From IMG/VR virus record IMGVR_UViG_2562617057_000010, positions 9,241 to 73,240 of that record: a stretch of DNA of 64,000 nucleotides; one strand, written 5' to 3'. Positions within the stretch are counted from its first letter, which is position 1; the number at the start of each line of letters is the position of its first letter. The notes beneath the pieces are model-generated. The model searched no databases, was not told the DNA's origin, and was given only the letters and a program-made list of their open reading frames with translations. The DNA is from a virus. Lineage: Duplodnaviria > Heunggongvirae > Uroviricota > Caudoviricetes. The translations under genes and the position numbers were made by a program. This document shows positions 1 to 64,000 of the stretch, one piece after another.

Positions 1-238
1 TCCGGCAGGGTAACGGAGTAGGCGACGGTGTTCTCATTTACCATTCCGTTGCGATCAACGTTCTGGCGGTGAACTATCTGTGCATCGGGGGGCAATGGTT
101 CGTTTTCAGACGGCGTGTCGGCAATGTTCAGATCCGGGATATTTGCAAATACAAACTGATCAATGATGATACGGTTGCCGCCTGCGGCTTCCTGCGCTTT
201 CAGGCGCTCAAATGCTGAAGTGATAGCGCTCTGGGTCA
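1..238 (-). CDS. tail fibre protein, N-terminal 79 codons (gene continues beyond window start)
   Basis: Start codon at rc(236-238), frame open to position 1 on minus strand (MTQSAITSAFERLKAQEAAGG...); lies downstream of the gpI-like gene as in P2 I-H order; not in supplied ORF track because it is truncated. Confidence 0.4.
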
Positions 239-780
239 TTTTTCATCTCCGGTGCATAAAAATAGTGATAGCTGCCATGCCAGTATCCGTGTCCGATAAC
301 ACAATCCGTGGATGTGATTATCTGAAGATGGTAACGGCGGCAGGTGCGACCGTACTGGCGAATTATCTGATTGAGTAATGTTGTATTTTCTGAGATCTGG
401 TTGTCTGTCAGGCGCAAAAGAACAACATCCCAGTCTGTGCCTGGCTGGCGCTCCTGAATCTCCACATAACCGATCCCCAGTCGTTCAAAAATTGCCCTGA
501 ATCCCGCCACGCTGCCCGCGTCCTGTGCGTTGATAAAGGCATATTTGACACGCTTTCTGTACAGCGTGAGCGGTTCGCCGTCAAAACGGGCTATATCATA
601 TTGCCAGGCTGTCAGGTTCAGAATGGATTCCGCACATGTCAGTGGGTCGGTCTGGCTCAGTGGCCATGTTACCCAGTCGTGCACCTTTCCCCAGAAACGG
701 ATAAAGGTGTTTTTCAGGCGGAGCACATCGCCGCGATTCAGCCATGACGGCAACTTAATGTCCGGTGATTTATCAGGCAT
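208..780 (-). CDS. tail protein, P2 gpI-like (baseplate/fibre attachment)
   Basis: 190-aa ORF overlapping the J-like gene by 8 nt; position after baseplate J as in P2 W-J-I-H. Confidence 0.45.
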   Translation of the reverse strand: MPDKSPDIKLPSWLNRGDVLRLKNTFIRFWGKVHDWVTWPLSQTDPLTCAESILNLTAWQYDIARFDGEPLTLYRKRVKYAFINAQDAGSVAGFRAIFERLGIGYVEIQERQPGTDWDVVLLRLTDNQISENTTLLNQIIRQYGRTCRRYHLQIITSTDCVIGHGYWHGSYHYFYAPEMKNDPERYHFSI

Positions 781-1951
781 TCTTCACCTCAACTGTCAGT
801 GTGTTCAGGCGGGGTACGTTCAGATCGCTGATGATATCCTCAAGGGAAAACGTCACGGATCCCACCAGAGGAAAGGTGTCATGCAGTTCGCGTCCCAGTT
901 GCGAGAATGAAAAGCGACTGTATGGCCATGTGCGGGTTACGTCGTAGTTACTGTTTTCACGGAATGCACAACGAATCAGGTTTTCAGTGCCTGATTTCAG
1001 GGCGTCGATATCGTTTTTGCTGATATTGGAAAGGTTTTCAACATACACCGTAACCGCCAGATCGTGGCGGGTTTCCGGCATGGCAAAACAACGCATATCA
1101 TCGCCGTGGCCGTGATGTCCCTGTGCCATGATGTAATCATTCACGCTGTCAACCCAGGGTTGCGAAATAACCCCGGTATCCAGCAGCAGGTAGGCATTAG
1201 TTGTACCAGGTCCTCGCGGGGCGTCATGTAAAAAGAAGATGCGATCGATGGTCAGTCCGGCCTGTGCAGCTATCAGGCTGCGGTAAACTGCGTCAGTGTG
1301 ATAACTGCCGGCAAGGTTAAACTGGTTACGGCAACGATCTTTCAGTTCGTCGTCACTTTCGCGGTTTGCGCCCGGTATGGTCAGCCAGTTATCACCGTTA
1401 CGTACAGACGCAATTCCGTTAATCGCTTTGGGGAGTATCTGGTAATAGCCTGGTGCCAGATTGAATGCCGTACCGCTGTCGGTGGCGATCACATCAATAA
1501 GGGTGCTTTGCGTGCCTGCGGGGATAATTACCTGCTCGCGGGTCGCCATGGAATAAATCACACCGTTAATACGCTCCGTCTGAATCAGTGTGCCAGCCGG
1601 TACGGTCACACTGTCATTCTGGTTGTTTTTGGTAAAAATGATTTTACCGATCGCACGCGTGGCTTCCTTGCGGGTAAGCTTGAGGGCGGCAGCGAACAGG
1701 TCAACGAACGGCCCTCTGGCAGTCATCAGAAACAGATTATGCAGTACATTGTCAGCCAGTGTGTCAACAATCCACACATACGGCGTGATAACCAGCAACT
1801 GAATCAGCCGCCAGAATGGCGACATGCGCGACGTATTGGTGATGAGTTTTTCATCATCTGCCACCTGTTGCAGGGTGTCACGTACGGTCTGTTCATCAAC
1901 CGGCATTCCGCTTTCGCGCAGTATGTTTTTGAAGTCGATATTATTCTGCAT
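773..1951 (-). CDS. baseplate assembly protein J-like
   Basis: 392-aa ORF in the baseplate position between small W-like gene and I-like gene; size and context typical of gpJ/gp47 family. Confidence 0.6.
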   Translation of the reverse strand: MQNNIDFKNILRESGMPVDEQTVRDTLQQVADDEKLITNTSRMSPFWRLIQLLVITPYVWIVDTLADNVLHNLFLMTARGPFVDLFAAALKLTRKEATRAIGKIIFTKNNQNDSVTVPAGTLIQTERINGVIYSMATREQVIIPAGTQSTLIDVIATDSGTAFNLAPGYYQILPKAINGIASVRNGDNWLTIPGANRESDDELKDRCRNQFNLAGSYHTDAVYRSLIAAQAGLTIDRIFFLHDAPRGPGTTNAYLLLDTGVISQPWVDSVNDYIMAQGHHGHGDDMRCFAMPETRHDLAVTVYVENLSNISKNDIDALKSGTENLIRCAFRENSNYDVTRTWPYSRFSFSQLGRELHDTFPLVGSVTFSLEDIISDLNVPRLNTLTVEVKNA

Positions 1952-2279
1952 AGCGCATCCCCTGGCTTAACTGACCAAAATCGTAGGTATCGGCGGTAAC
2001 AAGGAGCTGGCCGCGTTGCTCTTCGTCAATAAATACGGAGCCGGGAATGAGGCGTTCATCCTCCTCCAGGAGTATCACCATTTGCGTGAACAGGTCGGCC
2101 CTGAGTGTGGGGCTGTTCTCCGCAATCAGACGACAGGGCAGACCACTTTCAATCAGGGCGTGAATCATGTCCTGAGCAATACTCTGGCGGTTGTCACACA
2201 AGACCGGCTCACTGGCGGAGTTGAACGTAAGATCGCCGTCAGTAATGAGCAGGTCGATATAAAGTGATTTCGTACTCAT
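1941..2279 (-). CDS. small baseplate/tail protein (gpW-like by position)
   Basis: 112-aa ORF immediately after tape measure gene and overlapping J-like gene; assignment by size and position only. Confidence 0.35.
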   Translation of the reverse strand: MSTKSLYIDLLITDGDLTFNSASEPVLCDNRQSIAQDMIHALIESGLPCRLIAENSPTLRADLFTQMVILLEEDERLIPGSVFIDEEQRGQLLVTADTYDFGQLSQGMRYAE

Positions 2280-2282
2280 TTG

Positions 2283-4364
2283 TCACCCCGCTGCCAGTTC
2301 GCTGTATTCCGCCAGTTGTCCCGGTGTCGCCAGGGTGTCAACGTGCAGTGTGATATCCTGCTTAACGTTGTTATTGGTGACTTTGTCGCCCCGGTTGTTG
2401 CTTATCTGGTGACTTACCGGCCCGCCCTGGATGGCGGCGCTACGGTTGCCAGTGATAAGCTCCGGGGCGGGTGTCGGTGCGACGGTCTGTTGTGCGGTGC
2501 TGATATTGACACCGGGGATTTTGTTGAGCTTCTCTGCTATCCAGTTCCATGTCCCGGTAAAGGCGCTCTTAATGGAATCCCATATGCCGTCAAAGAGCTT
2601 GCCAATTCCAGCTGTGATATTGCCGAATGTGTCGGCCAGCGAGAAATTTTTAAACCAGTTCGTCAGATTGTCCCATCCGGCTTTAATGCTGTTCCATGCA
2701 TCATCAAACCAGCCCACCACAGCGTTAATGACTTTTAGCAGGGCACTGAAAGCTTCCGTGTCCATGATGGCGGCTTTAATACTGTCCCAGTATTTGATAG
2801 CCAGACAGATCCCTACGGCAAGTGCGGCAATGGCGAGAATAATCAGGGTTATGGGACTTATCAGGAGTTGAAGCGCACCGCCTGCGAATGCCGTCGCCAC
2901 GCCCCACAGGCGCATTGCAACCGCGCCCGCACGTAACACTACGTTCCAGGCTACGATCGCTGCTTTACAGATCCCTGCCCAAAGAGCGACCAGCTTTGAC
3001 CACACCCAGACGGCTTTTTCCTGAATCCATAGCCCCATCAGGCCAAGACGGGTTGAAAGCAGGGAGGGGCGTAATAAATCCAGGGTGAAGATTAGTCCTT
3101 TCCATGCGCCTTTCAGCACGCCAGCAATTCCGCTGAGCCCGGTCATGATAAAGCCGAAGGCCCCCATCGTGATACTGGCAAGCGCCCCTGCTGCGGCAAA
3201 GGCGAGGGTCATTGCAGTGATATATCCCAGCCAGCGGGCAATATTGGGGAACGTATCCAGCCATTTCATGAAGGCTTTCCCGCCGGTGATGATTTTTTGC
3301 AGGAACGGGGCAAAGACGGGATCGAGCCGCAGACCGATGCTGACGCGAACCTGCTCCAGTAAAGAATTAACCTGATCCCACGGGTCAACCATCTTTTTCG
3401 CCATTTCGATGGCTTTATCCATGCCTTTGATGTTACCTAATGTATTGATGTTCCGTTTCAGCCCGTCAACATCTCCGGCCAGTAGTTTAATCATGGACAC
3501 CGCTTCATCGCTGCCAAAGGCTTTTTTCAGCAGGTCTGCATCTGCCACTTTTGACAAATCGCCAAACTTTCCTTTAATCAGGTCGATGATACCGGTAATG
3601 CTTCTGGCACTGCCGTCCCGGTTGGTAAAGTTCAGCCCCAGCACTTTTTGCGCATTCCCAATCCCCGCCAGGAATGATTTATATTTGGTTCCCGCCTCGC
3701 TGCCTGACATGGTGGACTGGAGCTGTCCCAGTACGGCGAACTGTTCAGCGGCAGATACCTTCATTGCCTGCGCGTTGGCACCCAGCGCAGTAAAGGCAGC
3801 AGACATTTCATTACCGGTAGTTTTGAACACCTGAACGGCGGTTGCGGTCTGCCCGGCAATTTGTTCAACCCACTGCGTGCGCCCCATCTTCTCTGCGGTA
3901 TTTTTAAAAACACCGTACATGGTGCCCATATAGTTAGTAATGGTGGCCGTGTCTGATTTGGTGGCTTTGGCGAGAATGGCGGATGCTTCAGTAAATTTTG
4001 GCAGTTCGTCACCCTGAAGTCCTGCGATGGCGGACTGGATATCGTAGGCGCTGCGGACGAAATTGCTGGCGCTTTCGCCGTAGTTAATGGCAAACGTCTG
4101 TGAAGTTTTACGCAGCTGATCGAGTGTTTTATTTGCCACATCCAGCGAGCTGACTTCGGCCAGCGCGGCTTCCATGTCGCGGGCGGGGTTGACCAGTCCT
4201 TTTATTCCCTGAGCAGCCCCCCATAACCCGGCCACACCAAAACCGAGACGTTTAAAGTCGGCTGTTGCCTTGTCAGCAAATCCGGTCACAGCCGATTGCG
4301 CCTGTTTTAAGGGTCTCGTCAGCTTATCAACCAGACTTAGCGTAAAATCAAGTTCAGCAGCCAT
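2283..4364 (-). CDS. tail tape measure protein
   Basis: 693-aa ORF with Ala/Gly-rich N-half and long hydrophobic core (LAFAAAGALASITMGAFGFIMTGLSGIAG...); start ATG overlaps stop of the chaperone -1 frame. Confidence 0.8.
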   Translation of the reverse strand: MAAELDFTLSLVDKLTRPLKQAQSAVTGFADKATADFKRLGFGVAGLWGAAQGIKGLVNPARDMEAALAEVSSLDVANKTLDQLRKTSQTFAINYGESASNFVRSAYDIQSAIAGLQGDELPKFTEASAILAKATKSDTATITNYMGTMYGVFKNTAEKMGRTQWVEQIAGQTATAVQVFKTTGNEMSAAFTALGANAQAMKVSAAEQFAVLGQLQSTMSGSEAGTKYKSFLAGIGNAQKVLGLNFTNRDGSARSITGIIDLIKGKFGDLSKVADADLLKKAFGSDEAVSMIKLLAGDVDGLKRNINTLGNIKGMDKAIEMAKKMVDPWDQVNSLLEQVRVSIGLRLDPVFAPFLQKIITGGKAFMKWLDTFPNIARWLGYITAMTLAFAAAGALASITMGAFGFIMTGLSGIAGVLKGAWKGLIFTLDLLRPSLLSTRLGLMGLWIQEKAVWVWSKLVALWAGICKAAIVAWNVVLRAGAVAMRLWGVATAFAGGALQLLISPITLIILAIAALAVGICLAIKYWDSIKAAIMDTEAFSALLKVINAVVGWFDDAWNSIKAGWDNLTNWFKNFSLADTFGNITAGIGKLFDGIWDSIKSAFTGTWNWIAEKLNKIPGVNISTAQQTVAPTPAPELITGNRSAAIQGGPVSHQISNNRGDKVTNNNVKQDITLHVDTLATPGQLAEYSELAAG

Positions 4365-4851
4365 TACCCACCTTTAAATGCTCTCGCAATGCCGTTATTG
4401 ACGGCAACACTCATGTTTTCGAAATAACGGTTGTCCAGCCAGACCGCAGCGGCAATGTCTTCCGGTGTGTCCTCGCCATCCGGTAGCCAGTGGCGGCGTA
4501 ATACCAGATATTGCGCGTAGCCGTTGCGCTCAATGCCGGACAGTGCCGCCTTTATTTTTTTACGGTGATATCCAGATTGACGGCAAAATCTTCATTGAGT
4601 TTTGCTGCCATCTGAAGGGCTGCTCCCGGGCGGTGAATGAGCTTCTCCAGTTTCTCTTTGTCTTCCGGGTGTACGCAGCGCATCAGGTAGTTTTTGGCTG
4701 GCGCCACCTTGTTATCCATCGTTATTTCATTCACGAACTTGTTGTAGACAGCTTCGGTCGGGGCGAAGCGAATGTCCTCGCCTGCGACGGTCAGGGTGAT
4801 GATGGTGGTATTTTCGTCTTTCATGCTATTTTCCCCGGTGAGTGGTGCCAT
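4364..4851 (-). CDS. tail assembly chaperone, -1 frameshift fusion product (about 161 aa)
   Basis: -1 frame from A AAA AAA site is open for 63 codons (IKAALSGIERNGYAQYLVLRRHWLPDGEDTPEDIAAAVWLDNRYFENMSVAVNNGIARAFKGG) and stops at TAA overlapping the tape measure ATG (TAATG). Confidence 0.45.
4552..4851 (-). CDS. tail assembly chaperone (short, in-frame product)
   Basis: 99-aa ORF directly upstream of tape measure gene; ends ...ITVKK-stop on an A7 run. Confidence 0.6.
   Translation of the reverse strand: MAPLTGENSMKDENTTIITLTVAGEDIRFAPTEAVYNKFVNEITMDNKVAPAKNYLMRCVHPEDKEKLEKLIHRPGAALQMAAKLNEDFAVNLDITVKK
4555..4561 (-). other. slippery heptamer A AAA AAA for programmed -1 ribosomal frameshift
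   Basis: Seven consecutive A on minus strand followed by zero-frame TAA; same site class as dnaX A AAA AAG. Confidence 0.45.
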
Positions 4852-4854
4852 TTT

Positions 4855-5319
4855 TTAATGACATTGTTCAGTAATGTACTGTTGCAGGCCGTTCACTTGT
4901 GCAACGACGGCTTTCGCTTCGGCTCTGAGATGCTGATAATCCCGTTCAGCGTCCGGAGTAAGTCGGGCGGCGGTTGCATCAGTTGAGCCGGTGGCGGTGG
5001 TATCACGCGTGGCGGCGGGCATACAGACGGCGTGGAGCTGCAACCGGCGACGGCCAGAAGCAAGATCGGCGCGTAACTTTTCGGATTCAGCTTTTGCATT
5101 GGCGAGCTCCTTTGTGTATTTCGCATCAAGCGCGGCGTTCTGGCGCTGACGCAGTGTCATGTCGTCAATGGTCTGCTGTCGGGTGTCGGCAAGATTTACG
5201 GCTTTCTGGCGGGCTTTTTCTGCCTTGGTGAAGCGGTTGTGCCAGTAGTCAGCTGTGAAGCCGAGCACGGCCACGGCGACGACCATGAAGACGATAAAGG
5301 CGAGTGTTGCGCGTTTCAT
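4855..5319 (-). CDS. i-spanin (Rz-like)
   Basis: 154 aa, N-terminal TM helix (LAFIVFMVVAVAVLGF) then charged coiled-coil region (DAKYTKELANAKAESEKLRADLASGRRRLQL); follows endolysin. Confidence 0.8.
   Translation of the reverse strand: MKRATLAFIVFMVVAVAVLGFTADYWHNRFTKAEKARQKAVNLADTRQQTIDDMTLRQRQNAALDAKYTKELANAKAESEKLRADLASGRRRLQLHAVCMPAATRDTTATGSTDATAARLTPDAERDYQHLRAEAKAVVAQVNGLQQYITEQCH
4893..5129 (-). CDS. o-spanin (Rz1-like lipoprotein), embedded in the i-spanin gene in another frame
   Basis: Signal peptide with lipobox (LLLAVAGC), Pro-rich mature part (PPPRVIPPPPAQLMQPPP); lies wholly inside the Rz-like ORF; likely true start at internal Met near 5099. Confidence 0.75.
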   Translation of the reverse strand: MMRNTQRSSPMQKLNPKSYAPILLLAVAGCSSTPSVCPPPRVIPPPPAQLMQPPPDLLRTLNGIISISEPKRKPSLHK

Positions 5320-5325
5320 GTGGCC

Positions 5326-5769
5326 TTACCTCTGTCCCAGAAACATTGCCCGCTCACGTCCGCGACGCGGGGCCAGAATTGTCGGGTTACTGCCTGCGCG
5401 GCTCCATTTCAGGAAAGCATCAGCGGCGGCGGTGTAGTTGCCGGCGTTTAACTGACGGCGAACGGTGGAACCGATAAAAGCGTCAGCGCCGATATTGAAA
5501 ATCAGGCTACACAACGCGTCATACTGACTCTGGTTCAGCGGAACTGTTACCCGTTCAGCGATGCAGTGCTCCACCCATGACAGATCGTCGCGTAGCAGTC
5601 TGTCGGCGGTGTCCTGGGTGATGGTCATGCCTTTGTGAACTGCGACACCATCAACCTTTCCTGTGTGACCTGTACCAATGGTCCATACGCCGCGCGGATC
5701 GGGGTAAGCGGTCAGTTTGCAGTTTTCTTCGCGTTTAAGTGCGGCCAGCCCGTTGTCTGAAATTTTCAT
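5326..5769 (-). CDS. endolysin, T4-type lysozyme (GH24)
   Basis: 147 aa with E-x8-D-x5-T catalytic pattern (EENCKLTAYPDPRGVWTIGTGHT); 4-nt overlap with upstream holin gene. Confidence 0.85.
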   Translation of the reverse strand: MKISDNGLAALKREENCKLTAYPDPRGVWTIGTGHTGKVDGVAVHKGMTITQDTADRLLRDDLSWVEHCIAERVTVPLNQSQYDALCSLIFNIGADAFIGSTVRRQLNAGNYTAAADAFLKWSRAGSNPTILAPRRGRERAMFLGQR

Positions 5770-6104
5770 TCGTCACTTTTCCCTGCAAATTTCTTTGTGA
5801 TGAACACACCCAGTGCCCGGATATGTTCAACACCAATAAGGCCAATTGCGGCACCGATACCGACGCGCCAGTCTTCGGTCAGCCATGCGACGGGGACCGG
5901 CTTAATGAGGGTGAATGCCGCCACGGCCAGCAGGCAACACAACGGCACCTCAAGCAAAAGACGACGCCAGCTGCGGCCTGTGTAAAACACTCTGAGTGCT
6001 GCAATGACGGCAGTCATCAGCAGACTGTCAAGAGGGATATCACCACGTAACCAGTCTTTGATTATCGCCAGCCAGTCGCTCCAGTTGTGGGGGGTGCTTT
6101 GCAT
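5766..6104 (-). CDS. holin (candidate)
   Basis: 112-aa protein with hydrophobic helices and charged C-terminus (KKFAGKSDE), immediately upstream of and overlapping the endolysin gene. Confidence 0.55.
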   Translation of the reverse strand: MQSTPHNWSDWLAIIKDWLRGDIPLDSLLMTAVIAALRVFYTGRSWRRLLLEVPLCCLLAVAAFTLIKPVPVAWLTEDWRVGIGAAIGLIGVEHIRALGVFITKKFAGKSDE

Positions 6105-6112
6105 TGTCTTTC

Positions 6113-6574
6113 CTATTGGTTCATGATGTCCCGAACATCGGTGGCGCTGAGAACCGGAACACCGTCAATTTTGACGAACTCCGGCGAAGTCACCATAAAT
6201 TTGATTTTATGGCTTATGTTGTCACCGCCCTTGCTGTCGATATTCAGCAGGTTACTGATCAGCAGTTTGCAACCAAAGGCTTCCACCCTGAGTTCTGTCT
6301 TTGCTGCACGGGCAAAGAAGAGAAAGTCGGCTTCTTCGATGTCGCGCCAGCTCCCTGCTTCACGCGCGGCTTCACCAAGAAGCTGGAAGTTAACGGTATC
6401 CAGTTCAATTTCACCGCCGGCTTCCACGTCGCCGCGTACCCAGCCATCAGGTACACCGCGCTCCTGAATGGCTTTGGTGTTGTCGGTAATATCAAGGGTG
6501 GCGGTTTTTACGTGAACGATGCGGCCATTAAATGACGTGTCAAAGCTCATACCACTGATGCGTTCGGTGTTCAT
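6113..6574 (-). CDS. tail tube protein (candidate)
   Basis: 153-aa ORF directly downstream of the sheath-sized gene; assignment by size and position. Confidence 0.5.
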   Translation of the reverse strand: MNTERISGMSFDTSFNGRIVHVKTATLDITDNTKAIQERGVPDGWVRGDVEAGGEIELDTVNFQLLGEAAREAGSWRDIEEADFLFFARAAKTELRVEAFGCKLLISNLLNIDSKGGDNISHKIKFMVTSPEFVKIDGVPVLSATDVRDIMNQ

Positions 6575-6577
6575 GGG

Positions 6578-7702
6578 TTACTCTCCGCTTTCGTCCAGCA
6601 TGATGCTGATGGTGATTTCTTTCGGGCAGTTATACGGGCGAACCACGATCGCAATCTGCACTTTGTCTTTTTCCGGCCATGAGATTTTTACGTCGCCGTC
6701 GTGCGGTGACATGCAAAGGCCAGGGAATACCGTGCCGTTGATTTTCAGGCTCTTTGCGCCGTCGCGCATGGGCTTCGCGAAAAGCTGTTGGTGCGCGGCC
6801 ACACTTGCCGGGGTGGAGTTCAGTGAGCGATCGGCGATTTTTGGGATAGCCAGCAAACGCACCTGACGGGCCATTTCATCGGCAACGCGCAGATATTCGA
6901 TAGCCTGATAATCGCCACCGTCCACATCGAGCGTGACGCCGTCGGCCCAGTAGTAACCTTCGTAGTCGGGATACCACGTTGGTACGCTGAAACGCGCCCT
7001 GTTCAGGGCCCTGATGGTGGCAATGTCCAGTTCGCGCTTGTCGCTGTCCTGCGGTTTATCGTTGCGGCCCATATTGACCAGTGCGCCGGTTGCAACACGG
7101 GCGGGGGAATCAGCAATCGTCACTGATGGATTGCAAAGGCGACCGGCCAGTATCCCCGGTTCATTGCCGAACAGCATCGGGGTAAGCTGCACCGCGTAAG
7201 CGGCAATGCCTTTCTGTAGTCCGGTCATGGCGGTGACGTATTCTGACCACTTCTCGCCTGTTCCGCAGCCGCGAATAGCTAGGATAAACCATGTCCAGCG
7301 CTGGAAGGTGTTATTGAGTTTGCTGCGCAGTTGCTGCGCTTTGTCGATATCGTTACCTGAGGCGTTAGCGCGAACAACGACAACGCCTTCCACCGAGAGG
7401 GTGGCCTGTGCATCCATAACCACATCAGCCCACGTTCGGGTCTGACCAGAAGGCTGGGGTGTCTGCACGGTTGCCAGCCAGATCATGGCATTTTGTCCGG
7501 CATTATCCAGAAACGCCTGCACGTTACTGCGTAACAATGAATCCTTTGTTCCTAACAGCGAGTCAAGATCGGTTTGTGCTGTAACCGGTGTCGGGAGAAT
7601 GGCTTTTGTATGCTCGCCCACCATCAGCAGGGTGCAGGCGATCCCACGCTTGCTTCCGCTGTGGGTGTTGAGCTGATTAATTGTGACCTGTGGAAACGTC
7701 AT
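6578..7702 (-). CDS. tail sheath protein (candidate)
   Basis: 374-aa ORF followed by tube-sized gene, chaperone pair and tape measure; assignment by order and size. Confidence 0.5.
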   Translation of the reverse strand: MTFPQVTINQLNTHSGSKRGIACTLLMVGEHTKAILPTPVTAQTDLDSLLGTKDSLLRSNVQAFLDNAGQNAMIWLATVQTPQPSGQTRTWADVVMDAQATLSVEGVVVVRANASGNDIDKAQQLRSKLNNTFQRWTWFILAIRGCGTGEKWSEYVTAMTGLQKGIAAYAVQLTPMLFGNEPGILAGRLCNPSVTIADSPARVATGALVNMGRNDKPQDSDKRELDIATIRALNRARFSVPTWYPDYEGYYWADGVTLDVDGGDYQAIEYLRVADEMARQVRLLAIPKIADRSLNSTPASVAAHQQLFAKPMRDGAKSLKINGTVFPGLCMSPHDGDVKISWPEKDKVQIAIVVRPYNCPKEITISIMLDESGE

Positions 7703-7705
7703 GGG

Positions 7706-8434
7706 TTATTTCCTCTTAATGTCCTGCGGCTTTGTCTGCCAGCCATAATTGATGCCCTGCAACTGGCGGGACAGTATCCGTGCAAATTCCTCGTTACTGA
7801 CACCAAGGAACTGACGGGGTGGGATGGTTATCGTCCAGTAGCTTTTGGATGGTATGCCTTCCATGCTGCGGATAATCACGCCTGCCTGCCCTTTCGTGAG
7901 CGACGTCCGGATATCTGCCGTTGATGGTTTGCGGCGCGTCCCCCTTTTTTTGCCGCTCACCGTATAGCCCAGCTTGCGCAGCTTTATCGCCTGACGGCGG
8001 GAGCAGGGTTCCTTGCTGGCTTTTTCCATCGCGTCGGTTTTCAGCTGCGATGCGTTCACTGTGAACGTAACGCCATGGCTCTGGATATATCCCACTGCAC
8101 CCACGCTGATTTCCCTGTGGTTGTGGGGCTGGCGATAGCTCCTGCCTGCTGCGTATATACGCACCGATTTCGCTGATGGCATGTCGTGCACTTTCAGAAA
8201 TTTAGGGAGCCCCTTCAGCAGCGGTCTGTTGCCATAGCGGCGTTCTGCAAAACTGCTGCCATCAACATTCTTTTGTTCGCGAACATGGCGCTTTGCGGCC
8301 GGAATAACGCCGCGTTTTGCGATATGCTGCAGCAGACGCTGTTGTTTTGCCGGGGGGAGCTCACCGTTGGCCAGCATTGTCTGCAACTGCTTAAGCTGTG
8401 TCCGGTTAAGTTCGCCGTGCAGGGAGATGTCCAT
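7706..8434 (-). CDS. virion morphogenesis / tail completion protein (candidate)
   Basis: 242-aa ORF between head completion gene and sheath, basic C-terminal region; position only. Confidence 0.35.
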   Translation of the reverse strand: MDISLHGELNRTQLKQLQTMLANGELPPAKQQRLLQHIAKRGVIPAAKRHVREQKNVDGSSFAERRYGNRPLLKGLPKFLKVHDMPSAKSVRIYAAGRSYRQPHNHREISVGAVGYIQSHGVTFTVNASQLKTDAMEKASKEPCSRRQAIKLRKLGYTVSGKKRGTRRKPSTADIRTSLTKGQAGVIIRSMEGIPSKSYWTITIPPRQFLGVSNEEFARILSRQLQGINYGWQTKPQDIKRK

Positions 8435-8437
8435 TGT

Positions 8438-8917
8438 TTATTTCCCTGCCCTGATGGTGGATACAGTGATATTTTCTGCCACCCAGATCTCTGGCTTATC
8501 CAGCCGGTAACGGATGCCGCCCATCATGATAAAACCGGCCTCGTCCGGGATCAGAATGATGGGGTCAGCGAGCGGCATACTGACAGTCACTTCTGCAATG
8601 TTGTCGTCCGTGGGTTCGATGTTGACATCCGGCGCATCAAGCTCAAGCTGGCTGTAGTAGTCATTAGCCTGTTCGTCCCGCCAGACAAGTAGGGCGCATA
8701 ACAGCAAATCAGGGTCAACCTGACGCCATGGCCAGCGCTGCCAGTCGAACACGGCGTTGTACTGGCGAATACCCATTCTTATCTGTCCAAGCCCCATGTC
8801 TTTCTCTGCGGGCAAAAGACGAATATCACTCATCCACGAATCAAAGCCGGTATTGTCAAACACGGAAATGTCAAACACCTGCCGCAGATATGCATAAAGG
8901 CTGTCGAACTGGCTCAT
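8438..8917 (-). CDS. tail completion-like protein (candidate)
   Basis: 159-aa ORF overlapping gpL-like gene by 4 nt; position only. Confidence 0.3.
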   Translation of the reverse strand: MSQFDSLYAYLRQVFDISVFDNTGFDSWMSDIRLLPAEKDMGLGQIRMGIRQYNAVFDWQRWPWRQVDPDLLLCALLVWRDEQANDYYSQLELDAPDVNIEPTDDNIAEVTVSMPLADPIILIPDEAGFIMMGGIRYRLDKPEIWVAENITVSTIRAGK

Positions 8918-9459
8918 AAGATGTACACTCCCACACGGCCTGCGCCCTGGATAGCACGCAGCACAAAGGCCGCTTCAGCAAGCAGGGTTTCGCGGGTGTC
9001 ATTACTGTCGATATTGCTGTCGGCGTGGCGGGTGTTCACCGCCGTAAACTCACCGAGAAGATCGGCTTTGGCGCGGGCAAAGACCGCTTTTTTGTATTGT
9101 GCGCAAAGGGCGCTTTCTCCGTTAAGTTGCGGGCCTTCCACGTCCGCCGCCTGCGCTATTCCCTGCACTACGTAGCGGGATTTCACACCGGTCAGTGCGG
9201 TGTTCACCTCAAAGATGGCAGACAATAACGCCTGTTCTGCCAGTGATGCAGGGATATCCAGTGGGATAGTTCGGCTTTTGCGAAAATCAGCCATGGACAG
9301 ATCCGGCCAGAAGCCATCATTTTTAAGCATGCCTGTAGCAGTGTCTGTGTTCTGGTCTGTGCTGTAGCCTGGTTTCAGGTTCATGGCTGATTCTCTGTGT
9401 AGGTCAGGTCGGGCGAACGGTTCCGCGGCATGACTGACGCTTGTGCGTGTCATCCTCAC
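8914..9459 (-). CDS. head completion/stabilization protein, P2 gpL-like (candidate)
   Basis: 181-aa ORF (GTG at 9459 or ATG at 9453) at the position of P2 L; its partner gene M lies 36 kb away across the Mu-like insertion. Confidence 0.45.
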   Translation of the reverse strand: MRMTRTSVSHAAEPFARPDLHRESAMNLKPGYSTDQNTDTATGMLKNDGFWPDLSMADFRKSRTIPLDIPASLAEQALLSAIFEVNTALTGVKSRYVVQGIAQAADVEGPQLNGESALCAQYKKAVFARAKADLLGEFTAVNTRHADSNIDSNDTRETLLAEAAFVLRAIQGAGRVGVYIL

Positions 9460-9503
9460 CGTGCCCGCCTGAAGCCGTGGGGCTTTTATGACTAGGTAAT
9501 TTA

Positions 9504-9640
9504 TTCAAGATAACCGGGAAGAGATTAAAAAAGACGGGAATAGATTGGAATCAACAAGTTAGGAACTCAAGGTTTTCAAGATAAAGCGAGTCCAAAAATG
9601 TTAAACGGTTCGATATCAATAAAACATTCAAGATAACTCA
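9504..9640 (+). repeat. Mu-like left end: three transposase-binding-type repeats TTCAAGATAA (9504-9513, 9575-9584, 9627-9636)
   Basis: Same 10-mer three times within 135 bp; reverse complement TTATCTTGAA occurs three times at the other end of the element. Confidence 0.6.
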
Positions 9641-9760
9641 CAGGTTCTTACAATAGCCTTTAAAGACCGTTCAAAAACGATTCAGGTGTTTATTATAGCG
9701 CTGATGGGTGCAAGCGCCAAAACCAATGTAATTTTAGCACAGCTAGGCACTTGCACTGGG

Positions 9761-10381
9761 TTATGCGCTGGCTGCTTTCTGAGGTAGATTTAAGTGATCG
9801 CCCTTAGCTTCGGACAACGCGTAAATCTCTCTAACCTTTTCGTCTGGCAAATTACCAAGGCTTAACGCTATGGCTCTACGAACTCCAACTAGAGCGTGCA
9901 ACTCTTGGATGTGCTCATCCAGAAGAATGAGTAATTGCTCCGCTCCTTTTCTCCCAAGAACATCAGCTACTTGTTGTTTTTCTTGTGGTTTAAGAAATGA
10001 CAAGAACATTAGAATTTGAGCATCAACATTATCCGCATTCTCTTTTTTGGGTTCTTTGGAATCTTTTAGTTCAACATCACCCTCTCCCGTCATGAGCCAT
10101 TCCAAGGTAACATTTTCGCTTTCTGCTATCTTTTTTAACTGATGCGGGCGTGGTATCGGTGCGTAATCCCGCCTGTTGTAATAATTTTTTAAAGTGCCTT
10201 CATTGATCCCCCATGCCCGAGCAGCCGCATTTCTTGAAGGGTATCGTTCTACTAACCTAAAGATTCTTTCGATAATCGGTTCTTTTCCATCGGCAGGAAA
10301 AGAACCTTGGGGTGCTTTTCTCATTCTTGGTTCCTTTCTATCTAATTCATTGATAAATAATGAAATTAAAAAATAAACCAT
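9761..10381 (-). CDS. Mu c-type lysogeny repressor (HTH)
   Basis: Divergent from ner at the left end as in Mu; HTH-like segment RNAAARAWGINEGTLKNYY; true start may be internal Met at 10324. Confidence 0.7.
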   Translation of the reverse strand: MVYFLISLFINELDRKEPRMRKAPQGSFPADGKEPIIERIFRLVERYPSRNAAARAWGINEGTLKNYYNRRDYAPIPRPHQLKKIAESENVTLEWLMTGEGDVELKDSKEPKKENADNVDAQILMFLSFLKPQEKQQVADVLGRKGAEQLLILLDEHIQELHALVGVRRAIALSLGNLPDEKVREIYALSEAKGDHLNLPQKAASA

Positions 10382-10488
10382 AAAAACACCAAAGAACCCT
10401 TTACAAGGAATCTTTGGTATCTTAATCTTTATCCATACGGATATCCGACCGGATATCCGCGCGGGTAATTTTGTAGGGTAAAGGAAAG
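10382..10488. promoter_or_regulatory. early operator/promoter region between repressor and ner
   Basis: Two palindromes CGGATATCCG (10438-10447, 10450-10459) and inverted repeat CCAAAGA-N13-TCTTTGG (10391-10417) in the divergent intergenic region. Confidence 0.5.
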
Positions 10489-10740
10489 ATGAGACAAAGA
10501 GAAGATCGCGACCGCGATTGGCCTTCGCTAAAGATTCAGCTGGCGCTCAAAGATAACGGGTGGTCTTCCTTCCGGGAGCTTTCACTCCATGCTGGTTATG
10601 CTCAGGATTCACTGAAAGCGGTGGTTCGTACACCGAACAAAAAATACGAACGCGTAATTTCTGACGCTATAGGTGTACCGCCAGAAATCATCTGGCCCAG
10701 CCGGTATCGTAACGATGGATTTATCAGGAAGGCGTCGTGA
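10489..10740 (+). CDS. ner: Ner-type DNA-binding regulator
   Basis: 83 aa, first gene of the early operon, Ner-like layout (…IQLALKDNGWSSFRELSLHAGY…PEIIWPSRY). Confidence 0.8.
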   Translation: MRQREDRDRDWPSLKIQLALKDNGWSSFRELSLHAGYAQDSLKAVVRTPNKKYERVISDAIGVPPEIIWPSRYRNDGFIRKAS

Positions 10741-10741
10741 T

Positions 10742-12847
10742 ATGCAGTCGTACGTTACCGTAAATGACCTGCTCGGCGTACCAGGAATGCCAGCCACCAC
10801 AAAAGGCATCCGACAGGCGTTACAGCGTTTTTCTCGTGATCTTGGTGACGTTAGTCGCCGTCGGGAAGGCACAAAAGCCATTGAGTACCACATTGATTGT
10901 CTGCCTGAAATAACACGAAAGGCACTGCGTGAACGCTATGTGGAACAGCTGGTGGCTACAGAGAACAATGTTTCTGAAGTGAAAGCTGTTACCAGAAAAA
11001 CACGCAATCCTGACGCTGTCCAGGCAATCGAAGCATATCGCGGTTCTCCACAACTGATGGAAGAACGCCTGAATGCGCTGACCGAAAACCAGCGCCGGGT
11101 ATCTGAAGCAAGGGCTGCACTGGTGGTGGAGGTGCTGAAGCTGGAAAGCGACGGTAATCTCGGGCGACTGAAAGCCATCAACTTTCTTGTTGAAAAAGCC
11201 CGTAAAGGTGAATTACCGGAGCGCCTGCAACAAGCCGCAGTTAATGCCAATGCAAAGCGTGGTGCCAATCGCACCATCAGTCGTGACCCGCTTTATCAGT
11301 GGGTGCTGAAATACAACCAGTCGCAGAACGCAGCCGAACGACTGCTGTTACTGGCACCAGGAAAGCGCGACGAAATAAAACCGGAAGAAATTAGCTGGCT
11401 ACCTGAATTTCTGGCGCAGTATCGCCAGGCGAATGGCAGACCTATGTCAGAAGCCTACGAGGATTTTGTCGCGGAATGGCAGCGTCGCCATGCTGACGAA
11501 CCATACATGCTGGAGGTGATGCCTTCTTACGATGTGGTGCGTTATGCCATGAAGAAATTGCCGGAAGTGGTGAAACAAAAAGGGCGTGTTACCGGCAGTG
11601 AATACCGTCAGCTTGAAGGATTCACCCGCCGCGACTGGACAGCTATGCCGGTGAATTATGTCTGGATTGGTGACGGTCACGGTATGAAGCTGAAATGTGC
11701 GCATCCGGTTCACGGGCGTCCATTTTCGCCGGAAGTTACGTTTGTCATTGATGGTGGAACCCGGTTTGTGGTTGGCTGGAGTCTTGATCTTGCTGAAAAC
11801 GTGTTTGCTGTTGCCGGTGCGATACAGCACGGTATTCGTAATCACGGGAAACCCTTCCTGTATTACTCGGATAATGGTTCCGGTGAAACGGCAGACATGC
11901 TGGATAAAGAGATCGTCGGGATTCTGCCCCGTCTGGGGATTAACCACCCCACCGGTATTGCCGGAAATCCGCAGGGGCGCGGCATTATTGAGCGCCTGAA
12001 CCGGACGCTGCCGATGCGTATAGCCAGGAGGTATCGCACCTATTTTGGCAGGGGTGCTGACCGGGAATCGTTGCGAGTACTTAATCGTGATCTGCGTTCA
12101 GCGTTTAATGCCCTGCAACAGGACAAGCCGCTGAATGCTCGCCAGAAATCTGCAATGCGCGAGCTGCCGTCCTGGTCAGAACTGATTGAGGCTATTCGCG
12201 AAGGCGTGGAATGGTACAACAACCGCCCGCATTCTGAACTGCCGATGAAACCAAACGGGAAGCATTGCAGCCCGGCTGAGTTCAGGAAAAAACGCCTGGC
12301 GGAAGAAAACACCGAAATTGAGTGGCTGAGCGATCTTGAGCTGCGCGACATGTTCCGTCCGATGGTGGAGCGTCCGGTAAGACGCTGTGAAATCAAATGG
12401 CTTGGGAATATTTATTACGCGCCGGAGCTGCGTGATGAACATGGTCGCAAAGTGCTTATCAGCTATGACATTCATGATGCAGAGCGAATTACAGTGCGCC
12501 GTAAGGATGGCAGTTTTATTTGTGAGGCGATATGGAACGGCAATAAACGCGCAGCCTTTCCTGTCAGTGCGGAATATCACAAACAGCAGCAGCGTATTAA
12601 AGGAATGCGCAAACGCGCTGAGGGAAAAATTCGTGATGCTGAAGATGAAGGTATTCAGGTTATTGAACAAAAAACGACAGAACCCTGGCTGGGGAATGTT
12701 TATCGCCCTGTGGGTAATGTGGTGACAGTTCAGCCTCAGGCTCCTGAGGAGACGCTTGATAATGCATACAACGCTGAGCGTGATGAATATCTGAATCATT
12801 CACTGGATATTCTGGAACAGAAAAGACGTAAAAAGCTGTTTAATTAA
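10742..12847 (+). CDS. Mu A-type DDE transposase
   Basis: About 700 aa; core WIGDGHGMKLK...FLYYSDNGSGE; C-terminus ERDEYLNHSLDILEQKRRKK closely resembles the Mu A C-terminal region; ATG at 10742 just after ner stop (track ORF starts at 10673). Confidence 0.9.
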   Translation: MQSYVTVNDLLGVPGMPATTKGIRQALQRFSRDLGDVSRRREGTKAIEYHIDCLPEITRKALRERYVEQLVATENNVSEVKAVTRKTRNPDAVQAIEAYRGSPQLMEERLNALTENQRRVSEARAALVVEVLKLESDGNLGRLKAINFLVEKARKGELPERLQQAAVNANAKRGANRTISRDPLYQWVLKYNQSQNAAERLLLLAPGKRDEIKPEEISWLPEFLAQYRQANGRPMSEAYEDFVAEWQRRHADEPYMLEVMPSYDVVRYAMKKLPEVVKQKGRVTGSEYRQLEGFTRRDWTAMPVNYVWIGDGHGMKLKCAHPVHGRPFSPEVTFVIDGGTRFVVGWSLDLAENVFAVAGAIQHGIRNHGKPFLYYSDNGSGETADMLDKEIVGILPRLGINHPTGIAGNPQGRGIIERLNRTLPMRIARRYRTYFGRGADRESLRVLNRDLRSAFNALQQDKPLNARQKSAMRELPSWSELIEAIREGVEWYNNRPHSELPMKPNGKHCSPAEFRKKRLAEENTEIEWLSDLELRDMFRPMVERPVRRCEIKWLGNIYYAPELRDEHGRKVLISYDIHDAERITVRRKDGSFICEAIWNGNKRAAFPVSAEYHKQQQRIKGMRKRAEGKIRDAEDEGIQVIEQKTTEPWLGNVYRPVGNVVTVQPQAPEETLDNAYNAERDEYLNHSLDILEQKRRKKLFN

Positions 12848-12881
12848 CGTTTACACAAAATTTAATTATGAGGTTACTCCG

Positions 12882-13835
12882 ATGAATATTTCTGATATTC
12901 GCGAAGAACTACGCACACTTGTAGAAAGTGAAAAAGTCACTTTTAAACAAATTGCTATTGAGAGTGATATTTCTACCGGGACTGTCAGTGCGTTTATTAA
13001 CGATAAATACAGCGGCGATAATGAACGTATCGCACAGGTACTGAAGTGCTGGCTTGACGATTATCTTGCTGCCGCAGACCTGCCGGAATTGCCTGGTTTT
13101 GTTCAAACGCAGACGGTAAAACAAATCTGGACAAGTATACGCTTTGCCAGCCTGACAGAGAGTATTGCTGTTATCTGCGGTAATCCTGGTGTGGGTAAAT
13201 CTGAAGCAGCCAAAGAGTATCGCCGTACCAATAATAACGTCTGGATGATCACCATGGCACCATCCCGTGTCAGTGTTCTGGAATGTCTTACGGAACTGGC
13301 GTTTGAGCTGGGAATGAACGGTATCCCACGCTGCAAGGGGCCGTTATCCCGTGAATTGCGCCGTCGTCTTGGGGGAACGCATGGGGTGGTTATTGTAGAT
13401 GAAGCAGACCATCTTGATATTGCGGCGCTGGAAGAACTTCGTTTGTTACAGGAATCAACCCGTATTGGCCTGGTATTGATGGGTAATCACCATCTTTACA
13501 CGAATATGACGGGGGGGAGCAAAACGGTTGAGTTTGCCCGTCTGTTTTCGCGCATAGCAAAACGCACGGCTATCAAAGCGCCCAAAGTTAACGATGTAAA
13601 AGCGATTGCGGAAGCCTGGGATGTTACCGCCAAAAAAGAGCAGGAATTCTTACTGGAGATTGCACAGAAACCAGGTGCAATTCGCACCATGACTTACACA
13701 TTACGTCTTGCTGCCATGAATGCTTACGGTAAAGGCAAACGTGTTAACGAAGATTACCTGCGTGAGGCTTACGAAGAACTGGATCAGGATGTGGATGTTC
13801 AGGAACAGTTGGGTATAAGGAGAGCGAAATCATGA
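12882..13835 (+). CDS. MuB-type transposition ATPase
   Basis: 317 aa, Walker A GNPGVGKS and Walker [11 protein letters not shown]; follows the transposase. Confidence 0.85.
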
Positions 13836-14059
13836 TGTCACGAAATATAAAAATGGCAACGGATGCGCAGAACTGGTTACAGGCGCGCGGGAGTCATGTA
13901 AATGAATCATATCTCGGCGTGGCACGTCCGATTCTTGAAATCACTTACCCACCGGTGGAACTGGTAAAAAGCGCGGTCAGAATTATGGAGCATAAGTCCG
14001 GGGTGGCCCGTTCTGTATGGACGGCCCGTCTTAATGGTTGCCAGATTATCTGGAGATAA
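13832..14059 (+). CDS. hypothetical early protein (Mu kil position)
   Basis: 75-aa ORF overlapping MuB stop by 4 nt; position matches kil. Confidence 0.35.
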
Positions 14060-14292
14060 CGATGTGTACTAAAGCTGAAAAATATATTGAATGGGTTAAA
14101 CGGGTACAGAATAACAATGTGCCTCTGACTGCATTTAATTGCCCCAAATGCAAAGAGCAAATTATGACGCAATGCTCACCAGAAAATGAAGTATGGGACT
14201 CCTTTGCATGTTGTCCGTGGTGCAGCGCGGTTTTCTTTAAGCAGGTAAAAGGCGCGAAGGTAAAAGCCAGCGCAGTTATTCAGAATCAATAA
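14038..14292 (+). CDS. hypothetical early protein, zinc-ribbon-like
   Basis: 84 aa with CPKC...CCPWC cysteine pairs. Confidence 0.4.
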
Positions 14293-14303
14293 GGAGAAAC
14301 AAA

Positions 14304-14567
14304 ATGGCAAAGGTAATTATTGAAATTAAAAATACAGTATCTGGAACTAAAGGACGGCATTTGCGCACCAGTATTGCGGTAGGTGGTAGTGTGGAAATGG
14401 AAGGGGATGAGGCTACACTTGCAGGTCTGGTGGCGTTATTGGTGCTTAACAAAAGCCAGAAAATAATTAATGAGTCAGCTCATGAAGCCATTGAGATTTT
14501 GAAAAACGATGGTGTCATCACAGGTGGCAGTGTCACTGAAATGGCTGTTGAAAAAACATGTCACTGA
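14304..14567 (+). CDS. hypothetical early protein
   Basis: 87-aa ORF in co-directional early operon, AGGAG-like site upstream. Confidence 0.4.
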   Translation: MAKVIIEIKNTVSGTKGRHLRTSIAVGGSVEMEGDEATLAGLVALLVLNKSQKIINESAHEAIEILKNDGVITGGSVTEMAVEKTCH

Positions 14568-15001
14568 AAGGAACGCTGACAATGAATGTCAAAATCCGAA
14601 ATGAAATTCAGGCATTAATCCGAATTCAGGAACGCAATAACAACGGTGGTGAATTACGCGAGTTTATTTGCGCCCGGAAAGTTGATGATTGTGGTGAAAA
14701 GACTTACCTGATTGCCTTTGACCATTACAGCATTTGTGCACGTTACTGTGGTGAATCGATATTCTGTGCCATTGTGTATGGTAATGCGTTTGATGTGGAT
14801 TTATGGGAGTACGTTATGGACCGTGAATACATCTGCGCATCAGACCCGAAAGCCCGTGAGATGTGGCAGCGTATCTGGCGCGATTACCGGTTAATGGCAA
14901 AAGGCTGGGCACGCTGCTGTTATTCCTCGCTTGCCCTGAAAGCGGTTCAGTTATCGCTGCGGCATATTCCGGCATCACTGCGCGAGCCTCTGTTGTACTG
15001 A
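14558..15001 (+). CDS. hypothetical early protein
   Basis: 147-aa ORF, tightly packed with neighbours. Confidence 0.45.
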   Translation: MSLKGTLTMNVKIRNEIQALIRIQERNNNGGELREFICARKVDDCGEKTYLIAFDHYSICARYCGESIFCAIVYGNAFDVDLWEYVMDREYICASDPKAREMWQRIWRDYRLMAKGWARCCYSSLALKAVQLSLRHIPASLREPLLY

Positions 15002-15301
15002 GTGGTGACCGGAATGATGTGTAAGCGTAAACGCTGGTCACGCGAAGACCGGGAATTTATCGAAGCCAGTGTCGGGAAAATGACCGTCGAGGAAATGGCG
15101 AAAAAACTGAACGTTGCCCCAACAGCCCTACAGGCACATGCCAGAAGGCACGGAATATCGTTGTGTGCATACCGGGTCAGTGAGCACGACAAATATTTGT
15201 GTCGTGAACTTTATAAAGAAGGGCTGGCTATTCATGTCATTGCCCAAAAGATGGAATTAAGCAATCGTGCTGTATCCGGCATTGTATACAGCGAATATTA
15301 A
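15002..15301 (+). CDS. hypothetical early protein
   Basis: 99-aa ORF in early operon. Confidence 0.45.
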   Translation: MVTGMMCKRKRWSREDREFIEASVGKMTVEEMAKKLNVAPTALQAHARRHGISLCAYRVSEHDKYLCRELYKEGLAIHVIAQKMELSNRAVSGIVYSEY

Positions 15302-15319
15302 TTAACAGGAGCTTTATTT

Positions 15320-15844
15320 ATGGCTAAATCAGCAAAACGAATCAGGAACGCCGCAGCGGCTTATGTTCCGCAATCCCGCGATGCTGTGGTATGTGATATC
15401 CGCCGGATTGGGAACCTGCAACGCGAAGCGGCACGACTTGAAACGGAAATGAATGACGCTATCGCTGAGATTACGGAGAAATTTGCAGCCCGGATTGCAC
15501 CGCTTAAAACCGATATTGAAACCCTTTCAAAAGGCGTTCAGGGATGGTGTGAAGCGAACCGCGACGAACTGACGAACGGCGGCAAAGTGAAGACGGCAAA
15601 TCTTGTCACCGGCGATGTATCATGGCGTCAACGCCCGCCGTCAGTGAGCATTCGCGGCGTGGATGCCGTGATGGAAACGCTGGAGCGTCTTGGCCTGCAA
15701 CGCTTTATTCGCACGAAGCAGGAAATCAACAGGGAAGCGATTTTACTGGAACCGAAAGCGGTCGCAGGCGTTGCCGGAATTACGGTTAAATCGGGAATTG
15801 AAGATTTTTCCATTATTCCGTTTGAACAGGATGCCGGTATTTAA
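15320..15844 (+). CDS. gam: Gam host-nuclease inhibitor (Mu Gam-like)
   Basis: 174 aa, same length and early-region position as Mu Gam. Confidence 0.75.
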   Translation: MAKSAKRIRNAAAAYVPQSRDAVVCDIRRIGNLQREAARLETEMNDAIAEITEKFAARIAPLKTDIETLSKGVQGWCEANRDELTNGGKVKTANLVTGDVSWRQRPPSVSIRGVDAVMETLERLGLQRFIRTKQEINREAILLEPKAVAGVAGITVKSGIEDFSIIPFEQDAGI

Positions 15845-15936
15845 TACCACCATTAATATTTAATTAATTCACATTCTTTTAATTATTGGCGCGATGCGTC
15901 AGGGGACTACTCGCGCCTGAATCAGAACCGGAGAGA

Positions 15937-16491
15937 ATGAAAATGACAGCATGTGCTTATTTTAAACTGAGTGACACAGCCGCTAACGCTTATACGATTC
16001 GCTGGCTGAAAGATGTTTCTGTTAAGCGTGACAAAATCATCTGCTCATTGCAGCGTGCGTTTGGCGCAGACGGTGTTTCCCTTGTCAGTAACAGAGGGTA
16101 TGAACGGGTTGAATGTATCTGGATGAATCAATTAGCGCCGGAATTATGGCGTGGTAAATCAGACGGACTGTTTATTGGTGGATTTCCGTTTTATGGCGTT
16201 GTACCGGATATAACAACACCGGAAGGCCGAAACAATGCGACGCTTATTCAGGAACATGAAGAGCAACTCCGGAAATATCCCACATTCCCGGTCTGGTTGT
16301 GTAATGAACTCGGGGTTGATGTTGTACCCAACATGTTTGATCTCAAATCAGTCTGGACGATGCACCACAGCCGTGACGGATTCGGCATTTTGTTTGAGGT
16401 GTGCCTGCTGGATGGTGAGGTTAAGGGACCGGTTCCTGCCGAATGCCAGCGCATTAAACATTCTGAATTTGTGGCACTGACGGAGGAATAA
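15937..16491 (+). CDS. hypothetical early protein
   Basis: ATG at 15937 preceded by GGAGAG; track ORF begins at 15886. Confidence 0.5.
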   Translation: MKMTACAYFKLSDTAANAYTIRWLKDVSVKRDKIICSLQRAFGADGVSLVSNRGYERVECIWMNQLAPELWRGKSDGLFIGGFPFYGVVPDITTPEGRNNATLIQEHEEQLRKYPTFPVWLCNELGVDVVPNMFDLKSVWTMHHSRDGFGILFEVCLLDGEVKGPVPAECQRIKHSEFVALTEE

Positions 16492-16494
16492 CCG

Positions 16495-17025
16495 GTGATT
16501 GATGCAAAAGTTCTGAACGGTGTCAGCACATTATTACGGGCTCACGGGCGTCTGACCTGTGGGGTTCTGGCAGAGAAAATGCAAATGCCACCCTCTGCAA
16601 TGGTGTATTTCCTGCGTGATGCAGTTGATGCCGGTGCACTGACTGAGCTGAATGGCTTTTACGATGTTCCGCGCCCTCGTCCGACGCTGCCTGTAAGACA
16701 AAACGCAACAGAGCAGCCTTCTGTTGATGATGCGGTGTGGTGCAACTGGCGTCGCTCATTACCCTGGGTGGAAGGTAATACCATCCCCGCGCTGGCAAAA
16801 GAGTTTGCGACGGGCGTGCTGACCTGTGAGTCAGTCCACATTGTTGCTGAGGTGGATAACAGAATGTGCGAACAGGGAATGCCCCGTTTTGTGATGGCTT
16901 ATATCGATATCCGGCTGGGGCGTTTTATTTGCAGTTCAAGCGCCTGGAATATCACCGACCATGTACTGCGTTATCTCATTCTTGATTGTTCTCCGGCTCC
17001 CGCAGCGGTGCAGGAGGTGGCGTGA
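16495..17025 (+). CDS. hypothetical early protein
   Basis: 176 aa, GTG start with GGAGGAA upstream. Confidence 0.5.
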   Translation: MIDAKVLNGVSTLLRAHGRLTCGVLAEKMQMPPSAMVYFLRDAVDAGALTELNGFYDVPRPRPTLPVRQNATEQPSVDDAVWCNWRRSLPWVEGNTIPALAKEFATGVLTCESVHIVAEVDNRMCEQGMPRFVMAYIDIRLGRFICSSSAWNITDHVLRYLILDCSPAPAAVQEVA

Positions 17026-17555
17026 TGTTTTTTAAAACGTCAAATCCCGCAGCACTGCAGGCATGGGACCAGTTTATGGCGGACTGCCTGAAACTACGCG
17101 AAGAAGCCCGCCATCTTGATAAGGTTCTGGGCTGTGGTTGCCGGTCAGTATTCAGCACAGGTATTGGTGGGCGTCATTTTCATGGCGTGAATTTTCCGGG
17201 GAATGAGCGACCTTTCTCGCCGGAGTTGTGGACTGTACAACGCTCCGCATCAGGTAACAGTTGCAGGCCCAGAACTTCGCGGATACCTGTTCATCTCAGG
17301 GAGCAGGCAAGAGAGCTGGCGAAAATATGGCAGGAGAATATTCCGGTCACTTACGCCCGCACAGACGCTCTTTTACCCGCACTGGGACTGGATTTCAGCG
17401 CAACAATATTCGGGCCGCTCCGGTGGTTCCGTGTTGGTGATGTGATTTACGTCATGACGGGGATGACACCCGCACAAGGCCGCATGACTGAAATCCTTTC
17501 GGACGAATTTATCCGGGCGCAAAAACAGGCAGAGGTAAACAATGGAAAACAATGA
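17025..17555 (+). CDS. hypothetical early protein
   Basis: ATG at 17025 preceded by GGAGGTGG; track ORF begins at 16986. Confidence 0.45.
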   Translation: MFFKTSNPAALQAWDQFMADCLKLREEARHLDKVLGCGCRSVFSTGIGGRHFHGVNFPGNERPFSPELWTVQRSASGNSCRPRTSRIPVHLREQARELAKIWQENIPVTYARTDALLPALGLDFSATIFGPLRWFRVGDVIYVMTGMTPAQGRMTEILSDEFIRAQKQAEVNNGKQ

Positions 17556-17724
17556 AACATCGTATTCGTGGCTGGGGAAATTTACCTCGGTGAAACAGGA
17601 ATGCCCGACCTGCGGGAATGAATCCCCTGAATATCTGAAAGAGTGCCCTCATTGTGGCGGGCAGAAATGCAACCACTGCGATATGGGCGATGACACGGCG
17701 TGCATGAATTGTGAAGGTGAGTGA
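17542..17724 (+). CDS. small Cys-rich zinc-ribbon protein
   Basis: 60 aa with CPTCG, CPHCGG, CNHCD, CMNCEG. Confidence 0.45.
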   Translation: MENNETSYSWLGKFTSVKQECPTCGNESPEYLKECPHCGGQKCNHCDMGDDTACMNCEGE

Positions 17725-17725
17725 T

Positions 17726-18034
17726 ATGAATAATGGTGTATTTTCAAAATCAGAAGAGCTTGCCGCCCTGCTGATTGCCGGTGGTTTGCCGAAAAAAGAA
17801 GTGCATGACTTTGTGAATTTTGTATATGAGACGTCTCATGAAAAAGCTATTGATGAGGTCATGGCGTACCGGTTTGGCATTATTGCTGAGTCACTGAGTC
17901 CTCACTGGATTATTGAAAATCTCCGCGCTATTGCTGATGGCAACGATAAATCAGCAGCCGTTGCTGCACTGGATGTGTTACGGCAAATGAGTCTGAAATT
18001 TTATCCTGAATTTATTCTGAGGGCCGCAAAATGA
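17726..18034 (+). CDS. hypothetical early protein
   Basis: ATG at 17726 overlaps upstream stop (TGATATG); track ORF begins at 17711. Confidence 0.45.
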   Translation: MNNGVFSKSEELAALLIAGGLPKKEVHDFVNFVYETSHEKAIDEVMAYRFGIIAESLSPHWIIENLRAIADGNDKSAAVAALDVLRQMSLKFYPEFILRAAK

Positions 18035-18333
18035 ACAATGAAGATAAATTTACTCCCCTTAATATTGATAACGTCATGGCTGAAAAAGGGATGCTGGAAC
18101 GTGTTCGCGCTATCGTTGAATATGGTATTAAGCATAATCTCACCGCCAGAGAAGTCCGTGACATTATCAACCGCGAAATGAATCGTCTGGAAACAGTAGT
18201 GGCACTGCAAAATGAAACAGCCCGCGAGGAGTACATCCGCCGCAGGCTGGGGTTATCAGACCAGGATATTGTTACTGACGCTCATGTGTTTGGGGCTTTT
18301 GAGATCCGTCAGCATCTGGGTCTAACGAACTGA
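18031..18333 (+). CDS. hypothetical early protein
   Basis: 100-aa ORF overlapping upstream gene by 4 nt. Confidence 0.45.
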   Translation: MNNEDKFTPLNIDNVMAEKGMLERVRAIVEYGIKHNLTAREVRDIINREMNRLETVVALQNETAREEYIRRRLGLSDQDIVTDAHVFGAFEIRQHLGLTN

Positions 18334-18538
18334 TAATGTCTTCCATGATCTTTGACAGTTGCATGTTTTCGCGGCGGCTTGTTCTTATTGCAGGCGCATC
18401 TTTTAAAATCTCTGCTGAAGAGCTGAAAATGGCCTGGCCCTCTTCTGCGGTGATGATCGCCTTCTTCACCAGAAGGCGCACCAGTGCTGATGCAATCGCA
18501 TAACCTGCAACATCATAAGGTTGTACATTATTTTCCAT
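18272..18538 (-). CDS. hypothetical protein on the opposite strand of the Mu-like early operon
   Basis: 88-aa ORF with AGAGAGGA 5-6 nt upstream of ATG, in a 275-bp stretch lacking plus-strand ORFs. Confidence 0.4.
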   Translation of the reverse strand: MENNVQPYDVAGYAIASALVRLLVKKAIITAEEGQAIFSSSAEILKDAPAIRTSRRENMQLSKIMEDIISSLDPDADGSQKPQTHERQ

Positions 18539-18607
18539 AAAATCCTCTCTGATTGATGTGTAAATTCAGGCGGTGTTGCAGCACCGCCTCTTTCCGGAGG
18601 TACGATC

Positions 18608-19159
18608 ATGAATCGCACATCCCTGATTAAATTAATCCATGTCGCCCGTCGGGAGCTACAACTCGACGACGACACTTACCGCGCTTTTCTGATGCAGAAA
18701 ACGGGCAAAATCAGTTGCCGCGAGCTGACGGTTACGCAACTGGAACAGGTGCTCAATGCCATGAAAGAACGCGGCTTTAAGAAGCTGAATAAATACCCCC
18801 GTCGCCGCTTTAAGGAACATGTCACACCCCGTGAGAAGGTGTATAAAATCTGGCAGCAGATGGCAGAAGACGGTTTTATTACCGATGGCGGTGATGTGGC
18901 GCTGGACAGATATGTTCAACGCCTGACCGCGAAACGCAACGGCGGACAGGGTGTTTCCACACTGGCGTGGTGTCATGGCGACACGCTGCTGACAGTCCTC
19001 GAAACACTCAAGCAGTGGCACATCCGCTGTATTCGTGAAGCCTTTTCCCGTCACGGGCTTCCGTTGCCGGTCAGTCCGTCCGGTCGTGAACTGCGCGGCT
19101 ATGATGCCATGACGGCGGCTTATGCCCATGCCAGAAAGACACGGAGGATGGCACAATGA
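18608..19159 (+). CDS. GemA-like protein (Mu gp16 position)
   Basis: 183-aa ORF immediately upstream of and overlapping mor, as gemA is in Mu. Confidence 0.5.
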   Translation: MNRTSLIKLIHVARRELQLDDDTYRAFLMQKTGKISCRELTVTQLEQVLNAMKERGFKKLNKYPRRRFKEHVTPREKVYKIWQQMAEDGFITDGGDVALDRYVQRLTAKRNGGQGVSTLAWCHGDTLLTVLETLKQWHIRCIREAFSRHGLPLPVSPSGRELRGYDAMTAAYAHARKTRRMAQ

Positions 19160-19545
19160 CGGAAGATTTATTTGGTGATTTGCAGGATGACACCATCCTG
19201 GCACATCTTGACAATCCCGCCGAGGATACGTCACGCTTTCCGGCACTGCTGGCGGAGCTGAACGATTTACTGCGCGGGGAATTGTCCCGGCTGGGTGTTG
19301 ATCCTGCCCATTCACTGGAGATTGTTGTGGCTATCTGTAAGCATCTGGGCGGCGGTCAGGTCTACATTCCACGCGGTCAGGTTCTGGACTCGCTGATTCG
19401 GGATTTGCGTATCTGGAATGATTTTAACGGTCGCAACGTCAGCGAACTGACCACCCGTTATGGTGTCACTTTCAATACGGTTTACAAGGCCATTCGCCGG
19501 ATGCGACGGCTGAAATACCGCCAGTACCAGCCCTCACTTCTGTAA
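19156..19545 (+). CDS. mor: Mor middle-operon transcription activator
   Basis: 129 aa (Mu Mor length); paralogous to the 140-aa C-like protein downstream (shared ...GGxQxYIP... and C-terminal HTH). Confidence 0.8.
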   Translation: MTEDLFGDLQDDTILAHLDNPAEDTSRFPALLAELNDLLRGELSRLGVDPAHSLEIVVAICKHLGGGQVYIPRGQVLDSLIRDLRIWNDFNGRNVSELTTRYGVTFNTVYKAIRRMRRLKYRQYQPSLL

Positions 19546-19551
19546 ACAGTA

Positions 19552-19576
19552 AAGCCGGTTAATCCGGCTTTTTTTA
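19552..19576 (+). terminator. rho-independent terminator after mor
   Basis: AAGCCGG-TTAAT-CCGGCTT hairpin followed by TTTTT. Confidence 0.6.
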
Positions 19577-19622
19577 CGTCCTCAATATCCTGTGATGAAT
19601 TACCGTACCGGGGAAAATCATC

Positions 19623-19853
19623 ATGGGTAAAGGCTGGAATGCATCCTTTCATCTTGGCAGACGTGAGCGGCTGCGTCAGGAGGTTTTACACCGTGTCGCC
19701 GGTGGGCCACGGCCTTCGCCCCGCGACTATACCGGTCATGATGGCACCCACGGAAGTTATTACATGAAAGGCTGGCAGTCGGTTGATATGCCGGAAATTC
19801 TTCACCACTGTCAACGTTATAAGGAAAAATATTGTGTACAGAAAATTCAGTGA
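19623..19853 (+). CDS. hypothetical small protein between mor and C
   Basis: 76-aa ORF; upstream context ACCGGGGAAAATCATCATG resembles the C gene initiation context. Confidence 0.3.
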   Translation: MGKGWNASFHLGRRERLRQEVLHRVAGGPRPSPRDYTGHDGTHGSYYMKGWQSVDMPEILHHCQRYKEKYCVQKIQ

Positions 19854-19965
19854 TGAATGTTTCGGGCCGTCCACGCTGATGAGTGCGATAAAAGTGATTG
19901 CCCTTGTGGTTCTGATAACCATCAGTGCCGTGGTGTATCTTTCCGTCTGTTAACCGGGGGAAAAT

Positions 19966-20388
19966 ATGCAGCATGATTTATTTGAACACGATCCGGCAAT
20001 TCGCCAGTTAATCGGACATATTGATAACATCCCGGCCCCGGAACTGGAATCACGCTGGCCCCGTTCGGTGGTTGATCTGATTGATGTTCTGGAAAACGAA
20101 CTGAAACGCCAGAACATCAGCAATCCCCGTGAGCTTGCCCGTAAACAGGCCGTTGCCCTGTCCTGTTTTCTGGGGGGGCGGCAGTTTTATATCCCCTGTG
20201 GCGATACTATCCTGACCGCGTTACGCGACGATTTGCTTTACTGCCAGTTCAATGGTCGTAACATGGAAGAACTGCGTCGCCAGTACCGCCTGTCCCAGCC
20301 GCAGATCTACCAGATTATTGCCCGCCAGAGAAAGCTGCATACACGACGTCATCAGCCTGATCTGTTCTCACCAGAAAGCCCAAAATAA
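19966..20388 (+). CDS. C-type late transcription activator (Mor/C family)
   Basis: 140 aa (Mu C length), paralog of Mor, placed before the lysis/late genes. Confidence 0.8.
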   Translation: MQHDLFEHDPAIRQLIGHIDNIPAPELESRWPRSVVDLIDVLENELKRQNISNPRELARKQAVALSCFLGGRQFYIPCGDTILTALRDDLLYCQFNGRNMEELRRQYRLSQPQIYQIIARQRKLHTRRHQPDLFSPESPK

Positions 20389-20410
20389 CCGGCATCCTGC
20401 CGGTTATTTC
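20387..20410 (+). terminator. hairpin terminator candidate after the C gene
   Basis: AACCGGCA-TCC-TGCCGGTT perfect 8-bp stem followed by ATTTCC. Confidence 0.45.
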
Positions 20411-20479
20411 CTGTCACCATAATCCCGCACCTGCCATCTGATTTTTTAGACTGCCATCAGAGCATTTTTTCAGGGAAGC

Positions 20480-20998
20480 ATGATGGCGGGGATCCCAAAA
20501 AAACTGAAAGCCGCACTGCTGGCTGTAACAATTGCCGGTGGCGGTGTGGGTGGTTATCAGGAAATGACCCGTCAGTCTCTGATCCACCTGGAAAATATCG
20601 CTTATATGCCTTACCGCGATATTGCCGGTGTGCTTACGGTCTGTGTGGGACATACCGGGCCGGATATCGAAATGCGCCGTTACAGCCATGCGGAGTGTAT
20701 GGCTCTCCTCGACAGTGATTTAAAACCGGTTTATGCGGCAATCGATCGTCTTGTCAGGGTGCCGCTGACGCCCTATCAGAAAACGGCGCTGGCAACGTTT
20801 ATTTTCAACACCGGTGTTACCGCATTCAGTAAATCAACGCTGCTGAAAAAACTCAATGCCGGTGATTACGCCGGAGCGCGTGACCAGATGGCCCGCTGGG
20901 TGTTTGCCGCAGGCCATAAATGGAAAGGACTGATGAACCGTCGCGAAGTGGAAATGGCAATCTGGAATATCAGGGGGGCGGATGACCTTCGCCAGTAA
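20480..20998 (+). CDS. SAR-type endolysin (GH24 lysozyme with N-terminal signal-anchor-release domain)
   Basis: N-terminal Gly/Ala-rich weakly hydrophobic segment (KKLKAALLAVTIAGGGVGGY) then E-x8-D-x5-T catalytic pattern (ENIAYMPYRDIAGVLT). Confidence 0.8.
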   Translation: MMAGIPKKLKAALLAVTIAGGGVGGYQEMTRQSLIHLENIAYMPYRDIAGVLTVCVGHTGPDIEMRRYSHAECMALLDSDLKPVYAAIDRLVRVPLTPYQKTALATFIFNTGVTAFSKSTLLKKLNAGDYAGARDQMARWVFAAGHKWKGLMNRREVEMAIWNIRGADDLRQ

Positions 20999-21368
20999 AA
21001 GTTTACTGCTGGCAGCCGTGTTTGCCGCCGTTCTGTCCGGGGTGTTGTGGCACAGGCTGGACAGCACCCGCCACGATAACCAGACGCTGCGCCGTGAATT
21101 ACAGACGGAGCAACAGGCCCGCCACACTGCTGAATGGTTGTTACACGGTCAGGAACAGACGATGCAGGTATTTTCCGCTATCCGTGCCGCAAATCGTGCC
21201 GCACGGCTGGCAGATGAGACAGAACATCATGATGCAAAAGAAAAAATTACAACCGCCATTACCGGTGACGATTGCAGCACTCGTCCTGTGCCTGCCGTTG
21301 CTGCTGACAGGTTGCGGGAACTCGAAAAACGCACCCGTGCCATCGGTGGTGATCCTGCCCGAAACTGA
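20982..21368 (+). CDS. i-spanin
   Basis: 128 aa, N-terminal TM helix (SLLLAAVFAAVLSGVLW) then charged helical region; follows endolysin. Confidence 0.7.
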   Translation: MTFASKSLLLAAVFAAVLSGVLWHRLDSTRHDNQTLRRELQTEQQARHTAEWLLHGQEQTMQVFSAIRAANRAARLADETEHHDAKEKITTAITGDDCSTRPVPAVAADRLRELEKRTRAIGGDPARN

Positions 21369-21570
21369 TGCAGAACTGACGGAAGCAACGCCCGTTCCGC
21401 CCATGCCACAGCCCCTGACGTGGGGTGCATCCCTTCTCTGGAATGCTGACCTGCTGATGGCGCTCGGGCAGTGCAACCGCGACAAGGCATCAGTCCGGGA
21501 ACAGGAGACCCGGAGGAAAGAAATTTATGAACGAAGACCAGAACCGGGCGGCGGCGCTGCTGCTCGCTGA
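21229..21570 (+). CDS. o-spanin lipoprotein, overlapping architecture
   Basis: Internal Met of track ORF 21022-21570; signal peptide with lipobox LLLTGC; starts inside the i-spanin gene in another frame and extends past its stop. Confidence 0.7.
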   Translation: MMQKKKLQPPLPVTIAALVLCLPLLLTGCGNSKNAPVPSVVILPETDAELTEATPVPPMPQPLTWGASLLWNADLLMALGQCNRDKASVREQETRRKEIYERRPEPGGGAAAR

Positions 21571-21721
21571 ACTCTGGCAGGGGGATACCCGTGATATTCC
21601 CCGTCCGGCGGCGTATGACCCGCCTGTATTGTGTGCCGGTTGCGGTCGTGAGCTGCGGCCTGATGTGCTGAGACAGCAGCCAATGGCGAACTACTGTCAC
21701 TGGTGCCGTGGAGCGGAATAA
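21527..21721 (+). CDS. hypothetical zinc-ribbon protein
   Basis: 64 aa with CAGCG ... CHWC. Confidence 0.35.
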   Translation: MNEDQNRAAALLLAELWQGDTRDIPRPAAYDPPVLCAGCGRELRPDVLRQQPMANYCHWCRGAE

Positions 21722-22020
21722 TGGATTTGATTTCAGTTTTAGCGTTATGGCCTTACCTGTTGCCTGTTGTGGCCGGTGGGGCTGTCTGGGCGATGCGTCG
21801 TAGTTTTGCCAGCACCGAGCGCGTGGAACGTCTTGAAAACCGGATGACCGAAATGGAAACCCGCTACGCCAGCATCCCTGGCACAGAAGATGTACACGAA
21901 ATGCGCCTGCGTATTGCAGAGCTGTCCGGCGATATCCGGGTGCTGTCCCGGCAGGTGCAGTCATTTTCCCATCAACTGGAGCTGCTGCTTGAAAACGCAG
22001 TAAACCGGAGTAATTCATGA
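21721..22020 (+). CDS. small membrane protein (Mu gp25 position)
   Basis: ATG at 21721 with GGAGCGG upstream; N-terminal TM helix (LISVLALWPYLLPVVAGGAVWA) then coiled-coil-like region. Confidence 0.5.
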   Translation: MDLISVLALWPYLLPVVAGGAVWAMRRSFASTERVERLENRMTEMETRYASIPGTEDVHEMRLRIAELSGDIRVLSRQVQSFSHQLELLLENAVNRSNS

Positions 22021-22307
22021 TTAACGATATTCTGACCGAAGACCGTCGTCTGGTCATCCTGCGTTCCCTGATGGACTGCAATAACGAAGCAAACGAATCC
22101 ATCCTTCAGGACTGTCTGGATGCATACGGACACAACGTTTCCCGCGATGTGGTTCGCGGCCAGATTGACTGGCTGGCAGAGCAGCAACTGGTCACCGTGG
22201 AAAACCTGCGCGGCTTTTATGTCGTAACGCTGACCTCCCGTGGTCAGGATGTGGCAGAAGGTCGTGCCCGCGTTGCCGGTGTCAAGCGTCCGCGTCCCCG
22301 TGCATGA
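22017..22307 (+). CDS. hypothetical protein (Mu gp26 position)
   Basis: 96-aa ORF overlapping neighbours by 4 nt. Confidence 0.5.
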   Translation: MINDILTEDRRLVILRSLMDCNNEANESILQDCLDAYGHNVSRDVVRGQIDWLAEQQLVTVENLRGFYVVTLTSRGQDVAEGRARVAGVKRPRPRA

Positions 22308-22318
22308 CAGGAGGCGTG

Positions 22319-22894
22319 ATGGACAGGAAAACACGGGGCCGGGCTTCAAAAGTGGATTTACTGCCGGAAAACGTACGTAAAACGCTGCATGAAATGCTGC
22401 GTGACAAAGCGATTCCACAGGCCCGCATTCTGGAAGAAATTAACGCACTGATTGAAGACGCTGGCCTGCCGGATGAGATGAAACTCTCCCGTTCCGGTCT
22501 GAACCGTTACGCGACGAACGTCGAGCAGGTAGGCCATAACCTGCGACAGATGCGTGAAATGACGTCAGCACTGACCGCAGAACTTGGCGACAGGCCAATG
22601 GGAGAAACCACAAAGCTGATTCTGGAAATGGCCCGCAGCCAGCTTTTTAAGGCCATGATGCGGCAAATCGAAAACCCGGAATCTGACGTGGATATTGACC
22701 TGCTGAAAAATGCCATGCTGGCGGCACAGCGTCTGGAATCCACGGCAATGTCGAGCCACCGGCGCGAGAAAGAAATCCGCCAGGCATTCGCAGAAGAAGC
22801 AGCAAACGCCGTCAGTGAAGAACTGCGCGGGCAGGATGGCATCAGCGAAGAACTGGAGCAGCGCATCCGTGATGTACTGCTGGGGAAAGCGTAG
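22319..22894 (+). CDS. Mu gp27-like protein (candidate small terminase subunit)
   Basis: ATG at 22319 after AGGAGG; position directly upstream of the large terminase. Confidence 0.5.
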   Translation: MDRKTRGRASKVDLLPENVRKTLHEMLRDKAIPQARILEEINALIEDAGLPDEMKLSRSGLNRYATNVEQVGHNLRQMREMTSALTAELGDRPMGETTKLILEMARSQLFKAMMRQIENPESDVDIDLLKNAMLAAQRLESTAMSSHRREKEIRQAFAEEAANAVSEELRGQDGISEELEQRIRDVLLGKA

Positions 22895-23168
22895 GCGTTA
22901 CGTTATGAAAAATAATTACAAAGCACAGCTAATCAGTGCCCATAAAAAAGCCTTCAGGATTGCAACATTGTCTGATGTCCGGTTGATACACCAGATTCGG
23001 GATGTGCTTGTTCAGGCCATGGCTTCAGGCAATTCATGGCATACCACCATAAAGCAACTAAGGATGTTGTCCTGAGGAGATGAAAATGGCGGATGCCCGG
23101 CGACGGCAGGTCAGGTGATCGGTTGTTCCTGGATTCGCCGGTAACGTTTTACACCGGATTTTTCACCC

Positions 23169-24824
23169 ATGAGCACCAGAGAAAGCAAACTTAAAGCCCT
23201 TCATGCGCCCCGCAAAATCGACCTGCGTAGGGAAGCCGAACTGCTCGGCGTGAATATCGTTACCGATATCGGGGAAGCACAGCCCCGCAATGAACCGGTT
23301 TTTCTGGGCTATCAGCGCCGCTGGTTTGAGGATGAAAGCCAGATTTGCATCGCTGAAAAATCCCGTCGTACCGGTCTGACATGGGCCGAAGCGGGCCGCA
23401 ATGTCATGACGGCAGCAAAGCCGCGCCGCCGTGGCGGTCGCAACGTCTTTTATGTGGGTTCCCGTCAGGAAATGGCGCTGGAATACATCGCCGCCTGTGC
23501 CCTGTTTGCCCGCGCCTTTAACCAGCTGGCAAAGGCTGACGTATGGGAGCAGACCTTCTGGGACAGTGACAAAAAAGAAGAAATCCTCACTTATATGATC
23601 CGTTTCCCTAACAGCGGATTTAAGGTGCAGGCGCTGTCAAGCCGTCCGTCTAACCTGCGTGGTTTGCAGGGGGACGTGGTGATTGATGAGGCGGCATTTC
23701 ATGAAGCCCTGGACGAACTCCTGAAAGCGGCCTTTGCTCTCATCATGTGGGGTGCCCGCGTGCGGATCATATCGACACATAACGGCGTCGATAACCTGTT
23801 TAACCAGTACATTCAGGATGCGCGTGAGGGGCGCAAGGATTACAGCGTTCACCGCATCACGCTGGATGATGCCATCGCTGACGGACTGTACCGGCGTATC
23901 TGTTACGTCACGAATCAGCCGTGGTCGCCGGAAGCGGAAAAAGCCTGGCGTGATGGCCTGTACCGGAATGCGCCGAATAAAGAGAGTGCCGACGAGGAAT
24001 ACGGCTGTATTCCAAAAAAATCCGGGGGCGCTTATCTGTCACGCGTGCTGATTGAAGCCGCCATGACGCCAGCGCGGGATATCCCGGTTCTGCGTTTTGA
24101 AGCCCCGGACGATTTTGAATCGCTGACACCACAAATGCGCCACGGCATCGTTCAGGACTGGTGTGAACAGGAGCTGCTCCCGTTGCTCGATGCGCTGTCG
24201 CCGCTCAATAAACACGTACTGGGCGAAGACTTTGCACGCCGTGGCGACCTGACGGTGTTTGTGCCGCTTGCCATCACTCCTGACTTACGCAAACGCGAAT
24301 GTTTCCGCGTGGAGCTGCGTAATGTGACCTATGACCAGCAGCGACAAATCCTTTTATTCATTCTGTCCCGTTTGCCCCGTTTTACCGGCGCTGCATTTGA
24401 TGCCACCGGTAACGGCGGTTATCTGGCAGAAGCCGCCCGTCTGATTTATGGCCCGGAGATGATCGACTGCATCAGTCTGACCGCCGCCTGGTATCAGGAG
24501 TGGATGCCGAAACTGAAAGGCGAGTTTGAAGCGCAGAACATCACGATTGCCCGGCATCAGACCACACTCGATGACCTGCTTCATATCAAGGTGGACAAAG
24601 GTATTCCGCAGATTGATAAGGGGCGCACAAAAGATGAAAGCGGTAAAGGCCGACGACATGGTGACTTTGCCGTGGCGCTCTGTATGGCTGTCAGGGCGTC
24701 TTATATGAATGGTTTTGTTATCGACGAGGACAGCATACAGGCGCTGCCACCACGCCACCGTGGTGATGATGTTGATAACGATGATTTTGATGATTATCAC
24801 CAGTTTGAACGAGGGGGCTGGTAA
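23169..24824 (+). CDS. terminase large subunit (Mu gp28-like)
   Basis: 551-aa ORF immediately before the portal gene in a Mu-type head module. Confidence 0.8.
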   Translation: MSTRESKLKALHAPRKIDLRREAELLGVNIVTDIGEAQPRNEPVFLGYQRRWFEDESQICIAEKSRRTGLTWAEAGRNVMTAAKPRRRGGRNVFYVGSRQEMALEYIAACALFARAFNQLAKADVWEQTFWDSDKKEEILTYMIRFPNSGFKVQALSSRPSNLRGLQGDVVIDEAAFHEALDELLKAAFALIMWGARVRIISTHNGVDNLFNQYIQDAREGRKDYSVHRITLDDAIADGLYRRICYVTNQPWSPEAEKAWRDGLYRNAPNKESADEEYGCIPKKSGGAYLSRVLIEAAMTPARDIPVLRFEAPDDFESLTPQMRHGIVQDWCEQELLPLLDALSPLNKHVLGEDFARRGDLTVFVPLAITPDLRKRECFRVELRNVTYDQQRQILLFILSRLPRFTGAAFDATGNGGYLAEAARLIYGPEMIDCISLTAAWYQEWMPKLKGEFEAQNITIARHQTTLDDLLHIKVDKGIPQIDKGRTKDESGKGRRHGDFAVALCMAVRASYMNGFVIDEDSIQALPPRHRGDDVDNDDFDDYHQFERGGW

Positions 24825-26362
24825 TGGGCCGTATTCTGGATATTTCCGGGCAGCCGTTTGATTTTGACGATGAAATGCAGACCCGCAGCGATGAGCTGGC
24901 AATGGTCATGAAGCGCACGCAGGAGCATCCTTCCAGTGGTGTGACGCCGAACCGGGCCGCGCAGATGCTGCGTGATGCCGAACGCGGTGATCTGACAGCA
25001 CAGGCTGACCTGGCCTTTGATATGGAAGAAAAGGACACCCACCTTTTTTCCGAACTGAGCAAGCGCCGCCTTGCCATTCAGGCGCTGGAATGGCGCATCG
25101 CTCCGGCACGTGATGCCAGCGCACAGGAGAAAAAAGACGCCGACATGCTGAATGAATATCTGCATGATGCGGCGTGGTTTGAAGATGCCCTGTTTGATGC
25201 CGGTGATGCCATTCTCAAGGGTTATTCCATGCAGGAGATTGAATGGGGCTGGCTGGGCAAAATGCGCGTGCCGGTGGCGCTGCATCATCGCGATCCGGCG
25301 CTGTTCTGCGCGAACCCCGATAATCTGAACGAATTACGTCTGCGTGATACGTCTTATCACGGGCTGGAGCTGCAACCGTTCGGCTGGTTTATGCACCGGG
25401 CCAAATCCCGCACCGGGTATGTTGGCACCAATGGCCTTGTGCGCACGCTTATCTGGCCTTTTATTTTTAAAAACTATTCCGTGCGTGATTTTGCAGAGTT
25501 TCTGGAAATTTACGGACTCCCCATGCGCGTCGGTAAATATCCGACCGGCTCCACAAACCGTGAGAAAGCCACGCTGATGCAGGCCGTGATGGATATCGGG
25601 CGACGTGCCGGTGGCATTATTCCGATGGGGATGACGCTGGATTTTCAGAGCGCCGCAGATGGTCAGTCAGACCCCTTTATGGCGATGATTGGCTGGGCAG
25701 AAAAAGCGATTTCAAAAGCCATTCTGGGCGGCACCCTGACCACAGAGGCTGGCGATAAAGGTGCACGGTCGCTGGGTGAAGTGCATGATGAGGTTCGCCG
25801 GGAAATCCGTAACGCGGATGTGGGCCAGCTTGCCCGCAGTATTAACCGTGACCTGATTTATCCCCTGCTGGCACTGAACAGTGACAGCACCATTGATATT
25901 AACCGCCTGCCGGGCATTGTATTTGATACCAGTGAAGCGGGTGATATTACGGCACTGTCTGACGCCATTCCGAAACTGGCGGCGGGAATGCGTATTCCGG
26001 TCTCCTGGATACAGGAAAAACTTCATATTCCACAGCCGGTCGGTGATGAAGCCGTGTTTACTGCTCAACCGGTTGTCCCGGATAACGGTCCGCAGAAAGA
26101 GGCCGCATTATCCGCTGAAGATATCCCGCAGGAGGATGATATCGACCGGATGGGCGTCTCACCGGAAGACTGGCAGCGTTCGGTTGATCCCCTGCTGAAA
26201 CCCGTCATTTTTTCTGTGCTGAAAGATGGCCCGGAAGCCGCCATGAACAAAGCCGCTTCATTATATCCGCAGATGGATGATGCAGAACTTATCGACATGC
26301 TGACCCGTGCCATTTTTGTTGCCGATATATGGGGGCGTCTGGATGCCGCAGCAGACCATTGA
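24824..26362 (+). CDS. portal protein (Mu gp29-like)
   Basis: 512-aa ORF between terminase and F-like head morphogenesis gene; start overlaps terminase stop (TAATG). Confidence 0.8.
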   Translation: MGRILDISGQPFDFDDEMQTRSDELAMVMKRTQEHPSSGVTPNRAAQMLRDAERGDLTAQADLAFDMEEKDTHLFSELSKRRLAIQALEWRIAPARDASAQEKKDADMLNEYLHDAAWFEDALFDAGDAILKGYSMQEIEWGWLGKMRVPVALHHRDPALFCANPDNLNELRLRDTSYHGLELQPFGWFMHRAKSRTGYVGTNGLVRTLIWPFIFKNYSVRDFAEFLEIYGLPMRVGKYPTGSTNREKATLMQAVMDIGRRAGGIIPMGMTLDFQSAADGQSDPFMAMIGWAEKAISKAILGGTLTTEAGDKGARSLGEVHDEVRREIRNADVGQLARSINRDLIYPLLALNSDSTIDINRLPGIVFDTSEAGDITALSDAIPKLAAGMRIPVSWIQEKLHIPQPVGDEAVFTAQPVVPDNGPQKEAALSAEDIPQEDDIDRMGVSPEDWQRSVDPLLKPVIFSVLKDGPEAAMNKAASLYPQMDDAELIDMLTRAIFVADIWGRLDAAADH

Positions 26363-27662
26363 TCTGGCGTATGCCGCACGCCTCCCGCCAAAGGAGGCTG
26401 TCGCGTATTTCCGCGCCAAAGGCTACAACATCACCTGGAACTGGTACGAACAACTGGCAGACGCGCACGCCCGCGCCTTTACCGTTGCCAAAGCCACCCG
26501 GATGGATGTCCTGACCACAATCCGTGGGGAAGTGGAGCGGGCTGTCAGTGAAGGCATCACCCGTGAAGAATTTACCCGCACACTGGCCCCCCGGCTGCAA
26601 AAACTCGGATGGTGGGGAAAACAAATCATCGTGGATGCAGAGGGAAACGCGAAGGTAATCGAGCTGGGCAGTCCGCGTCGTCTGGCAACCATTTATAACG
26701 TCAATACCCGTACAGCGTACGGGGCGGGACGTTATGCACAGATGATGAATACCGCAGATTTGTATCCGTACTGGCAGTACGTTGCCGTTATGGATGGCAG
26801 AACACGCCCGGAACATGCGCGGCTGCACAATATGGTTTTCCGGTATGACGACATTTTCTGGCAGACGCATTACCCGCCCAATGGCTGGAACTGCCGCTGT
26901 CGCGTCCGGGCGCTGTCTGCGGCCCGCATGAAAGAACTGGGGCTACAGGTCAGTTATGGGGCGTCATTCATGAATACCCGCGAAGTGGATGCCGGTACGG
27001 ATGAAAGCACCGGAGAGATTTTCCGCACATCGTCAACCACGTTTGACAACGGTCGGGTAAAAATGACGCCGGATGTGGGCTGGTCATATAACCCCGGTTC
27101 GGCGGCATTTGGTACGGATCAGGCACTGATTCGAAAACTGGTGGAAGTTCGTGACGCGCAGCTGCGTGAGCAGGTTGTTCAGACGCTGAATAACAGCCGG
27201 GAGCGTCAGCTTGCTTTTTCCCTCTGGCTTAAACGTCTGGCGAAATCACGCCGGGCCGGACATGAGGTCCGTGCGCTGGGGTTTATGACGGAAGCCGTGG
27301 CGGAGGCCGTATATCAGCGCACCGGGAATATGCCAGCCCGTCTGCTTGTGATGAACGGAAAAAGTCTGGCGACCACTGCTGATGCCGCCCTGAAACTGGA
27401 GGATTTACAGCGTCTGCCGTCACTGATGGCAAAACCACAGGCGGTATTGTGGGACAGGGAGAACCACCAGTTGCTGTATGTTGTGGCAACCCGCGACGGC
27501 ACTGCAAAAGTTGTGGTCAGAACATCGCAGGCTGTCAGCAAACAGAATGACCGGGCGGATGTGCTGGTCAGTATCAGCCGCGTATCTGCACAGTCGCTTG
27601 AAGCCGCGATTGCTGACGGGATGATTGACATACTGGAGGGGCATGTGGAGGTGAATAAGTGA
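26343..27662 (+). CDS. head morphogenesis protein (Mu F / gp30-like)
   Basis: About 440-aa ORF after portal; start uncertain (26307 or 26343). Confidence 0.7.
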   Translation: MPQQTIDLAYAARLPPKEAVAYFRAKGYNITWNWYEQLADAHARAFTVAKATRMDVLTTIRGEVERAVSEGITREEFTRTLAPRLQKLGWWGKQIIVDAEGNAKVIELGSPRRLATIYNVNTRTAYGAGRYAQMMNTADLYPYWQYVAVMDGRTRPEHARLHNMVFRYDDIFWQTHYPPNGWNCRCRVRALSAARMKELGLQVSYGASFMNTREVDAGTDESTGEIFRTSSTTFDNGRVKMTPDVGWSYNPGSAAFGTDQALIRKLVEVRDAQLREQVVQTLNNSRERQLAFSLWLKRLAKSRRAGHEVRALGFMTEAVAEAVYQRTGNMPARLLVMNGKSLATTADAALKLEDLQRLPSLMAKPQAVLWDRENHQLLYVVATRDGTAKVVVRTSQAVSKQNDRADVLVSISRVSAQSLEAAIADGMIDILEGHVEVNK

Positions 27663-28129
27663 GTCTTGATATGAACGTTGCCGTGGATGTGCGACGTATT
27701 CAGCTTGCGCTGGATGAACTGGGAACCGTCACACGTGACCGCGTCATTCCCCGTGTGATGGCTGCGGCGCTGCTGTCATCCACGGAACAGGCATTTGAAC
27801 GGCAGGCAGACCCGGATACAGGGAAAGGCTGGGAAGCGTGGAGCGATTCGTGGCTGGCATGGCGTCAGGATCATGGTTTTGTTCCGGGCAGTATTCTTAC
27901 CCTGCATGGCGATCTGGCACGCAGCATTACCACCGATTATGGACAGGATTATGCCCTGATTGGTTCGCCAAAAATTTATGCTGCCATTCATCAGTGGGGC
28001 GGTACACCCGATATGGCCCCCCGCCCGGCAGGCGTTCCTGCGCGTCCTTATATGGGGCTGGATAAGACCGGGGAACAGGAAATTTTTGATGCCATCAGAA
28101 AACGCGTCAGCGCCGCTCTGAGGCAATAA
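27659..28129 (+). CDS. virion morphogenesis protein (Mu G-like)
   Basis: 156-aa ORF overlapping F stop, followed by a ~200-bp noncoding gap as in Mu. Confidence 0.6.
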   Translation: MSLDMNVAVDVRRIQLALDELGTVTRDRVIPRVMAAALLSSTEQAFERQADPDTGKGWEAWSDSWLAWRQDHGFVPGSILTLHGDLARSITTDYGQDYALIGSPKIYAAIHQWGGTPDMAPRPAGVPARPYMGLDKTGEQEIFDAIRKRVSAALRQ

Positions 28130-28325
28130 ACAGAATCAGGCATAAAATCAGCCGCACAGATTTTTTAAAACGCGCCACGGGATTTTTAAACCGGTATTTA
28201 ACGGTGTATGAATCCCGTTTTATCTTCCTTCCACTTTCTTTCTCCAGTACTCAAATAGCATAACCCCAGATTTTCCCGCACCTCCCGCAAACTGACTGCT
28301 CACAAACCATGATGAGCAGCAGGAC
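28130..28325. promoter_or_regulatory. central noncoding gap; candidate strong gyrase site
   Basis: 196-bp intergenic region between G-like and I-like genes about 18.7 kb from the left end (element centre); assignment by conserved position only. Confidence 0.3.
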
Positions 28326-29411
28326 ATGAAAAAACACGCGATTGGCATTGCCGCACTGAGTGCGCTGTCCATTGACGATGACGGCTGGTGCCAGCTATTG
28401 CCTGCCGGTCATTTCAGTGCCCGTGATGGTCGTCCGTTTGATGTGACAGGCGGTCAGGGGTGGTTCATCGACGGTGAGATTGCCGGGCGTCTGGTTGAAG
28501 GCGTTCGCGCGCTCAACCAGGACGTGCTGATTGATTACGAGCATAACCAGCTACGTAAGGACAAAGGATTACCCCCGGAACAACTCGTCGCGGCTGGCTG
28601 GTTTAACGCCGATGAAATGCAGTGGCGTGAAGGTGAAGGGTTATTTATCCACCCACGCTGGACGGCGGCGGCCCAGCAGCGCATCGATGACGGCGAATTT
28701 GGTTATCTCTCTGCGGTTTTTCCGTATGACACCGCCACCGGTGCGGTGCTGCAAATCCGCCTTGCTGCGCTGACCAATGACCCCGGTGCCACCGGCATGA
28801 AAAAGCTGACCGCACTGGCGGCAGACCTTCCCGACATCCTTCAACAGGAGAACAAACCCATGAATGAAACGCTGCGCAAGCTGCTTGCGCGTCTTGGGGT
28901 GACTGTCCCCGAAAATGCAGACATCACCGATGAACAGGCAACAGCGGCACTGACCGCACTGGACACGCTGGAAAGTAATGCCGGGAAAGTGGCGTCGTTA
29001 TCCGCCGAACTGGAAAAGGCACAGAACGCCGCCGTTGACCTGACGAAATACGTCCCGGTGGAAAGCTACAACGCCCTGCGTGATGAACTGGCACAGGCGA
29101 CTGCACAAAGCGCCACAGCCAGCCTGAGCGCCGTTCTGGACAAGGCGGAACAGGAAGGCCGCATTTTCAAAAGCGAACGTACCTATCTGGAACAGCTTGG
29201 CGGTCAGATTGGCGTGGCGGCACTGTCGGCACAGCTTGAGAAAAAACAGCCCATCGCTGCGTTATCTGCCATGCAGACCACAACGGTACAAAACCTGTCA
29301 CAGGAAAAACCGGCAGTGGCGGTGCTGTCTGCTGATGAACAGGCAGCAGTGAAGGCGCTCGGCATTACTGAGGCTGAGTATCTGAAAATGAAACAGGAAC
29401 AAGAAAAATGA
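28326..29411 (+). CDS. head protease/scaffold (Mu I-like)
   Basis: 361-aa ORF directly upstream of major capsid gene; C-terminal Ala/Gln-rich helical region typical of scaffolds. Confidence 0.7.
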   Translation: MKKHAIGIAALSALSIDDDGWCQLLPAGHFSARDGRPFDVTGGQGWFIDGEIAGRLVEGVRALNQDVLIDYEHNQLRKDKGLPPEQLVAAGWFNADEMQWREGEGLFIHPRWTAAAQQRIDDGEFGYLSAVFPYDTATGAVLQIRLAALTNDPGATGMKKLTALAADLPDILQQENKPMNETLRKLLARLGVTVPENADITDEQATAALTALDTLESNAGKVASLSAELEKAQNAAVDLTKYVPVESYNALRDELAQATAQSATASLSAVLDKAEQEGRIFKSERTYLEQLGGQIGVAALSAQLEKKQPIAALSAMQTTTVQNLSQEKPAVAVLSADEQAAVKALGITEAEYLKMKQEQEK

Positions 29412-30325
29412 TTGTCACCCCGGCATCCATTAAAGCCCTGATGACCTCCTGGCGTAAGGATTTTCAGGGCGGTCTTGAAGACGCCCCGTCGCAGTACAGC
29501 AAAATTGCAATGGTGGTGAACTCTTCCACCCGCAGTAATACCTATGGCTGGCTGGGTAAATTCCCGACCCTGAAAGAATGGGTGGGTAAGCGAACCATTC
29601 AGCAAATGGAAGCGCATGGCTACTCTATCGCCAATAAAACGTTTGAAGGCACCGTGGGTATTTCCCGTGATGACTTCGAGGATGACAATCTGGGTATTTA
29701 TGCGCCGATTTTTCAGGAGATGGGCCGTTCTGCGGCAGTTCAGCCGGATGAGCTGATTTTTAAACTTCTGAAAGATGGCTTTACCCAGCCCTGCTATGAC
29801 GGTCAGAACTTCTTCGACAAGGAGCATCCGGTATATCCGAATGTGGACGGCACGGGCAGCGCGGTTAATACCTCCAACATCGTTGAGCAGGACAGCTTCA
29901 GCGGTCTGCCATTCTATCTGCTGGACTGCTCCCGCGCAGTCAAACCGCTGATTTTCCAGGAGCGCCGCAAACCGGAACTGGTCGCACGTACCCGTATCGA
30001 TGACGACCACGTTTTTATGGATAACGAGTTCCTGTTTGGTGCCAGCGCCCGCCGTGCTGCCGGTTACGGCTTCTGGCAGATGGCTGTCGCGGTAAAAGGC
30101 GATCTGACGCTGGATAACCTCTGGAAGGGCTGGCAACTGATGCGATCTTTTGAAGGTGATGGCGGTAAGAAGCTGGGCCTGAAGCCGACGCATATCGTTG
30201 TACCGGTCGGGCTGGAAAAAGCCGCAGAGCAACTGCTTAACCGTGAACTGTTCGCGGATGGCAATACCACCGTCTCCAACGAGATGAAGGGCAAGCTGCA
30301 ACTGGTTGTCGCTGACTACCTGTAA
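29408..30325 (+). CDS. major capsid protein (Mu T-like)
   Basis: 305-aa ORF overlapping protease/scaffold stop, followed by a hairpin at 30330-30358. Confidence 0.8.
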   Translation: MIVTPASIKALMTSWRKDFQGGLEDAPSQYSKIAMVVNSSTRSNTYGWLGKFPTLKEWVGKRTIQQMEAHGYSIANKTFEGTVGISRDDFEDDNLGIYAPIFQEMGRSAAVQPDELIFKLLKDGFTQPCYDGQNFFDKEHPVYPNVDGTGSAVNTSNIVEQDSFSGLPFYLLDCSRAVKPLIFQERRKPELVARTRIDDDHVFMDNEFLFGASARRAAGYGFWQMAVAVKGDLTLDNLWKGWQLMRSFEGDGGKKLGLKPTHIVVPVGLEKAAEQLLNRELFADGNTTVSNEMKGKLQLVVADYL

Positions 30326-30391
30326 CCGTCATTAAAAGGCGGTTCAGACCGCCTTTTAACCTGATTTAAAGGAAAAGGAGGAGCATGTGTT

Positions 30392-30802
30392 ATGTCAGGC
30401 ACTTCGCTTAATTCACAACGGCTGGACACTTCTCGCATCACTTGCACGGCGATTATTAAATGCCTTCGTCCGGTCTACCGCCGCGCCGGAATCGCCTTTA
30501 CACGTGGCGAAAACACCGTGGAAGTCACCGAAGAACAACTGGCGATCATTCGTGCCGACAGCGTGCTGTCTGTGGTATCTGCATCGTCAGCAGAAACGCT
30601 CGCTGAGGCTGGGGGGCTGGACGTTCTGGGTGTGGGCGATCTGAACGCCCGTATCCGTGCGACCGTTGCCGGTCTGGATAAGGCAAACCCGGAACACTTT
30701 ACCGCAGGGGGGGAACCCAAAGTGAAAGCCGTCAGTGCGGCGCTGGGGGAACCGGTAAGCAGCGCGCAAATCAAAGCGGCGCAGGCTGAGGCGGATGCAT
30801 GA
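30392..30802 (+). CDS. hypothetical head-associated protein (Mu gp35 position)
   Basis: 136-aa ORF with AAGGAGGAG upstream. Confidence 0.5.
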   Translation: MSGTSLNSQRLDTSRITCTAIIKCLRPVYRRAGIAFTRGENTVEVTEEQLAIIRADSVLSVVSASSAETLAEAGGLDVLGVGDLNARIRATVAGLDKANPEHFTAGGEPKVKAVSAALGEPVSSAQIKAAQAEADA

Positions 30803-31224
30803 ATTACGCGACGGTAAATGACCTGTGCGCCCGCTATACACGTACGCGGCTGGATATTCTCACCCGCCCTAAAACAGCGGACGGGCAGCCGGATGATGCC
30901 GTGGCAGAACAGGCACTGGCAGATGCTTCGGCCTTTATTGATGGCTATCTCGCCGCGCGCTTTGTTCTGCCGCTTACCGTCGTCCCCTCACTGCTGAAAC
31001 GGCAGTGTTGCGTGGTGGCCTGGTTTTATCTGAATGAATCACAACCCACCGAGCAGATCACCGCTGCCTACAGGGACACAGTGCGCTGGCTGGAACAGGT
31101 GCGCGATGGCAAAACAGATCCCGGCGTGGAAAGCAGGACGGCAGCCTCGCCGGATGGTGAAAACCTTGTGCAGGTGCAGTCTGACGCGCCGGTCTTCTCA
31201 CGAAAACAGAAGGGGTTTATCTGA
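30799..31224 (+). CDS. head-tail connector-type protein (Mu gp36 position)
   Basis: 141-aa ORF, 4-nt overlaps. Confidence 0.5.
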   Translation: MNYATVNDLCARYTRTRLDILTRPKTADGQPDDAVAEQALADASAFIDGYLAARFVLPLTVVPSLLKRQCCVVAWFYLNESQPTEQITAAYRDTVRWLEQVRDGKTDPGVESRTAASPDGENLVQVQSDAPVFSRKQKGFI

Positions 31225-31772
31225 TGCTGGAAGAAACCGAAGCCGCACTGCTGGCGCGCGTTCGTGAGTTGTTTGGGGCAACCCTGCGGCAGGTGGAACC
31301 CCTTACCGGCACATGGACTAACGAGGATGTGCACCGTCTCTTTCTGGCCCCGCCATCGGTATTTCTGGCATGGATGGGCTGTGGTGAGGGGCGTACGCGT
31401 CGGGAAGTTGAAAGTCGCTGGGCATTTTTTGTCGTGGCGGAGTTGCTGAACGGGGAACAGGTAAACCGGCCCGGTATTTATCAGATTGTGGAGCGACTGA
31501 TTGCCGGTGTTAACGGTCAGACGTTTGGCCCGACCACCGGGATGAGACTGACGCAGGTCAGAAATCTTTGTGACGACAACCGTATCAATGCCGGTGTGGT
31601 GCTTTACGGTGTTCTGTTCAGTGGCACTACCCCGCTGCCGTCCGTGGTGGACATGGATTCGCTGGATGATTACGAGCGCCACTGGCAGACCTGGAAATTC
31701 CCGGACGAAACCCCGGAATTTGCCGCACATATCAATGTGAATCAGGAAAAGGATCATGATGCTGAAAATTAA
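31224..31772 (+). CDS. tail completion-type protein (Mu gp37 position)
   Basis: 182-aa ORF. Confidence 0.5.
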   Translation: MLEETEAALLARVRELFGATLRQVEPLTGTWTNEDVHRLFLAPPSVFLAWMGCGEGRTRREVESRWAFFVVAELLNGEQVNRPGIYQIVERLIAGVNGQTFGPTTGMRLTQVRNLCDDNRINAGVVLYGVLFSGTTPLPSVVDMDSLDDYERHWQTWKFPDETPEFAAHINVNQEKDHDAEN

Positions 31773-31962
31773 ACCCGCAGCGGGAAAAGCCATCCGTGAC
31801 CCGCTCACGATGAAATTACTGGCGTCTGAGGGAGAAGAAAAGCCCCGTAACAGTTTCTGGATACGTCGCCTTGCAGCCGGTGATGTGGTTGAAGTCGGGA
31901 GCACCGAAAACACGGCGGATGATACCGACACTGCGCCGAAAAAACGGAGTAAATCGAAATGA
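31756..31962 (+). CDS. small protein (Mu gp38 position)
   Basis: 68-aa ORF overlapping both neighbours. Confidence 0.4.
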
Positions 31963-33446
31963 GCGATATTTCATTTAACGCGATCCCGTCAGATGTTCGC
32001 GTTCCTCTGACGTATATCGAATTTGATAACAGTAATGCCGTCAGCGGAACACCGGCACCCCGTCAGCGCGTGCTGATGTTCGGGCAAAGCGGAAGTAAAG
32101 CCAGTGCGGCACCAGACGTGCCTGTCCGTATCCGTTCCGGCTCACAGGCCAGTGCGGCGTTTGGTCAGGGTTCCATGCTGGCACTGATGGCAGATGCATT
32201 CCTGAACGCTAACCGCGTGGCGGAGCTGTGGTGTATCCCGCAGGGGAACGGCACCGGTAATGCTGCTGTCGGTGAAATCTCACTGTCCGGAACGGCAGGC
32301 GAAAACGGCTCGCTTGTGACTTACATTGCCGGTCAGCGACTGGCGGTATCTGTCGCAGCAGGTGCAACGGGAGCGGCGCTGGCTGACCTGCTGGTTGCCC
32401 GAATCAAAGGCCAGCCGGATTTACCGGTGACGGCAGAAGTTCGCGCAGACAGCGGAGATGATGACACCCATGCAGATGTGGTTCTGAGTGCAAAATTTAT
32501 TGGTGCATTATCTGCCGTGGACGTGCGCTGGAACTATTACGCGGGTGAAACCACCCCTTACGGGATTATTACGGCATTCAAAGCCGCCACCGGGAAAAAC
32601 GGCAACCCGGATATCAGCGCCAGTATCGCGGGGATGGGCGATCTGCAATACAAATACATTGTGATGCCCTATACCGATGAACCGAACCTGAACCTGTTAC
32701 GCACGGAATTACAGGAACGCTGGGGACCGGTCAATCAGGCTGATGGCTTTGCCGTGACAGTGCTGTCCGGCACGTATGGCGATATTTCCACGTTTGGTGT
32801 CAGCCGTAATGACCATCTGATCTCCTGTATGGGGATTGCCGGTGCACCGGAACCGTCATATCTGTACGCCGCCACACTGTGTGCCGTTGCCAGCCAGGCG
32901 CTTTCCATCGACCCGGCACGTCCGCTCCAGACGCTGACGCTGCCCGGCAGGCTACCGCCTGCGGTGGGCGATCGTTTCACCTGGTCAGAACGTAATGCGC
33001 TGCTGTTTGACGGCATCTCCACGTTTAACGTGAATGATGGCGGTGAAATGCAGATTGAACGCATGATCACAATGTACCGCACGAACAGGTACGGCGACAG
33101 TGACCCGTCTTATCTGAATGTGAACACCATCGCCACGCTGAGTTATCTGCGTTATTCGCTGCGAACCCGTATCACACAGAAATTCCCGCGCCACAAACTG
33201 GCAAGTGATGGCACCCGCTTTGCCACCGGTCAGGCGGTGGTGACACCTTCCGTGATCCGGACCGAGTTGCTGGCACTGTTTGAAGAATGGGAAAACGACG
33301 GGCTGGTTGAAGACTTCGACACGTTCAAAGAGGAGCTGTATGTCGTGCGTAATACAGCCGATCAGGATCGTCTTGATGTGTTGTGCGGCCCGAACCTGAT
33401 TAACCAGTTCCGCATCTTTGCGGCACAGATCCAGTTCATTCTGTAA
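31959..33446 (+). CDS. contractile tail sheath protein (Mu L-like)
   Basis: 495 aa (Mu L size), followed by 118-aa tube gene. Confidence 0.85.
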
Positions 33447-33455
33447 GGAGCATTT

Positions 33456-33812
33456 ATGGCAGGAAATCAGCGTCAGGGGGTGGCGTACATCCGTGTCAAT
33501 GGCATGGAGCTTGAATCAATGGAAGGTGCTTCCTTCACGCCGTCCGGCACCACCCGTGAAGAAGTGACCGGCTCGCGGGTTTACGGCTGGAAAGGGAAAC
33601 CCCGCGCCGCAAAGCTGGAATGCAAAATTCCGGGCGGTGGTGATATCGGTCTGGATGAAATCATCGGCTGGGAAAACATCACGGCAGAGTTTCAGGCAGA
33701 CACCGGTGAAACCTGGATGATGGCGAATGCCTGGCAGGCAGATGAACCGAAAAACGACGGCGGCGAAATTTCGCTGGTACTGATGGCAAAACAAAGCAAA
33801 CGCATTGCATAA
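33456..33812 (+). CDS. tail tube protein (Mu M-like)
   Basis: 118-aa ORF between sheath and chaperone. Confidence 0.8.
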   Translation: MAGNQRQGVAYIRVNGMELESMEGASFTPSGTTREEVTGSRVYGWKGKPRAAKLECKIPGGGDIGLDEIIGWENITAEFQADTGETWMMANAWQADEPKNDGGEISLVLMAKQSKRIA

Positions 33813-33821
33813 GGGGAAACA

Positions 33822-34256
33822 ATGGACGAAATGAATTTAAGTCCTGAAGCACAGGAACTGCATGACAGCATTGTGGCAGAACTTCAGTCCGGCGGGCTGA
33901 AACTGAAAGACGGCCTGCCGTTCGGCACCGGTGACGAGACTGAAATGCAGTATGACGTGACGCTGCGTGAACTGACCGCAGGCGATCTGATTGATGCCCA
34001 GATGGCGGCTGAAAAAGTGGTAATGAGCAAGGAAGGCCCGGTGCTGGTCAGTTCCCCGTCCCTGATGGGACTGGAAATGCTGCGCCGTCAGATTGCCGGT
34101 GTGGGCTGCCTCAAAGGCCCGTTATCACTGGCGCTGATGCGTAAGCTGTCCGTCGATGACTTCCAGCGTCTGTCGCTGGCAGTGGAGCTGCGCGACATGG
34201 CGGTGGCGGCATCGCTGACGCAAGAACGGGGGCGAGTGGCTGCGGTGCCGGAATGA
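33822..34256 (+). CDS. tail assembly chaperone (Mu gp41 position)
   Basis: 144-aa ORF between tube and tape measure. Confidence 0.55.
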   Translation: MDEMNLSPEAQELHDSIVAELQSGGLKLKDGLPFGTGDETEMQYDVTLRELTAGDLIDAQMAAEKVVMSKEGPVLVSSPSLMGLEMLRRQIAGVGCLKGPLSLALMRKLSVDDFQRLSLAVELRDMAVAASLTQERGRVAAVPE

Positions 34257-34307
34257 TATTGAGAAAGCGGCGACAGCGATTGGCATCATTCTGAAAAGTG
34301 GCCCGGA

Positions 34308-36473
34308 ATGGGCCTTGTCCCTCCCGCTGTCCCGCTTTTTCCGGCACTGCCAGCAGGCGAAAACCCTCTCTCAATATCACCGTTAAATCAGGAGATTTCT
34401 GTGACCGGGAAACGCTTAAAAGCGTCTGTCATTATTGATCTTAATGGCAATCTTTCCCGGCGTTCCCGCCAGTATTCGAACCAGATAAACGCCCTGTCCC
34501 GCAGCGGGCAGAGTTCCCTGCGTGCCCTGCGTATGGAGGTTGTGCGCGTTTCTGGTGCCATTGACAGAATGGGTTCTCTGTCAACCCGTACATTCCGAAT
34601 GCTGTCAGCCGGGGCGCTGGGTATCGCTGGCGTGGGTTACACCGCCAATAAACTGTTTATTGGTGCAGCCGCCCAGCGTGAGCAGCAGATTATCGCCATG
34701 AACTCGCTCTATCACGGCGATAAGGCCAGAGCACAGGCCATGATGGCGTGGGCGAAGCAGAACGCAAAAGAAACCACCTGGGGGCTGGGTGGTGTTCTGC
34801 AGGAGATCCGCACATCAACTGCGTTTGGCATGACTGATGCCCAGGTAAAACAGTTCATCACCATGCTACAGAACCAGGGCGCGATGCATGGCTGGGATTT
34901 ACCCACTGCACAGGGGGCTTCGTTACAGTTCAAACAGATGTTTGCCCGTCAGCAAATCACGGCGGCGGATGCCAACCTGCTGACCGGTTACGGTATCAAC
35001 GTTTACAAGGTGCTGGCAGATGCAACGGGTGAGGATGAGAAAAAAATCCGTAAGCTGGGTGAAAAAGGCAAACTGGGCCTGAAATCCATCCTGACGGTGT
35101 TCAGAATCTTACTGGAACAGTCAAAAGGCGCACAGGCGGCGGCCATGAACTCCTGGGACGGGATGATGGCCCAGATGGAGGGCAATCTGCTTGAGTTTCG
35201 TACAAAGGTGGCAAACAGCGGCCCCTTTGAAGAAATCAAGAACGAGATGCGCCGGGTACTTAACTGGCACGACATGGCGGATAAATCCGGGGAACTTGAC
35301 GCACTGGCAGAAAACATTGGTCAGAAATTTCTGACCACGTTCAGAACGGTAAAAATCGCGGCGCAGGAATTATGGCGCTGGCTGAAACCGGGTAAAGATG
35401 CGCTGGCATGGGTTGACCAGAATATTGCCAGCCTGAAAAAACTGGCTGCTGTTCTGGTGTCTGTCTGGCTTGCCAATAAAGCCCTGAGAGCAGGCTGGGC
35501 CGTGGCAAAACCTTCGTGGCAGGTTGCCAGTTACCCGTTTAAAACCGGGCGTCGTATGTGGCGCTGGATGCGGAACCGCAAACGTGGGCGGGCAGGTCTG
35601 CCGGTGCCGGATGCCATGACGTCTGAGACGCTGTTGCAGGGCACCGGCATTCAGCGTGTGTTTGTCATCAACTGGCCCCGTGGATTTGGTGGCTACGGGA
35701 GTGGCGGCGGTCGTCGCGGACGGAGCGGCGGAAGAATGGCCCCGCTGTTACCCCGCCAGCCGTTATTGCTGTCCGGGCCACAGCCGCTGGCATTACCTGC
35801 ACCACGCCCTGTACTGGCATTACCCCCACCCGGCGTACCGGTAACGGCACGGCCTGCACCATTACCTTTACCCGGTAAATCCGGTCTTCTGAGCAGGCTT
35901 GCAGGCAGTGCTGCCGGGCAACTGGTTACGGGAACGGTCGGAAAGCTGGCTGATGCCGGGCGTGCTGTTGGCGGGTGGTTTTCCGGTATCGGAAACAAAC
36001 TTGCAGGCAGTGCGATCGGTCGGGTTGTGACAAAAGGTGCCGGGGCGCTGGGCTGGATGGGGAAAGGTGCCGGTCGTGCGTTGTCATGTCTGGGTGGCCC
36101 GGTAATGGGGGCACTCCAGCTTGCCCCCGTCCTGATGGATGAGCAGGCGTCAACCCATGAAAAAGCAGGCGCAATTGGCAGTACAGCCGGTGCATGGCTC
36201 GGCGGTGCCGTTGGCAGCCTTGCCGGACCGCTGGGTACGGTTGCCGGTGCCACGCTGGGCAGTGTCGCCGGGGAGTATCTGGGCGGTTTTGTAACCGACC
36301 TGTATCAGAAATGGACGGCCCCGGATAAGGAACCGCAGGAACAAAAAGTGAATGCGGAAGCCTCGCTGCGCGTCGAACTTGGCGAGGGGTTACGCCTGAC
36401 CAGTTCCCGTGTCACCGAGGATGGTATGGGGCTGAATATTTACGCGGGCGATAACTACATTACGGGCTGGTAA
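34308..36473 (+). CDS. tail tape measure protein (Mu Y-like)
   Basis: About 700 aa, Gly/Ala/Pro-rich; alternative start GTG at 34401 with AGGAG upstream. Confidence 0.8.
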
Positions 36474-36477
36474 AACC

Positions 36478-37965
36478 ATGTTTGAAGATGCTTTAAATGC
36501 CGTTAATGCTGTCCGGGATAAAACCGGTGGAGGCAGGAAAACAACCGGCAAAGGCACGTTCCGTAACGTGCCGTTTCTCGTCATCGAGGAGCAAAAACAG
36601 GCTGGCGGACGTCGCCTGGTTAAACGCGAGTACCCGTTACGTGATACCGGCGGCGTCAATGACCTGGGGAAAAAGCTTCGCTCCCGTACATTCAGCGCCT
36701 GCATTCTGAACAGTAACGCAGAAACAGCCAGAGATGAAGCGGATGCGCTGATGGATGCTCTTGATGCTCCGGGCAGCGGTGAGCTGGTACATCCTGATTT
36801 CGGCACTGTGGACGTCATGGTGGATTCATGGGAATGCCGCACTAAAGCGGATGAACTGAATTATTACGCGTTCACCGTTACCGTTTATCCGTCGTTGCAG
36901 GATACTGCCCCGGACGCAGAAACAGACACCAGTGCAGCCGTACCGGCACAGGCTGTTGCTGTAACCGGTTCTCTGGGGGATACGCTGTCCTCTGTCTGGC
37001 AGACCGTAAAAGATGGCACTGCGGCGGCAACCGCCGTGATGGAAGCTGTAACCGGTGTCATCGATGATATCAGTGATGCGGTGGACAATCTGGGGGTTAC
37101 GCAGACTGTCAGCGGTCTGATGGGATCGCTTTCTGCGATGAAAGGCTCTGTGACCAGCCTGATTAACCAGCCTGCCATGCTGGCCTCCTCGCTGATGGGG
37201 GCGCTGTCCGGCGTTTCATCGTTATGCGATACCCGGACAGCATTTTCCACATGGAACCGTCTGGCGCAGCGATTCGAACGTCGCCATGCCGCCACCGCAG
37301 GCAGACAGGGGGCAATCACAACCTCGTACAACAGTCCGGTTGCAGAAAAAAATATTGCCACACTGAACTACGTCATGCTGGCAGCGGCGCAGACATACCG
37401 GGCAGAAGCTGCCAGCCAGGCACTGACTGCGGCACTGGATTTCAGTCGCCGGATGGATAATGCCGCCCGTACACCTGTACTGGATGCCCCGTCCACCACA
37501 ACCGGCACAGCCAGCGGGGCCAGCAGCACATCTGCTACCGTCACACAGGGACAGTTACAGTTAACTACCATAACCCCGAACGGCGGCTTTTCACAGGTAT
37601 CCTTTTCAGACAGTGGTACAGCCACGCCCCCGGTATTTGAAAGTGTGTCCGATATCGGAAAAACAGCCGCCATGCTGGGGGCTGCACTGGATACCGTCAT
37701 TCTGACGGCATCTGAGCAGGGCTTTTCGACAGACAGCGTTCAGCTTACGCAACTGCGTCTGCTGGTTGTTGCCGATCTGGAAAAACGCGGGCTGCAACTG
37801 GCGGGCAGTGAAACGCACCGCCTGCCGGAGACGATGCCTGCAATGGTGGCCCTGTACCGTTACACAGGAAACAGCCGGAACTGGCAACGGCTGGCCCGCA
37901 GGAACGGTATCAGCAACCCGTTGTTTGTTCCCGGTGGCGTCAGTATTGAGGTGATTAATGAGTAA
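36478..37965 (+). CDS. DNA circularization protein (Mu N-like)
   Basis: 495-aa ORF immediately after tape measure as in Mu. Confidence 0.7.
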
Positions 37966-39091
37966 TACCGTCACGCTGCGAACGGATGGCAGGCTTTTTA
38001 CCGGCTGGACGTCAGTCTCTGTCACCCGCTCGATTGAATCCGTAGCCGGATATTTTGAGCTGGGGGTGAACGTGCCACCGGATACGGATTTATCCGGGCT
38101 GGCACCGGGGAAGGCGTTCACGCTGGAAATCGAGGGGCAGATTGTCTGCACCGGTTATATCGATTCACGGCGACGCCAGATGACCGCTGACAGTATAAAA
38201 ATCACTGTCGCCGGACGTGACAAAACGGCTGACCTGATTGACTGTGCTGCCGTTTACAGTGGCGGACAGTGGAAAAACCGCACACTGGAGCAGATTGCGC
38301 GTGACCTGTGCGCCCCTTATGGCGTTACCGTTCGCTGGGAGCTTTCCGATAAGGAAAGTTCGGCAGTTTTTCCCGGCTTCACGCTGGACCATTCAGAAAC
38401 CGTTTATGAGGCGCTGGTGCGCGCCTCCCGCGCACGCGGTGTACTGATGACCAGCAATGCCGCCGGAGAGCTGGTATTCAGCCGGGCTGCCAGCACAGCC
38501 ACTGATGAGCTGGTTCTCGGAGAAAATCTGCTGACACTGGATTTTGATGAAGATTTCCGCGACCGGTTCAGCGAATACATTGTTAAGGGATATGCACGCG
38601 CGAACGGCGCTGACGGGGATGATATTGATGCGGAAAGTATTGTCTCCCGGAAAGGAACCGCCACTGACAGTGATGTGACCCGTTACAGACCGATGATCAT
38701 CATTGCTGACAGCAAAATTACGGCGAAGGATGCACAGGCCCGCGCCCTGCGTGAGCAACGCCGCAGACTGGCAAAATCCATCACTTTTGAGGCAGAAATT
38801 GACGGATGGACACGCAGGGACGGGCAACTCTGGATGCCGAATCTGCTGGTCACTATTGATGCCTCGAAATATGCCATCAAAACCACGGAATTACTGGTCA
38901 GCAAAGTCACCCTGATACTGAATGACCAGGACGGGCTGAAAACCCGCGTCAGCCTTGCACCACGCGAAGGCTTTCTGGTGCCGGTTGAAAGCGACCGCAA
39001 ATCCAGAGGGGATGGTAATGATGGCGTTGATGATCTGGTTGAGGCTTATTTCCGCAGACACCCGGAGAAAACACCACCATGGAAAGAGTAA
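37958..39091 (+). CDS. baseplate hub protein (Mu P / gp44-like)
   Basis: 377-aa ORF in Mu baseplate order N-P-Q-V-W-R. Confidence 0.7.
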
Positions 39092-39672
39092 ATGATTCCG
39101 CCCTGAACCGCCTGCTGATGCCGTTGATGCGTCGTGTACGGCTGATGGTGGCCCGCGCCGTTGTTAACGTGATTCACGACGGGCGAAAGGTTCAGAACCT
39201 GCAGGTCGGTCTGCTGGATGATGAGGAATCTGATGATGTGGAGCGCCTGCAAAATTACGGGCATTTCAGCGTTCCCCTGCCGGGCGCAGAAGCGCTGATT
39301 GCCTGTGTGGGCGCACAACGTGATCAGGGGATTGCCGTTGTGGTGGAAGACCGCCGCTACCGCCCGACAAATCTTGAACCGGGAGATGCAGGCATTTACC
39401 ACCACGAGGGGCATCGTATCAGGCTGACAAAGGACGGACGCTGCATCATTACCTGTAAAACGGTTGAGGTTTACGCTGATGAAAGTATGACCGTTGACAC
39501 CCCGAAAACCACGTTTACCGGCGATGTTGAAATTCTGAAAGGCCTCAGCGTTAAAGGTGAAAGTGACTTTGCAGGCAATATCAGCGCCCCGGATGCCATC
39601 ATCAATGGCAAATCGACGGATAAGCATATCCACCGTGGCGACAGCGGCGGAACCACGGGGCCGATGCAATGA
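39079..39672 (+). CDS. baseplate spike/assembly protein (Mu gp45-like)
   Basis: 197-aa ORF. Confidence 0.65.
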   Translation: MERVNDSALNRLLMPLMRRVRLMVARAVVNVIHDGRKVQNLQVGLLDDEESDDVERLQNYGHFSVPLPGAEALIACVGAQRDQGIAVVVEDRRYRPTNLEPGDAGIYHHEGHRIRLTKDGRCIITCKTVEVYADESMTVDTPKTTFTGDVEILKGLSVKGESDFAGNISAPDAIINGKSTDKHIHRGDSGGTTGPMQ

Positions 39673-40106
39673 CCGATTTAGCCATTATCTGGACGAACGG
39701 ACGCGGCGATATTGCACAGGATGGCATTGATATGCTGACCGACGACAGCCTGACAACCGATGTGACAATCTCCCTGTTTACCGACCGGCGCGCGCTGGAT
39801 TCTGACACCCTGCCGGATGGTTCAGATGATCGCCGTGGATGGTGGGGTGACAGTTACCGCGACCGCCCCATCGGTTCGCGGTTGTGGCTGTTATCACGTG
39901 AAAAAGCCACACCGGATACGCTGGAACGCGCCAGAGGGTATGCCGAAGAGGCGCTGGAATGGCTGAAAACAGCGGGCCGGGTAAGTGCGGTTAACGTCAG
40001 AGCGGAACAGTTACATCAGGGCTGGTTATACCTCTACATTGCACTGACATTACCGGATGGTTCCGTTATTCCTTATGAGTTTAAAGCAGCATTTAACGGG
40101 GTTTAA
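39669..40106 (+). CDS. baseplate wedge protein, gp25/gpW-like (Mu gp46 position)
   Basis: 145-aa ORF. Confidence 0.6.
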   Translation: MTDLAIIWTNGRGDIAQDGIDMLTDDSLTTDVTISLFTDRRALDSDTLPDGSDDRRGWWGDSYRDRPIGSRLWLLSREKATPDTLERARGYAEEALEWLKTAGRVSAVNVRAEQLHQGWLYLYIALTLPDGSVIPYEFKAAFNGV

Positions 40107-41189
40107 ATGGCTTATTCACCACCGACATTATCATCGCTGATTGCCCGTACAGAACAGAATATTGAACAGCGCCTGCCGGGTAGCTGGCCTCAGGCCCGTG
40201 AAAAAACGCTGAGTGCCATTGCTTATGCTCAGGCGGGCCTTGCTGCCGGTTGTTACGAGCATATTTCATGGGTTGGACGGCAGATTATCCCGTCGACAGC
40301 AGATGAAGATGAGTTGCTGGAGCACTGCCGGTTCTGGGGCGTGCGCCGCAAACAGGCGACAGCCGCCAGCGGCCCGCTGACTGTCACCACATCGGCAGCG
40401 ACCACCATTCCTGCCGGTACACGCTGGCAGCGTGCTGATGGTGTGGTTTACAGCCTGGCTGATGCCATTGTGATTGACCGTGCAGGAACGACGGAAATTA
40501 CCGTTACCGCACTGGCTGCCGGTGAGGCAGGAAATACCGGTGAGAATACCCTTTTAACGTTGATTACTCCGGTTGCCTGTGTTGTTTCCGATGCCATCAC
40601 TGTAAAAGGGTTTTCCGGTGGAGCTGATATTGAGAGTGCAGCGGAGCTGCTGTCACGGCTGGAATATCGTGTCCAGTATCCTCCGTTCGGCGGTAATCAG
40701 TTTGATTATGTTCGCTGGGCGCGTGAAGTCAGCGGCGTTACCCGTGCCTGGTGTTTTCCGACATGGAAAGGCGGTGGCACAGTCGGGGTGACGTTTGTTA
40801 TGGATAACCGGAGCAATATTTTTCCACAACCGGCAGATGTGGAACGTGTGGCGGATTATATCGCCGGTCATACTGACCCGATAACCGGCCTGATTGTCGG
40901 GCAGCCTGATGGTGTAAATGTCACGGTATTTGCGCCAGAGTCAAAGCCGGTAAATCCACGGATTTATATATCACCGAAGACTGCCGAACTGAAACAGGCC
41001 ATTACCCACGCCATTAATACCATGTTTTTTAATGAGGTGACGCCGGGCGGTGCACTTGCCCCCTCCCGTATTATCCGTGCGGTGGCAGGTGTTACCGGTC
41101 TGGATGATTTTGAAGTGCGTTTCCCGACAGAGATCCAGCGTTCGGAGAATACGGAACTGTTAACACCGGGGACAATTGAATGGCTGTAA
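40107..41189 (+). CDS. baseplate J-like protein (Mu gp47 position)
   Basis: 360-aa ORF. Confidence 0.75.
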   Translation: MAYSPPTLSSLIARTEQNIEQRLPGSWPQAREKTLSAIAYAQAGLAAGCYEHISWVGRQIIPSTADEDELLEHCRFWGVRRKQATAASGPLTVTTSAATTIPAGTRWQRADGVVYSLADAIVIDRAGTTEITVTALAAGEAGNTGENTLLTLITPVACVVSDAITVKGFSGGADIESAAELLSRLEYRVQYPPFGGNQFDYVRWAREVSGVTRAWCFPTWKGGGTVGVTFVMDNRSNIFPQPADVERVADYIAGHTDPITGLIVGQPDGVNVTVFAPESKPVNPRIYISPKTAELKQAITHAINTMFFNEVTPGGALAPSRIIRAVAGVTGLDDFEVRFPTEIQRSENTELLTPGTIEWL

Positions 41190-41722
41190 CACCCTGGCAG
41201 ACGGCCTTTCTGCAATTACTGCCGTCAGGGCTTGCCTGGAATAAAAGCCCCGACAGCAAATTATCTGCGCTGGCGCAGGCCATCAGCGACGTGATTGCCA
41301 CTGCGGCGGATGATGCGCGGCAAATACTGCGGGAGCGTTTCCCGTCCACATCCCGCTGGTATCTGGGTGAGTGGGAATCACTTCTGGGGTTGCCGGACTG
41401 TACAAGCGAAAACGGCACCCTGTCCGAACGCCAGCGGGCTGCCGCGAATAAAATGCGTATGACCGGCAATCTGAGTCGGCGCTTTTATGAATGGCTGGCT
41501 GCGCAGTACGGTTTTACCGTCAGGCTGACGGATTCCACAGAAGGCCAGTGGGTTACGCAGGTCAATATTTACGGTATTAAAAATTATCGCAACGCAACGG
41601 TGCTGGATAATGTTCTGACGCCGTTACGTGTTTATGAATCGGGTGCGCTGGAATGTTTACTGGAGAAATATAAACCCGCGCATCAGATTTATAAATTTGT
41701 TTACCATGACGGAGATAACTAA
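41180..41722 (+). CDS. tail protein (Mu gp48 position, gpI-like)
   Basis: 180-aa ORF before the tail fibre gene. Confidence 0.6.
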   Translation: MAVTPWQTAFLQLLPSGLAWNKSPDSKLSALAQAISDVIATAADDARQILRERFPSTSRWYLGEWESLLGLPDCTSENGTLSERQRAAANKMRMTGNLSRRFYEWLAAQYGFTVRLTDSTEGQWVTQVNIYGIKNYRNATVLDNVLTPLRVYESGALECLLEKYKPAHQIYKFVYHDGDN

Positions 41723-43233
41723 TGTTTTATATTGATAACGACAGCGGCGTAACCGTCATGCCGCCCGTATCCGCCCAGCGTAGTGCTATCGTTCGCTGGT
41801 TTTCAGAAGGTGACGGGAATAATGTTATCACATGGCCCGGCATGGACTGGTTTAATATTGTGCAGGCGGAGTTATTAAACACGCTGGAAGAAGCCGGTAT
41901 TCAACCGGATAAAACAAAATTAAACCAGCTTGCACTGTCCATTAAAGCCATTATGAGCAATAACGCGCTGCTGATAAAAAATAACCTCAGCGAAATTAAA
42001 ACTGCCGGGGCATCAGCACAGCGTACAGCACGTGAAAATCTGGATATCTATGATGCCAGCCTGAACAAAAAAGGACTCGTTCAGCTAACCAGTGCCACTG
42101 ACAGCCCCAGTGAAACGCTGGCAGCCACCGCAAAAGCGGTGAAAATTGCGATGGATAATGCCAGTGCCCGTCTGGCAAAAGACCGGAACGGAGCAGATAT
42201 TCCCAATAAGCCGCTGTTTATCCAAAACGTCGGTTTACAGGAAACGGTAAACCGGGCCAGGAACGCTGTGCAAAAAAATGGCGATACCTTGTCCGGCGGA
42301 CTTACTTTTGAAAACAACTCAATCCTTGCCTGGATTCGGAATACTGACTGGGCAAAGATTGGTTTTAAAAATGATGCCGACAGCGATACTGATTCCTACA
42401 TGTGGTTTGAAACAGGCGACAACGGCAATGAATATTTCAAATGGAGACACCGCATCATTGGCACCCGGCCTAAAGACCTGATGAATCTTAAATGGAATGC
42501 TTTGTCTGTTCTTGTTAAAGCCCTTTTCAGCAGTGAAGTGAAAATATCGACAGTCAATGCACTGAGGATATTTAATTCATCTTTTGGTGCCATTTTTCGC
42601 CGTTCTGAAGAATGCCTGCATATCATCCCTACACGAGAGAATGAGGGAGAAAATGGTAATATAGGGCCATTACGCCCCTTTACGCTTAATCTCAGAACTG
42701 GCCGGATAAGCATGGGGCATGGTCTGGTTGTTACAGGAGATATATTTGCAAACCGTTTTGCAATTAACAGTAGTACCGGCATGTGGATTCATATGCGTGA
42801 CCAGAATGTTATTCTGGGCCGTAATGCGGTATCCAACGATGGTGCGCAGGCATTGCTTCGCCAGGACCATACCGACCGTAAATTCGTAATTGGTGGGCTG
42901 GGGAATAAGCAATTTGGCATCTACATGATTAATAACTCAAGGACAGCCAATGGCACCGATGGTCAGGCGTACATGGATAATAACGGTAACTGGCTTTGTG
43001 GTGCGCAAGTTATTCCCGGCAACTATGGCAATTTTGATTCCAGATATGTGAAAGATGTTCGACTTGGTACTCGTGTTGTTCAGGTCATGCAAAGAGGCGT
43101 GATGTATGAAAAATCAGGTCATGTAATAACAGGGCTTGGCATTATTGGCTCTGTTGATGGTGATGACCCAGCAGTATTCAGACCAATACAAAAATACATC
43201 AATGGCACATGGTATAACGTCGCACAGGTATAA
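41722..43233 (+). CDS. tail fibre protein S (constant part plus variable part Sv)
   Basis: 503 aa; gix-like site at codon ~167; C-terminus ...RPIQKYINGTWYNVAQV shared with the S' cassette end (...PVQYCINGTWYNAGSI). Confidence 0.85.
   Translation: MFYIDNDSGVTVMPPVSAQRSAIVRWFSEGDGNNVITWPGMDWFNIVQAELLNTLEEAGIQPDKTKLNQLALSIKAIMSNNALLIKNNLSEIKTAGASAQRTARENLDIYDASLNKKGLVQLTSATDSPSETLAATAKAVKIAMDNASARLAKDRNGADIPNKPLFIQNVGLQETVNRARNAVQKNGDTLSGGLTFENNSILAWIRNTDWAKIGFKNDADSDTDSYMWFETGDNGNEYFKWRHRIIGTRPKDLMNLKWNALSVLVKALFSSEVKISTVNALRIFNSSFGAIFRRSEECLHIIPTRENEGENGNIGPLRPFTLNLRTGRISMGHGLVVTGDIFANRFAINSSTGMWIHMRDQNVILGRNAVSNDGAQALLRQDHTDRKFVIGGLGNKQFGIYMINNSRTANGTDGQAYMDNNGNWLCGAQVIPGNYGNFDSRYVKDVRLGTRVVQVMQRGVMYEKSGHVITGLGIIGSVDGDDPAVFRPIQKYINGTWYNVAQV
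42218..42243 (+). other. gix-like invertase crossover site inside S (left G-segment boundary)
   Basis: TTATCCAAAACGTCGGTTTACAGGAA, imperfect 12-2-12 dyad of the gix/hix/cix type; no inverted second copy found. Confidence 0.6.
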
Positions 43234-43236
43234 ATC

Positions 43237-43764
43237 ATGCAGCATTTAAAAAACATCAGGTCAGGAAACCCAAAGATAAAAGAGCAATACCAATTAACAA
43301 AGAATTTTGACGTAATCTGGTTGTGGACAGAAGACGGAAAAAACTGGTATGAGGAAGTGAAGAACTTTCAGCCAGATACAATAAAGATTGTTTACGATGA
43401 AAATAATATTATTGTCGCCATCACTAAAGATGCCTCCACGCTTAATCCTGAAGGCTTTAGCGTCGTTGAGGTCCCCGATATAACAGCAAATCGTCGTGCC
43501 GATGATTCCGGGAAGTGGATGTTTAAGGACGGAGCTGTGGTTAAGCGGATTTATACGGCAGACGAACAGCAGCAACAGGCCGAATCACAAAAGGCCGCAT
43601 TGCTTTCCGAAGCTGAATCAGTCATCCAGCCGCTGGAGCGCTCTGTCAGGCTGAATATGGCGACGGATGAGGAACGCGCACGACTGGAGTCATGGGAACA
43701 CTATAGTGTTCTGGTCAGCCGTGTGGATACGGCAAATCCTGAATGGCCACAAAAGCCTGAATAA
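43237..43764 (+). CDS. tail fibre assembly protein U
   Basis: 175 aa; paralog of U' on the opposite strand ([22 protein letters not shown] vs [22 protein letters not shown]). Confidence 0.8.
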
Positions 43765-43769
43765 AAATT

Positions 43770-43789
43770 AAGGCCCGATAGCGGGCCTT
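43770..43789. terminator. bidirectional hairpin terminator between convergent U and U'
   Basis: AAGGCCCG-ATAG-CGGGCCTT perfect 8-bp stem with A-run upstream and T-run downstream. Confidence 0.6.
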
Positions 43790-43792
43790 GTT

Positions 43793-44326
43793 TCATTCTG
43801 GTTGTTCTGGAAACGTTACTGGCAGGCTGGAGGTGTCTGTGGATTCGACCTTCTGCGCATAGAGCATCCACTCGGTTAATTTTTGTTTATTCTCGTCGGA
43901 AATGATGCCCAGCCGTAGCTGTGAGTCCCATAGCTGAGTTTTATCCCTGACAAGTTGCAACAGACTTTGCTTTTCATTTTCCGCCTGTTGCCTCTGTTCT
44001 TCCCCGGTATAAGTTCGCTTTATCACTACGCCATCTTTGAACATCCATTTACCCGAAATATCAGCCCGGCGATTTGCTGTAATATCAGGTAATTCAATGA
44101 CGCTTGCGCCTTCCGGATTAATTGCTGAAACATCCTTTTCAATACAAATAATAACGCCGTTGTGGTCATAGACCATTTTCAACGTATCAGGCTGAAAGTT
44201 CTTTTGCTCCTCATACCAGTTTTTCCCATCCTCTGTATAAAGCCATTTGATGTTAAATTGCTTTGTTAGCTGGTATTGCTCTTTTGTTTCAGGATTACCA
44301 GCAGAAATGTTTTTTAAGTGCATCAT
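43793..44326 (-). CDS. tail fibre assembly protein U' (alternative cassette, not expressed in this orientation)
   Basis: 177-aa intact ORF paralogous to U. Confidence 0.75.
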   Translation of the reverse strand: MMHLKNISAGNPETKEQYQLTKQFNIKWLYTEDGKNWYEEQKNFQPDTLKMVYDHNGVIICIEKDVSAINPEGASVIELPDITANRRADISGKWMFKDGVVIKRTYTGEEQRQQAENEKQSLLQLVRDKTQLWDSQLRLGIISDENKQKLTEWMLYAQKVESTDTSSLPVTFPEQPE

Positions 44327-44328
44327 CG

Positions 44329-44841
44329 TTAAATACTCCCCGCGTTATACCACGTTCCATTAATGCAATACTGAACTGGCCTTGCCTGAGTTGTATCAAT
44401 TAGTGCATCTCTGTTTGAGTTAACGGAACCGGTAACAACATAACCTGACCTGTCAGACCAGCCGGGACCATTCCATGTCTGAACAGATGACAGACCACCA
44501 AGGCGAATACCTGTAATAAACCTTGAGTTACATTCTGCCTGCGTATATGCGCCAACATCTCTCGCTGATGGCTTGCGTGTTGTGGTGTAAAACTCTGACC
44601 AGCCAGCCTCAAATCCATAACCATCACGCGCTGAACGATAAAAAATACCGCCGTTCTTATAATTCACACGGAACTGTACAGCAGGGCAACTCCCCGTATT
44701 CATATTGAAGTGGAGTATTAATGCTGTTGCGCCTTTGATATCTGCATCATAAACACCGCTAATCAATGCAATATAGAAAACGACGATCGAATCAATTGAA
44801 TCGATCGGTAATACAGATCGATTATGTCCTGATAACCACAC
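44329..44841 (-). other. S' variable tail-fibre cassette remnant, 5'-truncated
   Basis: C-terminal fibre-tip homology to Sv; in-frame stop immediately upstream of the GTG at 44841; the first ~20 codons coincide with the mom GATC control region. Confidence 0.6.
44785..44819 (+). promoter_or_regulatory. three clustered GATC sites upstream of com-mom (Dam-dependent mom control region)
   Basis: GATC at 44785, 44803 and 44816, 75-110 bp upstream of com ATG, matching the known Mu mom regulation layout. Confidence 0.6.
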
Positions 44842-44893
44842 TCACCCCATGATGTTTTTTAAGATAGTGGCGAATTGATGCAAAGGAGGTGAG

Positions 44894-45082
44894 ATGAAAT
44901 CAATTCGCTGTAAGAACTGCAACAAACTGTTATTTAAGGCGGGTTCCTTTGATCACATTGAAATCAGGTGTCCGCGTTGCAAACGTCACATCATAATGCT
45001 GAATGCCTGCGAGCATCCCACGGAGAAACATTGTGGGAAAAGAGAAGAAATCACGCATTCTGACGAAACCGTGCGTTATTGA
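44894..45082 (+). CDS. com: Com zinc-finger translational activator of mom
   Basis: 62 aa, [16 protein letters not shown]...[12 protein letters not shown], matching Mu Com as recalled from memory; overlaps mom start. Confidence 0.85.
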
Positions 45083-45728
45083 GTATGAAGGCCAGATTGT
45101 TGGCTATGGTTCAAAGGAGCTGCGCGTTGAAACCATATCCTGCTGGCTGGCCCGCACAATCATTCAGACAAAACATTACTCCCGCCGTTTTGTGAATAAC
45201 TCTTACCTTCACCTGGGAGTATTCAGCGGACGTGAGCTGGTTGGCGTTCTCCAGTGGGGATATGCCCTTAACCCCAACTCAGGTCGTCGTGTCGTGCTTG
45301 AAACGGATAACCGGGGTTATATGGAGCTGAACCGCATGTGGCTACACGACGACATGCCCCGCAACTCTGAATCACGGGCCATCAGTTATGCGCTGAAAAC
45401 CATCAGATTACTGTATCCATCAGTGGAATGGGTACAGTCCTTTGCAGACGAACGCTGCGGACGTGCTGGCGTTGTGTATCAGGCGTCAAATTTTGATTTT
45501 ATTGGCGGCCATGAAAGCACGTTCTACGAGCTGGATGGCGAGTGGTATCACGAGATAACGATGAACGCGATTAAGCGCGGTGGACAACGAGGCGTGTATT
45601 TACGGGCTAATAAAGAGCGTGCCGTGGTGCATAAATTTAATCAGTATCGCTACATCAGGTTCCTGAACAAGCGAGCAAAGAAGCGGCTAAATACTAAGCT
45701 ATTCAGGATTCAGCCATATCCGAAATGA
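45003..45728 (+). CDS. mom: Mom DNA modification protein (acetyltransferase-like)
   Basis: 241-aa ORF overlapping com, Mu Mom-like, last gene before the right end. Confidence 0.85.
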
Positions 45729-45748
45729 TCCCATTTAATGAATAAAAA

Positions 45749-45772
45749 AACAGCGGTTAATGCCGCTGTTTT
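45749..45772 (+). terminator. rho-independent terminator after mom
   Basis: AACAGCGG-TTAAT-GCCGCTGTT hairpin followed by TTTT, overlapping the innermost right-end repeat. Confidence 0.6.
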
Positions 45773-45846
45773 ATCTTGAATAACTTCCATATGCGCGCTT
45801 CTGGCTTATCTTGAATGATTTCCATATCTATCTTGAATAATTTTCC
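45771..45846 (+). repeat. Mu-like right end: three inverted transposase-binding-type repeats TTATCTTGAA (45771, 45806, 45829)
   Basis: Reverse complements of the left-end 10-mer, compactly spaced; outermost copy with flank (GGAAAATTATTCAAGATA) mirrors the left terminus (GGTAATTTATTCAAGATA). Confidence 0.6.
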
Positions 45847-45860
45847 GCGCTTTACTTTCG

Positions 45861-46562
45861 TTATACCGCCCGTAATGCGCGCAGACGGGCGGCTATTTTG
45901 TTTCGTATGGCGCGAACACCTGCTTTGGGAGTGGTGCTGTGCGCACGGGCCATCCACTCATCGGCGCTACGTAGTTTCGCCACGTCGTAAATGGCGGCCG
46001 GGGTTGTCGGTTTGCCATCGCTGTCCCGTAACAGGTTAAGACCGGCGAATTTGTACCATCTGGCAACTATCTCTTCGTGCAGTGTCCAGTCTTTTTCGAT
46101 ATGGCTCATCACGCGGCTGAAATAGGGCTCGACGGAAAGGCCTTTATCAAACTGAATCTGTGCCCACTGCATGACCTCATCGGCGACGAACGTTGGCAAA
46201 TCACGGTCAAAGCGTGGTGGCATGGGTTGATTCTGTCCGATGGCGATATCGGCCCATTCCAGAGCTTTGTCCATTTCGCCGGTATCAAACAGCCAGACGA
46301 TGCACCAGGTAAACGGGATGTATTTGTACTCCTCGCCGCTTTGCAGCCACGCCTCAATCGTCGGCATCCAGCGCGGCAGCAGGGATTCACGCTTGAATGC
46401 CACACGATCGGCGTTGGTGGCGCAACTGCTCACAGCCCTGCAGTCGATTTCCAGTTGCGCCAGTTGCAGATGAAGACTGTCGCGTACGGTCAGTGCCTCG
46501 CGGTGTTCCATTGCCTGCTGCGCGGCCAGTCTGGCTCTGAACTTTTGCGCCGGAGTCTGCAT
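45861..46562 (-). CDS. terminase endonuclease (small) subunit, P2 gpM-like
   Basis: 233-aa ORF following N-like capsid gene in P2 O-N-M order. Confidence 0.7.
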   Translation of the reverse strand: MQTPAQKFRARLAAQQAMEHREALTVRDSLHLQLAQLEIDCRAVSSCATNADRVAFKRESLLPRWMPTIEAWLQSGEEYKYIPFTWCIVWLFDTGEMDKALEWADIAIGQNQPMPPRFDRDLPTFVADEVMQWAQIQFDKGLSVEPYFSRVMSHIEKDWTLHEEIVARWYKFAGLNLLRDSDGKPTTPAAIYDVAKLRSADEWMARAHSTTPKAGVRAIRNKIAARLRALRAV

Positions 46563-46573
46563 ACGTCAGTCCG

Positions 46574-47623
46574 TTACGCTGCCTGGTTTGGTTTCGCATG
46601 TTCAGGTGATGGCAGTCCTGCCAGTTCAATGTTGTCAAACGAACCGTAGAGTGCGTCATATTCCACGGCGCAACCCTGCATACGCAGCCAGTTGTTTTCG
46701 AAGCGTTTGCGGTCATCAATCCATTCGGCACGGCGTTGCTGTGTTCCGCGCTGGAAGTACATATGCAGATTCCAGAGCGTGGTGACAACCAGGCGGTTAT
46801 CCGGCATAAATGGCGGACTGAATGACTTGCGTCCGGCGATCTCACGGTTGATAAGCTGGGCGGCGACTTTTTCTGTCGGGCGGTCGATGCGGTTCAGCAT
46901 ACTGACCGTATCTGCTGCGATAATGTTCTGTGATACCAGTACAACCAGATCCGGGTGTTGACGGAATTCGGGTGGAATGCAGGTATTGATTACATCGGCG
47001 GCAATAGCATCAACAGACGTAAAATCAGCCCCGGTTCCTGTACGGTTCAATACGACCTTGTCAGTAATGATCTGTTTTGGTGTGCGCGCTTTAACAATCT
47101 GATGCCATCCCGGGTGAATATCTTCCCCGTTCGGGCAGGTATCAGGATTGGTTTCATCTGCGGCATGTGTACCGTTCAGTGCCACGCGTAACAGGTCGTT
47201 GGTGACTGACTTGTAAAAGAACGCCTGAAGACGGTTATAGAACTCGTTTTCGGTGCCTGCGTTTGCCCAGTTGGTCAGGGTGGTGTAGTCCAGGAATGAA
47301 CCGGAATCCACTTCGTAAAGCTTGTACTCGTTGCCTTCACTCCCCAGCGCTTTATTGAAGCGTCCGTCTTTCTTGCGCCCGGTATACAACCCCGGAATTC
47401 CGGTACTGACTACCTGGCCGACAAGCTGTTCGACCAGCATGACGGTGATCTTGCCCATGAACGGGTCGGCATTCTCAATCAGGGCATCGCGTAGCAGGGT
47501 TTCACGCGGTGGGCTGATGGTAAAAAACTGTTGTGCTGTAAATACGCCATTGGCTTTTGCCATCGAAATGGCGTAATTACGCAAAAACTTTTGCGCCTGT
47601 GGTGATAACATCTGTGCGGCCAT
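46574..47623 (-). CDS. major capsid protein, P2 gpN-like
   Basis: 349 aa (P2 N ~357), between O-like and M-like genes. Confidence 0.8.
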   Translation of the reverse strand: MAAQMLSPQAQKFLRNYAISMAKANGVFTAQQFFTISPPRETLLRDALIENADPFMGKITVMLVEQLVGQVVSTGIPGLYTGRKKDGRFNKALGSEGNEYKLYEVDSGSFLDYTTLTNWANAGTENEFYNRLQAFFYKSVTNDLLRVALNGTHAADETNPDTCPNGEDIHPGWHQIVKARTPKQIITDKVVLNRTGTGADFTSVDAIAADVINTCIPPEFRQHPDLVVLVSQNIIAADTVSMLNRIDRPTEKVAAQLINREIAGRKSFSPPFMPDNRLVVTTLWNLHMYFQRGTQQRRAEWIDDRKRFENNWLRMQGCAVEYDALYGSFDNIELAGLPSPEHAKPNQAA

Positions 47624-47671
47624 TGGTTTTTTCTCCGGTTGGTCCTTTTGTCTGTTTTTCTCAACGACCGC

Positions 47672-48784
47672 TTACAGCGGCTCAAACTGTGCGGGTTGTC
47701 CGCCGGGTGCTACGCCCGGCATCGGTGTGCGCCGGGCTTCAATGGCCGAAAAACGCTGGCTCAGATTTTCGATTGCACTGGTAAGCGTTGTCAGTGTGGC
47801 GGCGTCGGCCTCATCATCTTTTTCCGTCTTTCGGGTACTGAAATTCTGCGCTGCGGCTGGTGCTGGCTGTTGTCCGCCATTACGGGCGGCGATACGTGCC
47901 TGGAGTTTTGCGGTTTCAGCATCCTGTGGCTGCACCGTAAAGGTGTTAAGTGCGGTCTGTAGCTCCGTCACGGCGGTGGTGTAGTTCTGGCGTGCCGTGT
48001 CGTCTTTCGGGTTGATGGCCAGTGTGTCAGTGGCAACGGAAAGCTTTTCACTCAGCTCCGCAACGTGATTAGCGTGAGCGCTGAAATCCCCGGTTACTGG
48101 CTGTGTGTCTGCTGTTGCGGATGCCGTGGGCTGCGCCGGTGCGGGTTGCTGTGCCTGTGGTTGCGTGTTCGCCTGCGCGTCAATTTTTGCCGTCAGAGTG
48201 ACAATCTGGGCTAGCAACTGGTTCGCCTGTTCTTTAGTCATGGATTTATCCTCATGATGGTTTGTTGGGGTGTCAGCGACCAGCGTCAGACGCCCAAGAC
48301 TGAACATTTCAATATTTCCAGCGGCGGCATACTGCGGACGTGAGCCCTGTGTGTTGTTTTCCACTGATTTGATTTCCATGCGCTGGGTTCCCAGACTTGC
48401 CGGACTGTCGGTTGCTGCCAGCCCGTACAGATAGGTTTGCCCGGTGTTGGCATAGTTCTCCCAGAACTCGCACGAGGTAAAGAGCTTCTGGCCGCGATCG
48501 TTAAGGTTAACCAGCGCCTGGTTAGGCTCCAGCTTCGCCATAAGGCGCAGTCTTCCGGCGTCTTCTTTAGCCGCCAGCTCGGAAACAAGCCCCAGATTGG
48601 GGGTAAATTCTCGCTCCTGAAGACTGTATACGGGGTGATTAGGCCAGATCATCGCTGTGTATCTGGCGGTGCTGTAGTTGTCAGCGGCCTGCTGGATCAT
48701 TTCGCGGGTAATGGGGCGACCGTCGATGGCGTAGCCTTCGGTTGCTATGCATATCCAGTCAGTGGTGTATTTCTGCTTTGCCAT
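47672..48784 (-). CDS. capsid scaffolding protein, P2 gpO-like
   Basis: Start at MAKQKYTT (track ORF starts at 48844); central Q/A/P-rich linker; divergent from P. Confidence 0.75.
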   Translation of the reverse strand: MAKQKYTTDWICIATEGYAIDGRPITREMIQQAADNYSTARYTAMIWPNHPVYSLQEREFTPNLGLVSELAAKEDAGRLRLMAKLEPNQALVNLNDRGQKLFTSCEFWENYANTGQTYLYGLAATDSPASLGTQRMEIKSVENNTQGSRPQYAAAGNIEMFSLGRLTLVADTPTNHHEDKSMTKEQANQLLAQIVTLTAKIDAQANTQPQAQQPAPAQPTASATADTQPVTGDFSAHANHVAELSEKLSVATDTLAINPKDDTARQNYTTAVTELQTALNTFTVQPQDAETAKLQARIAARNGGQQPAPAAAQNFSTRKTEKDDEADAATLTTLTSAIENLSQRFSAIEARRTPMPGVAPGGQPAQFEPL

Positions 48785-48941
48785 TTCATTACCGCTTTTT
48801 GATGTATCTGGCGGTATTATTGCGGCTGTTTTCGCGGGTTTCATTCGTTCTGAATCCGGGCTTTTCGTATATGATTTTATGTGCGAAAAATGCCAAAATT
48901 TAACGATATTTCAGAGTGTTATTGCTCTTTATGATGGGCGA

Positions 48942-50765
48942 ATGAAATATACCGAAGAAGTCAGGGACGCTGCCCGCGCCCTGTATCTGAAATTCAGTAC
49001 ACCAAAAGAGATAGCGGCCACGCTGGGGCTTCCTGTGCGTACCGTTTATAACTGGGCTGTCCGGGGGCAATGGAATGAAATGTTACCAGCCGAGTCGGTG
49101 GAAGTGGCTGTCGCTCGGCGAGTGGAACGACTGACCTGCAAGGATGGTAAAAGCGAGCTTGAGCTTGAAGAGCTGCGCTTCCTGATATCCCAGCACGTCA
49201 GGCTGATGGCGCAGAAGAACAAACATGCTGAACGGATGGAAGAGATCCGGGCGATGGTCAATACCGGCGTGGTGGTCAATGATGGCCGACAGGGTAGCAG
49301 TGAAGAAGGGAATGACGAAGGTGGTAAAAAAAGGAAGCGACTACGTAAAAATGATGTCGGCGGACTGACAAAAGAAATATTTGATGAAAAAGCGAATGGT
49401 CATCTGTTTGAATATCAGCAATATGTGCGTGAGCACGGCGACGAACTGTTCCGCTTCATTCTGAAAGGGCGACAGGAAGGATTTACCTACTATTTTGCAT
49501 GGGAAGGGTTTGAAAAGGCCGTTCTCACGGGCAAGAATCAGATATTCTTTTCCGCCAGTAAACCCCAGGCGGAAGTTTTCCGTTTCTATATTCTCAGTAT
49601 TGCGCAGCAATTCTTTGGTGTCGAGCTTAAAGGCAACCCGATTCGCCTCAGCAATGGTGCGATACTGCGTTTTCTGGCGACCAATCCCAATACGGCGCAG
49701 TCCTACAGTGGCGACCTGTACGGGGATGAGGTCTTCTGGATATCGAAATTTGCCCGCCTGCATGAAGTGGCGTCAGCGATGGCGACGCATGACGAATTCC
49801 GTATTACCTATTTTTCAACCCCCAGCACTAAAACGCACCAGGCTTACAGGCTGTGGACAGGGGATGAATGGAAGGGCGACGATCCGAAACGTAAGGCGGC
49901 GGAGTTCCCGACCAGCAAGGAATTGCGTAAAGGTGGACAGGTCTGCCCTGACGGGATCTGGCGCTATGTCATCACAATGGAGGATGCGTGCGCTAAGGGA
50001 CTCAGTGCCAGAGTTAACATTGAGAAGCTGCGTAACCGCTACAGCGCCACGGCGTTTGCCATGCTGTACATGTGTGAGTTCACTGACTCCCGCGACACAG
50101 TATTTAAATTCTCAGACCTTGAAAAATGTGAGGTTGAGTTCGGCATCTGGCAGGACTTCGACCCCTCCGCATTACGGCCTTTTGGTAATCGTGAGGTGTG
50201 GGGTGGTTTTGATCCGTCACGAACGGGTGATAACTCAACATTTGTTATTGTGGCCCCGCCTGTTGAGCCTAAAGAAAAATTTCGCGTGCTGGCTGTCTAC
50301 CAGTGGGTGGGGCTTAACTTCACCTGGCAGGTTAAGCAGATTGAAGAATTAATGAAACGCTACCGGTTTACGCATATCGGGGTGGATATCACGGGTATTG
50401 GCCGGGGTGTTTATGATCAACTGGTACGCTCCGCACCGCGTGAGGTGATGGGGATTAACTACAGTGTTGATAATAAAAATAAACTGGTGCTTAAGATGAT
50501 TGACCTCATTGAGCGGCGACGTATCCAGTGGGTGAAAGATGCGGTTGATGAGGTGACAAAAGAACGTGCCGATATCCCGCTGGCATTTATGGCCATCCGC
50601 CGTGTAATGACTGCCAGTCAGAACGCAATGACGTTCGCCGCCGAACGCAGCGAAACGACCGGTCACGCGGACGTATTTTTTGCCATATCGCACGCGGTCT
50701 GTAATGAACCGCTCGACTATGAATATGACCGCCCCTCGGTGTGGGCATTCGGGAAGGCTGCATGA
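48942..50765 (+). CDS. terminase ATPase (large) subunit, P2 gpP-like
   Basis: About 607 aa from ATG 48942 (track ORF 48747 has an N-terminal extension overlapping O); divergent from O as in P2. Confidence 0.8.
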   Translation: MKYTEEVRDAARALYLKFSTPKEIAATLGLPVRTVYNWAVRGQWNEMLPAESVEVAVARRVERLTCKDGKSELELEELRFLISQHVRLMAQKNKHAERMEEIRAMVNTGVVVNDGRQGSSEEGNDEGGKKRKRLRKNDVGGLTKEIFDEKANGHLFEYQQYVREHGDELFRFILKGRQEGFTYYFAWEGFEKAVLTGKNQIFFSASKPQAEVFRFYILSIAQQFFGVELKGNPIRLSNGAILRFLATNPNTAQSYSGDLYGDEVFWISKFARLHEVASAMATHDEFRITYFSTPSTKTHQAYRLWTGDEWKGDDPKRKAAEFPTSKELRKGGQVCPDGIWRYVITMEDACAKGLSARVNIEKLRNRYSATAFAMLYMCEFTDSRDTVFKFSDLEKCEVEFGIWQDFDPSALRPFGNREVWGGFDPSRTGDNSTFVIVAPPVEPKEKFRVLAVYQWVGLNFTWQVKQIEELMKRYRFTHIGVDITGIGRGVYDQLVRSAPREVMGINYSVDNKNKLVLKMIDLIERRRIQWVKDAVDEVTKERADIPLAFMAIRRVMTASQNAMTFAAERSETTGHADVFFAISHAVCNEPLDYEYDRPSVWAFGKAA

Positions 50766-51817
50766 GTAAACGTAAAAGCGCACGCCTGCGTAAACGGGCA
50801 CAGACAGAAAATTTTACTCCCGGACGCGGCAATATTATCACTTTTGGGGAGCCGGAACCGATACTGACTACCGGCACGGAATACATCAACGTCTGGTATA
50901 ACGGTAGCTACAACTACTGGACACTACCAATAGACAGACTTGCGCTCGCGCAGTTGCCGAACCTTAACGCCCAGCATGGCGGCGTACTGTATGCACGCAA
51001 AAATATGGTGTGTGCCAGCTACCAGGGGGGTGGACTGACGACCGATCAGATGGAAATGGCTGTCTTTGACTACCTGCTGTTTGGTGATGTGGCCATTCTG
51101 AAGGTCCGTAACGGGTGGGGACGGGTGGTGGCGCTGGCACCATTACCGTCTTTGTATCTGCGTCGCAGCAAGCAACTTGATTTTATCGTGTTACAGGAGG
51201 GCGAGCCGCTGGTCTATTCGCCGTCTGATGTTGTGTTTTTACGTATGCATGATCCGCGACAGCAGATTTATGGACTGCCTGATTATATCGGTGGTATTCA
51301 TTCAGCGTTACTGAACAGTGAGGCGACCATTTTCAGACGTCGCTACTATCACAACGGTGCGCATATGGGGTTCATCATGTACGCGTCCGACCCGAATATG
51401 TCTGTTGAGGCTGAAGAAGCTATACGTAAAAAAATAGAGAGCGGTAACGGGCTTGGGAATTTCCGTAACATGTTTATCAGTATCCCAAAAGGGCAACCGG
51501 ACGGGATTAAAATTATTCCGGTTGGGGATATTCAGCAAAAAGATGAGTTTTCAAATGTGAAGAATATCAGCGCTCAGGATGTTCTTACGGCGCACCGCTT
51601 TCCGGCTGGTCTTGCCGGTATTATCCCGCAAAATGCGAGCGGACTTGGCGATCCCGATAAGGCAAGGACAACCTATGGACGGGATGAAGTGACACCTGTC
51701 TGCCGTAAATTCATGCAGGCTGTGAACAGCGATCCCGAAATCCCCCCGTCGTTACACCTTAATTTTACGCTGGAAGATGTGGAAAATGTGGTGTCTGCGC
51801 TGGCTGATGAAAAATAA
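50762..51817 (+). CDS. portal protein, P2 gpQ-like
   Basis: 351 aa from ATG 50762 overlapping P stop (ATGA); follows terminase as in P2 P-Q. Confidence 0.8.
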   Translation: MSKRKSARLRKRAQTENFTPGRGNIITFGEPEPILTTGTEYINVWYNGSYNYWTLPIDRLALAQLPNLNAQHGGVLYARKNMVCASYQGGGLTTDQMEMAVFDYLLFGDVAILKVRNGWGRVVALAPLPSLYLRRSKQLDFIVLQEGEPLVYSPSDVVFLRMHDPRQQIYGLPDYIGGIHSALLNSEATIFRRRYYHNGAHMGFIMYASDPNMSVEAEEAIRKKIESGNGLGNFRNMFISIPKGQPDGIKIIPVGDIQQKDEFSNVKNISAQDVLTAHRFPAGLAGIIPQNASGLGDPDKARTTYGRDEVTPVCRKFMQAVNSDPEIPPSLHLNFTLEDVENVVSALADEK

Positions 51818-51867
51818 CCCGAAAAAGACTATATTACCCCTGCAACCGGTCAGATTGTGGGGGGGTT

Positions 51868-52143
51868 ATGGCGGGTGTGATGAAAATTGAATGTCCGGCG
51901 TGTCACTGCCGGGCGGCTATACGCAAAACTGCATGGCAGGATGACGCAAAAACGCTGGCGGTAGTTTATTGCACCTGCACTAATTCTGACTGTAATATGC
52001 GTTTTTCGCTCAATCTTTCCGATCTTCGCGTGATTTCACCCAGTGACCTGCAAACTGATGGTGTCGTTAAAGCATTGCTCCAGCGCCTTAAACCAGACGA
52101 AAGGCAAATGGCACTGGATATTCTGCTCAGTGATGGCGCGTAA
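51868..52143 (+). CDS. ogr: Ogr/Delta-type zinc-finger late transcription activator
   Basis: CPAC-x~20-CTCTNSDC cysteine pattern of Ogr/Delta family; 91-aa ORF. Confidence 0.6.
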   Translation: MAGVMKIECPACHCRAAIRKTAWQDDAKTLAVVYCTCTNSDCNMRFSLNLSDLRVISPSDLQTDGVVKALLQRLKPDERQMALDILLSDGA

Positions 52144-52198
52144 GTGCCATTCTGTGGGGCGGTGGATCTTCCGCTTCCTCGCCCTGACAGACTCACCG

Positions 52199-52447
52199 CT
52201 ATGCGGTTCGCCCGGCATTTCTGAAATCAATGTGCAATAGCTCCAGTGCGGCTTCTTTATCAGCACCCGTTAATTCGAGATAATCCCAGAGGCTGGCGCA
52301 TAAACCACAGTTTCGCGAAAATATTCCGTCTGGATTTGCTCCGTTTTTCAGCCACAAATCATAAGTAATATAAAATCCGTGAAGTTGTTGCCTGATATTT
52401 TCTTTGATTTCCTGTACTGGCACGGTGTCTGGTAATTGCTCTCTCAT
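52199..52447 (-). CDS. hypothetical protein (distal to replication gene)
   Basis: 82-aa ORF overlapping upstream gene by 4 nt. Confidence 0.4.
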   Translation of the reverse strand: MREQLPDTVPVQEIKENIRQQLHGFYITYDLWLKNGANPDGIFSRNCGLCASLWDYLELTGADKEAALELLHIDFRNAGRTA

Positions 52448-52875
52448 TGTGGATCTCTCCTGTGTTGTGCCGGTCTGGCGAATGAAGGGTGCTGCGATGA
52501 AAAGACCCTTCGCGCCAGTGCGGCCTTGCGATTGACGGCAGTCAGTGTTCTGGCCAGCGCGACATTGTGTTTGCGGGCCTGCTCTTCGTGGTACTTCTGC
52601 ATGATTTTTCCGGCCGGGGTGAGCGGCTCCGGTTCTTCCGGCGAACGGCGTGGGCGAACGGCAATGGTCCAGCTCTGATATTCACTGCCCGGTCGCCTGT
52701 TAAGTATGTCGGTGATGGTGGTTGTGGTGGTGCGATCGGGGCTGGCCACCGTGATTTCCAGTTCGTCCCCGGGCTGTGGTCTTGTGGCTACGCCTCTCAG
52801 TGTCATGGCTGGCGTGCGCTGGCGCATAACGGCGTCGAACTGCTGACGCTGCATGGTGCAGTGAAATCGCGTCAT
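52444..52875 (-). CDS. hypothetical protein
   Basis: 143-aa ORF overlapping the stop of the replication gene by 4 nt. Confidence 0.45.
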   Translation of the reverse strand: MTRFHCTMQRQQFDAVMRQRTPAMTLRGVATRPQPGDELEITVASPDRTTTTTITDILNRRPGSEYQSWTIAVRPRRSPEEPEPLTPAGKIMQKYHEEQARKHNVALARTLTAVNRKAALARRVFSSQHPSFARPAQHRRDPQ

Positions 52876-55391
52876 GATCTTACCTCCGCTGACGACTCCT
52901 GTGTGATGACGATACGGCGGGTTGTGGCGCTCCAGTACGCGATACGCCCGTCGCCCGGGCGAACGCGGGCACCGTTACTCACGGAAATAATGGCTGCGTC
53001 AGGCAGCTGCACACCCAGCGCGTCGAGTTCGCGGGTGATTTGTGCGATGGTCGTGGTGTCGACAGGCACGACAACCTCCACCCTGACAGGGGTGTCTGAT
53101 GCTGGTCTGGTGTTATTTTGTCCGGTATCCGTGGTGGGCGGCTGATTTTTAAGCTGTCTGATGAGCTGTTTCCGCTCGTGACGGGTTAACGTCTGCAACC
53201 AGTGCGCCAGGCCGCTTTCCGGAAGCGTCAGCCGCGACCCACGCTGCCTGTTTTCTGTGCCGGTTCCGGCTGTTTTTTCGTCACCGGGACAGTTATTGCC
53301 ACGAGTCCAAGGGGCGGCAGGGCCGCCCTGAAGGTCAAAACCATTTTCGCGGGCGCTGTCTTCCGCTTCCGGTTTACGTCTTACCAGCTTCCAGTTGTCC
53401 GGATGCGTGCACACACGGGAGGATTCCCCGATGAGTGGCGACCAGATCCCGTAAATCTGTACGCTCTGTTCGCCGTAATCGTTCAGCTCATCTGCGAGGT
53501 CGTAGGCGGTGCGAATCAGGTAGTCCTTACGTGGAACAAGTACGCCGCCCTGTTTCTCTATGTAGGTGGCAAAACACCCGGCATCAGCGGCAGCAAGAAC
53601 CGCATCCATTGCGTCATCCTTCAGCCGTTGCGGACCTTCTGGGTTGCGTGCCATCTGGCTGGCAAGGCGGCGCAGTTCACGCCATACCTGACGGGAGGGG
53701 ATGCCAAAGAACTGGAACTGGCGGACCCGGTGAAGGCGCGCCCAGCCGATGGCGCGTTCCACGCTTTCTGCCATCGTCTTTCCTGATTCGTCGTCGATGC
53801 GCGGTTTGCCTGTTTTCGGGTCAATGCCATCCACGGCGTGGCTGTCCAGGTTCTTTCCGATGTAGGTGGCGATATAGCTGGTCGGCGTACCTTTCGAACC
53901 GTCGACGTACTCCGCCTTAAAGCGCGGAGTTATGTCATCGCCCAGCTCGTGGCGGTCTTCACGAATGGCAATATCGCGGGCGATGGTCACGATGCTGTCG
54001 ATTTCTTCAGGATGTGCAAAGACCATCATATGCCAGTGCACCGTGCCGTCATGGTGAGGCTCCACCGTGCGGATGCCATACCAGCGCAGGCCCTTGCGGT
54101 CCAGTCTGTTACGAACGGCTTTAAAAAAAGTGTTAACCAGATAATCACTGGAATCGCGCATGGTAGCCCCGTTCCATTTGGGGTTCGGATGACCGTTCTC
54201 CGTTGTTGCGTGGTATTTTGACGGGCAGGTGACAGTCAGAAACACCGCTTTGTCGCCACGGGATTCGGCTATAAGTTCCGCCCCTTTCATGGTGGCCATC
54301 ATTTCTGCCTTACGGTGAACCGGGTTACTTACTCCCGCGTAATACACTGTCTCGAGATCAATCGTGAACCCGTCTTCATTTTCCAGCATGAAACTTTTCA
54401 GAAAATCGCGTGTTTTCTCGCGCTGTGCGCGAAACTCACTTAACGCGTCCTGGCTCAGATAGGGCGATGTTTTTCTGGAAACCAGACAGGCGGCGCGGAG
54501 TTGTTCTTCTCTCCACTCGCAACGTAAAAGCCACAGTTTGCGTTTCCACCAGTCCGCACAGGTCAGGCGAAGGATTGCGCTCGGCAGCAGTTCCGTGTCC
54601 GGTTCGTTCTTGCGGTCTTTGTCTGTTGTCAGCGCGTCATAATGTGGAGGCATGGCGTGCAGGTGTAGCGCCATGCGGGCCAGCATCTGATACGCCTTCA
54701 GTGCCACCTCCATGGTCAGCTCGCCATCTCTGGCACCGAAACCATCACAGAGTGTTTCAAAGGAGCTGCTGAACATTGCCGCCGTCATGGTGCCCAGCGT
54801 CTGTATCTGGTGCTTGTTAAGCTGCGGCAGGTACAGCAAATCGTCTAGGCGTTCGCGTCCGGCAAGGGCGCGATAACCCGGTGTCAGCCAGCGGCTGTCG
54901 GTGCGGTCCAGTCGTTCGAATATTTTGCGCAGGGTTCCGCGCGCGTAGCCCTCTGATGGTCGACTCTTTTTGCCTTTCTGGCGGTCAGATTCCTGCTTCT
55001 TACGTAAAAAAGAGAGGCGGCGGCTCAGAGGTTCACGCAGATAAACAGGTAGCGCCTTTAGTGTGACAAATGCACGGGCCACCGGGTCTTGTTCTGTTGC
55101 CTGGCGCTTGCTGATGATGCTTTGTGTTACCTTCTCGCGCCGTTCGTCCTCATCGAGGGCGACCATGAGTTTTTTACCCATGTCTGACTGCACAAAAAAG
55201 GCTTCTTCTTCCGCCTCCCTGACTTCCTGTGCTTTCAGATCTGCTTCCTGGTAGTAGCGTATGGCCTGTTGCAACGGGGTTTCAGGCGTAGGCTGATACT
55301 TCGCAAATGTGGCTGGGTCAATGGCCTGCCGTGGTTCGTTCCAGTCCCAGGTAAATTTACTCATGGTTGACACCCTGTCACGCGTTGCCAT
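52872..55391 (-). CDS. replication initiation endonuclease, P2 gpA-like
   Basis: 839 aa with HUH-type motif (TVHWHMMVF), at the end of the early operon. Confidence 0.85.
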   Translation of the reverse strand: MATRDRVSTMSKFTWDWNEPRQAIDPATFAKYQPTPETPLQQAIRYYQEADLKAQEVREAEEEAFFVQSDMGKKLMVALDEDERREKVTQSIISKRQATEQDPVARAFVTLKALPVYLREPLSRRLSFLRKKQESDRQKGKKSRPSEGYARGTLRKIFERLDRTDSRWLTPGYRALAGRERLDDLLYLPQLNKHQIQTLGTMTAAMFSSSFETLCDGFGARDGELTMEVALKAYQMLARMALHLHAMPPHYDALTTDKDRKNEPDTELLPSAILRLTCADWWKRKLWLLRCEWREEQLRAACLVSRKTSPYLSQDALSEFRAQREKTRDFLKSFMLENEDGFTIDLETVYYAGVSNPVHRKAEMMATMKGAELIAESRGDKAVFLTVTCPSKYHATTENGHPNPKWNGATMRDSSDYLVNTFFKAVRNRLDRKGLRWYGIRTVEPHHDGTVHWHMMVFAHPEEIDSIVTIARDIAIREDRHELGDDITPRFKAEYVDGSKGTPTSYIATYIGKNLDSHAVDGIDPKTGKPRIDDESGKTMAESVERAIGWARLHRVRQFQFFGIPSRQVWRELRRLASQMARNPEGPQRLKDDAMDAVLAAADAGCFATYIEKQGGVLVPRKDYLIRTAYDLADELNDYGEQSVQIYGIWSPLIGESSRVCTHPDNWKLVRRKPEAEDSARENGFDLQGGPAAPWTRGNNCPGDEKTAGTGTENRQRGSRLTLPESGLAHWLQTLTRHERKQLIRQLKNQPPTTDTGQNNTRPASDTPVRVEVVVPVDTTTIAQITRELDALGVQLPDAAIISVSNGARVRPGDGRIAYWSATTRRIVITQESSAEVRS

Positions 55392-55750
55392 TCCTGCGAG
55401 AAGAGGGCAGAAAGACGGTTAAACTCAGTGGTGTATTCACTCAGCGAGGCACACCCGCCAGCGGTGCGATGCGCCAGCATTGCTGCAAACACGGAGGCAG
55501 GGGAGTTGTAATACGCCAGCAGGGAGTCGCCGTGTGGTGTCAGGGTGTACAGGGCCAGACCGTGTGGTGTGAAGTCCACGCGGTAACAGTCGTCCACGAT
55601 GAAATAAAGGGGGCCTGCGTTCTCTGGTTTTGTGGTGCGAGCCTGGCTGGCGCGGGCACGGAGATAGAAATCAAACATTGCCTGAAGTTTTGGAGCCAGA
55701 CGGGTGTCCTGTGTGCGCACCCATTTTACGAAGTCATGACGGTCAATCAT
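55361..55750 (-). CDS. hypothetical early protein
   Basis: 129-aa ORF overlapping A start. Confidence 0.45.
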   Translation of the reverse strand: MIDRHDFVKWVRTQDTRLAPKLQAMFDFYLRARASQARTTKPENAGPLYFIVDDCYRVDFTPHGLALYTLTPHGDSLLAYYNSPASVFAAMLAHRTAGGCASLSEYTTEFNRLSALFSQEWQRVTGCQP

Positions 55751-55822
55751 GCTGCACCTCGCTTTGTTAAAGATGTGCGAAGGCCTCCCGCCGCAAGGTG
55801 CAGGAAAGGCCCGGAACAGGAA

Positions 55823-56053
55823 TTAATGGAGTTTGTTTTGCTGCTGGATGAGCTGTTGAAGCTCGTGCAGATCATCCGCCAGATAGCTGAATACAGCGGC
55901 GCAGTAGCTGTCTGACAGCGCGTGGCTGCGTTCATGCAGCATATTGATGTGCATGATTTGCGCGACGCGTGATGCGCGGAAAAGTCTGCGGTTGATTTCA
56001 GTCTGGATGTGACGACGCGCAGCGTATGCGCGCTGTTGTTTGCGGTTTGCCAT
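55823..56053 (-). CDS. hypothetical early protein
   Basis: 76-aa ORF. Confidence 0.4.
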   Translation of the reverse strand: MANRKQQRAYAARRHIQTEINRRLFRASRVAQIMHINMLHERSHALSDSYCAAVFSYLADDLHELQQLIQQQNKLH

Positions 56054-56373
56054 GATGTGGCCTCTATGTGTGTAAGTTTTGAAAACTCACCATCCAGAGG
56101 TCTCAAACTCGGGGTGGCGAGACGTACAGGGTTGAGACTACCGGCAAACATAGAACCCGGCCCGACCGAAGTCGGCCCCGTACGCCCCACCATAATTCGT
56201 GTGCGAAAAAGATGTGGCGATACAGTACGCACAAAAAAACCGCTGGCGCGGTTGTGCGCTATGTTTGTCAGCGGGGTCTCAATCCCGGCACCCGTTTTAT
56301 GAGGTGCAGCGGAAATGTAACCTGACTGATTGCGACATGGCAAGCGGTTTTTTTGTGTGTGCATGATGATCAC

Positions 56374-56928
56374 TCAGTTCGGCAGCAGTTCGTACAACAG
56401 GGCGTCGGCGGCGGTCCGGCGGTTGTAGAGGTGAAACGCCGTATCATCGCTGATGTGCATTTGCATCGTGATGTTGATGTGTTTCGCGATTATGCAGAAC
56501 GTCATGTTGCGTCTGTCGCGTAGCTCCGTAACCAGCTCAGCCAGACGATCGCTGTATCTGGTGCAATGGTGGCTCTCGCCGCATTTCTTAAGGCTGTAAC
56601 CCCGTTTATGCAGTGTGTACCTCACGGTGCACTCGCTGCATCCCGCCTTCCGGGCCAGTTCCCGTGCGGTTTTTGCGTGACGGTTTTTGATGAGAAAGGC
56701 GATGGCTTCTGCACTCAGCGGTGCTTTTTTCTTGCGACCAATCAACCCGCGATTACGTAAAAAAAGAATCCGGTGCATCACTGCGCTGCGGGTTCGCTGA
56801 AGTCGTTCAGCCATTTGCCATGTGCTGTGATCCTGATAAAGCGAGATAAGCAGTTCGTCTTCCTGTTGTGTCCATGCACTGACGTGCTTCGGTGCTTTAC
56901 CTGGTCCCCCCATTGGTTTCAGAAACAT
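56374..56928 (-). CDS. hypothetical DNA-binding protein
   Basis: 184-aa ORF with several basic HTH-like segments. Confidence 0.45.
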   Translation of the reverse strand: MFLKPMGGPGKAPKHVSAWTQQEDELLISLYQDHSTWQMAERLQRTRSAVMHRILFLRNRGLIGRKKKAPLSAEAIAFLIKNRHAKTARELARKAGCSECTVRYTLHKRGYSLKKCGESHHCTRYSDRLAELVTELRDRRNMTFCIIAKHINITMQMHISDDTAFHLYNRRTAADALLYELLPN

Positions 56929-57230
56929 GATTTGGCCTCCTTACGGCTTTCTGGTGTGGAGATGATCAGATTCAGTTTCAGGGCGGTGGCGTGTTCCTCT
57001 TTTGCCCCCGGCGAGTCCTCCCAGCCATCCAGCAGGTAAATCACATCGGCACAGTGCAGCATGGCGCTCCCGATAAGCATGTAGTCCCTGTATCTCAGCC
57101 CGTCAGGGAGTGTTGCGGGGTTGAGTACGGTATGGCCCTGCATCCTCAGGCGGGTCGCTGTCATGGTGAAGGCGGTGCGGTTGAAATCAGGCTTTCCCGT
57201 CATGGGGCCGGCGATATAGATAACGGTCAT
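56919..57230 (-). CDS. small conserved phage protein (DUF4406-like candidate)
   Basis: 103 aa (MTVIYIAGPMTG...), overlaps dam stop. Confidence 0.4.
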   Translation of the reverse strand: MTVIYIAGPMTGKPDFNRTAFTMTATRLRMQGHTVLNPATLPDGLRYRDYMLIGSAMLHCADVIYLLDGWEDSPGAKEEHATALKLNLIISTPESRKEAKSCF

Positions 57231-58189
57231 TGCATGATCTCCGTGGTGGGGTGTGGAGCGTGAAGGGGAGACGGCCAGCCCACATTGACGTCCCGGAGCT
57301 GGCTTTTATGGGCTGGCGGATAAACACCAATTACCTCTTTTGCCTGCTGGCGTGCGCTGCTGCTGGCAGCAACAGAGCGGCGAACGCTCAGGGTGTGCAG
57401 CTCAAACGAGGAATAGATTTGCCGGGTTTCGGTGGTGTCACTGTTGGAGACCACCGGGCGGATACCGTAACGCTGCCAGGCGTTCATCATGAGCGCCGCA
57501 AGGTCACGGTGGTCTTTACGGGTGAATGCCCGGCCGTTGTAGTGAGTGAATGCCTCTTTACCGTCCGGCGGCAGGTAGGGCGGATCGCAGTAAATGGCGA
57601 TACCGCCGTGCACTGAAGAAAAACGGCGGATCTCAGCCGGCATTGTGAAGGCTGTACGGAAATCCGCGTGAATAAAGCGGGTTCGTGTCTCGCGGGCTTT
57701 ATCAGCAAACAGGCGCATTTCCTGATCGGGGAAATAAGGTGTGCGGTGTTTGCCGAATGGCACATTGAATTCGCCTTTTTGGTTGGTGCGGTGCAGGCCG
57801 TTAAAGCAATAGCGGTTCAGGTACAGAAACAGCGCTGCCCATTCCAGGGATTCGCCGCGTAATCTGTCGGTGGCCAGCGCGATGGTGTTAAATGCCCCGC
57901 GATGGCGTTTGTAGGCTTCCGGTGTGCCACCATCCTTAAAGAGTGACCATGCACGATCCATTAATTCCATGGTGTTGGTCGTCAGTTGCTGGTAGAAATT
58001 AATCAGCGCGGGGTTGCTGTCACACAATACGTAATGGTCGTAATCCGTATTCATGAAGACAGAGCCACCGCCCACGAAGGGTTCGATCAGGCAGGCGGCT
58101 TTGGGTAAATATTCGCGCAGCTGCGGCATGATACTGAATTTGCCGCCCGCCCATTTGAGCGGTGAGCGCTGGTTCAGAATACCTTTCAT
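57227..58189 (-). CDS. dam: DNA adenine methyltransferase (Dam family, orphan)
   Basis: LKWAGGK and FVGGGS SAM-binding motifs plus DPPY catalytic motif; no adjacent restriction enzyme gene. Confidence 0.85.
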   Translation of the reverse strand: MKGILNQRSPLKWAGGKFSIMPQLREYLPKAACLIEPFVGGGSVFMNTDYDHYVLCDSNPALINFYQQLTTNTMELMDRAWSLFKDGGTPEAYKRHRGAFNTIALATDRLRGESLEWAALFLYLNRYCFNGLHRTNQKGEFNVPFGKHRTPYFPDQEMRLFADKARETRTRFIHADFRTAFTMPAEIRRFSSVHGGIAIYCDPPYLPPDGKEAFTHYNGRAFTRKDHRDLAALMMNAWQRYGIRPVVSNSDTTETRQIYSSFELHTLSVRRSVAASSSARQQAKEVIGVYPPAHKSQLRDVNVGWPSPLHAPHPTTEIMQ

Positions 58190-58425
58190 GCGTCACTCTC
58201 CGGTTTTTTCCCGCGTGTGAATGGGGTGGGTTCGAGCGTGATTTCGCGCCGGATATTGCGCACGCGTAACTGCGAGCCGTCGTTCAGGCAGATCACGCGT
58301 TCATCATCCGGGCCGGTGATGTTGTCCAGCAGCGAACGGTCAGGGTTGATGTGGCGTTCCCTGATGCGGTAATGGTCGCCGGTGACAGTGCTCTCGCACA
58401 GAATGCAGATAATGGCGGGTTTCAT
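58186..58425 (-). CDS. hypothetical protein
   Basis: 79-aa ORF with 4-nt overlaps. Confidence 0.4.
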   Translation of the reverse strand: MKPAIICILCESTVTGDHYRIRERHINPDRSLLDNITGPDDERVICLNDGSQLRVRNIRREITLEPTPFTRGKKPESDA

Positions 58426-58952
58426 GCGTCAGCCCTCCACTGCGACAACATCACGATGTGGGTGAAGGTGTACCGCCAGTAGGTTTCGTTTTTGGGGTTT
58501 TCTATGTGGCAGGTGTCCCGCATGAATGCAAAGAGTTCGTCGCGGGGATGGTTTTCAGGGTTAAAGCCGTCCCTGACGGCCACTTCATCGGTTATCTGGC
58601 GGCCCTGTATTACACCGATATCGGCAATGAAGGCCACGGCGAACGGCACGGTTTCGCCGTTCTTGTTTTCTGTGACCAGATGAATGTTGTCATACTGCCG
58701 GTAGGGCTGTCTTTTCAGGAGTCCGGCAAAGTCTGATGCGCGGGTAAATGTGGTTCCCTCTTCAAAAACCAGGGTACCGCCGGCGCTGTAATCGGGAAGA
58801 ACGATGTTGCGGGTCAGGGTGTCTTCATGAAAATATTCTGCTGACTCCTGGCCCGCCTGGTAGCAATCAAACCCCGTCGGGCGAAGGGATGTGGTCTTGC
58901 GTCCGTTGCGGAATGCGTCAATAAAGCAGGGCTTAAATTTCATCTGTAACAT
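58422..58952 (-). CDS. ASCH-domain-like protein (candidate)
   Basis: 176 aa; N-terminal FRNGRKTTSLR resembles the ASCH GxKxxExR motif. Confidence 0.4.
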   Translation of the reverse strand: MLQMKFKPCFIDAFRNGRKTTSLRPTGFDCYQAGQESAEYFHEDTLTRNIVLPDYSAGGTLVFEEGTTFTRASDFAGLLKRQPYRQYDNIHLVTENKNGETVPFAVAFIADIGVIQGRQITDEVAVRDGFNPENHPRDELFAFMRDTCHIENPKNETYWRYTFTHIVMLSQWRADA

Positions 58953-59193
58953 CGTCTTATCCTCTTCACGTATTCGTTATGGTTAAGCAGTACCCATGTC
59001 CGGCTTTCGTCCAGACTTAACAGCCGGTAACGGTACATGACGTTGATGACGCGGGCGGGCGGTACCCGCTCCAGCCGTCGCACGTGTGACCGGCCCCCTT
59101 CAGCAGGCGACGGTATGCCGCCCTTGCTGCCCGCTCCGGCTTTCCCCCCTGGCTTCATCCGGTTTTTGCGGTGTCGCGCAGGGATAATCAGCT

Positions 59194-59616
59194 TCATTTG
59201 TCGGGGGTTATTTCCAGGTTTCTGGTCTTTACCCAGCGGTCTTCCTCGAAGGGGGAATCGAAACGGACGAAAACCCGGTCAATGGCGGGGCTACTGGTGC
59301 GGGTGTCAACGATCGTTCCGCGTTGCTGCGGACTGTTTTTCAGACATACGCGGGTCCCTTTGATGAATGTGGTGTGGCAGGTGTGTTCAGCACTTTCCTT
59401 TGCCGGGTCAGCTGCTGTCTGAAGGGTGGCAAGCTGATTTCTCAGACAGGTGTTTTCCTGTACCACCTGTTCAATTGCGTCTGCGGCGATAAGGTGAGGC
59501 TCCACTGACAGCACCATCATCGGGTTGTCAGTGTCAGCCATCATTGCGGCGTAGTTGCGTAAAAACATTGCGCCCGCAAGGGCTTTATCTTTGAGGGTGA
59601 GTGTCGGATTAATCAT
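59194..59616 (-). CDS. hypothetical early protein
   Basis: 140-aa ORF. Confidence 0.45.
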   Translation of the reverse strand: MINPTLTLKDKALAGAMFLRNYAAMMADTDNPMMVLSVEPHLIAADAIEQVVQENTCLRNQLATLQTAADPAKESAEHTCHTTFIKGTRVCLKNSPQQRGTIVDTRTSSPAIDRVFVRFDSPFEEDRWVKTRNLEITPDK

Positions 59617-59683
59617 TTTTATTTCCCTTATTCAGATTGTGCGAATCCCGCCGCGTGAGCGGTGTATTAACGAAACCGGTTAA

Positions 59684-59899
59684 TTAACTAAAGAGGCGGC
59701 GTGCTTTACGCTCTACGTCTTCTTTGTGCTGAATGAATGCGTTGTATGCATCCCGTTTTTTTTTCTGGCGACGTCTGTCGCGTATTTCCCGCCATGTATC
59801 AATAAGTGTCAGTATGCAGATGGCAAAAAACATTGCGGCTGCAATCAGTGTGATAACAAATAACGACTCCGGTACACTGAATGAATAACTGAAATTCAT
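59684..59899 (-). CDS. small membrane protein
   Basis: 71 aa, one TM helix (LFVITLIAAAMFFAICILTLI) then highly basic tail. Confidence 0.4.
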   Translation of the reverse strand: MNFSYSFSVPESLFVITLIAAAMFFAICILTLIDTWREIRDRRRQKKKRDAYNAFIQHKEDVERKARRLFS

Positions 59900-59904
59900 C
59901 GTGA

Positions 59905-60147
59905 TTACTCCGTAATTATTGCGGGTTCGGGAACCATGCCATCCGTTAATTGTTTCGCCATCCGGTTAAGTTCTTTAAGGTCCTCGCTGGCTCCCGTATC
60001 TTTTGAACAAAACAGGGTGTTGCGGACGCTGAATATTCCGCACTTCATTACTTCGAAGTGTGTTTTTCTGGCGCGGGGATTAATTTCGTTATCGAAGTAA
60101 TATCCCTGCAGAAATTCGTTTACCTGTTCTGCTGTGTGTTTTCTCAT
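59905..60147 (-). CDS. hypothetical early protein
   Basis: 80-aa ORF. Confidence 0.4.
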   Translation of the reverse strand: MRKHTAEQVNEFLQGYYFDNEINPRARKTHFEVMKCGIFSVRNTLFCSKDTGASEDLKELNRMAKQLTDGMVPEPAIITE

Positions 60148-60188
60148 AACGGAGTCCTCGTTAAAAATAACCGGTGATAAACCCGCTG

Positions 60189-60539
60189 TTATAACTCAGC
60201 CTGTTTAATAAAATTTTCTCCGTAAAGAAGGCGATCAACTGTGCGTAGCGCTTCGTACAACGTGAAATCCTGCCCGAACTGATTGTCGCCGCAGCTCAGA
60301 GCAAAAATGCGGTTTCCGGTAAACGGATTGCGCGGGTATTTGTGGACCACTATTCCAGCTTTCTCAATCATCCAGGTATGCTCGCCGATTTGTTTTACTG
60401 CGTGGCCATCCGGTGTTGCGTGTGTCTCGCTCAGGCTGTAGCGGATGTTGCTGCGTGATGCGCTGGTAGCGAAACGGTTGGCATAGCGTTCTGCGCCGTT
60501 GCGGAAGCGCTGCTGTGAAGAATTGAGTTGTTGTTTCAT
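60189..60539 (-). CDS. hypothetical early protein
   Basis: 116-aa ORF. Confidence 0.45.
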   Translation of the reverse strand: MKQQLNSSQQRFRNGAERYANRFATSASRSNIRYSLSETHATPDGHAVKQIGEHTWMIEKAGIVVHKYPRNPFTGNRIFALSCGDNQFGQDFTLYEALRTVDRLLYGENFIKQAEL

Positions 60540-60567
60540 ATTTCTACTGGTCCTTGTGTGACGGTAG

Positions 60568-60762
60568 TTACAGTGACTCGTTTATTGCCAGCTTAAAAAT
60601 CATTTCAGCCAGAACTTCGCTAATTACATTGACGTCCTGATTGGTCAGTGCCATTTTCCAGGCATGGCTTGCCCGTGTAGGAGCCAGCCGGCCTGATTGT
60701 TGTTGCATGATGATGATGCGTAAATTGCTGTATAAGTCTTTTGTTTGAGTGAAGCCAGTCAT
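60568..60762 (-). CDS. hypothetical early protein
   Basis: 64-aa ORF. Confidence 0.35.
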   Translation of the reverse strand: MTGFTQTKDLYSNLRIIIMQQQSGRLAPTRASHAWKMALTNQDVNVISEVLAEMIFKLAINESL

Positions 60763-61059
60763 ATCAACACCTTCAAATCTTGATGTTTTTAATGAAACCT
60801 TTGGGTTTTAATTAATGTGTTCATTTTTAATATCATGTTAAAAATATAACTGGTGATAAATTTAATGGTTGTAGTAACCAAACTATACCTAAACAGATGA
60901 TCGCAATCCCCCTGTTATGCCTGCAAGCAGGTTTTTTGGGTTGAACATGATTAAGCCCTGTTAAAAGTTATAATAATCAGCGATGCCAGCATGGCTAGAA
61001 CAGGTATAATCATGTATTTGATTGAAATATATATTAGTGTTTTGCTCATGGCTGCAAGT

Positions 61060-61263
61060 TCAGCTATTCGCAATGGCATCTTTCAGCATGGCTACGAGAT
61101 TTACCTCAATAGCGTCTTTAGCTTTTTCTTTTGGACGGATAATAATCCGTCCATCGCGAACCATTCCCCTACATGTGCCGATTGGTGTACCTGTCATTTC
61201 CGCGTATTTCTCCAAGCGGACGTAGGCTGTAGGTATGTTAATGTTGATAGTTATGTTACTCAT
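61060..61263 (-). CDS. Cox-like HTH regulator/excisionase (candidate)
   Basis: 67 aa with HTH-like YAEMTGTPIGTCRGMVRDGRI, early position divergent from repressor. Confidence 0.45.
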   Translation of the reverse strand: MSNITININIPTAYVRLEKYAEMTGTPIGTCRGMVRDGRIIIRPKEKAKDAIEVNLVAMLKDAIANS

Positions 61264-61466
61264 TCTTTTTCTTCTCCCTCCTGAGTGATGATCTCAAGTC
61301 CGCGCATGAAAATGACGTGGGCCATATTGCAGTCAGTGCGAAGCTCTTTCTTTGCCAGGTCCTCTACAGTCTTACGAACTTCTGGTGTCAGACGCAGGGC
61401 GATCGGCCTGCCTTTGAAGGCACCTTTAGGCAATCGTGACTTATGAGCGTGTTGTTCTTGATTCAT
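61260..61466 (-). CDS. ribbon-helix-helix-type small regulator (candidate)
   Basis: 68 aa, first gene divergent from repressor. Confidence 0.4.
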   Translation of the reverse strand: MNQEQHAHKSRLPKGAFKGRPIALRLTPEVRKTVEDLAKKELRTDCNMAHVIFMRGLEIITQEGEEKE

Positions 61467-61509
61467 AGTGATATATTGTGATCCTCTATCAGTTCGTTAA
61501 TGACATTGT

Positions 61510-61527
61510 GGTACGTTTTTGCGTACC
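61510..61527. promoter_or_regulatory. operator-type palindrome in the lysis/lysogeny switch region
   Basis: GGTACG-TTTTTG-CGTACC perfect inverted repeat between divergent regulator genes. Confidence 0.4.
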
Positions 61528-61542
61528 TGTCAAGGTGATTTA

Positions 61543-61921
61543 TATGCATTTAAGTATAGGTGAACGCCTTAGAGAGGAACGTCTCCGCTTAGAATTAAGC
61601 CAAGCTGCTCTTGGTGAGATCGGCGGGGTTAGAAAGCAAGCGCAGCTCCTCTATGAAAAAGGTGAGCGCAATCCAGATACTGCTTACCTTTCTGCGATAT
61701 CAAAGTTCGGGGTGGATATTCAATATGTTGTGGTTGGTGAGCGCTCTGTGTCGGCATTGAGTAATGATGAAAGTGAGCTTTTGTCGCTTTATCGTTCTGC
61801 TCCATTGGCCGTTAAAGCGGCAGCATTGGCAGCTCTTACAGCCGGTAGTTCTGCTTCTGTTTCTGTCAATGTATCAGGCAACAGTAACCGTGTAGCGGGC
61901 GGGGATTATCACGAAAAGTAA
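61543..61921 (+). CDS. C-type immunity repressor (XRE-family HTH)
   Basis: Start at MHLSIGERLREERLRLELSQAALGE (track ORF starts 61478); divergent from early operon, same strand as integrase. Confidence 0.65.
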
Positions 61922-61942
61922 GCTGCGAGAGGAAGGCGGGGT

Positions 61943-62617
61943 ATGGATTTAAACTCAAACGGGGATAAGAATAAAATTGCAGGACGTGATTATAAAGAAA
62001 ATAACGTCCAGATTGAGAGTTTGGATAGTAGCCAGACAATCAATATCAATGTTCCAGCTAAGGCTGGCGAAGAGCGCCCGTTAGTAAAGTCCCAACGTAT
62101 CAGCATTCGAAAACTTGTAAATGCTGTAGCTGAGTCTGAAAACACAGAAACAGTGCCAGTTTGGGTAAAGTTGCACGCTGAACTTGGCGTGAACGGTGTG
62201 AGTGAGATATCAGGTAGTCAGTACAAGGTTGCGTTAAAATTCCTCAACGATTTACTGGCAGAAAGTAAGGAGAAGAAAACAAAAAAAGTTCTTGTCGCTA
62301 AGATCTTGAATAAAACAGAGGCGCAGGATTTGCGCCATAAACTGAATGAACATTGTAGTATTTATTACAAAAACACACGGCTGGATGAATTAAGCCACAA
62401 TCAACTCGTTGAAATTTATGAGTGGATAGAAAAAACAGCTCCCATTGTTTCACCTGAATGTAAAGAGGATATGTCTGTTTCCTTTAATGACAACATCAGA
62501 ACTAGTAATTCTGTTAATAGAACACCATTTATTAAATTGCTGACAACGCATTATTTAGTGTTCATTATCGTATTTGTTGTTGGTTTTGTTGTGGGCGAAA
62601 TCGTTTCAAAAATATGA
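61943..62617 (+). CDS. membrane-anchored hypothetical protein (cargo between repressor and integrase)
   Basis: 224 aa, Lys/Glu-rich, C-terminal TM helix (LVFIIVFVVGFVVGEIV); locally AT-rich DNA. Confidence 0.5.
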   Translation: MDLNSNGDKNKIAGRDYKENNVQIESLDSSQTININVPAKAGEERPLVKSQRISIRKLVNAVAESENTETVPVWVKLHAELGVNGVSEISGSQYKVALKFLNDLLAESKEKKTKKVLVAKILNKTEAQDLRHKLNEHCSIYYKNTRLDELSHNQLVEIYEWIEKTAPIVSPECKEDMSVSFNDNIRTSNSVNRTPFIKLLTTHYLVFIIVFVVGFVVGEIVSKI

Positions 62618-62629
62618 AGTGAGATAGCT

Positions 62630-62964
62630 ATGGGAAATCACAATGAAATTTTGAAAATAGTGCATTGCCAAAAATGTGATTGTTATATACCTAGTACAGA
62701 TACTAATTGCCCTATCTGTGGTTCGAAGTTTGTTTTACTGGTTTTAAAAAAACAGATAAGGACAGGCTAAAAAATTCTGCAATTTCTGCCGGTATGATAG
62801 TTCGCAATGATGTGACTGCAAATCTTCATATTCTTTGCTGTGGCCGCAATGCGGGTCCGAAAAAAATGGAAATAGCAGCATTAAAAGGAACTATGATATT
62901 AACTGAAAGTGAGTTTCTGGATTTTTTAAATTTAGGCGTAATCCCTGACAAATATTGTTCATGA
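62630..62964 (+). pseudogene. zinc-ribbon + BRCT-domain protein gene interrupted by a 1-nt frameshift
   Basis: Frame A 62630-62770 encodes CxxC...CPICG zinc ribbon; frame B 62707-62964 encodes BRCT-like FTGFKKTDKDRLKNSAISAGMIV...ESEFLDFL; restoring one T in the run at 62733-62736 joins them as GSKFVFTGF. Confidence 0.5.
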
Positions 62965-62974
62965 GGGTTGTGAC

Positions 62975-64000
62975 ATGACAGTTCGGCGACTCGCATCAGG
63001 AAAGTGGCTTTGTGAATGTTATCCATATGGGGCAAGCGGAAGGCGTATTCGTAGACAGTTTGCTACAAAAGGTGAGGCGCTTTCTCATGAGCGCCGATTG
63101 ATGGTGCATGCCGATGTTTCAGTGGTTAATAGTTCAAAACGATTGTCTGAGCTTGTTGATATTTGGTACGAGATGCACGGTAAAACATTGACTACGGGTG
63201 AAGAACGGCAGGCTAAGTTGAAGGCTGTTTGCGAAAGGATGGGAGATCCGCTCGTTTCAGAATTTGACCGCAATATGTTTGCTGTTTACCGGAAGCGTCG
63301 GTTATCAGGTGAATGGAGTGCTAATAAGAAAAAGCCAACTAAGGAAGCTACCGTAAATCGTGAGCAGTCATATTTGCACGCTGTTTTTTCTGAGTTAAAG
63401 CGTCTTGGCGCGTGGGCTGGTGAAAATCCTTTAGAAGGTGTGCGCCATTTTAAAGTTAGTGAAAGCGAACTCTCATTTCTGTATGAAGATGAGATTGAGA
63501 GGCTTCTTTCGGTTTGCGATGAATCAGGCAACGCCGATCTTGGTTCTGTTGTTCGTGTATGTCTGGCGACTGGGGCCAGATGGAGTGAGGCTGAAAAATT
63601 AACACAGTCTCAGGTTTTACCGGGACGGATCACATTTACGAATACCAAGAGCAAGAAAAACAGAACCGTCCCGATTTCGGATAACATCCAGAAGCTGTTA
63701 CCCAAACGTCGAGGCCGTCTCTTTTCAAATTGCTATGAAGCTTTTACTTGGGCGCTAAAGAAAGCAAAAATTGAGTTGCCGGAAGGTCAGCGAACTCACG
63801 TTCTCAGGCATACCTTTGCAAGCCACTTTATGATGAATGGGGGGAATATCTTGGTGCTACAGCAGATACTAGGTCATAGTACGATTCTTATGACGATGCG
63901 ATATGCACACTTTGCCCCAGACCACCTTGAGGCTGCGGTAACGCTCAATCCATTAGATCGTATTTACACCAAAAATAGTGGCGATAAAAACGCACTATAG
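62975..64000 (+). CDS. int: tyrosine integrase (P2-type)
   Basis: 341 aa, C-terminal catalytic region HVLRHTFASHFMMNGGNILVLQQILGHSTILMTMRYAHF; stop codon at 63998-64000. Confidence 0.85.
   Translation: MTVRRLASGKWLCECYPYGASGRRIRRQFATKGEALSHERRLMVHADVSVVNSSKRLSELVDIWYEMHGKTLTTGEERQAKLKAVCERMGDPLVSEFDRNMFAVYRKRRLSGEWSANKKKPTKEATVNREQSYLHAVFSELKRLGAWAGENPLEGVRHFKVSESELSFLYEDEIERLLSVCDESGNADLGSVVRVCLATGARWSEAEKLTQSQVLPGRITFTNTKSKKNRTVPISDNIQKLLPKRRGRLFSNCYEAFTWALKKAKIELPEGQRTHVLRHTFASHFMMNGGNILVLQQILGHSTILMTMRYAHFAPDHLEAAVTLNPLDRIYTKNSGDKNAL

Follow-up and report, generated by a model that had tools for sequence, protein, structure and literature searches.

A Mu-type G segment that has probably lost the ability to invert through two successive deletions in an otherwise complete, mobile Escherichia coli prophage

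With its invertible G segment, bacteriophage Mu is the textbook case of host-range hedging by DNA inversion. In canonical Mu, two inverted gix sites are recombined by the invertase Gin with the help of a Fis-bound enhancer, which lies in the 5' part of gin. Depending on the outcome, the constant 5' region of S is fused to Sv-U or to S'v-U', so that two host ranges are available. Laboratory mutants of Mu from the 1970s-80s (gin-minus and G/beta deletions) have a frozen fibre orientation, caused by loss of gin or of one G end, and still form plaques. In the Mu-like Shigella phage SfMu, G inversion is suspected to be absent, lysates obtained by induction and by infection having the same host range (PMC4406740). 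A literature search found no paper describing the G region of the Mu-like prophage of E. coli 53638, which is examined here.

The window (the whole stretch of DNA that was analysed, 64,000 nucleotides or 64 kb) matches E. coli 53638 (EIEC O144, AAKB02000001.1) at 100% identity and contains a Mu-like transposable prophage, the relevant features of which are collected in Table 1. Its fibre switch is read here, with a probability of roughly 85%, as a Mu-type G segment made unable to invert by two successive deletions, in an otherwise complete and mobile prophage. The element has defined ends at many unrelated sites: the left end (TATGACTAGG...) is common to six insertions, each with different flanks, and the right end (...CCGCGCTTTA) to six different flanks. 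In both cases where the sequence on each side is known, short 4-bp direct repeats border it, CTTT for 53638 and AGGA for CP026877.1/UViG; the target duplications made by Mu itself are 5 bp. When all Mu proteins were compared with the window by tblastn, the genes from B to mom were found at full length with 75-100% amino acid identity (75% for B and 90-100% for the late genes), the exceptions being gin, S' and gene 19, the last of which had no match in the window. The c, ner and A genes are heterologous to those of Mu in the same comparison, and the transposase carries the Pfam domains Mu-transpos_C and HTH_Tnp_Mu_1, so that a Mu-type transposase is present alongside B and the late genes through com-mom. 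Apart from the switch, the prophage is intact and recently mobile; it is not dying.

Table 1. Features of the prophage and its G region in the window (positions are those of the window)
Feature	Position	Strand	Evidence and remarks
Mu-like transposable prophage carrying the switch remnant	9487..45854 (36,368 bp)	+	Shared ends, Mu protein matches, Pfam
S, expressed tail-fibre gene, 503 aa	41722..43233	+	79% aa identity to Mu S, residues 1-502; Pfam Phage_fiber_2
S constant part	41722 to ~42217	+	Variable part follows the gix site
gixL, single surviving crossover site	42218..42243	+	Unique 26-mer; central TC at 42230-42231
U, tail-fibre assembly chaperone partnering S, 175 aa	43237..43764	+	94% identity to Mu U; Pfam Caudo_TAP
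Bidirectional terminator hairpin between convergent U and U'	43769..43790	both	Terminator-like sites on both strands
U', alternative chaperone, 177 aa, intact	43793..44326	-	97% identity to Mu U'; Pfam Caudo_TAP
S' remnant, C-terminal 143-145 codons	44329..44764	-	Mu Mup52 residues 186-328, 92%
S' ORF, 170 aa	44329..44841	-	GTG at 44841, stop codon immediately 5'
Junction of the putative second deletion (816 bp)	44761..44764		4 nt AATC assignable to either side
gin 3' end remnant	44762..44799	+	Tail ATCAATGCA, last 8 codons (IENDDRIN) and stop codon; alignment to Mu, L019 and PhiR68_1
mom upstream control region	44773..44819		GATC at 44785, 44803 and 44816; OxyR-like ATAG-N7-CGAT-N7-ATTG-N7-CGGT array
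com	44894..45082	+	Intact, 97% aa identity to Mu; Pfam Zn_ribbon_Com
mom	45003..45728	+	Intact, 98% aa identity to Mu; Pfam Mom

The initial annotation of this DNA described S-U and inverted U'-S' cassettes with one gix-type site inside S, and found neither a second, inverted gix beyond S' nor a serine invertase gene; all of this was borne out. The 26-mer TTATCCAAAACGTCGGTTTACAGGAA is present once in the window (42218-42243, plus strand), with an expectation of 0 from shuffled sequences, and equals Mu gixL/gixR but for a C to G change at position 12, adjoining the central TC. It spans codons 166-174 of the 503-codon S, at the boundary between constant and variable parts and in the same place as in Mu. 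An identical variant is found as the gixL of PhiR68_1, an intact phage bearing gin and gixR. The variant may itself be a poor substrate for inversion, by analogy with SfMu, for which a comparable 1-bp change has been proposed to impair inversion (PMC4406740). There is one gix only rather than two inverted crossover sites: every other 26-mer on both strands of the 64 kb has at least 9 mismatches from gix, the next best having 9, and within 41700-44900 inverted repetition is confined to U against U' (70%) and to the 3' ends of S and S' (40 nt, 75%). No serine invertase was detected in the 64 kb either by tblastn with Mu Gin (best E 0.05) or with an HMM of four Din-family invertases searched against all 1,211 six-frame ORFs (best E 0.69, 5.6 bits), and just the last 8 codons of gin are left beside the switch. 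Because the enhancer sits in the gin coding region, ~550 bp upstream of the mom start site (PMC3378877), it falls inside the Mu DNA deleted here (Mu 34500-35644), and no Fis-dependent enhancer remains.

The window is colinear with Mu from 41001 to 44764, up to S', and from 44771 onward corresponds to Mu 35645 onward. In alignments to Mu, D108 and PhiR68_1, the absent ~1.14 kb (Mu 34500-35644) comprises S' codons 1-185, gixR and gin minus its last 8 codons. The 5' 185 codons of S' are accordingly gone: similarity to Mu S' (Mup52) is confined to its residues 186-328, with a weak Pfam match to gp37_C, and all intact S' alleles cease aligning at window 44764. With Sv-U and U' complete and S' partial, two complete fibre C-terminal cassettes are not present. 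The longer S' ORF does begin directly after a stop codon, and its first codons (44771-44841) run antisense through the mom control region with its three GATC sites, both as previously noted; gene callers give a 145-aa version of this ORF, and the 170-aa form, looked up as a called protein, had no match. From 44771 rightwards the mom control region is conserved in Mu, D108 and SfMu, and Dam and OxyR have a described role there (PMC3378877). The operator boundary adopted here is a prediction from the consensus quoted in PMC2909390, as is, from hexamers and consensus, a mom transcription start at ~44872. The mom upstream region of the window type would end at about -101 and so leave out the Fis -123 site; regulation of mom is probably preserved in this allele.

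Approximately 20 of 41 mom-bearing Mu-like loci in IMG/VR (Com 63-73% identical) have no gin, gix or S', which would suit an ancestral state in which the phage never possessed an invertible segment. The remnants in the window (gixL, a full U', the S' 3' fragment and the last 8 gin codons) refute this, leaving it a negligible probability.

How the segment was lost was assessed from a set of closely related alleles. Compared with Mu alone, the gap resembles one event in which Mu 34500-35644 was swapped for 9 nt, and S' and the gin 3' end share the partial microhomology CTG(C/T)AT(C/A)A(T/A)AAACACC(CC)GC, as might be expected of a single-step deletion of ~1.14 kb from a Mu-like ancestor with intact gin. 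However, the 9 nt, ATCAATGCA, are unlike S' and unlike every intact gin allele, forming a lineage-specific tail that six sister loci (L077-L081 and L084) also have after gin codon 72. These sister alleles have the Com protein and right end of the window and still possess gixR, an S' of 328 aa and the first 72 codons of gin, after which comes ...GTACCAATCAATGCAATATAG; the tail ...AATCAATGCAATATAG that follows codon 72 in them is the same in the window. Since ATCAATGCA stands in the same register in all six, a single step would need an independent origin for it, and that course of events is considered unlikely. The right-hand 1,095 nt of the six loci are 99.8-100% identical to the window. In L078, positions 1-2051 align to window 42714-44764 (97.7% identity) and positions 2868-3962 to window 44761-45855 (100% over the 1,095 nt right of the junction), the difference between the two being 816 bp. 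At this junction the parent sequences read CCGCTA/TTCC in S' and GTACC/AATC in the right parent (the slash marks the break), and the S' allele of E. coli 503025 matches the window through ...CACCGCTA and diverges after it.

Loss by two successive deletions is therefore preferred to a single step, and the sister allele, in keeping S', gixR and gin codons 1-72, argues that the internal gin deletion came first. This first deletion, of ~0.32 kb, would have killed gin, leaving codons 1-72 and a short diverged tail, with the gix sites and both cassettes intact. A second, of 816 bp, would then have extended from S' codon 186 as far as a point 9-10 bp short of the ATATAG at the start of the mom operator, between ends sharing a few bases of microhomology (A/ATC), and would have removed S' codons 1-185 and gixR as well as the promoter, enhancer and remaining stump of gin. 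Its product would be the present arrangement, with gixL in S, a complete U' and the S' 3' 145 codons abutting the mom control region. Both deletion junctions, the anatomy of the locus and the intactness of the remaining prophage were observed directly; the order of the two deletions, resting on the shared AATCAATGCA tail, is probable, although this tail could in principle have been transferred from one allele to another by recombination. The initial annotation had ascribed the 5' truncation of S' to a deletion that took gixR and gin. The truncation (S' 186-328 only) and the gap relative to Mu and D108 stand, but the loss appears to have proceeded in two steps, with gin already dead at the second. 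Two other origins for the junction were rejected: the 9 nt ATCAATGCA are not untemplated filler or an S'/gin heteroduplex patchwork, as the sister allele already has them after gin codon 72, and a Gin-mediated deletion at the pseudo-gix ATATAGAAAACG (9/12 of a half-site) is at odds with junctions lying at least 12 nt left of the would-be crossover dinucleotide and with an other half-site that has no match.

Two of the sister loci, L077 and L080, share the same gspD insertion (lysogens GCA_030001855.1 and GCA_039870545.1; 99.92% identity over 3.6 kb) and have opposite G orientations. Both orientations at one insertion site with a dead gin imply a host invertase acting in trans, RecA-mediated exchange at the 34-bp repeats being a conceivable other route, and the sister allele is for this reason not locked. 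Unlike the window, it retains S' in full and gixR, together with 72 codons of gin and the promoter and enhancer of that gene.

Action in trans being plausible in principle, and L077 and L080 appearing to illustrate it, a switch that still works in the window was also considered, in which a host Din invertase (Pin-like) would act on gixL and a cryptic second site. Those two loci, however, keep gixR and the enhancer, of which the window has neither, and no site within 8 mismatches of gix occurs in the 64 kb. Moreover, because the 5' half of S'v is absent, inversion could not yield a complete S' fibre. A working switch is thus highly improbable. As the window has a single crossover site, lacks the enhancer and has no 5' part of S'v in frame, a functional alternative fibre would not be expected from either a phage or a host invertase. 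Colinearity with Mu, D108 and PhiR68_1 around the ~1.14 kb gap, which spans the S' 5' half, gixR and gin, supports the earlier proposal that fibre specificity is fixed in S/U: on this comparison the phage is predicted to be irreversibly locked in the S/U orientation and to make S/U fibres only, and these fibres are probably functional. U', an identical copy of whose protein sits within intact switches elsewhere, is complete but unexpressible, there being no upstream reading frame for its expression. A consensus promoter scan gave no leftward promoter for the S' remnant or U', and the proposal that the leftward mom P2 promoter now drives U' is unsupported.

The locked allele was found in several backgrounds. 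An identical junction lies beside a P2-like gpM/gpL flank (53638, SRR9425317), at a PAAR/RHS locus (CP026877.1, IMG/VR UViG 2850808358) and with a fliL flank (GCA_012751295.1), and the arrangement is the same in all four assemblies carrying it. The IMG/VR copy (UViG 2850808358) is 96.3% identical to the window at the left end and 99.1% at the right. As the doubly deleted phage occupies at least three different chromosomal sites, it must have stayed mobile. Short-read assemblies are often broken or confused by invertible segments, and several related contigs terminate within G, so that the 53638 draft assembly might be suspected of having collapsed a G segment present in both orientations. Against this, the junction is identical in independent assemblies from different strains with different flanking genes, and recurs in the 5.13-Mb record CP026877.1 and in a 1-4% diverged IMG/VR contig, which reduces an assembly artefact to a minimal probability. 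The exact junction was found in none of the GTDB representative genomes, JGI metagenomes or complete RefSeq E. coli genomes searched, and 10 of 10 metagenome contigs with a Mu-type operator have intact gin.

Other natural alleles have likewise lost the invertase and kept com-mom, with right breakpoints a few bp from that of the window. In one type (L032/33/34/37), the left breakpoint is at gin codon 55, and 3 of 4 loci also lack 11 bp of gixR. In the other (L028/L085/L086), which like the window type occupies several insertion sites, the left breakpoint is inside U', and there is a long single fibre gene and no gix at all. Across the four natural gin-loss alleles, left breakpoints are scattered (gin codon 55, gin codon 72, S' codon 186 and inside U'), and right breakpoints all fall within ~18 bp (Mu 35,62x-35,645), an interval situated between the end of the Gin DNA-binding-domain coding sequence and the first ATAG of the mom OxyR/Dam operator. 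Two of the alleles may share the same right-breakpoint nucleotide (.../GAACGCATATAG). Salmonella phage SJ46 (P1-like), with homology to the window from 44773, was tried as a fourth independent junction and rejected: its homology to Mu extends leftwards into gin from approximately codon 140, and its boundary is only apparent because the window's own junction ends the homology there.

It is tentatively suggested, as a possibility we hold to be rather doubtful, that loss of G inversion in Mu-type phages is recurrent and one-sidedly site-directed, and that phages with dead gin and intact gix flip G via a host Pin-type invertase. If so, the border of a protein-bound operator might act as a deletion hot spot, e.g. 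through replication pausing at the OxyR/Fis-bound mom region, or there might alternatively be strong selection for removing all of gin while keeping mom repressible, and fibre switching would turn host-dependent before its complete loss.

Together with its relatives, the locus would form a natural decay series, from an intact switch through a dead invertase with intact sites, in which inversion is still seen and is presumably driven in trans, to a locked state with fossil cassettes. All of these stages are found in phages that still transpose, which suggests that the switch is dispensable and has been repeatedly lost in E. coli and related lineages. One fixed host range is predicted for the 53638 Mu-like phage. 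In annotation, U'/S' remnants adjoining mom should not be taken for functional genes, and the alleles could serve as natural controls for studies of Din-invertase cross-talk. Understanding of the mechanism is unchanged, the sole possible new question being the clustering of right breakpoints at the mom operator.

In its order, Sc-gix-Sv-U / U'-S'v and then com-mom, the window resembles Mu, D108 and PhiR68_1 (DNA identity 88-94%), and the mom control region is the same in all four. It differs from these three phages in having no gixR, gin, Fis-dependent enhancer in gin or S' codons 1-185, and from Mu in an early region (c, ner, A) and transposon ends that are heterologous. The G region of SfMu is 93.6% identical to the window, but SfMu has gin and both inverted repeats, its suspected defect being a 1-bp change beside the crossover bases (PMC4406740). 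The locus is a case of ordinary decay, a loss-of-function derivative of the textbook system; whereas the gin-minus mutants of Mu are laboratory isolates, this allele occurs naturally and circulates among EIEC and related strains.

Alignment with Mu showed the window to be colinear with this phage from 41001 to 44764, that is up to S', and again from 44771 onwards, which corresponds to Mu 35645 onwards. Missing between the two is Mu 34500–35644, which comprises S' codons 1–185, the crossover site gixR, the gin promoter and all but the last 8 codons of the invertase gene gin. The Fis-binding enhancer for Gin sits inside the coding part of gin, ~550 bp before the mom start (PMC3378877), and so also belongs to the lost DNA. 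An S' allele from E. coli 503025 shows no difference from the window as far as ...CACCGCTA (44761) and diverges thereafter, and the gin/mom side of the junction is unambiguous from ATATAG (44771).

The initial annotation had described a G segment with one gix site, no second inverted site and no invertase gene, in which the S' frame directly follows a stop and begins in the triple-GATC mom control region; this was confirmed in every detail, and its interpretation is correct. The gix 26-mer, which would not be expected by chance, is present once in the window and differs from the Mu gix by a C to G change at position 12, beside the central TC dinucleotide, a variant that the intact phage PhiR68_1 has as its gixL. 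The 64 kb, scanned on both strands, contains no further gix-like site with up to 8 mismatches, and the inverted repeats within the segment are only the diverged U/U' and S/S' homologies. Searches for a serine recombinase encoded in the window were negative, by tblastn with Gin (best E 0.05) and with an HMM of four Din-family invertases against all 1,211 six-frame ORFs (best E 0.69). The stop codon lies immediately 5' of the GTG of the S' ORF, whose codons 1 to 23–24 are the mom control region read in antisense.

Locations of the features compared (window coordinates unless a locus is named)
Feature	Location	Details
Mu-like prophage	9487-45854	36,368 bp
Repressor, ner, transposase A	9487-12750	Heterologous to Mu, as is the left end
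Right end of prophage	45729-45854	Heterologous to Mu
P2-like flanks of insertion	8914-9486; 45855-46562	gpL (head completion, PF05926) and gpM (small terminase, PF05944)
Direct repeats	9483-9486; 45855-45858	CTTT
P2-like capsid, scaffold, terminase genes	46574-50765	
Switch to mom	41722-45728	S (503 aa), U (175 aa), U' (177 aa, convergent with U), S'-like ORF (minus strand), com, mom
gix 26-mer	42218-42243	
GTG of S' ORF	44841	
GATC sites	44785; 44803; 44816	
Palindrome	44784-44807	CGATCGAATCAATTGAATCGATCG, 22/24, across first two GATC sites of mom control region
Breakpoint region, window	44750-44775	
Breakpoint region, L078 (sister allele)	2840-2880	
Breakpoint region, L032	4740-4790	Allele of L032, L033, L034, L037: gin codon 55 joined to ...AACGCATATAG
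Breakpoint region, L028	4740-4790	U' 3' part joined to ...GAACGCATATAG; one long fibre gene, no gix site
Breakpoint region, L085, L086	near 3002	
Shortened gixR, L032, L034, L037	near 4560-4590	Outer 11 bp lost (TTTTAGATAAT)
Inversion boundary, L077; L080	2016-2055; 794-833	
SJ46 (L064)	1870-2135	Mu homology at and past 3' end of pin
Junction, site 1	Between gpL and gpM of P2-like prophage	53638; Logan assembly of SRR9425317
Junction, site 2	Adjoining PAAR/RHS locus	CP026877.1; IMG/VR UViG 2850808358
Junction, site 3	Adjoining fliL	GCA_012751295.1

Between the two sides of the junction are 9 nt, ATCAATGCA, that match neither parent. A reading of these as filler was dropped once sister-allele loci, found by looking up the window Com protein in public assemblies, had resolved their origin. 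Six such loci (L077–L081 and L084) share the Com of the window and its right end ...CCGCGCTTTA, and keep a full S', gixR, the gin promoter and gin codons 1–72, followed by ...CATGAACCAGGCAAACGTACCAATCAATGCAATATAG. In one of them, L078, identity to the window is 100% across 1,095 nt right of the junction and 97.7% across 2,051 nt to the left, and the two differ by exactly 816 bp. A history of two events is the most economical: a first deletion inside gin, with ~0.32 kb lost net, would have been followed by an 816-bp deletion joining S' ...CCGCTA/TTC to ...GTACCA/ATC (slashes mark the breakpoints), which have only a few bases in common. The proposal that a deletion truncated S' at its 5' end and removed the right gix site and gin is supported by the Mu alignment as to what was lost, but the loss most probably took two steps.

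Over 12.5 kb, the window matches AAKB02000001.1 (assembly GCA_000167915.2) at 100% identity; two papers identify this record as enteroinvasive E. coli 53638, serotype O144. The switch is carried by a Mu-like prophage whose ends were set by comparing insertions with common termini and different flanks. In tblastn with all 54 Mu proteins, B to mom matched at full length with 75–100% amino acid identity, except that gin was absent, S' was represented by residues 186–328 only, gene 19 was unmatched and the c-ner-A early region was heterologous. The transposase retains the Mu transposase domains, and the prophage is an essentially complete phage rather than a decaying remnant. It splits the head operon of a P2-like prophage. 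At both insertions with two known flanks, perfect 4-bp direct repeats bound the element (CTTT in the window, AGGA in the flanks of loci L061/L018), whereas a 5-bp target duplication is typical of Mu; its termini are 5'-TATGAC...CTTTA-3' instead of TG...CA. Repeated TATCTTGAATAA / TTATTCAAGATA motifs occur three times at each end. The same left end was found in IMG/VR phages of a gin-less group with diverged Com (L062 and L038, one contig), and the window phage is therefore a mosaic of two Mu-like lineages.

An identical junction was found in four assemblies at three insertion sites, which excludes an assembly artefact and shows that transposition continued once the deletion had occurred. The copy at the PAAR/RHS site is 96.3% identical to the window at the left end and 99.1% at the right. 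Window-type junctions are rare, being absent from 5,426 complete E. coli genomes, GTDB species representatives and JGI metagenomes. The window and the IMG/VR copy (L005) differ at 5 positions in 1,561 nt (44356, 44376, 44405, 44480 and 44562), all within the silent S' remnant, whereas the 1,084 nt separating the junction from the right end contain none. Because Mu S' also differs from the window at three of these five, exchange with other S' alleles is suggested rather than random drift.

Among 41 mom-bearing loci in IMG/VR, ~16 contained a canonical G segment with gin and ~20 belonged to a diverged group (Com 63–73% identical) without gin, gix or S', so that transposable phages with mom commonly lack an invertible fibre segment; the rest were gin-loss alleles. 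Diverged loci L035 and L038–L055 carry com-mom with a different GATC-containing control region. All 10 metagenome contigs with a Mu-type operator had an intact gin. Three of the four loci with gin cut at codon 55 have also lost the outer 11 bp of gixR, which is intact in the fourth (L033), a further step in the piecemeal decay of this system. The L028-type allele was present in two complete E. coli genomes at different insertion sites.

Left breakpoints of four gin-loss alleles are spread over ~2 kb, whereas their right breakpoints fall within ~18 bp, between CCCCGC(C/G)AAACGA(A/G)CGC and ATATAG, with which the mom operator begins; the breakpoint of the L032 type may coincide to the nucleotide with that of the L028 type, immediately before GAACGCATATAG. 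To one side of this interval the sequence coding for the Gin DNA-binding domain ends, and to the other lies an OxyR-like ATAG-N7 array, which we infer from the consensus quoted in PMC2909390. Deletions stop short of going further right because the mom operator must be kept, but this does not explain why they always reach the interval, for which a hot spot or additional selection are candidates. Separately, the P1-like Salmonella phage SJ46 matches Mu from ~gin codon 140, across the mom promoter region, as far as the start codon of com (45/60 to 57/60 identities per 60-nt alignment block), followed by an opposite-strand invertase gene fragment, and this stretch resembles the remains of an exchange in which invertase regions of the Mu and P1 types took part.

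Two of the sister loci, L077 and L080, represent a single insertion of the prophage at gspD: along 3,643 nt, of which 2.2 kb are flanking DNA, they are 99.92% identical. Both have gin truncated at codon 72, yet their G orientations are opposite. Homology stops 14 nt outside gixR, with S' following in one locus and inverted Sv in the other. It follows that the segment flipped once lysogeny was established, with no functional invertase from the phage itself. The enzymes Gin, Pin, Cin and Hin cross-complement one another, and a host Din-family (Pin-type) enzyme is the most likely agent, the alternative being RecA-mediated exchange at 34-bp repeats.

For the window allele, with one crossover site left and the enhancer, the invertase and the 5' half of S'v gone, inversion to a functional S'-U' fibre would be impossible, even with invertase supplied in trans; the fibre would be fixed in the S/U orientation, as originally proposed. 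No consensus leftward promoter was found upstream of the U'/S' fragment, and both U' and the S' fragment appear to be silent fossils. The mom transcription start is estimated at ~44872 from ACCACA-19 nt-TAAGAT hexamers and the T-tract described in PMC3378877, which would place the junction at ~-101; on this numbering, the three GATC sites and the C-binding region would be kept, a Fis site centred at -123 lost and one centred at -98 clipped. The locus derives by loss of function from a system that is thoroughly understood, and its value lies not in a new mechanism but in a natural decay series and in two side observations, the clustered right breakpoints and the inversion despite a dead gin.

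Follow-up and report, generated by a model that had tools for sequence, protein, structure and literature searches.

Can one prophage set the DNA modification of another phage that shares its stretch of chromosome? The question is raised by 64,000 nucleotides of Escherichia coli 53638, an EIEC O144 strain (GCA_000167915.2 / AAKB02000001). This stretch, hereafter the window, is prophage DNA throughout; it carries both a com-mom module of the phage Mu type and a gene for a Dam-family methyltransferase. An earlier note on this DNA had proposed that the methylase of one prophage could condition the DNA-modification module of the other. The proposal has three parts, which we take in turn: that the module is under Dam-dependent control, that the methylase reads GATC, and that the one acts on the other.

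The com gene (44894-45082, plus strand) encodes the 62 amino acid zinc-ribbon translational activator of mom (Pfam: PF10122, Zn_ribbon_Com), which is identical to Mu Com at 60 of 62 positions (the changes are D17G and K51E). It overlaps the start of mom (45033-45728, plus strand), the gene for the tRNA(Gly)-dependent adenine N6 hypermodification enzyme (PF25680, 252 bits; no NCBIfam model matches Mom). Counted from the GTG at 45033, as annotated in Mu, the product has 231 amino acids, and an in-frame ATG at 45003 gives the 241 amino acid numbering used in the literature. Mom agrees with its Mu counterpart at 225 of 231 positions, and the segment 44771-45780 is 94% identical in nucleotides to phage Mu (AF083977). 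Com and Mom are thus nearly Mu-identical, as the earlier note had stated. Mom moves glycine from Gly-tRNA(Gly) to the N6 of adenine in double-stranded DNA; by rearrangement the adduct becomes the carbamoylmethyl form, and restriction is blocked by this form (PMC13219725). Nine residues have been described as essential or important for catalysis (R111, S124, W48, H58, Y59, D149, R151, Y159 and W181; PMC13219725). R111 and S124 (241 amino acid numbering) are present by a sequence check and the other seven as read by hand from the sequence; the six substitutions relative to Mu sit away from these positions.

The junction of the two genes carries a hairpin (45016-45038, plus strand), found in both the MFE and the centroid fold, that hides the mom Shine-Dalgarno sequence GGAG (45022-25) and the GUG start at 45033. 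Because the fold is not significant against shuffled sequences (z = -0.8), its assignment as the translation-blocking hairpin rests on the fact that its sequence is identical to that of Mu. In Mu, it is Com that makes mom translation possible (PMC3378877). A bidirectional terminator-like hairpin lies 3' of mom at 45747-45772, and the phage end further downstream is not that of Mu.

The promoter region is equally close to that of Mu. The palindrome TTAT-N6-ATAA at 44821-44834 (plus strand), which we take from the Mu literature to be the site of the late activator C, keeps both half-sites, and three of the six positions of its spacer are changed (GTCCTG here, GCCCCA in Mu). It is followed by the core of Pmom (44835-44865, plus strand), with a -35 element ACCACA (44835-40), a 19-bp spacer containing a run of six T, and a -10 element TAAGAT (44860-65). 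One base of this core differs from Mu and the rest is identical; the com Shine-Dalgarno sequence and ATG come next. Pmom has been described as having poor -35 and -10 elements, suboptimal spacing and a T stretch (PMC3378877), and the finding that 44300-45900 contains no consensus sigma-70 promoter fits such a poor, activator-dependent promoter. The activator C turns on the weak Pmom late in lytic growth (PMC4461284). Its gene (19966-20388, plus strand; PF08765) is intact and is carried by the same Mu-family prophage as com-mom; the product is 98.6% identical to Mu C over 140 of 140 amino acids.

Is the module also under the control of Dam? Upstream of the C site, a control region at 44773-44819 holds three GATC sites (I, 44785-88; II, 44803-06; III, 44816-19) within 35 bp, 109 to 75 bp 5' of the com ATG at 44894, where the earlier note had placed them. 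Their number is no argument in itself: when the 148 GATCs of the window are placed at random, at least one cluster of three in 35 bp appears in 28% of trials, so that chance is not rejected and the cluster count was dropped as a statistical argument. (GATC is depleted across the window, with 148 observed against 233±12 in shuffles, and the triplet comes directly after the longest GATC-free gap, 3.65 kb.) The argument therefore moves to homology and conservation. In an alignment, the trio is unchanged and at matching positions in Mu, D108, SfMu and the Yersinia phage vB_YpM_3, and because of this invariance we regard the sites as being there by homology rather than by chance. Relative to Mu there is one A-to-G change between GATC I and GATC II.

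The same region contains an OxyR-like motif, ATAG-N7-CGAT-N7-ATTG-N7-CGGT (44773-44809), which carries GATC I and II and leaves GATC III outside; its register is our reading from the letters, and we treat it as a candidate operator. A divergent com-mom lineage, in the E. coli strains STEC346 and VL40, keeps TATAG together with GATC I and II at a spacing of 18 bp, although the remaining upstream region has diverged and is otherwise unalignable. The retention of ATAG and two GATCs in this lineage lends independent support to a control scheme of the Mu type. In that scheme, according to a passage of PMC7549136 that cites Sun and Hattman (1996), OxyR can no longer bind once Dam has methylated three GATCs that lie within 43 bp; Dam/OxyR control of mom is also described in PMC2909390 and PMC3378877. 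Hemimethylated Pmom is still bound by OxyR in dam+ cells, going by the title of Hattman and Sun (1997), a paper cited in both PMC3378877 and PMC2909390. The OxyR/Dam switches of agn43 and of the P22 gtr operon resemble mom in having their GATCs inside the OxyR operator, so that methylation and OxyR binding are mutually exclusive (PMC2909390).

Overlapping com and mom genes, three GATCs, a C site, the series -35/T6/-10 and a translation-blocking hairpin are common to this locus and to those of Mu (AF083977, 35693-36602), D108, SfMu and Yersinia vB_YpM. As far as can be read from the sequence, every cis element, both proteins, the C gene and the named essential Mom residues are conserved or intact, and the region belongs with the Mu com-mom family on every point that a sequence can decide. 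We infer all functional steps at the locus by homology with Mu, following the regulatory model of PMC3378877, PMC4461284, PMC7549136 and PMC2909390. In a lysogen and in early infection, Pmom would be off, as a very weak promoter that needs C. OxyR would bind the upstream operator when the GATCs are unmethylated or hemimethylated, and Dam methylation of all three would prevent this binding. Late in lytic growth, C would bind TTAT-N6-ATAA and recruit RNA polymerase, Com would open the hairpin covering the mom ribosome site, and Mom would put glycine on the N6 of adenines, leaving the progeny DNA protected from restriction.

The module is carried by a Mu-family prophage of 36,368 bp (9487-45854, plus strand), whose termini are 5'-TATGACTAGG...CCGCGCTTTA-3' and which has a copy of the duplicated CTTT on either side (9483-9486 and 45855-45858). 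These ends were set by comparison with empty sites and with other insertions. The prophage is collinear with Mu 3229-36653 at 86-98% identity; its middle and late proteins all align with Mu over their full length and Mor is intact, and the repressor, ner, the transposase and both termini are of a non-Mu type. From its sequence, this member of the Mu family is a mosaic: the middle and late region resembles that of Mu, and the repressor, transposase and ends do not.

The ends deserve a remark of their own. Mu has 5'-TG...CA-3' termini and makes a 5-bp target duplication, and neither is found in the prophage at 9487-45854. In this Mu lineage the termini read 5'-TATGAC...CTTTA-3' (TA...TA) at six of six left ends and five of five right ends, each with unrelated flanks, and the target duplication is 4 bp in all four complete insertions (CTTT, AGGA, ATTC, TTCA). 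A model with a 5-bp duplication fits one insertion of the four and was rejected. A search of viral contigs with the right-end 16-mer returned 14 chance matches in unrelated DNA and one true end; IS elements cut short the STEC388 copy of a related prophage, which yielded no left end. The com-mom prophages of STEC346 and VL40 (NZ_CP091044, NZ_CM177011) share the TATGAC...CTTTA ends and the 4-bp duplications, and they likewise carry com-mom directly 3' of the tail-fibre genes with no invertase. They differ from the prophage described here in having divergent structural genes, com-mom alleles and promoter region, and two GATCs only.

Part of what lies upstream of com in Mu has been lost here. At a junction (44741-44771), approximately 1.1 kb equivalent to Mu 34503-35612 is missing, which removes the 5' half of S'v, gixR, the gin promoter and approximately 174 of the 193 gin codons, all of it present in every relative examined. 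The control region is consequently fused to a truncated S'v, and gin is absent upstream of com; a tblastn search for Gin gives no match anywhere in the window, and this gin-less junction occurs in none of the complete E. coli genomes searched. The inversion system of the Mu G segment, Gin with two inverted gix sites, is reduced to a single gix site and no gin. The sole remaining site is gixL in S (42218-42257), which matches Mu 34998-35037 in inverted orientation at 92.5% identity, and the G segment can no longer leave its G(+) orientation. The junction bases, TAATCAATGCAA, bear a weak likeness to both of two origins, a simple deletion and recombination with a gin-less lineage. The edge of the deletion lies 2-8 bp 5' of the ATAG that opens the OxyR-like motif: the control region is kept but has no margin left, and OxyR binding could be altered because the deletion ends so close.

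Such losses raise the possibility that the com-mom module is a decaying remnant, a dead element from which mom is never expressed. The deletion of gin, gixR and half of S'v would agree with this, as would the absence of Mu gp19, the position of the prophage inside another prophage (see below) and the occurrence of the exact Mom allele in one assembly only, the source assembly. Yet all of the other Mu proteins (45 or more) align at full length and at 75-100% identity, among them B, Mor, C and the lysis, head and tail proteins, and lytic growth does not require gin. Transposase lineage and type of ends belong together, and the precise 4-bp duplication at the insertion points to ordinary transposition rather than to a rearranged remnant. 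In com, mom and the control region, the changes relative to relatives are conservative only. We therefore give decay a small chance. A much more probable reading of the sequence, in which we have considerable confidence, is that this is the standard com-mom operon of phage Mu, that it should work as in Mu, that it sits in a mosaic gin-less Mu-family prophage, and that the P2-like Dam adds little to it.

Where does this Dam lie in relation to the module? The earlier note had described a P2-like prophage with its own Dam-family methylase next to the com-mom prophage. The methylase and the P2-like character hold up, but the two prophages are nested and not merely neighbours: the Mu-family prophage is inserted within the P2-like one, between its M and L genes. 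The small terminase gene M (45861-46562, minus strand; PF05944) is thereby split from the head-completion gene L (GPL; 8914-9384, minus strand). In the uninterrupted relatives L003 and L005-L007, GPL follows directly after M across TATAACGAAAGCCCCACGG; in the window TATAACGAAAGCCCCACGG is broken in two, and CTTT stands on both sides of the insertion (9483-86 and 45855-58). Taken over the window and the relatives, the P2-like gene set comprises the GPA replication protein, the small terminase, terminase, P2 capsid, GPO, portal and GPL. Replication and head genes are of P2 type and in P2 order, as in the Peduoviridae, with the integrase from 62975 onward. An early (replication) operon (52444-61466, minus strand) contains dam and the GPA replication gene (52872-55391), and a candidate immunity repressor of the HTH_3 type (61478-61921, plus strand) diverges from it.

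Enlarged and split in this way, the P2-like phage has probably lost the ability to make particles. Strain 53638 is the only one in which the nesting was seen. A transposable phage likewise lies within a temperate phage in the Stx phages LC727881 and LC727895 (annotated there as 'region of the inserted Bacteriophage Mu-like phage'); here, unlike in those two, the recipient is P2-like (Cronobacter ESSI-2-like) and the insertion is in the spacer between M and L in its head operon.

Does the enzyme read GATC? The gene (57227-58189, minus strand) encodes an orphan Dam-family N6-adenine methyltransferase of 320 amino acids, which scores 179 bits with PF02086 and 234 bits with the Dam subfamily model TIGR00571 (cut-off 115). 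The FxGxG and DPPY motifs are present, which places it in the D12 class by fold and motif, and its alignments with E. coli Dam (2g1p, 199 bits) and DpnM (2dpm, 122 bits) cover the full length. No restriction endonuclease is found beside it; its neighbours are a 79 amino acid ORF, a DUF4406 protein and regulators. Compared with E. coli Dam and DpnM it has the replacements Y119F and Y138H, short insertions and a C-terminal tail of approximately 28 amino acids, and it is encoded in a phage early operon, whereas E. coli Dam is encoded in the host dam operon.

Five of the seven residues with which E. coli Dam reads GATC are kept (K9, N120, L122, R124 and P134), and Y119 and Y138 are the two that differ. 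In E. coli Dam, the fourth base pair is discriminated mainly by R124, and L122 and P134 act on the third (PMC4417163). The conservation of five of these seven residues, R124 among them, points to GATC, and this specificity is likely, short of proof.

The other reading would be that the enzyme is of the Dam family with a relaxed or different target, which would make it irrelevant to the mom operator. The replacements Y119F and Y138H fall at DNA-contact positions, and there is the C-terminal extension of about 28 residues; the score of 236 bits with the E. coli Dam equivalog model is below its cut-off of 441, and membership in the TIGR00571 Dam subfamily alone does not establish GATC specificity. 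Against this, the residues that discriminate the third and fourth base pairs (L122/P134 and R124; PMC4417163), as well as N120 and K9, are identical to those of E. coli Dam, phenylalanine in place of Y119 is still an aromatic intercalator, and E. coli Dam and DpnM, its two best relatives by structure, each act on GATC. A different target is thus improbable.

When would it be made? The ATG of the prophage dam overlaps the stop of the upstream ORF, an arrangement of translational coupling, and no promoter-like site was found near the gene. Because it has no promoter of its own and is coupled within an early operon divergent from the gene of the HTH repressor, we expect it to be silent in a lysogen, judging from P2 and 186. 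In E. coli EC958, a Dam homologue carried by a prophage was found to be transcriptionally inactive (PMC4659465). Judged from the sequence, the P2-like Dam is most likely a GATC methylase that would be made only when its early operon is derepressed.

It is tempting to hypothesize that this enzyme conditions mom, either replacing the host Dam or topping up the methylation of rapidly replicating, hemimethylated Mu DNA, so that mom output would depend on a co-resident prophage. Both components are present and look intact, and the same five residues (K9, N120, L122, R124, P134) are conserved in the methylase. If, as the title of Hattman and Sun (1997) has it, OxyR binds hemimethylated Pmom in dam+ cells, extra Dam could matter in principle. 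Here the earlier proposal divides: the com-mom module with its GATC region and the orphan Dam-family enzyme are both there, but the sequence holds no evidence for the conditioning of one by the other.

Several observations speak against such conditioning. The host is E. coli, in which dam is a core gene, so that the mom GATCs would presumably be methylated anyway. The prophage dam, in turn, belongs to an early operon under repressor control and lacks its own promoter. Since mom needs the late activator C and Com, Mom is made only late in the lytic growth of Mu, and one cell would need to have both phages derepressed; the P2-like prophage is moreover interrupted by the Mu-family insertion of 36 kb. 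The pairing itself appears incidental: Mu inserts nearly at random, and of 5426 complete E. coli genomes 5 hold this dam allele and 96 hold com-mom, with the nesting seen in strain 53638 only.

We therefore consider it very improbable that the P2-like Dam conditions mom, and expect that the mom GATCs would be methylated by the host enzyme. The P2-like Dam could methylate the mom operator and would add little in dam+ E. coli; cross-talk is possible in principle, unsupported, and probably redundant with the host enzyme. One narrow form of it can be stated. With both prophages derepressed, the P2-like Dam would raise GATC methylation on rapidly replicating, transiently hemimethylated Mu-family DNA and lift residual OxyR repression of Pmom, for which we see a very small chance; that extra Dam has a measurable natural effect on such DNA is just as hard to credit.

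Were cross-talk real, the co-resident prophage that encloses the other would set how far the DNA of that other phage is hypermodified by Mom, and with this its escape from restriction, also in a dam-deficient host. If demonstrated, it would be an inter-prophage epigenetic cross-talk in which one temperate phage tunes the anti-restriction modification of another. As it stands, the com-mom finding is the already known operon controlled by Dam, OxyR, C and Com, new in its strain only, and a textbook module of regulation met in one more strain adds little. Workers on transposable phages may be more interested in what surrounds it: a Mu lineage with TA...TA ends and a 4-bp duplication, a gin-less mosaic, and a nesting that probably disables a P2-like phage.

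The Mu-family prophage (window 9487-45854) is a mosaic (window 9487-12850), in which the repressor, a ner-like gene, the transposase and both ends are of another lineage than the middle and late genes, which are Mu-like. The repressor (window 9761-10381) belongs to a non-Mu lineage, and the transposase (window 10673-12847) has only approximately 35% identity to the C-terminus of MuA. The left 1.8 kb of the prophage has no match of at least 85% in the phage collection. An identical repressor is found in ten independent short-read contigs (Logan, L009-L018), nine of which end at one common base, 4 nt before the left terminus; the tenth, L014, reaches the terminus exactly. Heterogeneous flanks, or several copies of the element in those samples, would be expected to give such a pattern.

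Mu has TG...CA termini and makes a 5-bp target duplication. In contrast, the prophage in the window begins 5'-TATGACTAGG and ends CCGCGCTTTA-3', i.e., TA...TA, with three copies of a TTCAAGATA repeat at either end. A 4-bp duplication flanks all four complete insertions compared: CTTT in the window (9483-9486 and 45855-45858), AGGA in IMGVR_UViG_2850808358_000012 and, in the E. coli strains STEC346 and VL40, ATTC and TTCA respectively. Just one of the four matches a 5-bp duplication model. Differences in gene content from Mu (window 15886-16491, 17735-18028 and 22890-23169, and the equivalent of Mu 9459-9821) comprise an additional 201 amino acid ORF between gam and gp11, two more inserts of approximately 280 bp each, and the absence of gp19, a protein with four transmembrane segments.

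The insertion, 36.4 kb long, separates head genes M and L of the P2-like prophage (window 1-9486 and 45855-64000), which therefore is probably no longer able to package. Copies without the insertion exist in other assemblies (L003, L005-L007), and the nearest phage is Cronobacter ESSI-2, at approximately 69% nucleotide identity. Directly downstream of the dam gene of the P2-like prophage lies a minus-strand gene (window 56919-57230; PF14359, phrog_355) of the DUF4406, or nucleoside 2-deoxyribosyltransferase-like, type. The same pair is annotated in all five complete E. coli genomes with this dam.

Approximately 1.1 kb present in Mu and all relatives, comprising gin and gixR together with the 5' half of S'v, is absent from the Mu-family prophage. 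Since these are gone, the invertible G segment is fixed as G(+); gixL lies at window 42218-42257. The junction (window 44741-44771) is found in none of the complete E. coli genomes, and either a microhomology deletion or recombination with a gin-less lineage could have produced it. It lies 2-8 bp from the OxyR-like operator of mom, on the upstream side. Also in this region is a mechanical 170 amino acid ORF (window 44329-44841, minus strand), which starts with GTG inside the mom promoter and runs across the GATC region into the truncated C-terminal domain of S'v, with U' following. A divergent promoter, momP2, is described for Mu (PMC3378877) and would transcribe this strand. The ORF is probably meaningless.

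Divergent com-mom modules, likewise gin-less, are found in the Mu-like prophages of STEC346 (L043, 38000-38140) and VL40 (L045, 38230-38370). Both have lost the third GATC, and their promoter-proximal region is unlike that in the window. The TATAG and two GATCs at 18-bp spacing are retained in both of these divergent modules, which suggests that, of the sequence upstream of mom, the OxyR/Dam element is under the strongest constraint.

Follow-up and report, generated by a model that had tools for sequence, protein, structure and literature searches.

Every Mu-like and B3-like phage described until 2021 conserved the terminal dinucleotides TG and CA, according to a survey of Leptospira prophages from that year, with a target duplication that measures 5 bp in Mu and 6 bp in B3; the same survey called unusual a group of Leptospira prophages that carry TA at both ends and are flanked by 6-bp repeats (PMC8705779). 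The CA end and the 5-bp stagger count as hallmarks of Mu, which has both in common with HIV (PMC3562280). Among enterobacterial phages, two sets of described relatives are pertinent here: the Sp18-like phages of EHEC, comprising Sakai Sp18 together with Mu_JNE122137 and Mu_JNE082796, the latter two residing in Stx phages (LC727895, LC727881), and the Yersinia phages vB_YpM_5 and vB_YpM_6, infective Mu-like members of the genus Muvirus whose ends belong to the same transposase clade as the element treated below (PMC10434027). [quoted passage not shown] Ends and duplication length are absent from the discussion in the papers on Sp18 (PMC2669165), CC119 Mu-like (PMC10132054) and Yersinia Mu-like (PMC10434027) phages. 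In the literature available without subscription we found no published 4-bp duplication or TA terminus for an enterobacterial Mu-like phage, the sole record being two GenBank feature tables, those of LC727895 and LC727881, in which the depositors annotate a 4-bp "duplication due to insertion of Mu."

The locus analysed here lies in a 64,000-nucleotide stretch of Caudoviricetes DNA (IMG/VR record IMGVR_UViG_2562617057_000010, positions 9,241 to 73,240), hereafter the window. An initial annotation of this stretch had noticed a Mu-like right end lacking the canonical terminal CA and had offered two readings, namely that the lineage uses a different terminus, or that the right end is mutated and, together with a missing invertase, marks a decaying element. 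Sequence comparison leads us to regard positions 45771-45854 as a functioning right end, that of a Mu-like prophage of 36,368 bp which represents a lineage variant with TA termini and a 4-bp target duplication, and the reading as a decaying end is not supported; we assign this reading a probability of roughly 0.87. Our confidence is high for the structural conclusions (boundaries, terminal TA, 4-bp duplication and their conservation) and moderate for the mechanistic reading of how TA / 4-bp transposition may proceed.

Boundaries, insertion site and end repeats

Both junction regions were compared by BLAST with 5,426 complete E. coli genomes. The outer parts (8700-9486 and 45855-46600) are 98-99% identical to P2-like prophages in these genomes, and from 9487 on, and up to 45854, the matches are Mu-like prophages. 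In E. coli CFSAN029787 nothing separates the two P2 parts, which have 4 bp in common where they meet, and the empty site reads GTGGGG-CTTT-CGTTATACC. This uninterrupted copy and the BLAST break-points delimit the Mu-like prophage as 9487-45854, with the tips 5'-TATGACTAGG...CCGCGCTTTA-3' and CTTT on both sides as a 4-bp duplication (Table 1). Neither T9487 nor A45854 is present in the target sequence of the empty site, and we infer from the junction comparison that the right terminus is A45854; the initial annotation had chosen the correct region and ended it one base short. It had also correctly placed the stop codon of a "gene M" at 45861-45863. This minus-strand reading frame of 233 amino acids matches a gene annotated as gpM in 98.4% identical E. 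coli prophages and belongs to the P2-like prophage, outside the Mu-like phage, which accordingly jumped into another prophage. The point of insertion is the gpM-gpL spacer, 3 nt downstream of the gpM stop and upstream of gpL, and the two genes now stand 36 kb apart. The insertion has probably separated gpL and its downstream genes from the late promoter of P2.

Table 1. Positions in the window of the Mu-like prophage, its ends, selected genes and flanking P2-like features.
Feature	Position	Strand	Basis or remark
gpL (head completion), P2-like prophage gene	8914..9459	-	Pfam Phage_GPL; E. coli prophage annotation
Target duplication, left copy, CTTT	9483..9486		Uninterrupted CFSAN029787 site
Left end, attL-like, 5'-TATGACTAGG	9487..9637	+	BLAST break-points, 9 independent insertions
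Putative site core L1	9504-9513		Core TTCAAGATAA, 17 nt from left terminus
Putative site core L2	9575-9584		Core TTCAAGATAA
Putative site core L3	9627-9636		Core TTCAAGATAA
Repressor, c-like, unrelated to Mu c	9761..10381	-	phrog_3037 transcriptional repressor, E 1e-43
ner-like early regulator	10489..10740	+	Pfam HTH_35; 35% identical to Mu Ner
Transposase A, 701 aa, DDE = D311, D377, E417	10742..12847	+	Pfam HTH_Tnp_Mu_1 (PF02316), Mu-transpos_C (PF09299)
B, MuB-like AAA+ target-capture protein	12882..13835	+	Pfam Phage-MuB_C (PF09077), AAA_22; 74.5% identical to MuB
Junction of 1110-bp deletion relative to Mu (Mu 34503-35612)	44741..44764		Local blastn against Mu
com	44894-45082	+	97% identical to Mu protein
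mom	45003-45728	+	97% identical to Mu protein
Hairpin, perfect 10 bp, terminator-like, after mom	45747..45772		Repeat finding; Mu DNA identity runs to 45780
Right end, attR-like, ...TTTTCCGCGCTTTA-3', terminal TA 45853-45854	45771..45854	+	Junction comparison
Putative site core R3	45771-45780		Repeat search
Putative site core R2	45806-45815		Repeat search
Putative site core R1	45828-45837		CTATCTTGAA, 17 nt from right terminus
Target duplication, right copy, CTTT	45855..45858		Junction comparison
gpM (small terminase), P2-like prophage gene, outside Mu-like phage	45861..46562	-	Pfam Phage_term_smal

Each end carries three copies of a short repeat, in opposite orientation at the two ends. On the right, TTATCTTGAA is exact at R3 and R2, and the third copy, R1, matches it at 9 of 10 positions, with an exact 9-mer beginning at 45829; the inverted copies L1 to L3 on the left are exact. 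The earlier claim of three right-end copies that mirror the left end is thereby confirmed, with the start of the third moved to 45828. With up to one mismatch, the repeat has eight matches in the whole window against 2.9 expected, a count reached in 0 of 100 shuffles, and repeat finding recovers both repeat families as well as the hairpin. These putative transposase sites, three and three around the core TTCAAGATAA, are arranged as in Mu, where three sites likewise occupy each end, R1 and R2 are adjacent and L1 stands apart from L2 and L3; the core itself differs from the 22-bp consensus of Mu. The outermost right copy and its flank had been said to match the left terminus over 18 bp, and the match is real, although it holds for 16 of these 18 positions (9-26 from each tip). 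The absence of CA between the last repeat and the gene M stop stands as described: positions 45838-45863 (TAATTTTCCGCGCTTTACTTTCGTTA) contain neither CA nor TG, and the nearest CA within the element lies 30 bp from the right junction.

Three end types can be compared, those of the window, of vB_YpM_5 and of the Sp18-like phages, and in all three a distance of 17 nt separates the first site core from the tip, on the left as on the right. The core is TTCAAGATAA in the window and TTTGATAC in both vB_YpM_5 and the Sp18-like phages. The left tips are alike across the three types, T[A/G]T[G/A]A...GGT, and so are the right tips, which read TA[A/T]AGCGCG inward and resemble the first right-end bases of Mu (TAAAGCGCGG in the window, TGAAGCGGCG in Mu). 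The tips of vB_YpM_5, TATGAAGAGG...GCGCGCTTTA (the right one also read as TTTTGCGCGCTTTA), have TA at both ends. It appears from these alignments that the internal repeats, presumably recognized by the variable N-terminal portion of the transposase, have diverged and that the terminal ~10 bp travel with the conserved transposase core. Consistent with such a split between repeats and tips, the A genes of vB_YpM_5 and vB_YpM_6 share 86% DNA identity with the window only from 11017 on (about codon 92), and their N-terminal part differs. The com and mom genes of these two phages are 96% identical to those of the window, and their invertase, unlike that of the window, is kept. In the "circular" record of vB_YpM_5 (MT374853.1; L010, 1154-1232), the right terminus is separated from the left by 79 bp of non-phage sequence. 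This is probably host sequence from the ends of virion DNA that the assembler joined up, a hint of the variable host DNA that Mu-like virions carry at both ends.

Junctions of related insertions

Eight further insertions with the same end type come from E. coli STEC388, STEC346, VL40, FDAARGOS_943, RM9088 and 06-00048 and from two IMG/VR contigs, and with the window they give nine duplications: cttt, cagg, attc, ttca, gaaa, taag, tata, agga and gata. Five Sp18-like insertions give agag, catc, tgcc, agtc and aaca. In this transposase clade the duplication is exactly 4 bp in 14 of 14 independent insertions, as opposed to the 5 bp of Mu proper; a script found the longest flank repeat to be k = 4, and none longer, in 13 matched pairs, and the fourteenth (tata, 06-00048) was read from printed junctions. 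As for Mu, the insertion sites are unrelated and include fliH, alr, vgrG, nrfA-nrfB and P2-like and Stx prophages. The same analysis of a classical Mu-type prophage, that of E. coli SE11, returned TGTATTG...GCTTCA and the 5-bp duplication ccgat.

The ends of the window's element read 5'-TA...TA-3' rather than 5'-TG...CA-3'. In the clade, each of the 26 distinct right junctions has a terminal TA, including all 17 of the Sp18-like type (GCGCTATA), although these junctions derive from only three end-sequence types and the independent lineages behind a right end that is always TA are correspondingly few. Left junctions are divided between TA (19) and TG (14), and near-identical elements differ at that base only. 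Sp18-like left termini are mostly TG, with TA in some, and copies are identical across the first 25 bases save base 2 (TGTAACCAGG versus TATAACCAGG). Each of these two forms occurs at several insertion sites; in IMG/VR, for instance, loci L055, L064, L065, L066 and L071 carry a different form from L048, L052, L057 and others. Junctions were counted by strict end patterns at relevant loci only, a loose left-end pattern having given spurious AT-rich matches. A scan of viral contigs with the AT-rich right-end 16-mer yielded mostly chance matches, only L147 and L172 being relevant among the matches listed, and a scan of genome contigs with the transposase yielded eight loci, of which two were useful and represent the same insertion.

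Flanks at 33 left and 26 right junctions (the window, L002-L110, L147 and L172) reveal a weak target preference with palindromic symmetry around the 4-bp repeat, which can be written 5'-G N [N D H N] N C-3'. Outside the left end, G occupies position -2 in 20 of 33 cases (p about 1.5e-5), outside the right end C occupies +2 in 14 of 26, and within the duplication C is very rare at position 2. The figure for G at -2 is 13 of 14 in the paired set, and we use the lower one obtained with all left flanks. A preference of this symmetry fits a two-fold symmetric complex that cuts 4 bp apart.

Two genomes in the survey carry rearranged junctions. In E. coli STEC388 (NZ_CP041425.1; L002, L003) the halves of one fliH insertion (cagg) lie ~0.9 Mb apart on opposite strands, which suggests a chromosomal inversion between Mu-like prophage copies. 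In E. coli 06-00048 (NZ_CP015229.1 and NZ_CP012497.1; L013-L016) identical junctions occur on the chromosome record, where ~100 kb separate them and their order is wrong, and again on a 136-kb "plasmid" record. Either the assembly is redundant or a large segment has been duplicated or excised.

The transposase and the mosaic genome

Transposase A can be aligned with MuA over its full length at 24-30% identity (BLASTP E 2e-19), and with the Sp18-like transposase at 75% amino acid identity over 695 aligned residues (74% for DNA). The columns of D311, D377 and E417 are invariant in 41 relatives. A profile of these relatives, compared with solved structures, finds MuA best (4FCY, E 2.6e-22), then the MuA core (1BCM, 9e-14) and then TnsB, and it also matches the MuA enhancer-binding domain 1TNS (9e-12). 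A structure search with the single sequence of A had returned only retroviral integrase cores, with ASV/RSV integrase best over the catalytic region and no MuA; this result is not taken to mean that A is unlike MuA, the profile being what recovered MuA and TnsB. The protein is a MuA-homologous DDE transposase with a Mu-type N-terminus and a C-terminal beta-barrel. With E values up to 1e-3 its family comprises 1,618 cluster representatives, and Shigella, E. coli, Salmonella and Yersinia commonly carry close relatives.

Residues 1-670 of A belong to the Sp18-type clade and the last ~31 amino acids (ERDEYLNHSLDILEQKRRKK) are MuA-like, unlike the C-terminal tail of the Sp18-like transposases. The tail is also different in close relatives of A whose residues 1-664 are 96% identical. 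DNA identity to Mu begins on the left at 12754, which is codon 671 of A, at ~80%, and on the right the identity to Mu, D108 and SfMu (94-96%) reaches 45780. Between these two junctions of the mosaic, the MuA-type tail adjoins the MuB-type B gene, which lies directly downstream of A as in Mu. The non-Mu part comprises attL, the repressor, ner, codons 1-670 of A and the last 74 bp of attR. On this evidence the phage is best described as a natural chimera, in which this non-Mu part comes from the TA / 4-bp lineage and the A tail, B and the region from kil to mom are of Mu type. The MuA-like tail may have been retained so that the foreign transposase works with a Mu-type B.

A tblastn comparison with all Mu proteins found 79-100% identity from kil to mom, mostly 90-100%, with gp6, gp7, gp9 and S at 79-89%. 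From B to mom the Mu counterparts are full length except for gp19, Gin and the N-terminal part of S', of which only residues 186-328 are present. Neither gp19 nor Gin has a tblastn match in the window, and the same search of the window found no counterpart of Mu c. Two reading frames absent from Mu, 15886-16491 between gam and gp11 and 17711-18034 between gp13 and gp14, match phrog_2260 and phrog_1988, whose function is unannotated. The loss of Gin and that of the S' N-terminus both follow from one deletion of 1110 bp relative to Mu, to which the right inversion site and the 5' part of S' were lost along with gin. The segments flanking this deletion overlap by 24 bp at its junction. The left inversion site is still present (42218-42257), and since gin and the right inversion site are gone, the tail-fibre G segment is frozen in the S/U orientation. 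Mu itself is viable when defective in gin. The missing invertase noted in the initial annotation is therefore real; by itself the deletion fixes the orientation of the tail fibres and would not disable transposition. Apart from the loss in the gin region, nothing in the element appears decayed.

Taken against Mu, the element shares gene order, most of its proteins, the number and arrangement of end sites, the domain plan of the transposase and the ability to insert at unrelated sites, and differs in its repressor, in a divergent Ner and transposase, in the deleted gin, in the core of its sites, in TA at both 3' ends and in a 4-bp duplication. As TA and 4 bp depart from two classical features of Mu and the other Mu features examined are present, we file the element as a Mu-type transposition variant and not as a new kind of element. 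It is kin to the Sp18-type clade by its transposase, and it has the 4-bp duplication and the GCGC(T/A)TTA-type TA right end of that clade; the core is TTCAAGATAA in place of the Sp18-type TTTGATAC, a sister specificity within the clade. With the Leptospira TA-TA prophages (WETA1 group), for which multiple insertion sites are evidence of activity, the element shares TA at both ends, whereas their duplication is 6 bp, their transposase lies nearer B3/Tn552 and lacks the Mu enhancer-binding domain that the window's profile matches (1TNS), their phage genomes have no sequence relationship to this one and their host belongs to a different phylum (PMC8705779).

Alternative readings and a proposed mechanism

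It is improbable that the ends are functional and this copy is nonetheless immobile, domesticated or recently inactivated with genes that still look intact. The right end of the window differs from most relatives at one base (TTTTCCGCGC versus TTTTGCGCGC), with C and not G at position -10, between the tip and R1, where other copies have a conserved GCGCGC, and this would agree with recent inactivation, as would the loss of gin. The same C, however, is found in one other copy among the right ends compared, IMG/VR contig 2850808358_000012, which has a 98% identical transposase and occupies another site with its own fresh duplication, agga. Moreover, the duplication around the window's element is perfect, and A, B, the repressor and the late genes have uninterrupted reading frames.

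Still more improbable is the reading that the right end is a dead Mu end, mutated from CA to TA, in a prophage decaying in place. In its favor one may cite the right end without CA, the deletion of gin and part of S', the missing gp19 and, again, the base at -10. Yet TA stands at the left end too and not at the right alone; the same termini occur around nine independent insertions with perfect 4-bp duplications and in infective vB_YpM_5; and the exact right-end variant of the window recurs elsewhere, as just described. The last 74 bp and the transposase belong to another lineage, so that the end is not a point-mutated Mu end, and the essential genes are all full length. The initial annotation's proposal of a mutated right end is not supported, given the recurrence of that variant with its own duplication, and neither is its proposal of decay, given the conserved DDE triad and the fact that every Mu gene from B to mom with a counterpart in the window is full length there. 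Its other proposal, that the lineage uses a different terminus, is upheld by these nine insertions with TA at both 3' ends, by vB_YpM_5 and by the uniform right junctions of the clade; the comparison with the same prophage type in related strains that it recommended shows TA ends and 4-bp duplications recurring at other sites. The right-end feature is thus attributed to lineage-specific end rules and not to decay.

Hardly credible, finally, is the notion that a CA lying further out or in marks the real terminus, with a canonical 5-bp duplication, and that TA and 4 bp reflect an alignment offset: Mu and most described relatives do have TG...CA with 5 or 6 bp (PMC3562280, PMC8705779), and the STEC388 insertion can also be read as 5 bp (caggt), but the empty-site comparison contradicts an offset, in that P2 sequence stops at 9486 and resumes at 45855 with T9487 and A45854 foreign to the target, a 5-bp reading is impossible on either side in the other 13 pairs, the nearest internal CA is 30 bp away, a classical Mu-type prophage analysed in this way yields 5 bp and CA, and the target preference is symmetric about a 4-bp and not a 5-bp center.

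If the right end is indeed a working TA end, transposition may be pictured as follows. The N-terminal part of A would bind the three ~20-bp sites at each end, with the core TTCAAGATAA and the outermost core 17 nt from the tip, and a multi-site synaptic complex would form in which each end is nicked to expose a 3'-OH. The catalytic core would nick after a terminal 3'-TA in place of 3'-CA. The two 3'-OH ends would then attack a target captured by B at positions 4 bp apart, not 5, in a one-step strand transfer that leaves a 4-bp duplication and is followed by repair or replication. The penultimate base may be C or T, given the TG or TA of the clade's left ends, while the terminal A:T pair would always be kept. 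Relative to Mu, two parameters would have been altered, namely nicking after 3'-TA (Y-A across the clade) and joining 4 bp apart. The switch from phage to host sequence would be expected right after ...GCGCTTTA on the right and before TATGA... on the left.

TA, like CA/TG, is a pyrimidine-purine step, and the terminal A:T pair is preserved in it. Work by Lee and Harshey from 2001 and 2003 reportedly found that the terminal A:T pair and the deformability of this step matter most for MuA, and that mutation of the terminal CA in Mu impairs assembly of the MuA transpososome. A TA end would accordingly be expected to be a poor substrate for MuA itself, and the effect would count against Mu-like chemistry here only if A, which is ~70-75% different, behaves like MuA. 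Retroviral integrases such as those of MLV and PFV have a 4-bp stagger and require a terminal CA. They have a DDE core of the same fold and the same duplication length as the window's element, and lack its multi-site ends and B-type ATPase; the likeness lies in how the step works and not in membership.

A more far-reaching proposal is tentative, and we consider it slightly less than an even bet: the Sp18-type branch of the MuA-family transposases may have its own transpososome geometry and end rule, a 4-bp stagger with 3'-YA in which the right TA is fixed and the left end alternates between C and T, and attL, c, ner, A(1-670) and the last 74 bp of attR may form a portable specificity cassette grafted on a Mu chassis, with the MuA tail kept for MuB and presumably ClpX.

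Boundary tools and annotators that seek TG...CA and 5-bp repeats will misplace the ends of a widespread enterobacterial group. Here is a phage of Escherichia and Shigella whose late genes are ~95% Mu, whose MuA homologue is divergent and which has TA ends with a stagger of 4 bp. Mu and this chimera form a tractable pair for strand-transfer spacing, for the strictness of the penultimate base and for the question of which part of the transposase has to match MuB. If the proposed reading is true, the phage would be a ready-made E. coli/Shigella system for the choice of stagger length and terminal base in DDE recombinases.

Follow-up and report, generated by a model that had tools for sequence, protein, structure and literature searches.

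A putative two-gene immunity module with a shared terminal motif, and a variable cargo slot, between the repressor and integrase genes of a P2-like prophage

The interval between the repressor and integrase genes of this prophage holds two different things, a conserved partner gene of the repressor and a variable cargo slot in which a broken chimera now resides. The reading that we favour, to which we give a slightly better than even chance, is that the repressor and its neighbour form a two-gene immunity module coupled through a short motif, found at the end of one protein and at the start of the other, and that the slot beside them carries a frame-broken remnant. The window, that is the whole stretch of DNA that was analysed, is 64,000 nt long, and the following features of it concern the module and its borders.

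61060 to 61466, minus strand: divergent early genes, Arc-like (61260-61466) and Cox-like (61060-61263), with matches to phrog_3431 (E=1.4e-24) and phrog_575 (E=1.3e-25)
61544 to 61921, plus strand: immunity repressor, 125 aa, with an XRE/P22-C2-type HTH, a helical "APLAVKAAALAALTAG" segment and a G/S/N-rich C-terminal tail
61865 to 61915, plus strand: motif of the repressor C-terminal tail, VNVSGNSNRVAGGDYHE, ending one residue short of the stop codon
61943 to 62617, plus strand: 224-aa tail-anchored partner protein, with an N-terminal motif, one Flk_N helical domain and a C-terminal TM anchor
61949 to 61999, plus strand: motif of the partner N-terminus, LNSNGDKNKIAGRDYKE, residues 3-19, corresponding to the motif of the repressor tail
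62075 to 62443, plus strand: Flk_N domain, residues 45-167, a five-helix bundle in the AF2 model (pLDDT ~96)
62525 to 62611, plus strand: C-terminal transmembrane anchor, residues 195-223 (AF2 helices 195-202 and 204-223), followed by one residue
62975 to 64000, plus strand: P2-type tyrosine integrase (PF24624 and PF00589), extending past the end of the window

The repressor stop codon (61921) and the integrase start (62975) are separated by 1,053 nt; in P2 the distance from C to int is 115 nt. GC content was 0.32-0.35 at 62300-62900, about 0.45 in the flanks and 0.53-0.60 deeper in the prophage. Both genes of the interval were missing from P2 when the comparison was made with P2 itself. An earlier note on this DNA had described about 1 kb of AT-rich DNA at this place in a P2-like setting. 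The first statement was borne out by these values. The second was true of the integrase, which was 36% identical to P2 Int (E=3e-76; the protein has 351 aa in an identical E. coli prophage), and only weakly true of the repressor, which resembled P2 C with 30% identity over 46 aa. The HTH of the repressor (PF01381 HTH_3, E=3e-5) is like that of P22 C2, which was also the best sequence match in the PDB, and the protein matched transcriptional regulators and repressors in PHROG. Its gene is transcribed divergently from the Arc-like and Cox-like genes, and a LexA-like cleavage domain is missing from the P2-like and BcepMu-like phages with this repressor. No near-identical phage genomes covering the interval were found. 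Among isolate-phage records, a homologue of the 224-aa gene was seen only in that of Escherichia phage 520873, where the gene is in pieces.

The 224-aa partner matched phrog_5825 over its full length (E=1.9e-69), and its homologues ranged from 98% down to 23% identity. Precomputed annotation on the family of the window gene, and on the identical gene in relatives, assigned it to Pfam PF27202 (Flk_N). Only residues 38-160 aligned with the NCBIfam model of Flk (NF007987; 45.5 bits, E=6.1e-12), and the curated cut-off of 353 bits was not reached. BLASTP against E. coli Flk gave E=1e-8, and the single Flk_N domain was 21% identical to the first of the two tandem modules of that protein. The C-terminal membrane anchor that the earlier note had read from the sequence was recovered by the structure prediction it had recommended, together with the Flk_N bundle. 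Most members of the family keep the hydrophobic C-terminal segment. From the position of this tail anchor, the body of the protein would lie in the cytoplasm. For residues 1-44, which include the motif, pLDDT was about 52 and the AF2 monomer gave no confident structure. No solved homologue of the Flk_N domain was found, and structure searches with the partner returned no informative match, the search of BFVD giving a weak match to an ORF6C domain.

A motif of about 17 aa, hNhSGxxNRVAGRD[YF]xE, was common to the C-terminal tail of the repressor and the N-terminus of the partner. When the window was searched in six frames with the pattern N[RK][IVA]AG[RGN]D[FY].E, exactly two matches were obtained, one at each of these termini, and none in 200 shuffles. 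Among 24 distant members of the partner family, G7, N10, A13, R15, D16 and E19 of the motif were nearly invariant. The motif blocks ranked among the best-conserved stretches of both proteins, and the tail block of the repressor was conserved like its HTH (mean pairwise identity 0.72 vs 0.73). Motif variants co-varied locus by locus between the two proteins, with an identity of 10.0/17 within a locus vs 9.5/17 between loci (permutation p=0.003), a within-locus similarity that may be partly phylogenetic. A second subtype, F.G.VGQvA.GD[IV], was likewise common to repressor tail and partner N-terminus, again with locus-specific variants, in the Burkholderia phages KS5, vB_SR4 and phiE255, a Ralstonia phage and three further loci. 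The motif was enriched in G (2.1- to 2.3-fold), N (1.8- to 3.3-fold), Q and V, and was depleted in K (to 0.3-0.6), P (0.1-0.3) and L (0.1-0.2). The motif is almost confined to this gene pair: in 596 Gb of genomes the pattern had 64 matches, and 24 of these stretches encoded a relative of the partner. The shared end-motif that ties the partner to the repressor is previously undescribed.

Two other explanations were considered and rejected. A DNA direct repeat or gene conversion was ruled out because third codon positions were not conserved between the copies: at identical residues third-codon identity was about 45%, and overall 25-33 of the 51 nucleotides were identical. The comparison of the copies thus showed a pattern of selection acting at the protein level rather than on the DNA. 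Read-through of the stop codon, which would join the two proteins, was also rejected, since the genes are out of frame in many loci and three stop codons in a row separate them in the E. coli group.

Linkage of the two genes was examined in relatives. In each related locus that was examined, the partner gene directly followed this repressor type, with counts of 29 fetched paired loci, which spanned at least 12 genera with partner identities down to 23%, and 78 of 80 IMG/VR viral contigs; altogether this arrangement recurs at more than 100 loci. The module is common, with 171 relatives in IMG/VR. The hosts of the paired loci were P2-like and BcepMu-like prophages of Enterobacterales, Pseudomonas, Burkholderia and Ralstonia. 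The pair was present also in BcepMu-like transposable prophages without a nearby integrase. The two genes overlapped or were separated by 0-60 nt, and no terminator was found between them. In the window, the two ORFs share one frame. Homologues of the repressor without the tail (Mana, PM105, Dobby) had no such partner downstream. Two partners with a different body, a zinc ribbon plus TM segment (loci L031 and L032), retained both the motif and the membrane anchor, and some loci held a second membrane gene with the motif. Some Burkholderia versions of the partner carry an extra periplasmic domain. Pseudomonas phage Komp_PAO1_1 encoded a tailed repressor without an adjacent partner. The isolated phages KS5 and phiE255 contain the module, annotated there merely as "membrane protein", and no description of it was found in the searchable literature.

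Gene order in these loci showed that the association of the partner is with the repressor and not with the integrase. Because it is conserved after the repressor, occurs without an integrase and is linked to the repressor by a co-varying motif, the 224-aa gene is, on comparative evidence, a lineage-conserved part of a putative immunity module and not cargo.

The remainder of the interval was of a different kind, and its features are as follows.

62618 to 62974, plus strand: variable cargo slot of 357 nt, recognised by variation of length and content among relatives, here with a chimeric remnant
62630 to 62770, plus strand: 46-aa ORF, the kept 5' end (start codon and CxxC...CxxC zinc ribbon) of a 234-aa ZnR-2TM-WYL-like gene, then out-of-frame sequence
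62707 to 62964, plus strand: 85-aa ORF with a TTG start, the kept 3' part of a 175-aa WYL-like plus BRCT gene, with the full BRCT present and the WYL-like domain lost
62722 to 62725, plus strand: out-of-frame recombination or deletion junction of the two cargo gene fragments, located by three-way DNA alignment and by BLAST segments ending at slot positions 105-107

Between the 224-aa gene and int, syntenic relatives had from 18 to 1,115 nt of DNA. The contents were unrelated and AT-rich, and included WYL-BRCT and ZnR-2TM-WYL genes, a PDC-S48-like BRCT protein, Abi_alpha/PDC-S47, DUF2511, and lipoproteins or TM proteins. By this comparison the 357 nt are a real exchangeable cargo site. The 5' part of the slot in the window (~105 nt) was 86% identical to the ZnR-TM-WYL gene of loci L003-6, and the 3' part (~246 nt) was 91% identical to the WYL-BRCT gene of L002 and L035. 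The 46-aa ORF had weak zinc-ribbon matches only in Pfam. The BRCT domain of the 85-aa ORF was recognised by PF00533 (23.3 bits vs a cut-off of 21.3), and the ORF matched phrog_2561 (E=3.8e-26) at profile positions 92-167 of 167. Over the BRCT domain it was 90% identical to an intact relative, P0029, whose AF2 model contained a beta-domain (residues 4-52) and a BRCT domain (97-166), with Foldseek matches to the BRCT domains of RFC1 and LigA and to PafBC. The N-terminal WYL-like beta-domain was present in P0029-P0032 and absent from the window ORF. PADLOC recognised no defence system in the slot; a conceptual zinc-ribbon/BRCT fusion was matched to PDC-S48 at the BRCT level only (E=2.4e-6).

The occupant is probably a non-functional remnant, whose product, judging from its reading frames, would be at most a zinc-ribbon peptide of 46 aa, a BRCT domain on its own, or both. 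A programmed -1 frameshift at the A7 tract (62746-62752), yielding a ZnR-BRCT protein, is mechanistically possible; it is unlikely as an evolved feature because the tract belongs to the ancestral BRCT gene, the beta1 strand of the native BRCT is encoded before it, and the junction is a single recent event, the whole slot being 100% identical in three other records (L001, L033, L034). The earlier note had placed one small zinc-ribbon/BRCT gene here, where there are in fact two overlapping ORFs in different frames, derived from two genes and joined in a frame-broken chimera. It had also treated both genes of the interval as integrase-side cargo, proposed that the interval be compared across relatives and named conserved core genes of known role as the contrary case. 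The comparison divided the interval: cargo is the right description for the variable 357 nt at 62618-62974 but not for the 224-aa gene, which was constant. For annotation, the gene adjacent to the repressor is not to be scored as cargo, and the "BRCT domain-containing protein" of RefSeq, a label carried by the identical 85-aa ORF, is here a gene fragment.

We propose that the genes at 61544-61921 and 61943-62617 together make up a conserved immunity module of two genes, the second of which would be translationally coupled to the first. The partner would be a tail-anchored protein of the inner membrane with its motif-bearing N-terminus in the cytoplasm. Repressor and partner would be coupled via the motif, most likely by direct motif-to-motif pairing, so that the membrane partner sets the amount of repressor free for DNA binding. 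The partner may then be a conditional, membrane-located anti-repressor or sequestering factor that ties the lysogeny switch to a membrane signal. We infer the physical interaction, its direction and its effect from the sequence patterns described above. An anti-repressor made constitutively together with its repressor would be paradoxical unless the activity of the partner is conditional. If the proposal is true, the motif-coupled partner offers a concrete route by which a membrane or envelope signal could reach the lysis-lysogeny switch.

A more specific version of this explanation, which we regard as unlikely, is that the pair is amyloid-like (prion-like), by analogy with NWD2/HET-S and E. 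coli Bab/Agp. The partner motif, clustered at the membrane, would template the repressor motif into a cross-beta form and irreversibly inactivate or aggregate the repressor. The geometry is that of the known pairs: the upstream product carries the motif C-terminally and the downstream product N-terminally. Its length (~17-25 aa), its bias towards G, N, Q and V and against K, P and L, as in reported BASS motifs, and the lack of a confident AF2 monomer structure are all in keeping with such a motif, as are its attachment to differing bodies (Flk_N or zinc ribbon) and the second motif-bearing membrane gene of some loci. However, NLR/STAND sensors and Bell/HeLo-type effectors are not represented, the domains of the two proteins being HTH_3, Flk_N and a TM anchor. 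The shared core is ~17 aa long, compared with about 20-25 aa for amyloid signalling motifs, which are also beta-prone and enriched in I; the type-1 motif is rich in the charged residues R, D and E, the argument from composition stands on one conserved motif family, and plain beta-strand pairing fits the data equally well. Were it true, lysogeny would be an amyloid-controlled, self-propagating decision driven by a membrane-anchored sensor, and amyloid signalling would reach from NLR and cell-death pairs to the control of transcription in temperate phages from several Proteobacterial orders.

The Flk homology of the partner could instead point to a flagellar function. The 224-aa protein would then be an effector expressed from the immunity operon, either a Flk-like protein that modulates the switch of flagellar type III export (acting in lysogenic conversion or in exclusion of flagellotropic phages) or an Abi protein, a toxin or a holin-like membrane protein, and the repressor tail would merely restrain or localise it. 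Such a role would suit the tail-anchored topology, which is like that of Flk, and Flk keeps the fT3SS from leaving its early-secretion mode, with FlhA-C as a possible contact (PMC13344023). A weak match to PHROG 6521 ("moron, membrane protein") also speaks for an effector, and the gene is co-directional with the repressor and therefore probably expressed in lysogens. Against this, the score of 45 bits is far from the 353-bit Flk cut-off, with one module instead of two; the family occurs also in Burkholderia and Ralstonia phages and with bodies other than Flk_N; PADLOC gave no match for the protein; and the co-variation of the motif with the repressor tail is left unexplained. We consider an effector role rather improbable.

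The same pattern of motifs would also be explained by a third party that recognises both termini, e.g. a host protease or adaptor for which both carry the degron, a chaperone or another host protein, with the partner competing with the repressor or sharing its fate; the two termini would then not bind each other. In favour of this, the motifs are terminal, strongly conserved and without confident predicted structure, the tail in Komp_PAO1_1 can matter without an adjacent partner, and a conserved host target would fit the range of conservation, from Enterobacterales to Burkholderia. Locus-specific co-variation of the copies is unexpected if a conserved host factor reads both, and the near confinement of the motif to the gene pair is a further objection. 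We consider this explanation rather improbable.

It is highly improbable that the two genes alike are exchangeable cargo for host interaction or exclusion, put between repressor and integrase: the region is AT-rich, P2 has neither gene, the int-side slot is truly variable with defence genes in relatives, and an int-primase hotspot is known from the literature (PMC13586616), but the 224-aa gene has a constant place after this repressor type, is motif-linked to the repressor and accompanies it where the integrase context is missing, and the second "gene" is a broken chimera.

The favoured reading of a motif-coupled immunity module beside a cargo slot can be compared with known systems. In the NAR 2026 survey, 8% of P2 defence systems sit between integrase and primase (PMC13586616), while the chief described P2 hotspots are elsewhere, at GpA-GpQ and downstream of GpL (Rousset 2022, PMC9122126; PMC13586616). 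The slot in the window is like these defence and moron hotspots in being AT-rich and in holding unrelated genes in relatives, including Abi_alpha/PDC-S47, but differs in that its occupant is a decayed chimera. The phrog_2561 proteins annotated as "DNA ligase" (WYL-like plus BRCT, ~167-186 aa) have the BRCT in common with the 85-aa ORF; where they have the N-terminal WYL-like beta-domain, the window has an out-of-frame zinc-ribbon fragment.

Flk (RflH, "Fluke") of Salmonella and E. coli shares with the partner the Flk_N module (PF27202) and a cytoplasm-facing body on a C-terminal TM anchor. It inhibits the specificity switch of flagellar type III secretion, a function known for Salmonella Flk alone (PMC13344023). 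However, Flk has ~330 aa with two tandem modules, lacks the NRVAGRDY motif of the partner N-terminus and is encoded at the chromosomal pdxB-flk locus, whereas the partner is encoded in a prophage immunity region and paired with a repressor. The module would be the first Flk_N context outside flagellar biology and could inform how Flk works.

Like the module, the amyloid pairs (fungal NWD2/HET-S, bacterial BASS, and E. coli Bab/Agp = BASS11) are encoded by adjacent genes with a short motif at the same two termini, and Bab/Agp is likewise located in a prophage. An NLR/STAND, TPR or PIN sensor and a Bell/HeLo effector are both missing from the module, which has a DNA-binding repressor upstream and a tail-anchored membrane protein downstream.

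Phage repressor-antirepressor pairs include P22 C2/Ant, 186 CI/Tum, CTX RstR/RstC and VP882 cI/Qtip. In these a phage protein controls the availability of the repressor, as proposed for the partner. Those antirepressors are under LexA or other separate control, whereas the partner is encoded in the operon of the repressor itself, is membrane-anchored and shares a terminal motif with its putative target. The partner did not have the marks of a 186 Tum-type SOS antirepressor, as no LexA box (CTGT-N8-ACAG) was found in the P2-like part of the window and the matches to the C-terminal region of Ant in PHROG were weak (phrog_245, E=1.3e-4; phrog_2127, E=2.6e-3), as was the ORF6C-domain match in BFVD, which is a further point of likeness to these pairs.

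The lambda cI-rexA-rexB genes form an immunity operon, and RseA/sigma-E is a case of membrane-tethered regulation. Neither lambda rex nor RseA has a sequence or fold relationship to the partner, which is single-pass and tail-anchored. The likeness is one of arrangement and logic: in lambda a membrane protein is encoded directly downstream of the repressor and co-directionally with it, and regulators of the RseA/sigma-E type hold a cytoplasmic regulator at the membrane, as is proposed here for the module.

The 3' end of the window is an immunity and integration region of P2 type, with the following genes:

61060-61263, minus strand: Cox-like gene, divergent from the plus-strand genes
61260-61466, minus strand: Arc-like gene, likewise divergent
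61544-61921, plus strand: helix-turn-helix (HTH) repressor
61943-62617, plus strand: 224-aa ORF, here called the partner
62630-62770, plus strand: 46-aa zinc-ribbon ORF, overlapping the next
62707-62964, plus strand: 85-aa BRCT ORF with a TTG start
from 62975 past the window end, plus strand: tyrosine integrase

The integrase was 36% identical to P2 Int (E=3e-76). The repressor showed weak similarity to P2 C, in the HTH only, and this HTH resembled that of P22 C2. Since the gap between repressor and int was 1,053 nt, compared to 115 nt from C to int in P2, and the GC content fell to 0.32-0.35 across 62300-62900, the AT-rich insert of about 1 kb described in the earlier note stands as a physical observation. 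No LexA-box consensus (CTGT-N8-ACAG) was found in the P2-like prophage part within the window (45860-64000); the one match in the whole window, at 37852, lay within a Mu-like element. This element, at ~9500-45850, is a complete Mu-like prophage inside the P2-like prophage, with a repressor (9761-10381), a transposase (10673-12847) and, at its far end, Mom (45003-45728). It was ~95-98% identical to Mu, D108 and SfMu across the tail, G and mom region and was flanked by a head-tail adaptor gene (8914-9459) and a terminase small subunit gene (45861-46562). The P2-like host prophage is therefore in two parts, and it is probably defective. A ParE-like toxin gene was present in the early region of close relatives (L001:3541-3798 in E. 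coli FDAARGOS_943 and L003:470-724 in a Salmonella prophage).

The 224-aa gene had been read as cargo, but in every Enterobacterales locus fetched it lay directly 3' of the same repressor type, between the Arc/Cox genes and int. It is part of a repressor/membrane-partner module that occurs widely and is linked by a common terminal motif. Its product matched phrog_5825 end to end, contained the Pfam Flk_N domain (PF27202) and was 21% identical to the first of the two tandem modules of E. coli Flk. In the AF2 model, residues 45-167 formed a confident five-helix domain (pLDDT about 96), residues 1-44 had no confident structure (pLDDT about 52), and a transmembrane (TM) helix at 195-223 ended one residue before the C-terminus, in agreement with the membrane anchor noted earlier. 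Only 48 clusters of this family turned up when 1.8 billion representatives were scanned exhaustively with HMMER. Most were 190-216 aa long, and most were built of the same three parts, with a nearly invariant G..NRvAGRD[FY].E at the N-terminus. IMG/VR held 171 relatives, typically on ~35-kb contigs and ~2 kb from a contig end. The sole isolate-phage record with a homologue, Escherichia phage 520873 (Xuanwuvirus; L008:4001-5027), matched in three pieces in an unannotated region and had an integrase split into two CDSs; it is probably a decayed prophage.

The cargo reading did hold for the last 357 nt before int, a slot of variable length and content. In syntenic relatives, the 224-aa gene ended 18 to 1,115 nt short of int, the GC content of the slot was 0.31-0.42, and gene content was unrelated between loci. 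The slot genes of relatives encoded WYL-BRCT proteins in two arrangements, ZnR-2TM-WYL, PDC-S48-like BRCT proteins, Abi_alpha/PDC-S47, DUF2511, lipoproteins, TM proteins and small acidic proteins. The Abi_alpha/PADLOC PDC-S47 gene (E=8e-47 and 3e-56), found in a Symbiopectobacterium MAG (L024:4547-5383), is direct evidence that abortive-infection genes can occupy the slot. Cargo space on the int side is a kind of site already known.

In the window, the slot cargo is a decayed chimera. What had been taken for one zinc-ribbon/BRCT gene is two ORFs in different frames, pieces of two parent genes. At the same position, Logan contig L002 carried an intact 175-aa gene (product P0029) encoding a beta-domain and a BRCT domain. 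In its place, Salmonella prophages L003-L006 had a 234-aa gene, whose product shared the CxxC...CxxC N-terminus and continued with two TM segments to a WYL-like C-terminus. By three-way DNA alignment, the 234-aa gene supplied the first ~105 nt of the slot piece (its 5' end) and the 175-aa gene the last ~246 nt (its 3' end), and the two meet out of frame at ~62722-62725. The 357-nt slot was 100% identical in E. coli FDAARGOS_943 and two IMG/VR contigs (L033, L034), indicating a single recent event followed by clonal spread. In the AF2 model of P0029, a disordered linker joined a beta-domain of five strands (4-52) to a BRCT domain (97-166), and Foldseek gave matches to RFC1-type and LigA-type BRCT domains and to PafBC, a WYL protein. 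The remnant 85-aa ORF, labelled 'BRCT domain-containing protein' in RefSeq, retains the BRCT fold whole; the WYL-like domain is gone. Across the junction (62728-62752), both frames encode a hydrophobic strand (KFVLLVLKK / EVCFTGFKK) and then reach an A7 tract (62746-62752), where slipping by -1 could in principle shift translation from the zinc-ribbon to the BRCT frame and give a zinc-ribbon-BRCT fusion. The tract is ancestral to the BRCT gene, and no evolved frameshift signal was found at it.

The repressor ends in VNVSGNSNRVAGGDYHEK, directly before its stop codon, and the 224-aa protein starts with MDLNSNGDKNKIAGRDYKEN. In six-frame translation of the 64-kb window, the core regular expression matched exactly twice, at the repressor tail and the partner N-terminus, and it matched 0 times in 200 shuffles. 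The same pairing was found in 29 loci (from Escherichia, Salmonella, Enterobacter, Kosakonia, Serratia, Pectobacterium, Yersinia, Hafnia, Mixta, Erwinia, Pseudomonas and others) and in 78 of 80 viral contigs. A DNA repeat was ruled out as the motif source, as third codon positions of identical motif residues agreed in only ~45%. The motif blocks ranked among the most conserved segments in both proteins. For this motif (type 1, hNhSGxxNRVAGRD[YF]xE), identity was higher within than between loci (p=0.003). A second type (F.G.VGQvA.GD[IV]) occurred in Burkholderia phages KS5 and vB_SR4, BcepMu-like phiE255, a Ralstonia phage and three more loci, and in each locus tail and N-terminus carried locus-specific variants in common: QNFEGASIGQQVTGDV / QKFDGEIGQVAGGDV in KS5, QVFHGKVGQSIAGNV / QVFREDVGQAVAGDL in locus L123 and IVHGDVGQSISGD / KVYGNVGQMIGRD in locus L122. 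The terminal motif is under selection and co-varies between repressor and partner. BcepMu-like transposable prophages lacking a nearby integrase also carried the module. Tailless repressor homologues (Mana, PM105, Dobby) had no partner-type gene downstream. One exception to the association was Pseudomonas phage Komp_PAO1_1 (L113:1881-3026), with the type-2 repressor tail SFHGPVGQAAQGDIKN followed by a lipoprotein/signal-peptide protein gene lacking the motif.

In two loci, from Pectobacterium colocasium (L031:3588-4354) and a Pinirhizobacter MAG (L032:3326-4432), the tail, N-terminal motif and membrane anchor (C-terminal TM segments) were kept, with a zinc ribbon and coiled coil replacing Flk_N; motif and anchor are therefore the constant features. 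Two successive motif-bearing genes followed one tailed repressor in L027:3475-4594 and in Ralstonia phage YO107_2 (L119:2223-3496), so a single repressor could pair with more than one partner; in YO107_2 both products had C-terminal hydrophobic segments. Burkholderia and BcepMu-like partners, such as KS5 gp12 (L114:2510-3256), phiE255 gp47 (L116:2223-3002) and that of vB_SR4 (L120:2308-3030), had an extra, presumably periplasmic, ~50-aa Cys-containing segment (e.g. CEYGGNRYSLG...) C-terminal to the TM helix. 'Membrane protein' was the sole annotation of the first two; the label 'alpha/beta hydrolase' on the vB_SR4 partner looks wrong. Repressor and partner genes were co-directional and tightly spaced or overlapping. 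The stereotyped spacing, with TAA, 9 nt and ATG in many loci, three consecutive in-frame stops in the E. coli group (L058, L062 and similar E. coli-type IMG/VR contigs) and overlapping stop and start codons in phiE255 and L122, suggests translational coupling.

The membrane-anchored partner probably exposes its body and motif to the cytoplasm, as judged from the tail-anchor position. The motif probably couples repressor and partner, most simply via direct pairing, and the membrane partner would then set the amount of repressor free for DNA. Any anti-repressor activity would have to be conditional, because the two are co-expressed; the Cys-containing segment after the TM helix would fit a sensor. 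Alternatively, a third party could recognise both termini as a common recognition site, or the partner could be an effector, with Flk-like action on the flagellar export switch or an Abi/toxin-like function. Amyloid signalling, with the motif pair acting by analogy like NWD2/HET-S or Bab/Agp, is unlikely: the motif is C-terminal in the upstream product and N-terminal in the downstream one, as in known pairs, and its composition (G, N, Q and V up; K, P and L down) has the bias reported for BASS motifs, but the domains are unlike those of known amyloid pairs.

The repressor/membrane-partner module is apparently undescribed, as no description was found in the literature searched, of which coverage was incomplete; with its common terminal motif, it is the part worth follow-up. 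The partner shares the Flk_N domain with Flk, yet it is not Flk: it scored 45 against a 353-bit cut-off, has one module and is located in a prophage, whereas E. coli K-12 flk (L007:3951-4946) encodes two tandem Flk_N-like modules (~27-150 and ~160-290) before the TM anchor. Flk_N-type genes may have moved either from phage to host or from host to phage. The repressor/partner pair lacks NLR, Bell and HeLo domains and lies outside the BASS/HET-s families as defined; its motif geometry mirrors that of NWD2/HET-S and E. coli Bab/Agp.
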